From a virus (lineage: Duplodnaviria > Caudoviricetes): a stretch of DNA of 39,126 nucleotides. Below, piece by piece: positions 1 to 39,126 of this stretch. The first letter of the stretch is position 1. Each line of letters opens with the position of its first letter. Position numbers and translations under genes: made by a program. The notes below the pieces were generated by a model. It did no database searches, was not told the origin of the DNA, and worked only from the letters and a program-made list of their open reading frames with translations. Where the stretch lies: the IMG/VR virus record IMGVR_UViG_3300027963_000140, positions 1-39,126 of that record; one strand, written 5' to 3'.

Positions 1-16
1 GTCGGCAGTGGAGGCC

Positions 17-38
17 TGGCCGGAAGGACCCGTGAAAA
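17..38 (-). other. cosQ-like packaging signal
   Basis: The minus strand reads TTTTCACGGGTCCTTCCGG, versus lambda TTTACGGGTCCTTTCCGG (cosQ = GGGTCCT, here 25-31). It lies 24 nt from the window end, and the phage has a gpA-type terminase and lambda-type portal. Confidence 0.55.
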
Positions 39-239
39 TTTCCGGCGGAAATCCAGGTGCTACACGAGTTGTAGCATTGCTACAGCCCTCGAAGATTTGG
101 TACACCCGTTATAGAGAGGGCTGCTGGGCGATTTGGAATCATGCGTACCATGCGCCGTACCAGCCCCAAAATCCATTGCGAATCCCCGTAGTAAATGAGC
201 AAGTTGCGACCCCTTGCGGGGGCATTTTCAAAGCTCATT

Positions 240-264
240 AACCCTGGATTTCCAGGGTTTTTTT
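240..264 (+). terminator. Rho-independent terminator
   Basis: AACCCTGG-ATTT-CCAGGGTT hairpin followed by a T run. Confidence 0.7.
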
Positions 265-275
265 ATTCCCCAAAG

Positions 276-305
276 CACGCTCGGACACGCTCGAACACGC
301 TCAAA
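276..305 (+). repeat. 3 x 10-bp tandem repeat (CACGCTCGGA/CACGCTCGAA/CACGCTCAAA), candidate Xis sites
   Basis: Seen directly, between the att core and the right-hand arm repeats. Confidence 0.7.
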
Positions 306-310
306 CCCGA

Positions 311-1453
311 TCAGCGCCGTACGTCGCGCCGTACTTTGACCGCGCGCCGTACATCACTCGGTTTGCTGATCGCCTTGGTCCAGTGATCGTCTGTTACCAT
401 GAGATAATGATCTTTCGCGACTCTCTTAGAATGTCCTAACCAAGCATCACACACATGAGATGCAAACTGTTCTTCCATGTCGGTGCGACATGAGGCTCTG
501 AGATTGTGCCACAGCTTTGGCCATTGCTTGAGGCCAGCCAGTAAGATCGCCGATTCGAGCCATTTTCGGAGCGTTGTTCTTGCACTAGACCTGGCTCGGC
601 TCAACACCCAAGGGGAGGAGTCAGCAGCCTCGGCAAGCTGGAGCATGTGCTCGTAGACGATCGGCACCATAGGAATCACTCGCTGGCCTGTCTTGGTCCC
701 CGTGGGGATCGTGATGCGATGCTTTTCGAAATCTATGTGAGCCCAAGTCAGGGGCAGCAGCTCGTGTGGGATCCGCAGGCCTGCAAACCTTGCGAGCACA
801 AAAGCGGCCTTGGCCTGAATCGATCCAAGCTTATCGAGCACCTTCATTGCGTCGGCCTCGGGTAGATGATAACCACGAGTCCGATCAATCTTGGCTCGCA
901 GATTAACGTTCGCGAATGGATTGGTCGCCAAAAGTCGAGAATCGACTGCGTCCTGGAGGACTTGCTTGGTCCGTTCGACGATCTTTTTTGCGTGGGCACT
1001 GGAATGCACCGATTCCATTCGCAGGGCAAAGTGTTTAGCGTCGGCAATCGTGATCTCGCTGATCAAGCGGTCTTTGAGATGATCTAAGGCGTGTTTGCGG
1101 GCAGTCCGAAAGCCTTTGATGGAACTGGGGGCAAAGTCGGCACGCTTCGCAACATAGGCATCCCAGACGACCGAGAGCAGCGGTGAGGCCTTAGGCGGCT
1201 TCCATTTGGCGAGCAATCCAGCGGCCTGGAGCTTGTCTCTGAATTTGGCATCACACAGAGAAATCCATGTTTGAATCTGCGTGTCCGGCTCGATCCCTAC
1301 AGTGTTGCTGGCCATCAGACGCTCGACGTTACGTCGGACGGTTTCAGCACCGGCCTTAGTCACCTTGCCCAAGTAGATCTGGCATCGTCGGCCAGACGGC
1401 AAGGTAACGCAACAGTACCAGCCTCGGTGCTTGTGTTTGTAGATCGAGCTCAT
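311..1453 (-). CDS. int: Tyrosine integrase
   Basis: Catalytic motifs FAGLR, KTG, WHNLRAS (HxxR), WLGHS and DHY; N-terminal arm-binding-like region; adjacent to att and xis. Confidence 0.95.
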   Translation of the reverse strand: MSSIYKHKHRGWYCCVTLPSGRRCQIYLGKVTKAGAETVRRNVERLMASNTVGIEPDTQIQTWISLCDAKFRDKLQAAGLLAKWKPPKASPLLSVVWDAYVAKRADFAPSSIKGFRTARKHALDHLKDRLISEITIADAKHFALRMESVHSSAHAKKIVERTKQVLQDAVDSRLLATNPFANVNLRAKIDRTRGYHLPEADAMKVLDKLGSIQAKAAFVLARFAGLRIPHELLPLTWAHIDFEKHRITIPTGTKTGQRVIPMVPIVYEHMLQLAEAADSSPWVLSRARSSARTTLRKWLESAILLAGLKQWPKLWHNLRASCRTDMEEQFASHVCDAWLGHSKRVAKDHYLMVTDDHWTKAISKPSDVRRAVKVRRDVRR

Positions 1454-1690
1454 TCATTCACGGCCTAAAAACCGATCGATTTCCTTGCGATCGATTCGCA
1501 GATGCCTGCCGATTTTAACGGCTCGGAGCTGCTGGGAATCGATCAAGCCATCAATCGTACGGACTGAAACACCAAGGATCTTTGCCACTTCTTCGCGAGA
1601 GTAGGCCTCGCGAGGAACGGCATTGCGAATCGCATCTTCGATCGTCTGGGTGAGCCACGAAAGATGCGTGGCCGTAGAATTGTCCGACAT
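1454..1690 (-). CDS. xis: Excisionase-family HTH protein
   Basis: YSREEVAKILGVSVRTI...LRAVKIGRHLRIDRKEIDRF is the excisionase/HTH_17 pattern; abuts int. Confidence 0.9.
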   Translation of the reverse strand: MSDNSTATHLSWLTQTIEDAIRNAVPREAYSREEVAKILGVSVRTIDGLIDSQQLRAVKIGRHLRIDRKEIDRFLGRE

Positions 1691-1768
1691 GATGGCTCCG
1701 AGTGGTCTTCTTCCTGAAAACCGCCCAGGGCGGGGTGTGCAAACAGTCTACGGACTCGGTCGGCTGAG

Positions 1769-2602
1769 TCAAGGCTTGGCCGACATCATGCGATAAAAAT
1801 CCAAAACGTCTTTGTTGATCCAGATCTCCGAGATCGTTGGATCGTGGTCGTAAAACGTCTTGGTGCCTGTAAAGCGAACTGTGGTATCTGGTCGAATGAG
1901 CAGAGCTCCAAACGCTGGCGACACCTCGCAGGTCTTTTGCTCGACGATGTATCCAGTCTTGATCTTTTCTTGGCCGGTGAACGGCTTGACGTCGGCAGTC
2001 TCTCGGTCAGTTCCATTGGCCAGCGTCAGCGATTGGAGAAACAACCATTCCTTGTCGACCCAAAGTGTCTCGGCTCGGAGCTCCGGTGCGCGGCCGGTTT
2101 GGGCCAGAGCGTAGAGCTTGACCCGTTTCAACTGTCCCTCGGGATCGAATTTGTGATCGTATCGAATAATTCCGTTGATCGCATCCACAGTTCGCTCCAT
2201 CGTCGACTCTAGCACTTGGCGGCGTGTCATCACCTTGGTCTTCACGGTCCCGGACTTCCACACGTTGTTTCTGAGTGTGTGGCCGGCCAGGAGCACATCG
2301 TCGCCGACCTCCAGTCCTGCGAGGATCTCGGATGCATCATCTATCGATCCAACCGGCTTGCGATTGATCGCACTAACGATCGCAAGCGGAAGCAATCCAC
2401 CAGCAGCAGTCGGAGTGTCTGGATTGACCACAGCGACCAAGATTCCTCGTTTGACTGGCAGCTTGGCAAACCCAAGCCCCTTCAGCAGCTTGTCATTGCC
2501 TTGGATCGGGATGCCTGAGAACCCAAGATGTTTGGCGTCCCATTCGTCGCCGGCAACACTGCCAACCATCATAACCACTAAAAAAATCACTCCTGCAAAC
2601 AT
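1769..2602 (-). CDS. Exported protein with PDZ-like domain
   Basis: Hydrophobic signal peptide; GILVAVVNPDTPTAAGGL...IVSAINRKPV resembles a PDZ fold. Confidence 0.65.
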   Translation of the reverse strand: MFAGVIFLVVMMVGSVAGDEWDAKHLGFSGIPIQGNDKLLKGLGFAKLPVKRGILVAVVNPDTPTAAGGLLPLAIVSAINRKPVGSIDDASEILAGLEVGDDVLLAGHTLRNNVWKSGTVKTKVMTRRQVLESTMERTVDAINGIIRYDHKFDPEGQLKRVKLYALAQTGRAPELRAETLWVDKEWLFLQSLTLANGTDRETADVKPFTGQEKIKTGYIVEQKTCEVSPAFGALLIRPDTTVRFTGTKTFYDHDPTISEIWINKDVLDFYRMMSAKP

Positions 2603-2863
2603 TGGTTTTTCCTCGATTTTGCGTTTTCCCGGCTGGGAAAACTGGACGGTTTAGGAAATTTAGGACGGCTTTGACCAGACGTGTCAAAACCGGTCGGATA
2701 CTAGCTGCGTTATTTCAAAGTCTTGTAGTTTCTATTGGTGAAATCATGCGGAAAGTCAACGTTTTTATTGTGGATGATTTGGATTTGAAGGTTCTGCTTC
2801 GTTTCTCGCGAGTCGGACGAAAAAAAGCGAGTTGGATCGCTAGTCAGTGGGGAAAAGAAAAAG

Positions 2864-3259
2864 TCAGTCAGACATCCGTTTTGATTTGCGACTCGGAGAT
2901 TCCTTTGCCACTTTTGCTGCCTCAGCAAGCTGTTTTGCAATCGCCGACTTTGTTTTGCTAGACCGTTTTGCGCGATACTTAGCTTCCAGCGTTCGCTTTT
3001 CTTCGAGCTGCTCGGGTAGCAGCATTTCGTCAGCGTTTCTCATGACCAACGGGCTAACAGGGCCAACAAACTTCCGGCCCTGCTCAAACAAGTGTTCCAT
3101 GCCTGTGTGAAGCGTTTTCCATGCAGGGTGCGGAAACTCCTGGATTTTTGCGTCTTCCAGGTTCTTGAGCGCTGTTCGCATTTCGCTGGCTGCAAGCTCC
3201 AGCAGTTCAACGAACTTTTGGATTCGTTCGATCGGTATTTGGTTCTTCTCGTGGTTCAT
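2864..3259 (-). CDS. Hypothetical protein with basic C-terminus, in the repressor position
   Basis: 131-aa ORF transcribed divergently from the early operon; no clear HTH motif. Confidence 0.6.
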   Translation of the reverse strand: MNHEKNQIPIERIQKFVELLELAASEMRTALKNLEDAKIQEFPHPAWKTLHTGMEHLFEQGRKFVGPVSPLVMRNADEMLLPEQLEEKRTLEAKYRAKRSSKTKSAIAKQLAEAAKVAKESPSRKSKRMSD

Positions 3260-3327
3260 GCCGTAATCTTTCTCGAATTTTTTTAAAGATCAATAGCCCA
3301 AGGAAAACATTGATAAACATCTACGCG

Positions 3328-3405
3328 CAAGGGAGTGCGTTGGGAGAATGTTGGGAGCAAGTTGGGAAAATCCTGTTGACGTCTATAAACCGACAATGTA
3401 AAAAT
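3328..3405 (+). promoter_or_regulatory. Divergent switch region: phased GTTGGGAG repeats plus sigma70-like promoter
   Basis: GTTGGGA(G/A) at 3339, 3350 and 3361 (11-bp period) with a partial copy at 3328. TTGACG at 3376-3381, then 17 nt, then TAAAAAT. Confidence 0.55.
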
Positions 3406-3480
3406 ACAGACGTGTGAAAACGAGCGTATGACACGCTTGTTTCAGTGGCATGACGCCAACCGCGTCTCGCCCGGAGGATT

Positions 3481-3801
3481 TTGGTCATGAACAACTCAAG
3501 AGAACAGCTGATTATGGTTTTGCGTGCTGGAAGGACTCGACGAAAGCAATCACGAGTCGAGGAACGTGTCCGATGCGACAAGTGCCTCGGTACAAATCGC
3601 GATGGTTCGGAGTGCGACAAGCAGGCAACGCGTCGAGGGCTTTGTGAGAATTGTTACCGCGCATGGATGGCCTCTGTTCGAGGAATGAATCCAGAGCAGA
3701 AAGCGGCAGCCGAATCTCGCTTGATCTCGGCTGGTGCTTTGCTTGGCGATAGGGAGGTTTTGAGAATCAAGAACAGGTCGGTTTTTGTGAGACTAGCTTG
3801 A
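3481..3801 (+). CDS. Cys-rich (zinc-finger-like) protein, first early gene
   Basis: CDKC...C...RGLCENCY motifs; true start may be an internal Met. Confidence 0.65.
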   Translation: MVMNNSREQLIMVLRAGRTRRKQSRVEERVRCDKCLGTNRDGSECDKQATRRGLCENCYRAWMASVRGMNPEQKAAAESRLISAGALLGDREVLRIKNRSVFVRLA

Positions 3802-3829
3802 GCCGCTTCGGGCGGGGTGTGCGGCCCCG

Positions 3830-4213
3830 GTGTCACGGACTGATGCCGGGGCCTTTTTCAGATCATTAGAAAGGGCGAATGAAATGGATCAAAAAGCGAA
3901 GAACTTTATGAGGCACGTGGACAAGCTCTACGCTGCTGCGGCGAGGGTTGGCAATCGCGAGGTCTGCTTGCAGGTCGGCTCTATGGTGGTGGTCGTCCGC
4001 CACGCGGTGCCCGAGCTGCGGTCGGCTTGGAGTCAGTTTGTGTTCTCGATCTGCACTGACGATGACCACATGTTGAACCATCTTAAATACTTCTACGCAG
4101 TCGTTCGCAACATGCGAGGCCACGACGCGGTGTCACTGATCGAGCTGAGTGCCGATGTGGCCTTTTCCGTCGATGTCAGTGTGGCTGCTCAAACCGTGGA
4201 TTTGGTGGCGTAA
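3830..4213 (+). CDS. Hypothetical protein
   Basis: ORF whose stop overlaps the next start (TAATG); start uncertain. Confidence 0.55.
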   Translation: MSRTDAGAFFRSLERANEMDQKAKNFMRHVDKLYAAAARVGNREVCLQVGSMVVVVRHAVPELRSAWSQFVFSICTDDDHMLNHLKYFYAVVRNMRGHDAVSLIELSADVAFSVDVSVAAQTVDLVA

Positions 4214-4581
4214 TGGGCGTCATCATCAAAAAACCAACTAAGCGAATGGCACCCAGTCCGAAGCGCGAGCCATTAAACACGACGGTCGTCGTAATGGCAC
4301 TCGGGACGTTCGACGATGTGCCGGTGCGAGTCTTCGACTCGACGACTCCCAGGTCAGATGCCAAGCAATGGGCCGAGCGACTTGCTAAGTCGGCGGCGGC
4401 AGTCGACGAGACGGTTCGCCTGCTGTGCGATCGCATGGGGTGGAATCGCGATTCGCATGGGATCCGCAAACTTCGGATCGTGTGCTTCCACAAAGGCGTA
4501 CCCGAGAGCATTCTCGTGGACATCGACGTTGTCGGCGACAGACCAACTCAAGACAGAATTGTGAGGTATAGCGATGTCTGA
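4213..4581 (+). CDS. Hypothetical protein
   Basis: Translationally coupled on both sides. Confidence 0.65.
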   Translation: MGVIIKKPTKRMAPSPKREPLNTTVVVMALGTFDDVPVRVFDSTTPRSDAKQWAERLAKSAAAVDETVRLLCDRMGWNRDSHGIRKLRIVCFHKGVPESILVDIDVVGDRPTQDRIVRYSDV

Positions 4582-5074
4582 TGAAACTCAATGGCCGGTA
4601 GCCAAGGTGCTGTTGTACTGGAGCGAAACGCACTGGCGCGGTCGCGTTGAACGGCCTAAATCGTGCGCCATGCCCACCCTGGACTGGGAGCTTGCGGATG
4701 ATGGCGCACCGTTCCTCGGTGATCGCCCCGCGTTAGGTGAGATGGCAGAAGCACTGCGTCGCATCGGGGCAAAGGCTGGTGTCACGTTTAAAGATCCTGA
4801 AATTGCCACACATGTCTACGGTCTTTCTTCGGATGGACCCTTCACTCCACTGGCTGCTAAGACCAACACGGACATCAACACCGAAAGAATGTTGAAGTGG
4901 TTCAAGTATGACCACCTTCCACAATCGCTACAAAACATGTCGCTTTCTTTTTCTCAGCTTGCGGTTGAGGTTGGCGAGCGTTGCGAGCCTGGGCCAGAGC
5001 GGACGGTGGCACTCCGAAAGCTGCTGGAGGCAAAAGACGCAGCGGTGCGAGCTAGGTTGCATCCTGGCGGGTGA
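4574..5074 (+). CDS. Phage protein with C-terminal helical hairpin domain (F-x-Y-x-HLP...ERTVALRKLLEAKDAAVRA)
   Basis: The C-terminal ~55 aa match a pattern recalled from small phage proteins; function unassigned. Confidence 0.75.
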   Translation: MSDETQWPVAKVLLYWSETHWRGRVERPKSCAMPTLDWELADDGAPFLGDRPALGEMAEALRRIGAKAGVTFKDPEIATHVYGLSSDGPFTPLAAKTNTDINTERMLKWFKYDHLPQSLQNMSLSFSQLAVEVGERCEPGPERTVALRKLLEAKDAAVRARLHPGG

Positions 5075-5144
5075 TGGAAACAAGAACTGAGAGCCGTTTC
5101 TCAGTCGTGATTGATTGATTGGATTTTGCAAAAGGGGCAAAAGA

Positions 5145-5579
5145 ATGGTTTGGCAAAGTGTTAATTATGGTGTCGACCGTAGATGTGGTGGACGCCGAAG
5201 ACGCGTAAATTCGGTTTATTTATGTCGAAGCAAGAAAAGCTCTGTTATTGACAAATCGCAGTTCTGCATTGAACCGCAGATTATCGCATCAGTGGGGTGG
5301 ATGCATCACGATTTGATTGATTTCCAATTTGACAGTGAATCGAAACGCTTTCGTTTGTTTCGCAATCCGCAACAAGGCCATAGGTTGCAGCAACCAGAAA
5401 AAAGAAAAGGGGCAGCGGTGAGACTTGTGCTTTCAAAGGACCTTTTTCAAAAAACATTGCTTGAGTGGTTTCCAGTGCTACGCAGTACTGGTTGCACTAT
5501 CAAGACAATTAAGTGCGAAATCTCCAAAGAAGCAGACATGTCTTTGGTTATTTCAAACTTGGTCTTAATCGATCAATAG
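5145..5579 (+). CDS. Hypothetical protein, AT-rich
   Basis: ORF with a purine-rich RBS before ATG 5145; visibly lower GC than its flanks. Confidence 0.55.
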   Translation: MVWQSVNYGVDRRCGGRRRRVNSVYLCRSKKSSVIDKSQFCIEPQIIASVGWMHHDLIDFQFDSESKRFRLFRNPQQGHRLQQPEKRKGAAVRLVLSKDLFQKTLLEWFPVLRSTGCTIKTIKCEISKEADMSLVISNLVLIDQ

Positions 5580-5691
5580 GACCAACACAACGATCAAGCT
5601 AGCGGGCCGCATTCCGTCTTTTCACTGCGGTGTTTCTCGCGAGCTTGATCAGTGACGGTCTTCGGACGCCGGATGACGTAACCGGCAAATG

Positions 5692-5763
5692 GCCCTGAAA
5701 GTTATCGCGGTGGAACACCTGGCTTGTAGCCAGGAGGCGATGGTTCGAATCCATCTCGGGGCC
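5692..5763 (+). tRNA. tRNA-Thr(TGT)-like gene, atypical D-arm
   Basis: Acceptor GCCCTGA/TCGGGGC; anticodon arm CCTGG-CTTGTAG-CCAGG; T-arm GATGG-TTCGAAT-CCATC. Lacks U8 and an encoded CCA; D-stem is weak. Confidence 0.75.
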
Positions 5764-5766
5764 CTA

Positions 5767-5908
5767 GGATCGGCGGCGCGGCGAGAACCGCGACGCAGTA
5801 CGGCAAAGCGTCATCTCACAATCGACTCTGCCTGCTAGGACACGGCGGCAGGGAGAGTTGGTGCCATCGTGAAGTGAGAAGCAGCAGGTGTGAATCCTGC
5901 CCGGTCCT
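5767..5908 (+). ncRNA. tRNA-ended structured RNA (142 nt)
   Basis: GGATCGG (5767-5773) pairs with CCGGTCC (5901-5907), which directly follows the T-arm-like GCAGG-TGTGAAT-CCTGC; three internal helical domains. Confidence 0.6.
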
Positions 5909-5973
5909 TTTGCCAGTCGTACGAGTGTCGTACGAGGCAGTTTGGTTGATAGTTTTTTCCAGCGGAGGCGACA

Positions 5974-6189
5974 ATGAAGTCCCCAAGCTTGCGGTCGGTG
6001 TGGTTGGTTTTTTACGCGATGTGTCTGGTGCTCCTCGGCGGTGGCTATGCGGCGATCGCAGCAGCCGAGACAACCAAGTCGGCGACACAGTGCGCCTCGG
6101 GCCAGTGCCCTCGTGCGGTCTCTCGCACGACCCCTCCGAAGATCTATCGGTCGGCCAAGCGTCCGATCGTGATTTATTCTCGAAGATAG
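5974..6189 (+). CDS. Small exported/membrane peptide with CASGQCP motif
   Basis: GGAGG RBS; N-terminal hydrophobic segment; C-x4-C motif; basic tail. Confidence 0.7.
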   Translation: MKSPSLRSVWLVFYAMCLVLLGGGYAAIAAAETTKSATQCASGQCPRAVSRTTPPKIYRSAKRPIVIYSRR

Positions 6190-6323
6190 CGCGGTCGCCC
6201 TTGCCCGCGCTGCACGGTCGTGGGTTACATGCTGGCACGCCCATGCATGGCAGACCCTCGGGGGGTGGTTCCCCAGCGATCGTTTTGTTTGTTGTGTTTT
6301 TTTTTATCATCTAAGCAGGGTTC

Positions 6324-6650
6324 ATGATGGCAAAACTAGCAGGGTTTACACTCGAGACTGGCAAGCTCTATGCGGTCGGCATCGGTACGAAAAAGAAACC
6401 GATCAAGACGACCTACAACGTCGACATGGATCAGTGGTACATCCGCTTCGGCGATGCACCATGGAATCACCTTGGGGAGTTCATCGAGCAGAACCCCGGT
6501 ATCGAGATCGACGAGATCGACGCACAAGGCAATCAAGTCGGCAGCACAAGCGATCCGGCTCCAGTCGGCGAGGCTGTCGATGTGATGCCAGCCCTGGCCG
6601 CAGCTGCGGCACCGATCACCGGCCACGAAGCTCCGGCCTGGATGGAGTGA
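6324..6650 (+). CDS. Hypothetical protein
   Basis: ORF with an RBS, in the early operon. Confidence 0.7.
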   Translation: MMAKLAGFTLETGKLYAVGIGTKKKPIKTTYNVDMDQWYIRFGDAPWNHLGEFIEQNPGIEIDEIDAQGNQVGSTSDPAPVGEAVDVMPALAAAAAPITGHEAPAWME

Positions 6651-6657
6651 TTGGGCC

Positions 6658-7002
6658 ATGACAGCAGTCCAGCAATTCCTAGCACTGACCGGTGATGCAG
6701 CCGACGCGAATCGAGACATCGTCCGACTGGCCGACAGTCGGCGATCGTCGGCGCGCGAAGAGTCGCGGTTAATCAAGGGCAAGCGACTGCAAGTCTGGAC
6801 GGTTATCTCTCGATCGCCTCGTGGACTCACGATGCGTGAGATGGCGGCGATCAGTGGCCGGGGGATCAACTGTTGGACGCAACCTTTCTCGGACCTTCGG
6901 GCCTGGGGAATCATCGAGACGACGGAAGAACGACGGGACGGAGGCACTGTGCATCGTCTCAAGAAAACGATTGTGGTAACTGACAAGGGAGAATGGGAAT
7001 AA
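6658..7002 (+). CDS. Winged-HTH DNA-binding protein
   Basis: GLTMREMAAISGRGINCWTQPFSDLRAWGIIE resembles a wHTH. Confidence 0.7.
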   Translation: MTAVQQFLALTGDAADANRDIVRLADSRRSSAREESRLIKGKRLQVWTVISRSPRGLTMREMAAISGRGINCWTQPFSDLRAWGIIETTEERRDGGTVHRLKKTIVVTDKGEWE

Positions 7003-7679
7003 TGGCTTGGTATTCAATTGCGAATGAAGAAGTGAACCTGACGATTCAAAAGGTCATGAAGGAGAACCATGGGGATCTGCATGCCGAAGGCGTGACGATC
7101 ACCGCACTGATCGCCAGGAGCGAAGATGGGCCGGCGCTCAAGGTCGGCGGACGCGAGGCCCTTGGATACATCCGTGTGACCAAACTGACCGAGAGGACGC
7201 TTGGGCTAGGCGATGCCCTGATGATACTCGACGGTGAATCGATGCCCGCGTGGAGCAGCAAGCGACTGCAAGCGGTGATCGACCACGAGCTGCGGCACCT
7301 GATGCTCGCGAAGAGCAAAAAGACTGGTGAGATCCAACGTGACGACGAAGGTCGGCCCAAGCTCCGGATCCGGCCTCACGATTTCGAGTTTGGCTGGTTT
7401 GCTCGTACGGCCGAGCTCTACGGAGAAGAGTCCTACGAAGTCTCCCAGGCTCGGGAGATTGTGGCCGCTCAATTCGTCCAGGACTTCCTGCCTGGCTTCG
7501 AGGTCGACCCAGACCCCACCGGCCTGGATGGTTACAGCGGCAAGAAGCAGGAAGTCAAGCATGTCAACCTGAAGGTTACCAAGAAGATCATTGCCGAGCG
7601 GGAGAAGATCCAGTCGGACCTCGACTCGGCAGCCACTAGGCAGTCCACCGCAGCTCTCTCGGCCAAGGCCAAGCAATGA
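7002..7679 (+). CDS. Putative phage metallopeptidase
   Basis: AVIDHELRH (HExxH) followed by RPHDFE, typical of the phage metallopeptidase family. Confidence 0.85.
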   Translation: MAWYSIANEEVNLTIQKVMKENHGDLHAEGVTITALIARSEDGPALKVGGREALGYIRVTKLTERTLGLGDALMILDGESMPAWSSKRLQAVIDHELRHLMLAKSKKTGEIQRDDEGRPKLRIRPHDFEFGWFARTAELYGEESYEVSQAREIVAAQFVQDFLPGFEVDPDPTGLDGYSGKKQEVKHVNLKVTKKIIAEREKIQSDLDSAATRQSTAALSAKAKQ

Positions 7680-7987
7680 GCCTGGATCAAAACAAAGGAC
7701 CGATCTACGGCGTCGTGCTTTACGACGAAATGCCAATCGGTAACAAGGGATGGAAGCAAGCTTTTCCTAGCAGGGAGGAGCTTGAAAAAGTCCGAAGGAA
7801 AGTTGGCGATCGAACTGTAGCGGCCTTCGAGGTCCTAACTGAGCATCATCGAGCTTTAAATGAGGCGATCGCGCGTGGCGGCTACGACCTTTCTGTTTGC
7901 ATGGATTGCGGGGCCCCAGTCGTCTGCATTCCCGACGGGATGCCAATGTGCGAGCCATGCGCAGAAAAGGCAGGTGTAACCCCATGA
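7676..7987 (+). CDS. Hypothetical protein with two CxxC motifs
   Basis: CMDC...CEPC; ATGA overlaps with neighbours. Confidence 0.7.
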   Translation: MSLDQNKGPIYGVVLYDEMPIGNKGWKQAFPSREELEKVRRKVGDRTVAAFEVLTEHHRALNEAIARGGYDLSVCMDCGAPVVCIPDGMPMCEPCAEKAGVTP

Positions 7988-8391
7988 CACTCGTCCAAGC
8001 GGAACTTCCATTCAAAAGGCGATCGGTTGCCCCACCAAAGGTGCTGGTCGTCTTGAGCGAGCTCGACAAGTCATACCTCGACGAATGCGTCCGCACGGAC
8101 AAAAGCTTTTCCGAGTCGTTCCTCGCACAAACACGGTGCCAACGAATCGGATGCACGATGAGCGAATTGTATGCGATGCGAAACTACGAGCGAGCATTGC
8201 ATCTGGCCGACGAGGCGGTAATTCTCCGGTACGAATCTTGGGACACCACTCCAGCGATGTACATCGACTGGCAGACGATTAACAAACGAGCGGTCCAGGC
8301 TGCCGAGCAGCTTGGACAGGACTTTAACGAGTGGCGTGCGAATCGCCACAGCATGAAAACATCTGTACTGAAAAAGACCAAGGGACCATGA
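7984..8391 (+). CDS. Hypothetical protein
   Basis: ATGA-coupled start at 7984. Confidence 0.65.
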   Translation: MTLVQAELPFKRRSVAPPKVLVVLSELDKSYLDECVRTDKSFSESFLAQTRCQRIGCTMSELYAMRNYERALHLADEAVILRYESWDTTPAMYIDWQTINKRAVQAAEQLGQDFNEWRANRHSMKTSVLKKTKGP

Positions 8392-8714
8392 GCCAACTCT
8401 ACACCAAGTACCACGTACGCACTCCCGACGAGCAGCCGCTCGACTCGGGGTGCTTTGTCCTCCGACCGTTCAACCATGACGGCACCATTCGCGATCCAGC
8501 AGCGGTCGCGGCATTGAAGACCTACGCGAATTTCCTGCCAGCAGCTCAACGTGAGCTCCGGGCCGAGATCACCGACTGGGTCGACACCCCTGGTCTAAGT
8601 CAAGCAACGCGGGAGCTTAATGTGCCTTCCCGCGACTTTGCGGACCGGTGGAAGGATTTCTGTAGGAGGCTGCGTGCGGATCTTGGTTCGCATGATGTTC
8701 CTGAAAGCTTTTAA
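8388..8714 (+). CDS. Hypothetical protein
   Basis: ATGA-coupled start; FVLRP...DPAAVAALKTYA is a motif common in phage accessory proteins. Confidence 0.7.
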   Translation: MSQLYTKYHVRTPDEQPLDSGCFVLRPFNHDGTIRDPAAVAALKTYANFLPAAQRELRAEITDWVDTPGLSQATRELNVPSRDFADRWKDFCRRLRADLGSHDVPESF

Positions 8715-8748
8715 CTTTCTCATTGTAACCATCGAAAGGGCGAAAACG

Positions 8749-8958
8749 ATGTCGAATCATTTAGAACTCTTGGGCATGGATCACGACGATGACAGCTTCG
8801 ACAACGACCGAGACGACTGGCAAGACGACCTCGCCGGGGAAGGCATCCCGACGCCTAGCGCCGAGGCTATCTTGCTTGCGGGCGTGTCACTTGTGGCTCT
8901 GTTGTGCGCCGGCGTGCTTGTGTGCTTCGAGGCCTGGAGGATCCTGACGAATGGATAG
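8749..8958 (+). CDS. Small membrane protein
   Basis: Acidic N-terminus and one C-terminal hydrophobic helix. Confidence 0.65.
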   Translation: MSNHLELLGMDHDDDSFDNDRDDWQDDLAGEGIPTPSAEAILLAGVSLVALLCAGVLVCFEAWRILTNG

Positions 8959-9838
8959 CTCCGGGACCGTCTACCGAATCGCCAAATGGACCGAGACCTT
9001 TGAACGCGCGGAATCTCGCAAGCTCAAGCAGCTCACCTGGATCGCGATGCCTGTCGGATTTAGCTCGACCGGCTACCAGGCCATGCTGGAGGACTTCGAC
9101 GCCGAACGAGCTCCAGCGATCTATGGCGCGTGGTGCGCCCTGTGTGCCTATGCTGCCTCCTGCCATGTCAGGGGGACGCTGGGGAATAGTCGGGGGATTC
9201 CCCTGAAGATCTCCCACGTTGCCAGGATCACTGGTTTTGCCGAGTCTGTTTTCCGGGACTTGTTTGCTTGGGCCTCACGTGAGGACATCGGATGGCTTGA
9301 GGCTGTCCCAGCGGGCGAGATCGCTCAGGAGATCGCGGACCAAGCGGAAAAACGCAGGGATTCGGGTGCTTCGGGGGAATCCCCCGACAATCCACCGGCG
9401 TCGCGGGGGAATCCCCCGAGCACACGACCGGACAGTACCGTACAGGACAGTACAGGACAGGACCAGACCGTACCGGACAAGACCCGTCGTTCGAACGAAT
9501 GGACGTCGGCGGGATTTGAGTTTCGGGAATCGGTTCGGGAGATCGCAGCGAGCATGAGCGAAATGCAAGCTCGCGGGATCCGAATGGGACTCAGTCGCGA
9601 CGAGATCTGGCGGATCGCTTGGGTCGGCAACGACTTTGATCGAGCAGGCCTCCTGGATGCACTGGCACGTTGCCGAGAGCGACATGTGGAGAGACCCAAG
9701 GGCTACCTCGGCATGGTCATGGTCAAGATGTGCCAAGCCAGGGGTGAAAGCTGGGACGATCTCAAGCTCAAAGTCCCACCACCACCACCGCCACCTAGTG
9801 CGACTATCGCGCAGCCAGTCCCAGCCGAAGTCGCTTAA
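8951..9838 (+). CDS. Putative replication initiator / replisome organizer
   Basis: N-terminal YRIAKW...WIAMP domain, low-complexity linker carrying DNA repeats, C-terminal V-x-x-P-x-G-Y-L; architecture of phage O-like initiators. Confidence 0.7.
   Translation: MDSSGTVYRIAKWTETFERAESRKLKQLTWIAMPVGFSSTGYQAMLEDFDAERAPAIYGAWCALCAYAASCHVRGTLGNSRGIPLKISHVARITGFAESVFRDLFAWASREDIGWLEAVPAGEIAQEIADQAEKRRDSGASGESPDNPPASRGNPPSTRPDSTVQDSTGQDQTVPDKTRRSNEWTSAGFEFRESVREIAASMSEMQARGIRMGLSRDEIWRIAWVGNDFDRAGLLDALARCRERHVERPKGYLGMVMVKMCQARGESWDDLKLKVPPPPPPPSATIAQPVPAEVA
9374..9484 (+). repeat. Origin-like repeats within the initiator gene
   Basis: GGGGAATCCCCCGA twice (~9374 and ~9406), then a 5-bp-period tract of GACAG/TACAG/TACCG units. 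Confidence 0.65.
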
Positions 9839-9856
9839 TCTTCCCACCATGGAGGC

Positions 9857-10153
9857 ATGATGCCAACCAGAAAAAAGACCAAGCCGCAACCGAACAGCCT
9901 TATCGAGGATGCTCACAAGTCGGCTGGCCAATACTCGCGAAGACCTGGGCCCGAGAATTGGTTTGACAAGCTCGAAAGCCAGCGTCCCTTGATGGCGTCC
10001 GAGCTCAAAACGCTCTGCGTCGACTGGCACTCGGGCGGTGAGCTGCGCGACATGTTCCCACGCAAGGCGGATCTCCATCGCTTTGTTTGCGATCAAGTTA
10101 TTAAGGTGGGGCGATTTGCCTTCGAACGATGGTTGGACGAGGTGACATCATGA
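9857..10153 (+). CDS. Hypothetical protein
   Basis: GGAGG RBS; overlaps the next start. Confidence 0.7.
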   Translation: MMPTRKKTKPQPNSLIEDAHKSAGQYSRRPGPENWFDKLESQRPLMASELKTLCVDWHSGGELRDMFPRKADLHRFVCDQVIKVGRFAFERWLDEVTS

Positions 10154-11163
10154 GCCTCAAGAAAAAGCTAGACGCATGGACTCGCAATGCGGCGACTGAG
10201 TCGCAAGAGCTTCTGACGATGCGGTCCAAGCTCAAGCGGCTTGAGGCGGATCTCAAGCGAGAGCGATCGGCACGAGAGCTACTCGAGCAGACCCTCGATC
10301 GATTGCGATCTTCATCGGTGAAACTGAATCTGACTCGCAAGGCCAGAAGCACCAAAGGCGGTGTCACTCTGCGAGTGATCGTTCCCGATTCGCATGGATG
10401 CTTCGTAGATCAGTCGGCAGCGTCGGCGATGCTGGCGGACATTGCGATGCTAAAGCCCAGTTCGATCATCCTGTTGGGTGATCATCTGGACTGCGGTGGC
10501 TTCCTTGCCGAGCACCATACATGGGGCTATGTCGCCGAAACCGACTACACTTTCGAGGACGACTGCATGGCCACGAATCAGTTCCTCGACGCGCTGCAGT
10601 CGGCAGCACCACAAGCGACGATTGAGTACCTCGAAGGAAACCATGAGCGCCGGATAGAAAAGTGGATCGTCACCGATGCACTGCGATCCGGCAAAGGATC
10701 CCGAGGTGCCGTCAAGATGCTAAACGCTTTGTTCTCTACCGAGACGGTGTTGCAGTTGTCCGCGCGTAAGATCCCGATCTACAAGCAGGGCGAGTGGTAC
10801 GACGGCTGCCAAGTCCCTGGAACAATCATGCGAGACAATTGCTACTTCACGCACGGCCAATTCACCAGCAAGGCGGCAGCGGCGGCACACCTTGCCAAGT
10901 ACAACAGCAACATTTGGTTCGGGCACACGCACAGGATGGACATGGCGACCAAGCGGACCGTCGCCTCGGGCCCGATCGGAGCTTGGAACCCCGGTTGCTT
11001 GTGCCAGTTGCAACCGTACTGGATGCATCAAAACTTGACAGACTGGGTCAACGGTTACGGGATTCAGTTGGTCCAAAAGGGACTTGGGCATTTGAATTTG
11101 CAAATCCCAATTATCGAGGGCGTGTCATACCTATCACCGCTGATCCGCAGGGGAGCAGCGTAG
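10150..11163 (+). CDS. Calcineurin-like metallophosphoesterase with N-terminal coiled coil
   Basis: PDSHG, GDHLD, GNHE, HG and GHTH motifs in order. Confidence 0.92.
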   Translation: MSLKKKLDAWTRNAATESQELLTMRSKLKRLEADLKRERSARELLEQTLDRLRSSSVKLNLTRKARSTKGGVTLRVIVPDSHGCFVDQSAASAMLADIAMLKPSSIILLGDHLDCGGFLAEHHTWGYVAETDYTFEDDCMATNQFLDALQSAAPQATIEYLEGNHERRIEKWIVTDALRSGKGSRGAVKMLNALFSTETVLQLSARKIPIYKQGEWYDGCQVPGTIMRDNCYFTHGQFTSKAAAAAHLAKYNSNIWFGHTHRMDMATKRTVASGPIGAWNPGCLCQLQPYWMHQNLTDWVNGYGIQLVQKGLGHLNLQIPIIEGVSYLSPLIRRGAA

Positions 11164-11196
11164 GTTGTTTGGTTTGGTTTTCAGGAGGATGAGAGA

Positions 11197-12636
11197 ATGA
11201 GCAGCAGTACAACACCTATCGCAATCCCGTGCGGTTGGCAAGCTTTGAGGATTCAGGAGATCACAGCACCTGGAGACTGGGAATGGAGTGCACAGAGCAA
11301 GCAGTGGGTACCAGTGCTGGTTCGGGCCTGGGTCTGTTATGGCGAGACACGCATCCGACGCATGAACTTTCGGGTCGGCGAAAAGGTGAGAGTGTTTCGC
11401 GAGCCGAGCACAGACAAATCAAAGTATCTCTGCGAGGTAGTGATAGACAAGATTTTTACTAGCGATTTTTACGGCAAGCAATTGCTCCAATGTTATCGAG
11501 CCGACGAATCGCTTGCAGCTGCCGAGGCGGTGCTAAAGACAACCAGTGATTTCTTACAACCGGTCCACCACTTCGACGACAAAACACTTGGGAGATGGAA
11601 ACAGGAACACGTCCTCAGCGCAACGATGCACCCTCAGGACAACCCAAATCTAGTGCCGTACATCGCGACACCGGGATCCAGACCAGTTGTCAAGGAATCC
11701 TCAACAACTGCATCCAACTCTCCGAAAATCCCGGATAGTTCAAACGCTTTGGAAACTCCGAACAGTTCGCCCGACATCGGAGAGCTGGAGCGTTGCGAAG
11801 CGAACGAGAAGATCACGATTGGATACACAGTACCTAATGCGTACGATACAGACGCGGAGCCGATTGCCGAACCGATTCAACGCAAGCGAGTCCTGTACGT
11901 CGCTGGCCCGATGCGGGGGATTGCTTGGTTTAACTACCCGCTTTTTGATCGAGTCGCCAAAGCGCTGCGTGAGGCCGGCAACGAAGTCATCAGCCCAGCG
12001 GAAGAAGATCGCAAGCACGATGGTTTTGATCCGTATGCGAATCCATCGCATGCACAACCTGACGCTTGCACATTCCCCAAAACCATGGACTTTGCAAAGA
12101 CGGTGCGTCGGTGCCTCGACGCAGTCCTGCGGTGTGACGAGCTCGTGCTGCTTCCAGGCTGGGAGAACAGCAATGGAGCCGTGGCCGAGCTTACCCTGGC
12201 CATGTGGCTCAACAAGCGGGTGCGACACCTGAACATCGACGACGATAATCGACTCACGTTTGCGTGTTACTGGACGAGCCTTCTCAGCCTTGCCGTACAG
12301 CTAAGCGAACATCACATGCCAAAAGTAGAACGGATCGGTCTCGCCGAGCAAGACGACGACGACGACGACGACCAAGACATCCTGGCCGAAGCATCTCGGA
12401 TCACGCGGGGCAGCCGTCAAGCTCAATACGGGCCTCCTGATCAGGACTTCCGCAGGACCGCTGGCATGTGGTCGGCATTGTTCTTTTCCAAGCTTAAAGA
12501 CGGGGTGACATTTGAACCCCGAGACGTTGCACTGGCGATGATCTTGCTCAAGACCTCCCGGGAGACGCATCAGCGCAAGCGGGACAACTGGGTCGACATC
12601 GCTGGGTATGCGAGCTGCGGGAGTCGGTGCAACTGA
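11197..12636 (+). CDS. Multidomain protein: DUF4406/nucleoside deoxyribosyltransferase-like plus C-terminal DUF6378-like domain
   Basis: LYVAGPMRG..FNYPLF..SPAE..LLPGWENSNGAVAE; C-terminal R..QYGPP..F..A.MWS..K..R..DNWVDIAGYA. Confidence 0.8.
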   Translation: MSSSTTPIAIPCGWQALRIQEITAPGDWEWSAQSKQWVPVLVRAWVCYGETRIRRMNFRVGEKVRVFREPSTDKSKYLCEVVIDKIFTSDFYGKQLLQCYRADESLAAAEAVLKTTSDFLQPVHHFDDKTLGRWKQEHVLSATMHPQDNPNLVPYIATPGSRPVVKESSTTASNSPKIPDSSNALETPNSSPDIGELERCEANEKITIGYTVPNAYDTDAEPIAEPIQRKRVLYVAGPMRGIAWFNYPLFDRVAKALREAGNEVISPAEEDRKHDGFDPYANPSHAQPDACTFPKTMDFAKTVRRCLDAVLRCDELVLLPGWENSNGAVAELTLAMWLNKRVRHLNIDDDNRLTFACYWTSLLSLAVQLSEHHMPKVERIGLAEQDDDDDDDQDILAEASRITRGSRQAQYGPPDQDFRRTAGMWSALFFSKLKDGVTFEPRDVALAMILLKTSRETHQRKRDNWVDIAGYASCGSRCN

Positions 12637-12725
12637 TGGACCTGATCATTTTTGTTTGCGTTGTAGTGTTTTCCTGTGTCATCATCGCGTTAGGCGATGA
12701 CGACTACCGAGGGCCCTCGCTATGA
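12636..12725 (+). CDS. 29-aa membrane peptide
   Basis: MDLIIFVCVVVFSCVIIALGDDDYRGPSL; coupled to both neighbours (TGATG, ATGA); below the ORF-track size cutoff. Confidence 0.6.
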   Translation: MDLIIFVCVVVFSCVIIALGDDDYRGPSL

Positions 12726-13090
12726 GCACTGACCATGACAACCCCTTGAGCGTCGATCAAGCAATGAAATTGATCGGCAAATGGGAGACTCACCCAGGCC
12801 TGCTGCTAGCTATCTTCGATGCAGCAAGAAAGCTTCGCGACGAAGTCGAGCTGCTGCGGGACCAACTCCAGCAATCGCAGGACTGGGGCAACGCGGTGAA
12901 AATGGAGCTTGAAACGACAAAACGAAAGCTCGCAGAAACCAAGAAGCTTGCACAGGGTCTGTGTGCAGGCTTAGCGGAGGACAAGAGACTGATGCAAACC
13001 GAGCTCGACCAGCTCCGTGCCGTCGTGGCCCAGAACAACCAGAGCATTGCTGCGATTGTGACCAGGTGGATCACACCTGGGAAGAATTGA
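12722..13090 (+). CDS. Coiled-coil hypothetical protein
   Basis: Heptad-rich ORF in the operon. Confidence 0.65.
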   Translation: MSTDHDNPLSVDQAMKLIGKWETHPGLLLAIFDAARKLRDEVELLRDQLQQSQDWGNAVKMELETTKRKLAETKKLAQGLCAGLAEDKRLMQTELDQLRAVVAQNNQSIAAIVTRWITPGKN

Positions 13091-13097
13091 GGAGACT

Positions 13098-13322
13098 ATG
13101 ACGACCAAACGCAACCAAGCAAGGCACGCACGGCTCAAGCTGGTGGATCAGCTCGGCAAAGTAGTCGACTCCATGACGATGCTCGAAGATAGCTATGAAG
13201 CGACTATCGAGCAGTTGCAGCGCTGCGAACGGGAGCTAGAGTGGTATCATGCCGAGCTTCGCAAGCACGTCCCGAGTTCAGAGATCGAACGCGAACTCAG
13301 GAAACACCGGAGGGGTAAATGA
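13098..13322 (+). CDS. Hypothetical protein
   Basis: GAGGAG RBS; ATGA overlap with the next gene. Confidence 0.7.
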   Translation: MTTKRNQARHARLKLVDQLGKVVDSMTMLEDSYEATIEQLQRCERELEWYHAELRKHVPSSEIERELRKHRRGK

Positions 13323-13693
13323 CCAAGTCAACCAAGAATGGACGGACGATCGAGTACATGCGGGGAACTGGCCCAGGTGGCCAGAACCGCAACAAGATTG
13401 AGTCGGCTTGTCGGATCACCGATCATGCGTCTGGGATCGCGGCCTACGCCGACTGCCGGACACGTGAAGCGTCCTACCGAATGGCCATGAACGAATTGGA
13501 CAAGCGGATCGCCCAGGCCAAAGCCGACGCACAGGCTAAAGTCCGCAAGGATCGTCGTGACGTAGCAATCCACGACCATACCGTGGTTCGTACGTACAAC
13601 TTCTCGCGCGGGCTCGTCAAAGACCACCGAAGCGGGAAAGAGGCGACCGTGAAAGAGATCTTGGGCAAAGGACGATTGGAGCTACTGCGATGA
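13319..13693 (+). CDS. Mini class-I release factor / peptidyl-tRNA hydrolase (GGQ) domain protein
   Basis: RGTGPGGQNRNKIESACRITD and VRTYNFSRGLVKDHR match the RF1/RF2 catalytic and C-terminal motifs; only 124 aa. Confidence 0.9.
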   Translation: MTKSTKNGRTIEYMRGTGPGGQNRNKIESACRITDHASGIAAYADCRTREASYRMAMNELDKRIAQAKADAQAKVRKDRRDVAIHDHTVVRTYNFSRGLVKDHRSGKEATVKEILGKGRLELLR

Positions 13694-13839
13694 CAACCGA
13701 AGAAACCCGCAAACTCCAGGATAAAGTGTACTGTTTGGAATTGCGGGTTAAATTATCACAGGCAAGAAACAAGGAGCTACGGCAATGGATCGCGAAACTA
13801 ACAAGCAAGACCCATCCAGCGAGGAGGGCGGGCAAATGA
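13690..13839 (+). CDS. 49-aa hypothetical protein
   Basis: ATGA-coupled to the GGQ gene; open to TGA at 13839. Confidence 0.55.
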   Translation: MTTEETRKLQDKVYCLELRVKLSQARNKELRQWIAKLTSKTHPARRAGK

Positions 13840-14045
13840 AATGGAGCGACTGTCAATGAAAATCCAACGTTAGCGAGTCTTAGCAAGACTCGCACAAGCC
13901 CGAAAAACCAAGGGAATCCGGGCCAGTGGTCCTAGCAGTGGTCCTGAGGTGTCTAGCCAAAAAAAGCATTGCAAAAATTATCTCTTTTCTTGATTTAGTG
14001 CATTGCAATAAATCCGCTCCCGGATCGATCAAGAGGCGTCGGCAG

Positions 14046-14243
14046 ATGCCTAAGAAAACCGAACCACCTAAGCGTCCACGAGGCAGGCCGGTATCCGGTC
14101 GGCCTCCTAAACGAAACACGACAATGCGGCTCGCCCCAGACGTCGCAGATTACCTTGACACAGTCGCCAAGAAAGCCGAGACGGTCGAGGCTGCGGTGCG
14201 ATTGACTGACGGGTACAAGAGGCAACTGAAGGAAAAGCGATGA
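14046..14243 (+). CDS. Small DNA-binding protein (RGRP motif plus RHH-like region)
   Basis: KRPRGRPVSGRPPKRNTTMRLAPDVADYL. Confidence 0.65.
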   Translation: MPKKTEPPKRPRGRPVSGRPPKRNTTMRLAPDVADYLDTVAKKAETVEAAVRLTDGYKRQLKEKR

Positions 14244-14572
14244 CACAGGAAGACGTACAACAAGCGAAAGCTCGGATTCGACTGTACAAAGCCGGACGAA
14301 CAATAACGGAGGTCTATGGCCGTCACGTAAGCTATCATGATGCATACGTTTGGGACTGCAAACTCGTGGCCGATTGGTACGCATGTCATGAAGATCAAGC
14401 AGACGCAGAAAGATACCGATGGTTAAGGGAACAGCATCATGAAGACTCTACGTTGTGCGTGGTGCAAGACCCTCGGCAGGCAGTAAGACCCGGCAGATTT
14501 TGTCCGAGTCTTGAAACGTTGGACAATCTGATCGACAAGGCGATGGCAAAGCAAACAGCGGGAAAACTATGA
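14240..14572 (+). CDS. Hypothetical phage protein
   Basis: DAERYRWLR...LDNLIDKAM is a common phage accessory motif. Confidence 0.7.
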   Translation: MTQEDVQQAKARIRLYKAGRTITEVYGRHVSYHDAYVWDCKLVADWYACHEDQADAERYRWLREQHHEDSTLCVVQDPRQAVRPGRFCPSLETLDNLIDKAMAKQTAGKL

Positions 14573-14805
14573 AAAAGCTAGATTCTATCATCGTGCGTCA
14601 AGCATCAGACGATTTCTACGCGTTTAAGACAGCCAACGCAATGCAGTCTCTACCGAACGTCGAGGTTGTGTCAATTGTGTTTCAGGATCGCGAACCAATA
14701 ATGGCTCGAGAGCCAAGGGGGTTTTGGCACGTTTTTGCGAAGTTTGCGAGTGACCAAATAACAACAGATCAAATAGACAAAGCGATCGACCGCGCTCTGG
14801 CGTAA
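14569..14805 (+). CDS. Hypothetical protein
   Basis: ATGA-coupled ORF. Confidence 0.65.
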   Translation: MKKLDSIIVRQASDDFYAFKTANAMQSLPNVEVVSIVFQDREPIMAREPRGFWHVFAKFASDQITTDQIDKAIDRALA

Positions 14806-14806
14806 G

Positions 14807-14846
14807 ACCCATCACCCACTCTTCCGCCTGAGGGCCCGGAGCTCGG
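14807..14846 (+). repeat. 40-bp direct repeat, copy 1
   Basis: ACCCATCACCCACTCTTCCGCCTGAGGGCCCGGAGCTCGG; 39/40 identical to 15249-15288. Confidence 0.95.
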
Positions 14847-14857
14847 AGAAGCAAATA

Positions 14858-15292
14858 ATGGAAAAATTTGAGCCAAAAATGATGATGATGATCGGGGACG
14901 TCGGCAGCAAACGACTGGAGTTTTCCACTGTATTGTCACAAAAAGAATTCTTCGCGTTGATTCGCGAGACTAATCGGATCTTTTCGTTTGCCCTGCGAAC
15001 GTGGGACGCAGAAACAGGCGCTGCAGTGATCGAGCTTGTGCCAGGAAACGGCATGGCGTTGGTGACTACCGTGGGAGGATTGGACAACACGGAACCATCG
15101 CGCGAAAGCTCTGAAATTTGCGAAGCCCACGACCGATCAAGGCGGAAATTTTACAAAGATCTGCTACATACAATCGGTCTTTCGATCGACGAAATGCCAG
15201 TTCGCGACTCTGTGGTCGATGAGCCAGCCGAATCGGGACCGGAACAAAACCCATCACCCACTCTTCCGCCTGAGGGCCCGCAGCTCGGCTAA
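14858..15292 (+). CDS. Hypothetical protein between the direct repeats
   Basis: GGAG RBS; the 3' end runs through repeat copy 2 and overlaps the terL 3' end. Confidence 0.6.
   Translation: MEKFEPKMMMMIGDVGSKRLEFSTVLSQKEFFALIRETNRIFSFALRTWDAETGAAVIELVPGNGMALVTTVGGLDNTEPSRESSEICEAHDRSRRKFYKDLLHTIGLSIDEMPVRDSVVDEPAESGPEQNPSPTLPPEGPQLG
15249..15288 (+). repeat. 40-bp direct repeat, copy 2 (3' end of terL)
   Basis: Encodes ELRALRRKSG* of terL on the minus strand. Confidence 0.95.
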
Positions 15293-17512
15293 GGTCATCT
15301 TGCCATCGTTGGGCCGCTTGGCGATCTTCTCGACGGCTTCGACGCGCTGCTCGACGGGGGAAGGCTCGCGGGATTGATCCTGCTCGGGTCGATCCTGTCC
15401 GGATCGGTCGCTCATGCTGATCTTGCGTCGGCGTATCACTCGATCTGACTCGCCGGGGACCTTCACCCCCAGTATCGATGCACCCACCGCGGCGAGGATC
15501 GTAGAGTCCAGGAAGTGATTGTCCCGTCCTGGCCTGCATCCCCACTCGAAAAGCTCTCTGCCTTGTCCCTGGGTCTTCGTGGGGTATTCTGCCGACAGAT
15601 TGTCCGCGACCATGCGGTGACGCAGCGGGGCGGCTCGGTAGAGCCACCAAGCACCAGGCTCACCGGCATCGGTGGTCCATCGGTCCATCATGGCCGTCTT
15701 CCAACTGTTGGTGTCTACGAGGCAGTACCTCGGGGCCCTGGTCCCTCGGGTCGGTGGCATGCGCCAACCGAATCCCATGCGCTCCCCGGCTTTCTTCTTT
15801 TCTTGGTTCCAGGGGCGTTGCCTGGCGGTGACGCCCTTGCCATGGCTCGGAACCACATGCTGATGCTGCTGGCTGAATCGATAGACGACTTCACTCTGAA
15901 ACCCTGCATCGACCACCATGATCTCGGGCCGCAGCTGCGTCCCGTCGTCTCGAGTGTACGTGACAGCGAGTCGCTCGTCTCGGAGCTTGCCCAGCGCGAC
16001 CAAAAGCGACTCGGTCGAGGATCGGATTCCGGTGGCTCGTATGATGGTCCGATCAATGTCGGCGAGGGTAACGTAGTCAATGCCGGGCTCGGGCCAGATT
16101 CCATAGTCGACCACCAGGCCGGAGAAGTCGGCTCCGACACCGGCGACTGTCCACCAGAGCGAGGATCCCTGGACGTCCACTCCCAGGGTAATGTGCTCAA
16201 CCCAGTCAGGGATCTCACCGCGGCGGTGAGTTGGCAGGATTCGCAAGCAGAATTCATCGGACGTAAGGCAGCGGATTCCATCGACGGCCACAATCGATTT
16301 CTTAGGCTCGTTTTGGTACTCGGCGTCAAACGTGTCGGGATTGTCAAACCGGAGGTTCTCGGCGTGCTGAATCGCCGAGATCTCATGGGGAAACTTGCGA
16401 TGTGCCCATCCCACTTTAGACCCTGCGTCCATCGCGGCGCGGTTCGCTCGATAGAACTTGTTGGCCTTTGGGTGTTCATCGTTTCCTTCGGCGATTTCTT
16501 CGGCGCGGATGTCGAAATACTTCATCCACAATTCCCGATTGGTCGGCCACTCATAGACAAGCCTGCATCGATCGCCGTGCCATTTTGGCATAAGCTTGGT
16601 ATTGAGCATCCGGTCGGCTGCGTCGCCTTCGCGGATCACGGTTACCGCAGCAAATCCTGCGATCCGTTTCCCTGGTCCACCAAGGCCCAGTATTGCCCCA
16701 CCGATCACCTTTTCCCGCTTGGCACATTCCGGGTCTGACAATGCCGAAGTGTCGGTCTGCGGGTCATTGACGAGCACGAAACCAGGCCGGATCGTCTTGC
16801 CATCGGCGAGTACCTTTTGCATCCCGCGGACTCTACCGAGGATCCCAGTGCAGCGAATGATTGCTCCAGATGCCTGCGATCCCTCAATGGTCGGGAAAAT
16901 CAGTTCCTTGCGTCGCCAACCGATGAGCGTCCTTTTGCCCTGAGTGGTCTGCGCGTTGCCTCGCTGGGTGATTCCTTCTAGGCAACGGATCGGGAAAGCG
17001 ATCTCCGGGAAGTCCTCGAGAAGCAGCGAGTTGGTTTCCCACTCGATTTTGATCGCATCGAGCGATTCCTCGGCGGCTCCCTCGTCGGCCTCGACGAGGA
17101 CTCCGAATCGCTGATGGCCATAGGACAGCACCCAGAGCATGGCTCGCAAAAGAATCGTCGTCTTGCCAGATCCCCGAGGCATGGCGATGCATTTCAGACC
17201 GCCGTTGATCGCTCGCTCTTCGATGTCTTTTAGGATCCGCTCATGGTCCTCGCTGAACGGCAGCGGAAAAGCCTCTTTAAAGTACGTGAGCAAATACTTT
17301 TTAAGGTTTAGCCGACAGGACTCTCGTCGCTTAGGATTGACGATCGCAGGAATCGGGCCGATGTCTCGGGCCTCGGTCGATTCCTCTTTGGCTTTCGAGG
17401 CCTGGCGTTTGCGGTGCTTGGCATAGGAGTCCTTGGGACGCTCCGCGCCAGACTCGTTGTAGTCGTCGTCGGGATCCGCGGGAGCTGCTGTTGGCGGTCG
17501 CTTCTTGGTCAT
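15254..17512 (-). CDS. terL: Terminase large subunit, lambda gpA-type
   Basis: Walker A PRGSGKTT; nuclease motifs GVDVQ, VVDAGF and DNHFLD; start 17512 overlaps the upstream stop. Confidence 0.9.
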   Translation of the reverse strand: MTKKRPPTAAPADPDDDYNESGAERPKDSYAKHRKRQASKAKEESTEARDIGPIPAIVNPKRRESCRLNLKKYLLTYFKEAFPLPFSEDHERILKDIEERAINGGLKCIAMPRGSGKTTILLRAMLWVLSYGHQRFGVLVEADEGAAEESLDAIKIEWETNSLLLEDFPEIAFPIRCLEGITQRGNAQTTQGKRTLIGWRRKELIFPTIEGSQASGAIIRCTGILGRVRGMQKVLADGKTIRPGFVLVNDPQTDTSALSDPECAKREKVIGGAILGLGGPGKRIAGFAAVTVIREGDAADRMLNTKLMPKWHGDRCRLVYEWPTNRELWMKYFDIRAEEIAEGNDEHPKANKFYRANRAAMDAGSKVGWAHRKFPHEISAIQHAENLRFDNPDTFDAEYQNEPKKSIVAVDGIRCLTSDEFCLRILPTHRRGEIPDWVEHITLGVDVQGSSLWWTVAGVGADFSGLVVDYGIWPEPGIDYVTLADIDRTIIRATGIRSSTESLLVALGKLRDERLAVTYTRDDGTQLRPEIMVVDAGFQSEVVYRFSQQHQHVVPSHGKGVTARQRPWNQEKKKAGERMGFGWRMPPTRGTRAPRYCLVDTNSWKTAMMDRWTTDAGEPGAWWLYRAAPLRHRMVADNLSAEYPTKTQGQGRELFEWGCRPGRDNHFLDSTILAAVGASILGVKVPGESDRVIRRRKISMSDRSGQDRPEQDQSREPSPVEQRVEAVEKIAKRPNDGKMTLAELRALRRKSG

Positions 17513-17739
17513 CAGTATCGGCTTGGCCTTTGGCGTGAGATGCCATGTGCGGGAGCACATTTACAGGTGCGGTAATACCAAGTGATCCGCTCTCGAGTGG
17601 AAGCGGCCTTGTACCGAGCTCCACAGCATGGGCATGACGGCGCGGTCGTCCGAGGTTGCCGACGGTATCTTCCATCAGGCTTCGACGTGTGCGGCATCAG
17701 GTGTCGCATCTCGGCATTTAGTTTGGCGAAAACGACCAT
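17512..17739 (-). CDS. Small zinc-ribbon protein (Ogr/Delta-like)
   Basis: PSCPCCG...STRERITWYYRTCKC; start uncertain. Confidence 0.55.
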   Translation of the reverse strand: MVVFAKLNAEMRHLMPHTSKPDGRYRRQPRTTAPSCPCCGARYKAASTRERITWYYRTCKCAPAHGISRQRPSRY

Positions 17740-18260
17740 AGTGCTGGATCCTCCTGGCTGGTTCTAATTGCTGTCCCGTCAAACAACGACGCTCCATCTT
17801 GGGGCTGAGTCTTGGTTGCGACCCCCAGTTCAACCAGACGCTCGGACAGTGTCTGGTGCTCGCTGATCCACAAGTGGCCAGGCTGCTTGGACTGCGGCTT
17901 GAGGTTGCGGAACCATTCCCGGTCGTGCTGTGGCGTGGGGATCAAGACACGAGTCCACTCAGGGCACTGCGACAGTATCTTTCGAGTCACCTCAAACGCT
18001 CTCACTCCAGCGGGGTTGGGCACTTCCTTATCATAGAACAAGACTGGCTTTGGTGCGGATCGCACTTTCCACTCTGGTGATTTCTCGTCGGTCCCTAGTC
18101 GGCGGTGCTCTGTCTTGAGCGATGTCGGCGGGGTGAAACAATCGATTAGCACCAGATCGATCTCGCTGTCATCTGGCAACATGATCCGAATCACGTTGGG
18201 GGACATGGCAAACATGATCTTCGCGCGAGTCATCAGTCCTAACAGTCTCGGGCATCGCAT
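17718..18260 (-). CDS. Degenerate staphylococcal-nuclease-like protein
   Basis: LIDCFTP...GVRAFEVTRKIL...GHLWI...TLSERLVELGVA follows the SNase layout; the DGDT and GR catalytic motifs are missing. Confidence 0.55.
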   Translation of the reverse strand: MRCPRLLGLMTRAKIMFAMSPNVIRIMLPDDSEIDLVLIDCFTPPTSLKTEHRRLGTDEKSPEWKVRSAPKPVLFYDKEVPNPAGVRAFEVTRKILSQCPEWTRVLIPTPQHDREWFRNLKPQSKQPGHLWISEHQTLSERLVELGVATKTQPQDGASLFDGTAIRTSQEDPALWSFSPN

Positions 18261-18263
18261 GGT

Positions 18264-19454
18264 TCACTTCCTTGTATAGATTGGATTCTTGATGGCCTCA
18301 AGTCGCTCGATCATGGTTTTGATTGCTTCGGTTTTCTTGTCCAAGCCGGACAAGTGAACGAACTCGGCACCAAACAGTCGAAGCGTGAAATGCGGGTTCC
18401 AAACTTGCAAATTGCGACTGACTCGCAACGGATGCAGCAGCGGCCTGTGTCGCATTAGGTTCATCCCGACAACGATCTGCTCGGCGACGTGGAACGTCGG
18501 GATCGGCAGCTTGGGAGGCGTCCAGACGCTTGCTCCCTCGCGATCGCAAAACACTACGCCAGAATTGTACGACTGGCCCCAGTGTTTGTTCTTGAGCGTG
18601 GGCCCGATGCATTGATCGACCTTGTCCCAGCAGCCAGCGACCCACGTCGATGACTGCAAATCGTCGAGCTCGTTGTAGATCGCGACATAATTGTCGAGAC
18701 CGTCCGTCGAGCAAAGCTCCTGCGGCTCATAGCCAGAGAACAAGTCTTTTGCTAGACGAGTGACCAGGACGTCGGCGTCGAGGTAAAGCGTCTGATCGTA
18801 GGCTTTGGCGAATTGATGGACGCGAAACTTTTCCAGTCCCCACCAGCCTTGAGTGGTATTCTGCAGGACGACGAAATCGGCTTTGCAGTCGGCTGCATAG
18901 GCTCGCATCGGGCCCTCGGTGTATCGCAGCCACTCCCGAGCCTTTCCAGTCGCAACAGTGATGACAAGACGCCGACCGCCCGAGATGGTATCATTGACCG
19001 GACAAAACCAAGCCACTTGCCCGGCTGCGGCAATCCTCGACCAGATCTCGCGGGCGCGGGCAAGTGGAACTTGTGGGTGGGACTCATCGACATCGAGTCG
19101 AGAGTTGACATGGTTGTGACAATTGACCGACCAGTCGAAAAATGAGTCTGGGGACGCGAACACAGCGTCGGTCATTGGAAACATTTCCACGGTTGCATGC
19201 CAGTGGACCGCACAATCGCAGCTCGGAGGCAAGCTCCATCGGAGCCACTCGATCACCCAAGCTCGGGCTTTGGCTGGGTCCCATGTATTGGCGTTCCGAA
19301 ACGAGTACAGATGCAGTGCTGGCCAACCTGTTTCCCGTTGCTCGGGCTCGAAGTATCGATCCTCGCCAAACTCGTGGACAGTGCCGGTGAAACCGTCGAT
19401 GGTCTGCGTAGTGAACGGTCCAGGATGAATCGGATGCCCTAGTAGATCGATCAT
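18264..19454 (-). CDS. Erv1/Alr sulfhydryl-oxidase-like domain fused to a GT-A (GT8-like) glycosyltransferase
   Basis: GWPALH...LPPSCDCAVHW...FFDWSVNCHNHVNSRL, then W..EK, LYLDADV (DxD), YNSGV, EQ and FVHLSG. Confidence 0.78.
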   Translation of the reverse strand: MIDLLGHPIHPGPFTTQTIDGFTGTVHEFGEDRYFEPEQRETGWPALHLYSFRNANTWDPAKARAWVIEWLRWSLPPSCDCAVHWHATVEMFPMTDAVFASPDSFFDWSVNCHNHVNSRLDVDESHPQVPLARAREIWSRIAAAGQVAWFCPVNDTISGGRRLVITVATGKAREWLRYTEGPMRAYAADCKADFVVLQNTTQGWWGLEKFRVHQFAKAYDQTLYLDADVLVTRLAKDLFSGYEPQELCSTDGLDNYVAIYNELDDLQSSTWVAGCWDKVDQCIGPTLKNKHWGQSYNSGVVFCDREGASVWTPPKLPIPTFHVAEQIVVGMNLMRHRPLLHPLRVSRNLQVWNPHFTLRLFGAEFVHLSGLDKKTEAIKTMIERLEAIKNPIYTRK

Positions 19455-20557
19455 TGGAGCTCCACTAGGTATTCGGTTGGCAACGTCGGATCCGGAGCGG
19501 ATCCAGGCGTGACGACTCCCGAGTCGGACGATCCGGTCAACGTGTTTGTAAAGCTGGTGTGGTCAATGATGTTGGCATAGCTTGGACAATACGTCGGTTG
19601 ATCGGCACACGAAATGGATGTGCATGCATCGACAGATCCAGTGTCGAAACCAGTGTTCGGCGCGAGATCGTCGGGAGGATCGCAAGTGAACGCTGGCGGT
19701 GATCCAAAAGTGGGACCAAAGGCACTGATGCCCGCAGCGCACTTGGGGCCGCAGCTCAGGCCGACTGCTCCGGTCGGCCCAAAGGTCATTGGAAACTCAA
19801 GCGTGTCAACCGATCGCCGAAAGACTTGGCGAAACTGATGCATTGTGACCGACAGTCCGGCGGCGTTGAATGCCGGTGGAGATCCGACCGGCCAAGCTCC
19901 ACTGGGCCCTGATCCGTCGGAGCACGGATAAGACTCCCCGCAGAATGAGCCCGACGAATTGACTGTGATGTTCTGGCCAGCGCTGATCTGCGTGGCCCAG
20001 GTCAGACCGATCTCCCCTTCAATCACCAGTGCGAGCCGGTATCGGCATTGATTGGGCTCGTCGCATCCGTAGCCAGGCTGGGTGCGACTTATGTAGAGTT
20101 TCGCTTGGGTGATGCCAGCGATCATACGCCACCCGAGCACGCAGGCCCGAGCGTATTCAACGGTTAAACTGCAAACGTTGGTCGGGCCGATTTTATAGCA
20201 CAGGCCAGAACTGGCGTTGGTGCAGACTCGTGTTCGACTGACGGTCGAGGAGTAAGTGCGGCTGTAACGTCGCCACTTGTAGACACCATTGGTTTCGCTG
20301 CGATCGTTCGGAGCAGCTCTCGGACCGGCAGCGATGCTCGAGCAGCAGCTATTGACTCGCGTGAAATTGGGTGAGCAAATCTGGTTGGCATCGCAAATCA
20401 CATACGGCAGCAGGCCGGTGCTTGGCGTGACCTTGAAGCTCCACGACCGGTCCGATAGCTTAGGATGCCGACATGCGTCGCGACACTTGTAGCACTTTTT
20501 TTGACTGCCCTCGGCATCGCACCAGGTGCAAGTCATCGCGTCGATTACTGTCGGCAT
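19451..20557 (-). CDS. Cys-rich putative tail tip / receptor-binding protein
   Basis: About 23 Cys in 368 aa, S/T/G/P-rich, no signal peptide, in the distal tail position. Confidence 0.65.
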   Translation of the reverse strand: MPTVIDAMTCTWCDAEGSQKKCYKCRDACRHPKLSDRSWSFKVTPSTGLLPYVICDANQICSPNFTRVNSCCSSIAAGPRAAPNDRSETNGVYKWRRYSRTYSSTVSRTRVCTNASSGLCYKIGPTNVCSLTVEYARACVLGWRMIAGITQAKLYISRTQPGYGCDEPNQCRYRLALVIEGEIGLTWATQISAGQNITVNSSGSFCGESYPCSDGSGPSGAWPVGSPPAFNAAGLSVTMHQFRQVFRRSVDTLEFPMTFGPTGAVGLSCGPKCAAGISAFGPTFGSPPAFTCDPPDDLAPNTGFDTGSVDACTSISCADQPTYCPSYANIIDHTSFTNTLTGSSDSGVVTPGSAPDPTLPTEYLVELQ

Positions 20558-20563
20558 AACTGG

Positions 20564-21286
20564 CTAGTTCCCCACGCACCAAGGTGTGATCACAACCCAG
20601 TTGCCACTTGTATAGACAGCCATACCCTTGTCGCCGTTCACCTGCCAGCTTGCGATGCCGTTAGAGTCAAACAACTGCGTCGACGCTCCAGCGATCGTGG
20701 CGGTGGCCGATCCAGATGCCCAGTTTGTCGTCAGTGTGTAGACGGCCTGCATGGCTCGACAAGACAAGTCCCAAACCGAAAAATCGGATGATCCCGTTGC
20801 GGGCATGCATGTCACGACTCGGGCAAGGCCAAAAAAGCCCCATGATACGTCGCCCGATGCGGGAGTGATAAAACCATGTTTGGCTGGGTATGCGGCGATA
20901 GCGAGGCCTGCAATCGCGACACGACCAAATTTGTTATTTGGAATCGCCTCAACAGTCACAGCGAGCGATTCAAAGTAGGGATTGGCACCGCTGATCAATG
21001 GCGTGAGAGCCTTGAGGGTGTAATAGCCCTTTTGATAGCTAGGATCTTTGCGTGGGATTTGCTCTTGGCTTGATACACCGCCCGAGCTTCCGGTTGGGAT
21101 GAGTGCAGCCTTGCCGATTGCTAGATCGGACCCGGTCTCATTCTTGGCAATGACATGACCAGGTGCGAGTCCGTCGAGTGCCTTAACACCGAACGATGCG
21201 ACATCACCACGCGCGGACTCGATGAGCTTCGTGATCTCTCTTTCACGGCTCGCCGATGGTTTAAATTTGTCGCCTGGGAATGGCAT
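20564..21286 (-). CDS. Minor tail protein
   Basis: G/A/S/T-rich, downstream of the tape measure, ends ...PWCVGN. Confidence 0.65.
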   Translation of the reverse strand: MPFPGDKFKPSASREREITKLIESARGDVASFGVKALDGLAPGHVIAKNETGSDLAIGKAALIPTGSSGGVSSQEQIPRKDPSYQKGYYTLKALTPLISGANPYFESLAVTVEAIPNNKFGRVAIAGLAIAAYPAKHGFITPASGDVSWGFFGLARVVTCMPATGSSDFSVWDLSCRAMQAVYTLTTNWASGSATATIAGASTQLFDSNGIASWQVNGDKGMAVYTSGNWVVITPWCVGN

Positions 21287-21295
21287 GATGGGGTG

Positions 21296-22132
21296 TTAAA
21301 TTCCGAGTGCTGTAAAATCGCCCTCTTCGTACACTCTTTCTACATAGACTCCGCGAGGTCGGCGAATGACATAGCCACCCGACTCCCAAGCTTCATAATC
21401 AACCCAGAGGTACTCGTGCCCCTTCTTGGCAACTCCGGTGATTGTACCAAATGATAGGCCGGTTCGATTTGGAGATGCGCTAAATTTAAATGTGACTGTC
21501 ACCTCGCCGGTCGATCCGTTTCGGAACTCAGCACCTAGGAAAAGCAGTTCACCAGCAGCGAAATTCCGAAACGCTGCGACGTTGGTTTTAAATGTCAGAT
21601 TGACCAGCGTCATGACATAAGGCAATGTCAACACTCCCTTGGCCAATGTCTTTTCGATTTGAAATTCCAATCCTGGAATCCCGATCTCGACACCCTTGAC
21701 CCCGTTTTGGTCGACATTGATTGCCGACCCATAATTGACTGCCGATCCGCCGTAGATGGTTGTCGCAAATGACTGGGTTACTAGCTGCGTCTTGCCCAGC
21801 GTCGTGCCGGAAAAAGTCCAGGTTAAAGGATCGGTTCCGTCATAGGCTCGGGACTCATAGGAGAATGTGATCTCCCATGCATTGGGAGTCAGAGGCTTGG
21901 CTTTGGCTGCAATCATCGCCATCGCAGGCTTTCCGCCCGATGCTGCGATCGTTAGCGGAAATGGCGTGCTCGGCAAGTCGACAGCAGCCTGGGCCGCGTC
22001 TTCGGCCTCTGTGTACCCAGTAACAATCGCAATCCGAGTCTGGGTCCGTTGGCCTCCCTTGAGGTCAAAGTCCATTTCTCTGGACTCAGCGGACTCGTCG
22101 ACAGTTTGGGGCAAGTACGTCCACGCGCTCAT
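21296..22132 (-). CDS. Tail tip (distal tail/hub) protein
   Basis: First gene after the tape measure; beta-rich. Confidence 0.65.
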   Translation of the reverse strand: MSAWTYLPQTVDESAESREMDFDLKGGQRTQTRIAIVTGYTEAEDAAQAAVDLPSTPFPLTIAASGGKPAMAMIAAKAKPLTPNAWEITFSYESRAYDGTDPLTWTFSGTTLGKTQLVTQSFATTIYGGSAVNYGSAINVDQNGVKGVEIGIPGLEFQIEKTLAKGVLTLPYVMTLVNLTFKTNVAAFRNFAAGELLFLGAEFRNGSTGEVTVTFKFSASPNRTGLSFGTITGVAKKGHEYLWVDYEAWESGGYVIRRPRGVYVERVYEEGDFTALGI

Positions 22133-22138
22133 TGTTGC

Positions 22139-24208
22139 TTAGCTCCCAAATACCAATGGTTGATTTTCGCCAGTGTTTTTGGCGATCTGCGTAAGCAACT
22201 CGTTCGACTTGGCAGACTGATCGGCCATGCGATCTAGTGCGGATGTGGTTCCACCCATCATGCCAGCAGCAAAGCCGGAAAATGTCCCCGAGGTCTGTGT
22301 CGCAGTGGTCGCCTTGACTTGCTCTACCGAGGGAATCTTGGGTTTGGCCGGTGCCTCTTTTTGCTGTGCGAATTTTGAGGTCTCAGCACCTTTGGCTTGC
22401 TCGTCGGCAGTCTCTCGGATGGCCCTTGCCTGATCATCGAGATCTTTTCTCAATTGCGAGATCTGAGAATCGAATCCAGTCAACAGTTCTTTGTTCCGGT
22501 CGTCTCGACCTTGCTTGGTTGCATCGGCCTGGGACTGGATACCACGGTTCATTTCATTGGCGACACCCAGTCGGCCTTGGTTAGCACGCTGGAGCTCCTC
22601 GTTGCGTTTCGCGTTGGCAGCGTCGAGCGACTGTTGCCGATTGTCGGCTCGCTTGTTCGCTTCGGTATCCATCTGCTTTGCAGCCTTTTCGTAGTCGACT
22701 GACTTGTCGAACAGCGAATACAGGTAGAGCAGTTTTTTCGCGATAAAATTGACTGTCTGGTCAAAAGTTCCTTCCAACCAGGTGAAGACAGTTCCAAACC
22801 CGTTTTGGATCCCGGTCGGTATTCCAGCCATGACGTTGATCAGATTGGCGACAAAAGAAACCGCACCTTGGGAGACGATCGAGGACAGATCCGTCCAAGC
22901 GTTTTGGATCTTCGTCGTCATTGAAAGCCAGCCTGCATACAGGTCCCGCGTGGCGACGCGAAAAACCAATTGCAGGCCAGTCATGGCGACTTGGCCAGCG
23001 GCTTGCCATTGGCCGGACATCAGAGCGGTCTTGATGGCGTCGAACACCGGCAGCACAATCGATTTGAGCTCGTTGAACTTGGCGACCAGATAGCCGACCA
23101 TTTCACCGCCCACGCCAGAGAAGTACAAGAACGCTCCGGTAGCTGCGGTGACGCCGACGATGACCAGACCGAGCGGAGAAACGATGGCACTGATCAATCC
23201 GACGATCATGCCGAACACTGTGGCAATAGCTCCACCGATCGCAGCTAGGCCGGTCATGGCCACCGAGGCTACGGCAGCAGCTCCGCCGAGTGCGAACAAG
23301 CCTGCGAGCAGGCCAGCTCCGACCGCAGTCCACTTGGCGATCGTCATGATCAGCTCTTGATTCCGCGAGATAAAATCACTCACGGTAGTGATCACGCTGA
23401 TGATCTTTTCGCCCAGGTCGATCATGAGCGGGGCGAGGGCCGCACCGATTCGATTCTGCAATCCACCGATCACGCCAAAGAGTCGATCGAACACATCCCC
23501 CAGCTTGCCCGCAGCGGCTGCGTCTTCTCCAGACATGACTTGCCCGAGCTCGGCTGCGTCCCTTTGCAGCTTGCGGATCCCGTCGCCTCCCTCGGAGAGC
23601 ATGGGGACCAGGTCCGCACCAGCCTTGCCAAAGTACTCCATGGCCGCAGCACTCTTGAGGGCTGGGTCCTGGATCAATGACAGCTTGTCAGCGATCGCGA
23701 TGAATTGTTCGTCGGGAGACATCTTTTGGAGCTCGTCTACACTCAGGCCCAGAGCGCTGAATTTGTCCGCAGCACCAGGCACACCGGCGGCTGCATCCGC
23801 GATTCCCATTTGCATCTTGCGAACACCTTTTTCCAGCGTGCCGATGTCGGTGCCAGAAAGCTTGGCCGCGTAGCCGAGCGAGGACACCGCTTCGGCACTC
23901 ATGCCAGTCCGCTGGGCCATGTCATCGACGGCGGACCCAGCGTCAGCAAAACCCTTGGCCAATGCGACTAGGCCAGTCACAGCGACCGAACCAGCGATTG
24001 CAGCAGGGACGCTCAACATGGACTTGGAAAAGCCGGACAAGGCACCTTGGGCACCGTTAAAGCCTTTTGCGATTCCGGTGCCCATGGTTGTGGCGACACC
24101 TTTGAGTCTCGCCATGGATGCTTGGACTTGGGCCATACCTTTGTCGAACAACCCTTGCTTGGTCGCGATCTCGACGTAGGCTTGACCGGCTTTGATGTTG
24201 GATGCCAT
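22139..24208 (-). CDS. Tail tape measure protein
   Basis: N-terminal IKAGQAYVEI; Ala/Gly-rich helical sequence with a central hydrophobic region; 689 aa. Confidence 0.92.
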   Translation of the reverse strand: MASNIKAGQAYVEIATKQGLFDKGMAQVQASMARLKGVATTMGTGIAKGFNGAQGALSGFSKSMLSVPAAIAGSVAVTGLVALAKGFADAGSAVDDMAQRTGMSAEAVSSLGYAAKLSGTDIGTLEKGVRKMQMGIADAAAGVPGAADKFSALGLSVDELQKMSPDEQFIAIADKLSLIQDPALKSAAAMEYFGKAGADLVPMLSEGGDGIRKLQRDAAELGQVMSGEDAAAAGKLGDVFDRLFGVIGGLQNRIGAALAPLMIDLGEKIISVITTVSDFISRNQELIMTIAKWTAVGAGLLAGLFALGGAAAVASVAMTGLAAIGGAIATVFGMIVGLISAIVSPLGLVIVGVTAATGAFLYFSGVGGEMVGYLVAKFNELKSIVLPVFDAIKTALMSGQWQAAGQVAMTGLQLVFRVATRDLYAGWLSMTTKIQNAWTDLSSIVSQGAVSFVANLINVMAGIPTGIQNGFGTVFTWLEGTFDQTVNFIAKKLLYLYSLFDKSVDYEKAAKQMDTEANKRADNRQQSLDAANAKRNEELQRANQGRLGVANEMNRGIQSQADATKQGRDDRNKELLTGFDSQISQLRKDLDDQARAIRETADEQAKGAETSKFAQQKEAPAKPKIPSVEQVKATTATQTSGTFSGFAAGMMGGTTSALDRMADQSAKSNELLTQIAKNTGENQPLVFGS

Positions 24209-24209
24209 G

Positions 24210-24767
24210 TTACCTTACCGATGCAATCGAGTTTTTGAAAAGCTCGTGGAACTTTGGAGCTTCGGCCTCGAGGGCTGGACGCATGAAAGGACGCTTTGGA
24301 TACCGAGCTCGACGACGACGAGTCTCAAGCTTGAACCCAGGTCGATCTCGATACCGGCGTCTGCCGTCGACGCGTCGCCAGTTTGCCGAGTCCGTAGTTC
24401 CATCGATCGGAGCGTATTGGTACTCGCGAATGATCGCAGTCTCGCCTCGCTCATGGAGTCCTGGTACGGTCGATGTCACAGACTCGACGGTGAAGTTGAT
24501 CTGATTGAGTTGCACTGGGCCGACGATCGTCGATTCGCTTTGGGGCTGGTAGGCAAACAGGATCGTCTTGAGCGAGTTTCCTTGGGAATGAGCCGACGGT
24601 GGAGAGCCAGGTGCCGAGACACCTTTTCGACGACGCATCGAGCCACGAGCTCGCTTGCGCACAAAAGCACCAGCCTTGGAGAGCACACGGCGTTTCGCAG
24701 CCTTGAGCGACTTGATCACATTGGCGCGATCAAAGAAAGCTTCTCGAACTTTGAATGTCACGTTCAT
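24210..24767 (-). CDS. Tail completion / neck protein (HK97 gp10-like)
   Basis: Basic protein with SAPGSPP and C-terminal RPFMRPALE motifs. Confidence 0.8.
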   Translation of the reverse strand: MNVTFKVREAFFDRANVIKSLKAAKRRVLSKAGAFVRKRARGSMRRRKGVSAPGSPPSAHSQGNSLKTILFAYQPQSESTIVGPVQLNQINFTVESVTSTVPGLHERGETAIIREYQYAPIDGTTDSANWRRVDGRRRYRDRPGFKLETRRRRARYPKRPFMRPALEAEAPKFHELFKNSIASVR

Positions 24768-25459
24768 GGCGTGAATTTCTCCACCGCCACCAGCGGATCG
24801 TCGTAATACACACGAGTCAATTCGACGCCGGACGCATTGTGGGCAGCGACCGAGTATCGGTACTCACCTGGCACCAGTGCGCCCGAGGTCGCCCGAGGCA
24901 TCTCGCAGGTGAGCGACCATTTCCCCGATCCGATGTCAGCAGCGGTGCCAGTGACCGCGAACAGATTGGTCCCGTTTTTTCCCCCGAAGTGGACGGTCAC
25001 AGCACCAGGCGACATGCCTGGGATCGCGGAAATTGTCCAGACGAATGCGGTGCCATGGGCGGACAGGTAATCATCGCCGATGACAATCTGGTCGACGGTT
25101 CCTTTCGCTGTGACTGGGCCAGCATAGGACACCTTACCAGCGGTGATCGTGTTGGTTTTGGCGGCGATCACATCTTCGAGCGAAAGGTAACGAGCATGCT
25201 CGACCGGAATGACTTGGACATTCGCCGTCGAAGACTCGGGGAAGAAGTCTGCGGTGGTGCCGTTGGTCTCTCCGCTGGTAACATCAAAAAGGTAATAGCC
25301 GTCCTCCATCTCGGTCGGATTTGTATCGGCCAGAGCGACTCGGGCCCCACCATCGAGCGACACTTTGCAGGTGATCTGCGCAGCACCGCCGGTCACCGGA
25401 GCATTAGTTGTCCGATTGAAGGCGAAGACCTTGAGCGTGCCTGCGGTGTTGCGGTACAT
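24764..25459 (-). CDS. Virion structural protein with Ig-like domains
   Basis: Thr/Gly-rich beta sequence; PTEMEDGYYLFD; BppU-like C-terminus. Confidence 0.6.
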   Translation of the reverse strand: MYRNTAGTLKVFAFNRTTNAPVTGGAAQITCKVSLDGGARVALADTNPTEMEDGYYLFDVTSGETNGTTADFFPESSTANVQVIPVEHARYLSLEDVIAAKTNTITAGKVSYAGPVTAKGTVDQIVIGDDYLSAHGTAFVWTISAIPGMSPGAVTVHFGGKNGTNLFAVTGTAADIGSGKWSLTCEMPRATSGALVPGEYRYSVAAHNASGVELTRVYYDDPLVAVEKFTP

Positions 25460-25479
25460 GGTGAAATCCTGGGAATCAA

Positions 25480-25896
25480 TTAGGTTATGGTCAGCAAACC
25501 ATTGACTTGGTCGAAATCGATGGTGAGCGTTTCGCCGGATGCGAGCGTGATGCTAGATCCGTAGTCGTACCAACCGATGAGCGGCTTGGCCGGGCTCGTC
25601 TGCGTGTCGTTGTAGATCACGACATAGCGGAACGGTCCAACCGATCCGCCGGAGGCAGTGAGCACGAGGTCGGCCAGGACCAGCTTGTACACTCCGCCTG
25701 TCTGAGTGCTGCTAGTGGTCGTGACCAGACGAGAGCTGCAATTGGTGTACGAGATCTCAGTAAGATCAGTGAGGATCGAATTCCCCGCGACCGGTGCGGT
25801 GTTGGTCAAAGCGACCCGGATCTGATTGCTCGCAAGGTTGTGTTTCGCTTCGCCGACATCTTTCGTGAAGGCGTTGAATTTATTGAAAGTCGCCAT
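25480..25896 (-). CDS. Virion structural (tail fibre/decoration) protein
   Basis: MATFNKFN...GPFRYVVIYNDT...LIGWYDYGSSITL..GET, a recurrent phage structural family. Confidence 0.75.
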   Translation of the reverse strand: MATFNKFNAFTKDVGEAKHNLASNQIRVALTNTAPVAGNSILTDLTEISYTNCSSRLVTTTSSTQTGGVYKLVLADLVLTASGGSVGPFRYVVIYNDTQTSPAKPLIGWYDYGSSITLASGETLTIDFDQVNGLLTIT

Positions 25897-25899
25897 GAT

Positions 25900-27090
25900 T
25901 TAACGGGATCCTCCGAGCAAAAACAGGTAGTAGTAAGGACCAGCACCACCGGTGCCAGTTGTGATGTTGATGGGACTAGCGACCAGAACGTATTGACCCG
26001 TCCCAGCCTTTAGGACTCGACTGCGCAGGAATCCTGCATCGAGACCACTGGCCAGATAAGCGACCGAGTCCGCAGAGATTCGGCGGCTAGCGATAAACCC
26101 AGCGGGAGTGCCGTCGAGTGTGTAGGCCGCAGCTCCTGCATCGAGCAGTCTGCCGAGCAGCGTCGCGGCATCGGTGCCGGTGCAGGAATAAGAGCCCTGG
26201 TCCGCATTGAGCACTCGCGATACTAGCAGCGGAGTTGTTTGGCCCGAGAGCAACACACTGCCGGTGTCCGCTGGTAACACTCGGCCATACAGCAGCGGGA
26301 TCGGTTGGTCGGAGAGCGAGTAAGATGCCGTCGATGCCTCGAGCAAATAAGCGATCGCGGCTTCGTAAAGAAAAAAGTTTGGCCTAGATGGACGCCCCAG
26401 AAAGCCTGGTCGCATTGCAAACAAGCTGGCAGCGCCACCGTCTGTCATGGGTCTTGACCAAACCGCTAGCTCCGCAATTCTTCCGGAAAACGGAAAGGAT
26501 TGAGAAGCGTATCCGTCGCCAATGGTGTTAAGCGCAAAGGTTCCGTTAACCATAGAAATCGGTGCTTGTCTAATCCCATTCCAAAAAAGTGTGATAGACG
26601 ACAAGGACGATGAAATTGCCGCCCCTGTTAAAACAAGGTGGTTCCATCCGGTAAAGTCGGTGACTGACGTAAACTCGACGAGGCCAGTGGTAGTGGAGAA
26701 ACGCAAGTAATTTCCGGTTCGCAGCCAAACATAGCTGGTAGTCAAAGTGCGATCACCGATTGGCATGCCGATACCACCAGGATTTTGTTTAGCCCACAGG
26801 GAAATTGTGAGCGACGTCGTGGACAGTGAGACGCGACGACTTAGTTCAACGCGATCGTTTATACCGTCGAAATCTAATACACTTCCATAACGATCTGAAA
26901 CCCAATCGGTCGGCGCATCCATGTTCGTCAATGCGCCCGCATTGTCTTCCCCGCTCAGGTCTAAGAGCTGCAGCCCAGTCGGCCCGGTCAACACAGGTGG
27001 CCAATAGCCAACCATCCCCTGCGTCAGTCGCCTGTGCCGTCGATCGAAGATTGCCGGGCCGACTTTTCCGCCCCTAGGAAATGTCAGCAT
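25900..27090 (-). CDS. LamG/ConA-like domain virion protein with C-terminal repeats
   Basis: LDFDGINDRV, TISLW, WNHLVLT and FSGRIAELAVWSR, then ~24-aa L.A..G.Y...G..A repeats. Confidence 0.8.
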   Translation of the reverse strand: MLTFPRGGKVGPAIFDRRHRRLTQGMVGYWPPVLTGPTGLQLLDLSGEDNAGALTNMDAPTDWVSDRYGSVLDFDGINDRVELSRRVSLSTTSLTISLWAKQNPGGIGMPIGDRTLTTSYVWLRTGNYLRFSTTTGLVEFTSVTDFTGWNHLVLTGAAISSSLSSITLFWNGIRQAPISMVNGTFALNTIGDGYASQSFPFSGRIAELAVWSRPMTDGGAASLFAMRPGFLGRPSRPNFFLYEAAIAYLLEASTASYSLSDQPIPLLYGRVLPADTGSVLLSGQTTPLLVSRVLNADQGSYSCTGTDAATLLGRLLDAGAAAYTLDGTPAGFIASRRISADSVAYLASGLDAGFLRSRVLKAGTGQYVLVASPINITTGTGGAGPYYYLFLLGGSR

Positions 27091-27091
27091 G

Positions 27092-27526
27092 CTAACTTTG
27101 GAATGTCCTAGGTCGAAGCCGCAATGTGTTGCCAGTGGATGCAAAAGCCTGGCCGGTGCCTGCATTGCGAACTAGCGGACGAATCGGGCCTGGTGGTATA
27201 TCGATCACTGGCACTATGATTCGCTGAGCGGTGGTCACGTTGGTGATCGTAAAAATGATGTCAGGTGGGCGGTTTGGCGTAACCGTCGCCGAGCCCATTT
27301 CGAAGTTGGTTCCGTCGATCTCGCGTAGTAACCAGACGTAGATGGGCGTGTTCGCTGTCGGTGCGGTGCCAAAGGTCACGAGCAGCTCTGCCTCGGCATC
27401 TAGGTAACCAGCACTAGAAAGCGTCACGCTGGTTGCATGAACCGCGTTGGAATTGTTCGATAAGCTGTTTAGCTCGGTGCTAAGCAGCGTGTCTGCGGTG
27501 CCTCTCAGTTGAGTAATCGTGGGCAT
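27092..27526 (-). CDS. Virion structural protein
   Basis: Beta-rich, Thr-rich, immediately before the LamG gene. Confidence 0.65.
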   Translation of the reverse strand: MPTITQLRGTADTLLSTELNSLSNNSNAVHATSVTLSSAGYLDAEAELLVTFGTAPTANTPIYVWLLREIDGTNFEMGSATVTPNRPPDIIFTITNVTTAQRIIVPVIDIPPGPIRPLVRNAGTGQAFASTGNTLRLRPRTFQS

Positions 27527-27978
27527 TAGCTAGGAACCTTTCCGTCGGGTCGGTATTCCGACCACGCCTCAGAAACCTCCGAGGCTGTGATGTGGGAAGT
27601 TGTGAGCGAAAGATTGATCAGGGCTTGGTACTCGGGATCCGATAGAGCCATGCCATCTTGGCGGATTTCGTCGATTAAAGCTAAGAACTCAGCCTCGGCA
27701 AAGTCAAAGCCACCTTCGGCCGGTTTCATCCATCCGAGCACGCGATGAACGATCGGCCCGAACATGCCGTCATACATCGACAATTTTTGCAGGATAGACT
27801 CGGCCATCGCAGATCCAAGGCGGTCGTACAGTCCACGCTCGGTCAGGACTGTTTCGGTACGCGTCGGCGTGGCAATCGCAGTGCACCTGTTTGCGCAGCC
27901 GAGATCGTCTCCACGGTCAGCCATTTGCTTGGCAACCGCATCGGAATGAATTAGGGCTCGGAGTTGTGCTGGTGTCAT
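27526..27978 (-). CDS. Hypothetical protein (late operon)
   Basis: Coupled to both neighbours. Confidence 0.7.
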   Translation of the reverse strand: MTPAQLRALIHSDAVAKQMADRGDDLGCANRCTAIATPTRTETVLTERGLYDRLGSAMAESILQKLSMYDGMFGPIVHRVLGWMKPAEGGFDFAEAEFLALIDEIRQDGMALSDPEYQALINLSLTTSHITASEVSEAWSEYRPDGKVPS

Positions 27979-28196
27979 TTCTTTGGTAGCGTCACATAGT
28001 GGACGGGTAATCCCTCACGCAACTGGTGTAGTTCCGAGCGGGTGATGCTTGGCTTCTCGACAGCGGTGCGGTACGGGTGAAAATCTGTGCGTCTGTATGG
28101 GCGAGCTCGCTTGGGTCGGTGGATGTTGGCAATTAAAGTCATCAGGTCACTGGTGCGATCCCAGCGGTCTTTGTTGATCTCGTCAGACATCCACAT
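27975..28196 (-). CDS. Tail assembly chaperone, T-like part
   Basis: The frame stays open upstream of the Met (…IGIEPGPYTLRELMWM) and overlaps the G-like ORF in the -1 frame; ANIHR...DFHPY. Confidence 0.65.
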   Translation of the reverse strand: MWMSDEINKDRWDRTSDLMTLIANIHRPKRARPYRRTDFHPYRTAVEKPSITRSELHQLREGLPVHYVTLPKK

Positions 28197-28243
28197 TAGC
28201 TCTCGCAGTGTGTATGGGCCTGGCTCGATCCCGATGCGGGCTG

Positions 28244-28744
28244 CTAGTCGGAGGATGGTTGGCCAGTACTCGAAACGGGCTTGCCCATCGCTTTCTCGAT
28301 CAGTTGATCCAAAGTCGTCAGTTGTTCCTGAATCCCCTTCTCCAGCAGTCCCTCGTCCATCGCGTTGGTGATCCGCAATGCTGTCTGATTCTGGAGTGCT
28401 CGTCCGGCCTCGATGATTCGCCGAGCGGTGGCTCGGCGTTTGGACTCCGGGAGGAATTCCACCAGTGCTTCCTCAAATGCGGTGATAGCCTGACCGAGAG
28501 CGTCGCCAGCGAGGGACTGGCCAAACATCTCGGGAGATACTCCAATTTTCTCAGCGACGGGTCGGCAGATCTCATAGATCACATCGATCGTCAGGACGAT
28601 GTCGGAAGTAAGCCGTTCGATCGTATCGGGAGAGGCCAATGCAGTGGCTAGATCAATCGAAAAGGCAGTGCGGACGCGACGGATGACGTCAACGTCGATG
28701 CGAAGATCCCAAGAGCGGGATTCGCAATCCTTAAAACTGGGCAT
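28244..28744 (-). CDS. Tail assembly chaperone, G-like
   Basis: Follows the tail tube gene; EEALVEFLP motif. Confidence 0.7.
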   Translation of the reverse strand: MPSFKDCESRSWDLRIDVDVIRRVRTAFSIDLATALASPDTIERLTSDIVLTIDVIYEICRPVAEKIGVSPEMFGQSLAGDALGQAITAFEEALVEFLPESKRRATARRIIEAGRALQNQTALRITNAMDEGLLEKGIQEQLTTLDQLIEKAMGKPVSSTGQPSSD

Positions 28745-28780
28745 GGTCGAGTTGCCTTCGTTGGGATCGAGGGATTGAAA

Positions 28781-29026
28781 TTATCGAATGAACCGGATCG
28801 CTCGGATAGTGCTACGAATGATCGTGAATTGCGTGACGTTTATGTCGTCGCCTCGAAATCGCGTTTTTGGATCCGAGTAAACCCAGGAGGCGACGACGAT
28901 GTGGTCTTTGTGGTTGACGATCACTCGCCCATAAACGGTGAAGTCCATTGGTTCCTGAGATGCCTCGGCATGATCTAAGAACTCAATTGCGACTTCGTCG
29001 CCTTTGCGGACTCGTGGTAGTGGCAT
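28781..29026 (-). CDS. Hypothetical protein
   Basis: Small ORF between the tail tube and chaperone genes. Confidence 0.6.
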   Translation of the reverse strand: MPLPRVRKGDEVAIEFLDHAEASQEPMDFTVYGRVIVNHKDHIVVASWVYSDPKTRFRGDDINVTQFTIIRSTIRAIRFIR

Positions 29027-29068
29027 GGCCGACCCCGCAACAATGGAACGATCAGTGATTCACATGGA

Positions 29069-29569
29069 CTAGGCTGACGGTGCGACAATCAACCAAGCTG
29101 GATCGACGATGGCGGCTGGTGAGCCAACCTTGATTCGGGACAGTGCAACGACGATGTCGATCTTCATCCCGTCTTCGAGCGGTTGATCGATCGGGAATTC
29201 CATGATCTCGCCGGGCATGGTTAGGCCTTGGGCACCAGACGGACCAGGGCTCGTGATGACGTTGTCCAGCACAGCCCAGTGCCAAATTGTTCGATTGATG
29301 AACGCTTGACGCATCGCAGTGAATACCGCGTCATCTGGATCGCCGTTGTACTGGTAGCTGAAATTGATCGCAGCTTCGATCAAACCGGAGATCTTGGCCT
29401 TGTATTGACTAGCTCGCGAGGTGATGTCAATCGCGGTCTTGTTCAACGTGACATTGAGGTCTTTGACCTCGGTCACAAGCGTGGGCGAGGAGGTGCTGAA
29501 CGTGGCCGCGACGGCAGTCTGGTAGTACAGCTTGCATTCGATCCCTGCGCGTGGTCCCTTGTTTGGCAT
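29069..29569 (-). CDS. Major tail (tube) protein
   Basis: VKDLNVTL..IDITSR..K..GL..FPIDQPLED is a siphovirus tube-protein pattern; synteny fits. Confidence 0.85.
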   Translation of the reverse strand: MPNKGPRAGIECKLYYQTAVAATFSTSSPTLVTEVKDLNVTLNKTAIDITSRASQYKAKISGLIEAAINFSYQYNGDPDDAVFTAMRQAFINRTIWHWAVLDNVITSPGPSGAQGLTMPGEIMEFPIDQPLEDGMKIDIVVALSRIKVGSPAAIVDPAWLIVAPSA

Positions 29570-29584
29570 GATTCTCTCTTTCGG

Positions 29585-30025
29585 TTAGGATCGGTGTTTG
29601 AAGTACGCGGTGATGACGGAGCGGAACGCACCGTGTCGCTCGAGTGCCTGGACGTCGTACAGGCTGATTTCTGATCGCGACCATGTGCCCGAGACGATGT
29701 CAGCGGAAGCTAACGCAGCGTCGATCAAATCGGTCAGGTCCAACAGTTGTTTGAATCGTTCGGAGTCTTTGGTGGCGGTCTGGATGACAGCCACCTGGAC
29801 CGCGAGCTCGTGTTCTCGTCGTGTTCGCGATAGGTTTGTCGAGTTTGCTTGCCGTGGTGCCAACACGATCCGAAGAGCTACAAGGTCTTCGGGCATGAAG
29901 CGTGGCAGGTAATCGATTTGGTATTGATCGCCGTCCAGAGCTGCGTTGGTCTCTGGGTCAGCGATCGCAGCAGCAATGAGAGCGGCGCGACAATCGGCGA
30001 TAAGTTGTCGGACTGGTGCTGTCAT
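29585..30025 (-). CDS. Tail terminator-like protein
   Basis: Synteny (immediately before the tube gene) and size. Confidence 0.7.
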   Translation of the reverse strand: MTAPVRQLIADCRAALIAAAIADPETNAALDGDQYQIDYLPRFMPEDLVALRIVLAPRQANSTNLSRTRREHELAVQVAVIQTATKDSERFKQLLDLTDLIDAALASADIVSGTWSRSEISLYDVQALERHGAFRSVITAYFKHRS

Positions 30026-30366
30026 TGCTGCTTGGTGTGGATTCGCATTAGGTTTTCACCTGGGTCTGAAAATCGCCACACTGGCTCGCCGGTCATCGAG
30101 CGAACGATGTAGGTCTTGCCATTGTCGGTGATTCGGTCCCCGTCTTCGGGATCTTCGTCAAAGGGCCAGTCGGTCTCGGCGACTAGGTAGTCGCGACTAA
30201 CGGTCCGATGGATGATCCCCTCGGTGTCTGAGGCTTCGAAGGGAGTCGATCCCCGCGTGGCCTTGAATGTCTTTTGAATCTTGCGTTTTGTGTACGTGAT
30301 CATCTGGCCAGCATGGTGCGTGAGCGAACTGGCCATGTGCGCGGTCCCAGCGTCGAGCATGCCCAT
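30022..30366 (-). CDS. Head closure / head-tail joining protein (gpFII-like)
   Basis: ITY..AT.G..RDYLV..P.DGDRI..RIHTK pattern. Confidence 0.75.
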   Translation of the reverse strand: MGMLDAGTAHMASSLTHHAGQMITYTKRKIQKTFKATRGSTPFEASDTEGIIHRTVSRDYLVAETDWPFDEDPEDGDRITDNGKTYIVRSMTGEPVWRFSDPGENLMRIHTKQQ

Positions 30367-30369
30367 GAG

Positions 30370-30702
30370 CTATTCCTTTGGGGCCTTGGGTAGCTTGGGT
30401 GGGACGAGCACAAACACTTTGACTGAGGTCTGGGCGGCTGCGTCTTTGAGCTTTTGAACTGCCTCGTCGCCCATGGCTTTGAGGTACTCTTTGGCCCAAC
30501 TGACGGAAGCTTTCCCAGGTTGCAAAGCGAGAGTGAACCCGCTTCGCGTGATTTTCGACTTGCCGGACTTTCGCAGCTCGGCTTCGAGTTGTTCTTCGAT
30601 CTGGCCTTGCCGATCCTTGATGGTCGTCAGTTCTCGCTGCATGGCAGATCGCCTTGCTTCAAGATCGGACCATTCCTTAAGATCGGCTTCTTTGATGGCC
30701 AT
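30370..30702 (-). CDS. Coiled-coil protein, Mu Gam/Gp157-like
   Basis: N-terminal coiled coil, then KSKITRSGFTLAL..GKASVSW. Confidence 0.5.
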   Translation of the reverse strand: MAIKEADLKEWSDLEARRSAMQRELTTIKDRQGQIEEQLEAELRKSGKSKITRSGFTLALQPGKASVSWAKEYLKAMGDEAVQKLKDAAAQTSVKVFVLVPPKLPKAPKE

Positions 30703-30711
30703 TGTGGTTGG

Positions 30712-31068
30712 TTAGACTGCTGCTCGGTTCAGGTCGACATCAACGGTCAGTGTTCCGCTTCCCGCGGCAACCACAGCGCGGCCCAGGAGGATGTTGCTGG
30801 CGTCAGCAGCTCCAGAGGCCTTGACGGTGACGAGCTGCGTCGCGGTGGCTAGCTGGAGACGGTCACCGGCAGCGATGACAGTGCCAGAGGCCTTGTCGCA
30901 GGTGACGACGCCAAAGACGCGAGCGTTGCCAACCTTGCCGTTTTTCACGCCAGCTAGGCCTTCGACAATCCCGGCCAGGCCGTCAGCGGTCTGGACGATG
31001 GCTCCGTTGACAGTGTCCGCACCAGCGGTGAATTGGCGAAAGTCGCCGTCTTGTTTGTAAGTTGCCAT
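30712..31068 (-). CDS. Capsid cement/decoration protein (DUF2190-like)
   Basis: MATYKQDG...G.A...GV....KAS...GRAVVAA...V.V.LN. Confidence 0.85.
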   Translation of the reverse strand: MATYKQDGDFRQFTAGADTVNGAIVQTADGLAGIVEGLAGVKNGKVGNARVFGVVTCDKASGTVIAAGDRLQLATATQLVTVKASGAADASNILLGRAVVAAGSGTLTVDVDLNRAAV

Positions 31069-31111
31069 GGTTCTCTTGTGGGGCTATGGATGAAGGGTGA
31101 TGGTAGGCGCG

Positions 31112-31657
31112 TTACTTCTTGCGAGGACGCTTGGGAGGCTTGGGGCGGATCACATCGGCGCTGATTGCCTCTGCCTCTGGCTCGTCTGATTCGTCAGGCT
31201 CGTCAGACTCGTCAGCGGGCGAGGGTTGAGGATCTGCCGGGGCTTTTGCGGGATCTTCCGACACTTCCTCACCCCATTCGCGTTGGATGAGGCACTCAGC
31301 ACTGATGGGACTGGAGTCGGTGTCAAAAACATGTCCCGCAGGGAATGTCTGGCCATCAAACGAGACGGCTTGTCGAAACTTCTTGCGAGGACGCTTGGGA
31401 GGCTTGGGGCGGATCACATCGGCGCTGATTGCCTCTGCCTCTGGCTCGTCTGATTCGTCAGGCTCGTCAGACTCGTCAGCGGGCGAGGGTTGAGGATCTG
31501 CCGGGGCTTTTGCGGGATCTTCCGACACTTCCTCACCCCATTCGCGTTGGATGAGGCACTCAGCACTGATGGGACTGGAGTCGGTGTCAAAAACATGTCC
31601 CGCAGGGAATGTCTGGCCATCAAACGAGACGGCTTGTCGAAGTCGGATTTTTGGCAT
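31112..31657 (-). CDS. Small head-associated protein with an internal 88-aa duplication
   Basis: Follows the capsid gene; two identical 88-aa units. Confidence 0.7.
   Translation of the reverse strand: MPKIRLRQAVSFDGQTFPAGHVFDTDSSPISAECLIQREWGEEVSEDPAKAPADPQPSPADESDEPDESDEPEAEAISADVIRPKPPKRPRKKFRQAVSFDGQTFPAGHVFDTDSSPISAECLIQREWGEEVSEDPAKAPADPQPSPADESDEPDESDEPEAEAISADVIRPKPPKRPRKK
31114..31641. repeat. Perfect 2 x 264-bp tandem duplication
   Basis: 31114-31377 and 31378-31641 appear identical. Confidence 0.95.
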
Positions 31658-31692
31658 GAGAAATTTGGTCGAGAAAAAAAAGGATGAAACTA

Positions 31693-31714
31693 ACGCAGGG
31701 CCGAGACCCTGCGT
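31693..31714 (-). terminator. Hairpin after the capsid gene (possible terminator or mRNA stabiliser)
   Basis: ACGCAGGG-CCGAGA-CCCTGCGT; the minus-strand T tract is offset ~10 nt downstream. Confidence 0.45.
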
Positions 31715-31736
31715 GATGGAATCGTCAGGTCAGCAA

Positions 31737-33962
31737 CTAGGCTGCGTAGCGGGTGAATCCTCGCCAATCGAGGAAGTACGCTCCGATGTAGTGGCGGACA
31801 TCGATCACGATGCCAAACTCACCGCCGACCAAAGTCTCGGTGCGGACGACAGGCACTCGGCCAGCACCTTGGAGGTAAGCGACTTCGATCGTTCGAGCGG
31901 CCTTCGAGACGCTGTAGTAGGTCGTTGCCGATCCGGCTAGAGCAGCACCGGTCACAGGGTGAACCATGCCGTTGCTGAACCGTGGCTCGCTACGTGGCGT
32001 GATGCCGTACTTCTTGATCGGGTTGATTTCACCAGACCCGCTGTCATTCGACAGGTTGGCCGAGTAGCAAAGCTGGATCGCGGTGTCCAGGAGCTCGGGC
32101 GGAACCAACAGATCCGAGACAGGCAGATTGAGCGTTGCGTCGCCATCCTTGCGTTTGGCGTGCAAGCTGATCATCTCGCTCAGCGTGGCTCGTGCCAGAG
32201 CCTTGCCAGTCGCCGTGTTGCCTTCGGTGGAGTTGAAGGCGGCGCGACCAGTTTGGAGCAGCGTCGGGTTGCTGAGGATGACAGCGGCGACCATGTCCGG
32301 ACGTAGTCGTCCAGCAGCTTGGCCGAAGTCCCTTGGGGAATCTTTGAGCTTGGAGAAGTTGTCGCCCATCAAGTCGGCTTCGTCGATCTTCAGTTGCTCG
32401 CTGAATCGAGACACTTGCGACTTCTCGGTCAAGGTGCGGCGCGATCCGTGGACAGCAGATCCACCGACGGGGTGCAGCTTCAGGCTGGGGGCGGCTTGCA
32501 TTCGATTGCGGTTATGTTCTTCGAGGTCGGGATTTTCATCCTCAGTACACCAACCTTGGCTAAAATCCTCGACTTCGGCGTACGATTCGAGCATCTTCGC
32601 TCCGATCGTCGCACCGAAGAGAACAGCCACGGTACCACTGGAGAAAGCGGCTTGAAGCATGTCCATTCGTGCGACGGGGACATCGACCCCGCGAGCCTGC
32701 AAACCGAGTCGGCAAGCGTCAACCAGGGAGCTTTCCGAGTATCGATGCGCGTCGTCCATCGTGCGTTGGCGGATCGGATCGTTGATGCCAGCTTGCAGCC
32801 AACCCGGTAGCTTGGCTTTCACATGCCGATTCGTAAATGTTGGAGAGTCAAGATTCATTCCGGCTCGCAGCATGAGACCACCTTGGATCGCTCCGAGGTC
32901 GATCGACGACTGACTGGCTCGGGAATGGATCGCAGGGCCTCGTGGTCGAGAGTCCCGGGTGGCTTCGAGGTCTTGATGACGGCGGGCCAGCAGCTCGGTC
33001 TGATCGCCGGTCAAGCCAGCCTCAATCGCGTGAGCCGCCAGATCGACATTCTTGCCAGCGACCATCACGGTCGGGTTGCCGAACTTAGCACAGAGCGATG
33101 TGACTTCGCCGACTCGCTTGGTTTCAGCAGCCATTTGCGAGCGGTAGGCGGTCAGATCCAGACTGCCAGCAGCGGTCAGGTCAGACGAGGCGGAAGAAGC
33201 AGCAGCGGTCGCAGGCTTGGCCATAGGTGGCTCCGTGGGTTGAGAAGCGGTTGCAGTGGGAGGTTGCTGTGCGGGGTCAGCAGGGGCGGACGCATCCATG
33301 GGAGGCTCGATGCTATCGGCATAGGAGACTTGCAGGGCGGCTTTGGCCTCGGGCGAAAGAGTCGCAGGATCGAATCCGAGAGAGGTGCAGTATTGTTCAA
33401 AAGTTGGCATGTTTGTTGTGGCCGAGGCGGCAATAGAGACTGAGGATTCTGGGTCGCCTGGAATCGTTACCAGGGAGACCTCTTTGAGTTGCGATCGTTT
33501 CACGACGAGGACCGGCCCCTCGAAAGTGCGTCCATTGCACTGGAGGGTCTGACCCTGAGGAATCGTGGAATAGGTGAGGATCTTCACGCCGACCGATGGT
33601 CGCCAAGGAAATCCGTTTCTTGCTCCCGAGACAATCTCCTGCTGATCCACCGATGGGACCGAGAACACTCCGGTGACGGAGAGCTGGGTTCCGTCGTTGG
33701 ACACAGCGGTCAAGTGACCGACAGGCCTGGATTCGTCGTGGTCTCGATGCACTGGTCCGACCGGTGCGTCAAGGCCTGCTAGGTCAATCACCACCGGGCC
33801 GTTCCACTGGATTGCAAGCTTGGGATGCATCACACCCCCGGTATAGGCGATCCCACTAAAACTGGGCAGCGCGTCGGGGGTGTTAGGATCTGCGGCTTGC
33901 AACTCGATGGAGCTGCCACTGGTGCGGAGTTCCAAGTTGCGGGCCCGGGTCGATTTGCTCAT
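31737..33962 (-). CDS. Prohead protease-scaffold-major capsid fusion (Mu gpT-like capsid domain)
   Basis: AYTGG, RDHD, GFPWRPSVG and LKEVSLV protease motifs; Pro/Ala linker; LLVPPEL, IEVAYLQG and DWRG capsid motifs. Confidence 0.92.
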   Translation of the reverse strand: MSKSTRARNLELRTSGSSIELQAADPNTPDALPSFSGIAYTGGVMHPKLAIQWNGPVVIDLAGLDAPVGPVHRDHDESRPVGHLTAVSNDGTQLSVTGVFSVPSVDQQEIVSGARNGFPWRPSVGVKILTYSTIPQGQTLQCNGRTFEGPVLVVKRSQLKEVSLVTIPGDPESSVSIAASATTNMPTFEQYCTSLGFDPATLSPEAKAALQVSYADSIEPPMDASAPADPAQQPPTATASQPTEPPMAKPATAAASSASSDLTAAGSLDLTAYRSQMAAETKRVGEVTSLCAKFGNPTVMVAGKNVDLAAHAIEAGLTGDQTELLARRHQDLEATRDSRPRGPAIHSRASQSSIDLGAIQGGLMLRAGMNLDSPTFTNRHVKAKLPGWLQAGINDPIRQRTMDDAHRYSESSLVDACRLGLQARGVDVPVARMDMLQAAFSSGTVAVLFGATIGAKMLESYAEVEDFSQGWCTEDENPDLEEHNRNRMQAAPSLKLHPVGGSAVHGSRRTLTEKSQVSRFSEQLKIDEADLMGDNFSKLKDSPRDFGQAAGRLRPDMVAAVILSNPTLLQTGRAAFNSTEGNTATGKALARATLSEMISLHAKRKDGDATLNLPVSDLLVPPELLDTAIQLCYSANLSNDSGSGEINPIKKYGITPRSEPRFSNGMVHPVTGAALAGSATTYYSVSKAARTIEVAYLQGAGRVPVVRTETLVGGEFGIVIDVRHYIGAYFLDWRGFTRYAA

Positions 33963-34007
33963 GTGGACGAGACTACCACTCGCCCTCAAAAAACCGTTCA
34001 TCGAGAG

Positions 34008-35051
34008 TTACAAATCAGCCTTAGCCCAGTCGGAGTCTGGAATGATCGCATAAGAGGTCATCGCGACTTTCTCGGAATTGCCGACCCACTTCGAAGCGGT
34101 TGCCAGTCCGAAGGCGGTGATCAGTTCCGTCTCGCGGGTGGCTCGCATCGAGTGCCATGGAACCCTCCACGGCTCGATGCCAGCTTTGCGAACTACGTCT
34201 TGAAATCGATTGGTGAGTCCAGAGTGAGACAGGCCAGAGAGAGTTGGCAGCAGCTCGACGCCTGGTTCAGGCAATTGGGCAGCGATCTCGCGGAAGAGCG
34301 GGATCTCGCGGACCACTCCTCGCTTGGTGTCGGTGATCTTGATACGCTTGGACACGCGGTCGATCGAAGCCTCGGAAAAGTCGCGGATCTCGCTGTTGAT
34401 CCGAAGGCCACCGAATCGAGACAGGACAATCACCAGCCGCAGCTCGGGATCGTCGCAGGCCTGGAGGACATGCTCCATGGTCTCCACCGAAACGAATTGC
34501 TTCTCTCGCACCGAGACCGTGGTCTTGAGTCGCTTGGCAGGATTGGCAACGATCCATCGATTGTCTTCGCACCAGTGAAAGAAGGCCTTCCAGTCCTTGG
34601 CGATCTTTCCCCGCGTGGAAGCACCTTGATCGAGCGCATCATAGACGGTGGCGATTTCCTCGGGCGAAACTCCATCGATTCGCCGATCACCGCAGGCATC
34701 CGACAGCCAGGCCAGGGAGCGACCAACCGATTCGGCAGTCGATGTGGCAAGCATGTCTCGCTTAGCGTTGAGATACTCGTCGATGGCAGTCCGGACGGTG
34801 CGGATGGATCCGGTGATGCAAGTGAGCTTCGATTTGATTTCCGGATCGAGCCGATCGAGCCAAAGGGCCGTTTGCCTTGGGATCGGTAGGTCTGCGGTCT
34901 GGGCGGCGATGATCTCGTCGACGTGTCGCTGGATGGCGATCGCTTCGGGCTCGGTGATGCGTCCAAGCCAAATGGAGCGACGTCCGGCAGCGGTGTAAAC
35001 TCGAAGGCGATAGCCTTGCCGAGTCTTGCTCTCGTGCGTCAGCGAGCTCAC
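34008..35051 (-). CDS. Second tyrosine recombinase
   Basis: RFGGLR, DTKRG, WHSMRAT, WVGNS and TSY; same layout as int 311-1453; ATGA-coupled to the portal. Confidence 0.9.
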   Translation of the reverse strand: MSSLTHESKTRQGYRLRVYTAAGRRSIWLGRITEPEAIAIQRHVDEIIAAQTADLPIPRQTALWLDRLDPEIKSKLTCITGSIRTVRTAIDEYLNAKRDMLATSTAESVGRSLAWLSDACGDRRIDGVSPEEIATVYDALDQGASTRGKIAKDWKAFFHWCEDNRWIVANPAKRLKTTVSVREKQFVSVETMEHVLQACDDPELRLVIVLSRFGGLRINSEIRDFSEASIDRVSKRIKITDTKRGVVREIPLFREIAAQLPEPGVELLPTLSGLSHSGLTNRFQDVVRKAGIEPWRVPWHSMRATRETELITAFGLATASKWVGNSEKVAMTSYAIIPDSDWAKADL

Positions 35052-36751
35052 GCTGGTTGCTCTTCGTACTCGGCCAACAAATTGTTGATCGTGCGTTCCT
35101 TCATGCCGAGTGATTCGAGGAACACCCGTGCGCGAGATGTGGTCCAGACGCCTTGCTCGATCTTGTTCAGCGTGTCATCGATGGCTCTGGTGTTGCGAGT
35201 GAGTTGCAAGCGGGACATGTTGGCAAATTCACCTGTCGGTGCGGGTTGGCTTGCATCTGGCTCGGCAGCGCCTGTACCTTGGGCCGCAGCTCCGGGCGCA
35301 CCAGAAGCTCCGGGAGCACCAGGTGCAGCGCCTGCAGGAGCCGCTGGGATGTCAGGATTGACCCAGCCTTCCTCGATGAGCTGCTGCGCGTGAGCCTCGG
35401 GATCAAGGTTTTGCTCGATCAAGTATTGTTGCCGAGTTTTGAGACCGGCCCGGATCAGTTCGATGTTCACATCGGCGATTTCCGCAGGGTTGACGTCGCG
35501 CTGTGGTGGCCATCGCCAAACCTTTGGAACCTCATCCATTGGTTCTATCGCGGGCAGGTAGCCGTCCATCATGAAGGCTTCATCGAGCCACCAACCGAAG
35601 ATTCGATCTAGGGCTTCGATTTCCCATTGAGTACGCTCGATGGCGTTGGCTTCATAGTAGGTCTGGTGGTCCAGTCGTCCCGAGGAATAGTTGTACGAGC
35701 TTGAGTCGGCCAAAGCTTTGTTTTTTGGCATGTGTACGGTCCGAGCAATCTCGCCGAGAATGGCATTGCGAAACTCGGTATAGGTCGTCGTCGGTTGCTT
35801 CGGATCGAATTGCACCATTTCCCAGCCTTTGGGCAGGGACGTCATCAGTCCTCGATCGATCTGAACAAAGTCGAATGGGTCGATGTCGTCGATCCCATCG
35901 GACGCAGAATCAAAAGCATTGGACTGGGTCTTGAGGATTGCAGAGAAGTCCGCAGCATTCTCGGCAGCAGTGATTACGGCCAGAGTGTAGCGTCGTAGCA
36001 TCGCGAACAGGGGCAGCGCTGGTGTAAGCTCGGGAATTCCACGCATCTGGCCAGGTCGCTCGGCGCGGAACAGATGAATGATGTCGTCTGGGTCTACGTC
36101 TGTTTTTTCCAAGGCGTGAAGCGGCCAGCGGTCCCCTGGGTGACCCTTGAGGATGTGATACTTGATCGGATTGCCAAAGTCGTCGAACTCGATTCCATCG
36201 ATCTTGTTTGGTAAGCCATCGGCAAAGAAAGGCGTGGCGAGCTGGTCGGACTCAATCACTCGAAAGTCCAGCTTGACATCGTTCTTGGATCGCGGATTGT
36301 TTCCCTTGAGCAGGATTGTCTCGCCGTCGATTACCTTGGAGATGCGAGCGGTTCGAAGCTTGCCCGCAAGCCGGACATCCTTGCACCACTTCCGCCACTT
36401 CTGTTCGATCATCCGAGACGCAGACGCATCGGGCAGCATCACCTGGAGACTCGGGCCGGTGGAGATCGTGTCGTTGGCCAGGGTCAGAACGATCCCCTTG
36501 GCAAACGAATTATTCTCGAGGCACTCGTACCGAGATCGCTCTCGAAGTGTCTTGCGCACCGATACCGAGTTCGCAGCAGCAGCGGAGAGATTGTCGGCGT
36601 ATCGCCAGTGCTTTTGGGTTTCTACCGTGTTGGCCGCGGCGTCGTACGATGCCGACAGCGAGTCGATTCGCTTGGCTCGATCCTGGATCCGGCGAGCAGC
36701 GGCCAGAGCTTTGGTGTCGATTGGCTTGCCAAATTGGTCGAGCAGCATCAT
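35048..36751 (-). CDS. Portal protein, lambda family
   Basis: LRERSRYE, DGIEFDDFGNP, RPGQMRGIP and YNYSSGRLD; start 36751 or 36748. Confidence 0.95.
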   Translation of the reverse strand: MMLLDQFGKPIDTKALAAARRIQDRAKRIDSLSASYDAAANTVETQKHWRYADNLSAAAANSVSVRKTLRERSRYECLENNSFAKGIVLTLANDTISTGPSLQVMLPDASASRMIEQKWRKWCKDVRLAGKLRTARISKVIDGETILLKGNNPRSKNDVKLDFRVIESDQLATPFFADGLPNKIDGIEFDDFGNPIKYHILKGHPGDRWPLHALEKTDVDPDDIIHLFRAERPGQMRGIPELTPALPLFAMLRRYTLAVITAAENAADFSAILKTQSNAFDSASDGIDDIDPFDFVQIDRGLMTSLPKGWEMVQFDPKQPTTTYTEFRNAILGEIARTVHMPKNKALADSSSYNYSSGRLDHQTYYEANAIERTQWEIEALDRIFGWWLDEAFMMDGYLPAIEPMDEVPKVWRWPPQRDVNPAEIADVNIELIRAGLKTRQQYLIEQNLDPEAHAQQLIEEGWVNPDIPAAPAGAAPGAPGASGAPGAAAQGTGAAEPDASQPAPTGEFANMSRLQLTRNTRAIDDTLNKIEQGVWTTSRARVFLESLGMKERTINNLLAEYEEQPA

Positions 36752-36752
36752 G

Positions 36753-36947
36753 TCACGAGCTCTTTTGATTGGGGACCAGGAAGAGAAAGAAAACCACGGC
36801 CCCGCCCAGGATGAGAGTGGCCATCGAATTGCAGACGAGGCCAGCGAGCAGGAGGAACCAGCCAACCCCAAAAAACAGATGGCGAGACGAGGCCGTGGTG
36901 AGGGCTCGAAGGATCGATGTGATCAGTACGGTGACCCAGCCAGGCAT
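36753..36947 (-). CDS. Small membrane protein (holin candidate)
   Basis: 64 aa with 2-3 hydrophobic segments. Confidence 0.6.
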   Translation of the reverse strand: MPGWVTVLITSILRALTTASSRHLFFGVGWFLLLAGLVCNSMATLILGGAVVFFLFLVPNQKSS

Positions 36948-37156
36948 TATTGCCCCCTTGCTGATCCAGGGATCATCCGAGCGAACAGTACTCCGCGTCG
37001 TGGCTTCGAGGCGTTCTGGTTGTTCGCCAATTCCTCGCGAGCTTCTCGCATTTCGGCCATGCTGCGATTTGTCACGGTCACACCGTCAGCCGAGACGCTC
37101 TGAGGAGCGACTGCGGCATCGGCGATCTGTTGATCAGTGATTGCTGGAGTGGTCAT
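36947..37156 (-). CDS. Head-tail adaptor, lambda gpW-like
   Basis: SVSADGVTVTNRSMAEMREA; small gene upstream of a lambda-type portal. Confidence 0.75.
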   Translation of the reverse strand: MTTPAITDQQIADAAVAPQSVSADGVTVTNRSMAEMREAREELANNQNASKPRRGVLFARMIPGSARGQ

Positions 37157-37425
37157 TTGGTTTTCTTGGCAGTAGCCTGGAGGGATGCGAGTCGATCGAG
37201 AGCTGCGGCCCGACGCCTGTCAGCCTCGTCTTGCCGGATCACCGAGACGATCTCAGCGATCTCAGATTCCAACACTGCATCACGATCAGTCGAGACCGAC
37301 GAAGGCGACGACAATGCAGCAAAGATCGATGGCTGCGAAGCGGCTTTAGGTGGCCTCTTTGGGTTCCACCAGATGGCAGCAAGCAGGAGAGCGACTAACA
37401 CAATTAGCAGTAAAAACAGGGTCAT
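37153..37425 (-). CDS. Single-pass membrane protein
   Basis: MTLFLLLIVLVALLLAAIWW; ATGA-coupled. Confidence 0.7.
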   Translation of the reverse strand: MTLFLLLIVLVALLLAAIWWNPKRPPKAASQPSIFAALSSPSSVSTDRDAVLESEIAEIVSVIRQDEADRRRAAALDRLASLQATAKKTK

Positions 37426-38411
37426 GAGCGGATCACCTTGAGTGCGACGACAAACAGCAGGACTAAGAAAGCGATGGCACACAACACAGCTAGGATTGCT
37501 TCGCCGGGATTCCAGATCCAATACAGCAGGGACTGGATCGGATCAGGATTTCTTGCTCTGAGATTGGGGAAAAGCTTTTCTCGATCAGGGTTCAATAAAG
37601 GCACGCGGCCAGGTGGGCAATTGCCATCAGGGCAGTTCGAATCGAACTCTTGGACGCTTTGGTCAGGGTTGATTGGATCAGTGCGAACAGTCTGCTGCTG
37701 AATCTGAGTAGACTCTTTGAGGGCTGTATAGAGTCCCGACGCAGTTGCCGGCAGCGACGAGGCTCCCGCGACGTAGACGTGTCCCCCACGGGAATCGGCA
37801 AACACAACTGCCGGAAATTGCTCGGCTGGGATGACGCCAGCCCACCTTGCCTTGTAAAGCGGGTTGTCTTTGGTGTACGCCTGGAAATTGACGTTCTTTC
37901 GCAGATCCGAAAGCTGGGGATCTTTATTAACCCAGTCCAGGAGTCTTTGCGACGCTTGGTCAGTTCCGACGAAGACAGCCAGCGAATACTTTGCGGCCCA
38001 GGGAGTGGAAGTCACTGTGACCTGTTGCCGAGGCGGCTGCGGCGCTGGTGCGCTGGCCTGCGTGATTGGTTGGGCGTATTCCACGAAACGAGTAAACCCA
38101 GGCGATCGGACTTGATCGCATGGTGGACAGTAGACCTCTTGTCGCTTTACCTCTCGGGCGGCTCGTTCGTCGACGGGGACTGTGTTTAGCGGTGCATTTT
38201 TGAGCGTGTCGTAGCTCACTCCGCCGGGGGTGTAGGATTGCTCGGCTGGTTGCTGGATTCCAAGTGATTGCTCGATTCTCGGAGCAATTCGCTCGCCAAT
38301 GACCACGCACAGAGCAGAGCACAGAGCCAGCACCACCAGACCGAAAGACAAGACGATTTTGACACGTTGTCCCCCCTCATTAGGGCATTGATTGCAGTTT
38401 ACCATTTCCAT
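37422..38411 (-). CDS. Membrane-anchored protein with thioredoxin-like region and several Cys motifs
   Basis: N- and C-terminal TM helices; CNQC, YCPPC and CPDGNCP; FPAVVFADSRG resembles the Trx cis-Pro strand. Confidence 0.6.
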   Translation of the reverse strand: MEMVNCNQCPNEGGQRVKIVLSFGLVVLALCSALCVVIGERIAPRIEQSLGIQQPAEQSYTPGGVSYDTLKNAPLNTVPVDERAAREVKRQEVYCPPCDQVRSPGFTRFVEYAQPITQASAPAPQPPRQQVTVTSTPWAAKYSLAVFVGTDQASQRLLDWVNKDPQLSDLRKNVNFQAYTKDNPLYKARWAGVIPAEQFPAVVFADSRGGHVYVAGASSLPATASGLYTALKESTQIQQQTVRTDPINPDQSVQEFDSNCPDGNCPPGRVPLLNPDREKLFPNLRARNPDPIQSLLYWIWNPGEAILAVLCAIAFLVLLFVVALKVIRS

Positions 38412-39013
38412 TGATCCTCTACCGCTTCGTATGATTTAAAGATTGGTGGGCTCGGAGGGTCATACAGCGTGGTGAGCGCAAATCCCCCAAAGGATGCCCA
38501 CTGTCGATGAAATTCAGATCGTTCGACGAACTCGTAACGATCGATCTTGTTGTTATCCAAAATGCAGGCGTAGACTCTGCCGTCAGTCCCTTTGGCCCAG
38601 CCCACGAAGTTGCAACAGTGCGAAGGCTTCCACCAAAGCAGAGCCCCGCGTCTTGCATTGTGCGCATCGTCGAGTAATTGGAGATTGGCTCGTTCGGTAT
38701 AGGCGTAAGGAACCTTGGCCGCATCAAGTCGACGTCTTAGTTGGTCGGTCCATTCACCGCCCGAGTACTTTGTTCTCCACCACTTTGCCAGCTCCAGTTG
38801 GTTCTGCCAATGCAGCATGGATGACAGGCTGGCGTGAACACAACTCCCCTCGTTCTGCGGGCTCAGCCAGTTTTTTTGGCGGAGTTCGATTGGGGGATTG
38901 ATTGCTGGAGTCTCAGCCCTCGGAGCGGGCAGAGCTCGGTAGCTTGCCGTGGGTGCGCAGCCGATCGCCAGCAGCAAAAAGAGCATGATTAGTTTCGCAT
39001 GATTCGATGCCAT
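38399..39013 (-). CDS. Lipoprotein, papain/C39-like cysteine peptidase
   Basis: Lipobox LLLAIGC; GSCVHAS (Cys), SHCCNFVG (His) and ILDNN. Confidence 0.7.
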   Translation of the reverse strand: MASNHAKLIMLFLLLAIGCAPTASYRALPAPRAETPAINPPIELRQKNWLSPQNEGSCVHASLSSMLHWQNQLELAKWWRTKYSGGEWTDQLRRRLDAAKVPYAYTERANLQLLDDAHNARRGALLWWKPSHCCNFVGWAKGTDGRVYACILDNNKIDRYEFVERSEFHRQWASFGGFALTTLYDPPSPPIFKSYEAVEDQWKW

Positions 39014-39126
39014 TTTTCGCGAGTTCGGTTTGGTTCTGTGATCCGATGATAGGACCACCGTACAGCACGAGCTCGAAAAAACGAAAAACAACAGTTACAA
39101 AAAGAAAGTGTGTCTTACTTGTTGAT

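What the first reader, a model, noticed from the sequence alone, without database searches (positions are those of the whole stretch)
34008..35051. Second tyrosine recombinase built into the head operon between portal and protease-capsid
Seen: a full-length paralogue of the att-linked integrase whose start overlaps the portal stop and whose stop lies 45 nt before the likely capsid start. There is no room for its own promoter or an attP, and no flanking repeats are visible. R, K, HxxR and Y are kept, but GH is replaced by GN. Established: portal-protease-capsid order is normally uninterrupted except for minor head genes. Inference: a late-expressed recombinase acting in concatemer/dimer resolution, as a packaged pilot recombinase, in alternative integration, or as a domesticated DNA-binding packaging factor (no terS is evident).
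Basis: partly seen in the sequence, partly recalled or inferred. Interest (0 to 1): 0.8.

Follow-up and report, generated by a model that had tools for sequence, protein, structure and literature searches.

The report
Second phage recombinase among head genes
A group of freshwater phages that likely infect Planctomycetes keeps an intact, conserved second DNA-recombining enzyme gene between the portal and capsid genes; it is predicted to be an active but optional enzyme that likely works on phage DNA late in infection, and its target site was not found.

Summary
The ORF (34008-35051, minus) is real: a 347-aa, three-domain, lambda-Int-like tyrosine recombinase ('rec2'), 26% identical to the att-linked integrase. 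It overlaps the portal stop and ends 45 nt before the capsid start. It is neither recent nor decaying: 46 of 47 portal-found close relatives carry it in this slot, all 47 sampled frames are open, and dN/dS is about 0.11. It tracks the head genes even where the integrase and attP were swapped. GN for GH is not a defect: it is the norm in tRNA-linked Planctomycete integrases. Against a built-in packaging role: one close relative has deleted it cleanly, one has it beside cos, sister phages lack it, a 33% sister subfamily sits in early regions, and the slot often holds other cargo. The 45-nt gap holds a likely capsid promoter, so rec2 ends the portal unit. No target site was found, and the 14807/15249 repeats are not conserved as a pair. 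Best reading: an active, accessory, att-less recombinase acting in trans on lytic-cycle phage DNA (0.4). Two-integrase phages are known; a conserved one in the head module was not found in print.

The parts
34008..35051 (-). rec2: 347-aa tyrosine recombinase with N-terminal arm-binding-like, core-binding and catalytic domains; R217, K243, H300, R303, N325, Y334
35048..36751 (-). lambda-family portal; its TGA overlaps the rec2 GTG (likely translational coupling)
33963..34013 (-). promoter-like element before the capsid gene (TTGTAAC, T tract, extended -10-like hexamer 7 nt before ATG); contains the rec2 stop; kept in L276, which lost rec2
   Evidence: promoter function is inferred
31737..33962 (-). 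fused head protease-major capsid gene (likely start 33962)
39050..39100 (-). second copy of the promoter-like element, heading the cos-proximal unit that ends with portal and rec2
39101..39126 (-). one physical end (cos); conserved ACACACTTTCTT motif; a 13-nt cohesive segment is missing from both contig ends
1..45 (-). other physical end, with conserved GGGTCCTTCC at 22-31 (cosQ-like; likeness to lambda cosQ is recalled)
141..352 (.). attP of int1: GTACGGCGC arm-like repeats on both sides of a core (212-264) made of a tRNA 3' end plus hairpin; one contig of run X3 shares 212-264 and runs on into other DNA at both sides
311..1453 (-). int1, the att-linked integrase (GH type); arm-like repeats overlap its 3' end
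1454..1690 (-). excisionase-like HTH_17 protein directly upstream of int1
15254..17560 (-). GpA-type large terminase at the far end of the structural genes; lacks the ~70-aa N-terminal extension seen in distant Planctomycete phages

Best explanation
rec2 is an intact second tyrosine recombinase, kept under purifying selection in a clade of cos-ended phages and lacking an att site of its own, that is likely made with the portal unit and likely acts in trans as an active but optional DNA breaking-rejoining enzyme on replicating phage DNA. Shown: intact frame, full catalytic set, selection, inheritance with the head genes, independence from int1/attP swaps, and at least one loss. Inferred: (1) transcription from the cos-proximal promoter-like element with translation coupled to portal; (2) catalytic activity, from the invariant active site; (3) a substrate other than the phage's own attP. 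The most likely job is to join or resolve genome circles and recombination intermediates during lytic growth (for example fusing monomer circles into the multi-cos DNA that lambda-type terminases package), through a short or relaxed target. Its place between portal and capsid is best read as a cargo slot at the end of a transcription unit, not as a structural role.
For: Full-length fold match to lambda Int (pLDDT 89.5; 1z1b E 3e-10, 352 columns). R, K, R, N and Y invariant in 24 of 24 rec2-clade proteins, H in 23 of 24. 47 of 47 sampled frames open; median dN/dS 0.11 over 371 pairs, catalytic domain 0.13. Present in 46 of 47 readable slots among portal-found relatives with portal >=60%, 0 of 64 at 37-54%. 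Pairwise distances track capsid (rho 0.95) and portal (0.91) better than int1 (0.76). In G005, int1 is 30% identical with other arm repeats and another tRNA core, while rec2 is 74% identical like the capsid, and its arm-domain and core-binding segments are nearly unchanged. Both genes are present in the two relatives rated 100% complete (G004, G005), in G006 and in G001. Optional: deletion in L276, relocation in L103. lambda-type cos packaging uses concatemers (PMC4669245, passages). A tyrosine recombinase with relaxed specificity is known (Int-pTN3, PMC5495485, abstract).
Against: No target site was found: the only non-coding 11-mer shared by the window and 4 of 5 relatives lies at cos, and that motif also occurs in rec2-less phages. 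No joint or strand switch attributable to rec2 in four laid runs (contigs only). G003 carries rec2 and also an exonuclease-VIII-like gene, so rec2 does not simply replace homologous recombination. The most conserved part is the arm-binding-like domain, which suggests a specific DNA site or partner rather than relaxed activity. The 33% sister subfamily sits in early regions, so late timing may be incidental. Expression was not observed.
Confidence: 0.4

Rival explanations
1. A second integrase: rec2 integrates or excises the phage at a different host site, or is a backup excision enzyme, using a partner site that was not recognised.
For: It belongs to the family of tRNA-linked Planctomycete integrases (42 of 49 checked genome loci have a tRNA within 300 nt downstream) and keeps the arm-binding-like domain. 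Sister-subfamily genes in G016 and G017 have a short direct repeat just downstream, like arm sites. In L103 it lies about 150 nt from a tRNA 3' fragment. Two-integrase phages are known (PMC4982277, PMC13097055, PMC9584220, passages).
Against: No arm repeats or core next to rec2 in the window clade. It does not co-vary with int1 or attP swaps. Position at the end of the portal unit is poor timing for establishing lysogeny. In L103, cos lies between rec2 and the tRNA fragment and another 445-aa integrase points at the same site from the other side. No rec2-clade prophage in GTDB representatives (0 of 18 genomes).
Confidence: 0.22
2. A conflict gene: rec2 acts on other elements in the cell (tRNA-linked islands, satellites or rival prophages with same-family integrases), excising or scrambling them or poisoning their integrases during the lytic cycle.
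For: Planctomycete genomes carry many same-family GN-type integrases at tRNAs. rec2 is optional and changes position. It sits in a slot that also takes up DNA methyltransferases and other cargo. No phage target was found.
Against: Slow, clock-like evolution with the head genes rather than the fast turnover expected of arms-race genes. No direct evidence.
Confidence: 0.15
3. A domesticated DNA-binding protein, either an MrpR-like regulator of the two late promoter-like elements or a stand-in for the missing small terminase.
For: No terS detected in the window, and its terL lacks the N-terminal extension of distant relatives. Both rec2 positions in the clade are near packaging features. The arm-like domain is the most conserved part. 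MrpR is a precedent (PMC10516654, passages; 8a0a and SroF 9rd5 among the fold hits).
Against: MrpR has lost most catalytic residues, while rec2 keeps all of them. L276 lacks rec2 but keeps the capsid promoter element. L280 and L286 show neither a terS-like hit nor rec2 between cos and the portal (both are short contigs). The cos motif occurs in six rec2-less distant phages.
Confidence: 0.13
4. A virion-packaged pilot recombinase injected with the DNA.
For: Position next to portal, where lambda-like phages keep minor head proteins; L077 and L089 carry a long insert there with a weak minor-head hit.
Against: Cohesive ends make recombinational circularisation unnecessary. No extra domain or extension that could serve as a packaging signal: rec2 is shorter than int1. 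Lost in L276.
Confidence: 0.05
5. A selfish or hitch-hiking remnant with no benefit to the phage.
For: One clean loss (L276); no target found.
Against: dN/dS 0.11, 47 of 47 open frames and invariant catalytic residues across saturated synonymous divergence; vertical inheritance with head genes.
Confidence: 0.05

Closest known systems
lambda Int-type three-domain tyrosine integrases, in particular the tRNA-linked GN-type integrases of Planctomycetota islands and prophages
   Same: Domain layout and fold, catalytic set including N at the H/W position, 25-37% identity.
   Different: rec2 forms its own clade (support 1.0; score gap 286 to 233 bits among full-length hits), is shorter, has no adjacent att or excisionase, and lies in a structural unit.
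Actinophages with two tyrosine integrases (Gordonia phages Bowser and Oregano, Arthrobacter cluster FF)
   Same: A second full-length integrase of unknown role, no attP found for it in Bowser (PMC4982277, PMC9584220, PMC13097055; passages read).
   Different: Where the passages give a position (Oregano, cluster FF) both genes lie in the central lysogeny region; here the second gene is at the end of the portal unit and is inherited with the head genes, not with the integrase.
MrpR/YopR of SPbeta and SroF of phi3T (tyrosine-recombinase fold used as repressor)
   Same: A phage tyrosine-recombinase fold away from att; weak fold matches.
   Different: MrpR lacks most catalytic residues and has no recombinase activity (PMC10516654, passages); rec2 keeps all six.
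Int-pTN3 of Thermococcus (relaxed-specificity tyrosine recombinase) and P1 Cre (multimer resolution; recalled)
   Same: Models for a tyrosine recombinase acting on replicon topology rather than on integration (PMC5495485, abstract).
   Different: Both are unrelated in sequence; Cre has a defined lox site and no arm domain (recalled). Neither activity was shown for rec2.

Membership tests
Tyrosine recombinase superfamily | Catalytic R, K, H-x-x-R, H/W and Y in order | tested here: met
   R217, K243, H300, R303, Y334; N325 aligns with the H of LGH in XerA and is N in 71 of 71 chromosomal relatives (biased because one search pattern contained GNS)
Tyrosine recombinase superfamily | Core-binding plus catalytic fold | tested here: met
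   PF00589 itself scores below its cut-off (20.4 vs 27.1 bits)
Tyrosine recombinase superfamily | 3'-phosphotyrosine cleavage and strand exchange | not testable with these tools
   needs biochemistry
lambda-type phage integrase | N-terminal arm-binding domain | tested here: met
   three-strand sheet plus helix in residues 2-52 of the model; full-length alignment to lambda Int; no Pfam hit for residues 1-80
lambda-type phage integrase | Adjacent attP with core and arm repeats, and an excisionase | tested here: not met
   none beside rec2; present beside int1
Cre/Xer-type multimer resolvase | A conserved palindromic lox/dif-like site on the replicon | tested here: inconclusive
   none found among shared 11-mers or repeats; a short or degenerate site would be missed. 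A TGCTAC-N7-GTAGCA dyad between attP and cos is replaced in several relatives
Cre/Xer-type multimer resolvase | No arm-binding domain | tested here: not met
   rec2 has one
MrpR-like domesticated repressor | Loss of most catalytic residues | tested here: not met
   versus PMC10516654 Table 3 passage
Small terminase substitute | Essential and universal in the clade; presence tied to absence of terS | tested here: not met
   L276 deletion; L280 and L286 lack both; contigs are fragments
Invertase/shufflon recombinase | Invertible segments with inverted repeats nearby | tested here: not met
   head genes colinear in all relatives; no strand-change joints; no long inverted pair flanking a segment near rec2
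Integron integrase | Cassette array with repeated attC sites at one attI position | tested here: not met
   cargo beside rec2 differs in both junctions and has no repeated boundary site

The most novel reading that the evidence does not exclude
rec2 defines a phage-specific subfamily of att-less, active tyrosine recombinases that a cos phage makes together with its portal in order to fuse genome circles into packageable multimers: a site-specific recombinase coupled to head assembly, doing the job that Red/Gam and rolling-circle replication do in lambda.
Probability: 0.2. Interest if true: 0.8.

Novelty: new variant of a known kind. Interest (0 to 1): 0.5.

Why it matters
Second integrases in phage genomes are a recurring, unexplained annotation. 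This clade gives a clean natural experiment: dozens of genomes, a swapped primary integrase, one relocation and one deletion. These already argue against decay, against partnership with the phage's own attP and against an essential packaging role. If rec2 proves active on lytic DNA, it would add a new use of tyrosine recombinases and possibly a compact 347-aa enzyme with unusual specificity. The work also outlines the genome ends, att site and likely late promoters of a Planctomycete phage group with no close relative in the INPHARED phage set (best portal match 26%).

Tried and rejected
GN as a sign of inactivation: rejected (int1 of G005 is also GN). 14807/15249 repeats as substrate: the second copy is the 3' end of terL; the pattern is single-copy in G006 and unmatched in G003, G004, G005 and G007, and 14200-15253 is replaced in the strain of runs X3 and X4. 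Own attP or arm repeats beside rec2: none. Hidden DNA site inside rec2: no peak of synonymous conservation except the stop region. rec2 binding the cos motif in place of terS: the motif predates rec2. rec2 replacing a Red-like system: none detected in the window, G004 or G005, but G003 has an exonuclease-VIII-like gene (52 of 58 listed ORFs were scanned). Prophage copies in hosts: none at clade level in GTDB or in 18 genomes around G018. Identifying the attB tRNA by a 13-nt pattern: 6 of 18 genomes matched, but the 4 loci examined held no tRNA, so these are chance hits. Context of deeper homologues P0263, P0039 and P0034: no new loci of their own. Expression: no RNA holder listed, which is no evidence either way. 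Rfam: only the tRNA at 5692. Earlier findings of this scan: nothing. Literature searches with no relevant hit for a recombinase in a head operon or for this phage group. The cosQ sequence was not confirmed in print, so that likeness is recalled. No complex prediction was run because no binding is claimed. Supplements of the papers were not read; they are unlikely to bear on the claims.

Full report
Observation. The window is one 39,126-nt virus record. The ORF at 34008-35051 (minus, GTG, 347 aa) overlaps the portal stop by 4 nt and ends 45 nt before the likely capsid ATG at 33962. The portal is lambda-family and the downstream gene is a fused protease-capsid. The protein ('rec2') is 26% identical to the integrase at 311-1453 ('int1') over its whole length. 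AlphaFold2 on a 35-row alignment gave pLDDT 89.5. The best solved match is full-length lambda Int (E 3e-10, 352 columns), and viral matches are all integrases where named. Homologues outside the clade are mostly Planctomycetota integrases, so the host is likely a Planctomycete. The four runs holding most of the region are freshwater metagenomes, three of them possible sources of this DNA.

Genome frame. The window is a full linear chromosome cut at cos. Two near-identical contigs read through the junction and show 13 extra nt between 1 and 39126. Contigs L002, L004, L016, L035, L042, L052, L054, L082 and L106 start at the same nucleotide just after this segment, while L039 starts with it. Unitigs of runs X1, X2 and X3 stop at 1 and at 39126; X3's left contig has 64 differences, so it is another strain. 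A 3' overhang lost in library preparation would explain this (inference). Reading round the circle: int1, attP (arm-like repeats flanking a tRNA 3' end, core 212-264, shared with a foreign contig in X3), cos, a unit of six genes ending in portal, then rec2, capsid, tail genes and terL last. A TTGTAAC-N13-T-tract-(-10-like) element occurs at exactly two places in each of the window, G003, G004 and G005: beside cos and before the capsid. G001 and G002 have no exact match. I read these as late promoters (inferred), which makes rec2 the last gene of the portal unit; its stop codon lies inside the second element.

Catalytic status. In 24 rec2-clade proteins, R217, K243, R303, G324, N325 and Y334 are invariant and H300 is kept in 23. 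N at the H/W position also occurs in 71 of 71 full-length chromosomal relatives (of 80 loci; biased, since one of two search patterns held GNS). 42 of the 49 such loci I scanned (of 80, chosen for longer flanks) have a tRNA within 300 nt downstream, the layout of working integrases. The att-linked int1 of G005 is also GN. GN is therefore a family trait.

Age and selection. Among 124 loci found with portal queries alone (duplicate contigs merged; 13 had no readable slot), 46 of 47 with portal identity >=60% carry rec2 right after the portal, and 0 of 64 at 37-54% do. A profile search of 62 loci (L276, L279-L339) found no recombinase of this family. Counting all loci, including those found with rec2, gives 55 of 57. 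The one positive among 65 loci below 60% there is probably L091, where only a short portal fragment is visible. All 47 coding sequences sampled (window plus 46 hand-picked loci) are open. Median dN/dS (Nei-Gojobori, own script; 371 pairs with dS 0.05-1.2) is 0.11, maximum 0.46, against 0.07 for portal, 0.16 for capsid and 0.08 for int1. By domain it is 0.07 (arm), 0.09 (core-binding) and 0.13 (catalytic). On a FastTree tree of 102 sequences, the rec2 clade (support 1.0) is separate from int1 and from the chromosomal integrases. It is small, about ten clusters at 50% identity above a score gap. rec2 distances follow capsid (rho 0.95) and portal (0.91) more than int1 (0.76, only 13 rows). In G005, int1 (30%), its arm repeats and its tRNA core are different, but rec2 is 74% identical like the capsid and its DNA-facing segments barely differ. 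rec2 is therefore unlikely to be a dedicated partner of the phage's own attP.

Results against a built-in head function. (1) L276, about 90% identical in flanking DNA to L081 and L085, has no rec2. The junction is a 3-nt microhomology, and the last rec2 codons remain fused in frame to the portal, so this is a secondary deletion; the capsid promoter element is intact. The contig is 5.9 kb (15% complete), so viability and a copy elsewhere are unknown. (2) In L103/G002 a 46% rec2 lies on the opposite strand directly beside cos, and a Dam-type methyltransferase fills the portal-capsid slot. A 445-aa integrase of another family points at the tRNA fragment from the far side and may or may not belong to the same element. 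(3) Methyltransferases and other cargo often sit beside rec2 (L014, L016, L093, L077, L081 and others), and sister phages L279-L287 hold other small genes there. (4) A sister subfamily (33%) lies among early genes of two distant phages, G016 and G017; G017 has a separate integrase at its end. (5) No terS was detected in the window, and its terL lacks the N-terminal extension and the small upstream ORF found in 31 of 62 distant loci. Calling these Nu1-like is from recall, and PHROGs did not match them. But L280 and L286 start at the cos motif and show neither that ORF nor rec2 before the portal, and the cos motif is present in six rec2-less distant phages. The lack of terS is real as far as these tools see, but is not tied to rec2.

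Target. None was found. Of the 34 11-mers shared by the window and at least 4 of 5 relatives, the only clearly non-coding one is at cos. The 14807/15249 pair is not conserved. Four laid runs show no inversion or deletion joint at rec2 apart from one 21-nt side match, likely foreign (contigs only).

Mechanism. What is shown is an old, selected, catalytically complete, att-less and occasionally dispensable recombinase. I commit to an active accessory enzyme working in trans on lytic-cycle phage DNA, most likely joining or resolving genome circles (0.4). lambda-type terminases process concatemers (PMC4669245, passages), and relaxed-specificity tyrosine recombination has a precedent (PMC5495485, abstract). 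Timing, activity and substrate are all inferred, and G003 has both rec2 and an exonuclease-VIII-like gene, so rec2 is not a simple Red substitute. Rivals: second integrase (0.22), conflict gene acting on other elements (0.15), DNA-binding regulator or packaging factor (0.13), virion pilot (0.05), remnant (0.05).

Comparison and novelty. Phages and archaeal viruses with two tyrosine recombinases are in print (passages of PMC4982277, PMC9584220, PMC13097055, PMC13612827). The second gene's role is left open in the passages read, and in Oregano and cluster FF it lies in the lysogeny region. Repressors with this fold have lost the active site (PMC10516654, passages). PMC5861418 was seen as abstract and outline only and is not used. 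Searches for a recombinase between portal and capsid found nothing relevant, and INPHARED holds no close relative. rec2 is a member of the tyrosine recombinase superfamily with lambda-Int architecture, but fails the membership tests for att-linked integrase, MrpR-like repressor, invertase and integron integrase. Verdict: a real, undescribed subfamily in an unusual and conserved place, less 'built in' than first thought; a new variant of a known kind, interest 0.5.

Noticed in passing
window 1-45 and 39101-39126; L002, L004, L016, L035, L042, L052, L054, L082, L039: Defined cos ends with a 13-nt segment missing from both contig ends, as expected of a 3' overhang, although the terminase is of the lambda GpA type, whose known ends are 5' overhangs (PMC4669245). 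L039 begins with the 13 nt.
   Followed up: partly
window 15254-17560: terL is the last gene of the structural region, about 21 kb from the cos-proximal end, with no terS detected; sister phages L279-L288 keep terL before the portal.
   Followed up: partly
window 33963-34013 and 39050-39100: Two copies of a conserved promoter-like element (TTGTAAC about 50 nt before the start codon); likely leaderless late promoters with an upstream activator site.
   Followed up: partly
window 17512-17706 and 17718-18260: A small Cys4 zinc-finger ORF (Ogr-like by eye, recalled) and a 180-aa ORF (nuclease-like by eye), neither with a family hit. The pair precedes terL here but lies inverted beside cos in G001 and G002. 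The zinc finger is a candidate late activator.
   Followed up: partly
L263:211-1290 (G001) and L346:5652-6704 (G016): A further tyrosine recombinase in the early region of two Planctomycete phages that looks like an integron integrase (label by eye; PHROGs and Pfam say only integrase). L028 and L048 carry an attC-like remnant (recalled likeness) in the cargo between attP and cos.
   Followed up: no
window 31114-31641: Perfect 264-nt tandem duplication in the gene after the capsid; doubled depth in runs X1 and X2, single copy in X3, X4 and relatives.
   Followed up: partly
window 38399-39091 and 37422-38411: The first two genes after cos encode a lipoprotein-like protein with a peptidase-like C/H pattern and a membrane protein (labels by eye, no family hit). 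They are conserved across the clade and also found after the head genes of distant phages (L289, L303, L318).
   Followed up: no
window 13319-13693: Phage-encoded RF-1-domain (ArfB-like) peptide release factor (PF00472, E 3e-17).
   Followed up: no
window 5692-5764; L005, L012, L038, L050: A tRNA gene at the same early position whose anticodon differs between relatives (Thr-TGT, Thr-GGT, Cys-ACA, undetermined).
   Followed up: no
L077, L079, L083-L085, L087, L088, L091, L092, downstream of rec2: A ~50-nt element with inverted ends between the rec2 stop and the capsid promoter element, partly duplicated in L083 and L085; possibly a terminator or operator.
   Followed up: no
L103:11713-12665: Panacea-domain antitoxin and RelE-like toxin pair between the tRNA fragment and a 445-aa integrase.
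   Followed up: no
window 18264-20557: An Erv1/Alr-like domain protein (PF04777, weak) next to a very cysteine-rich protein at the end of the tail genes; possibly a phage disulfide-forming system.
   Followed up: no
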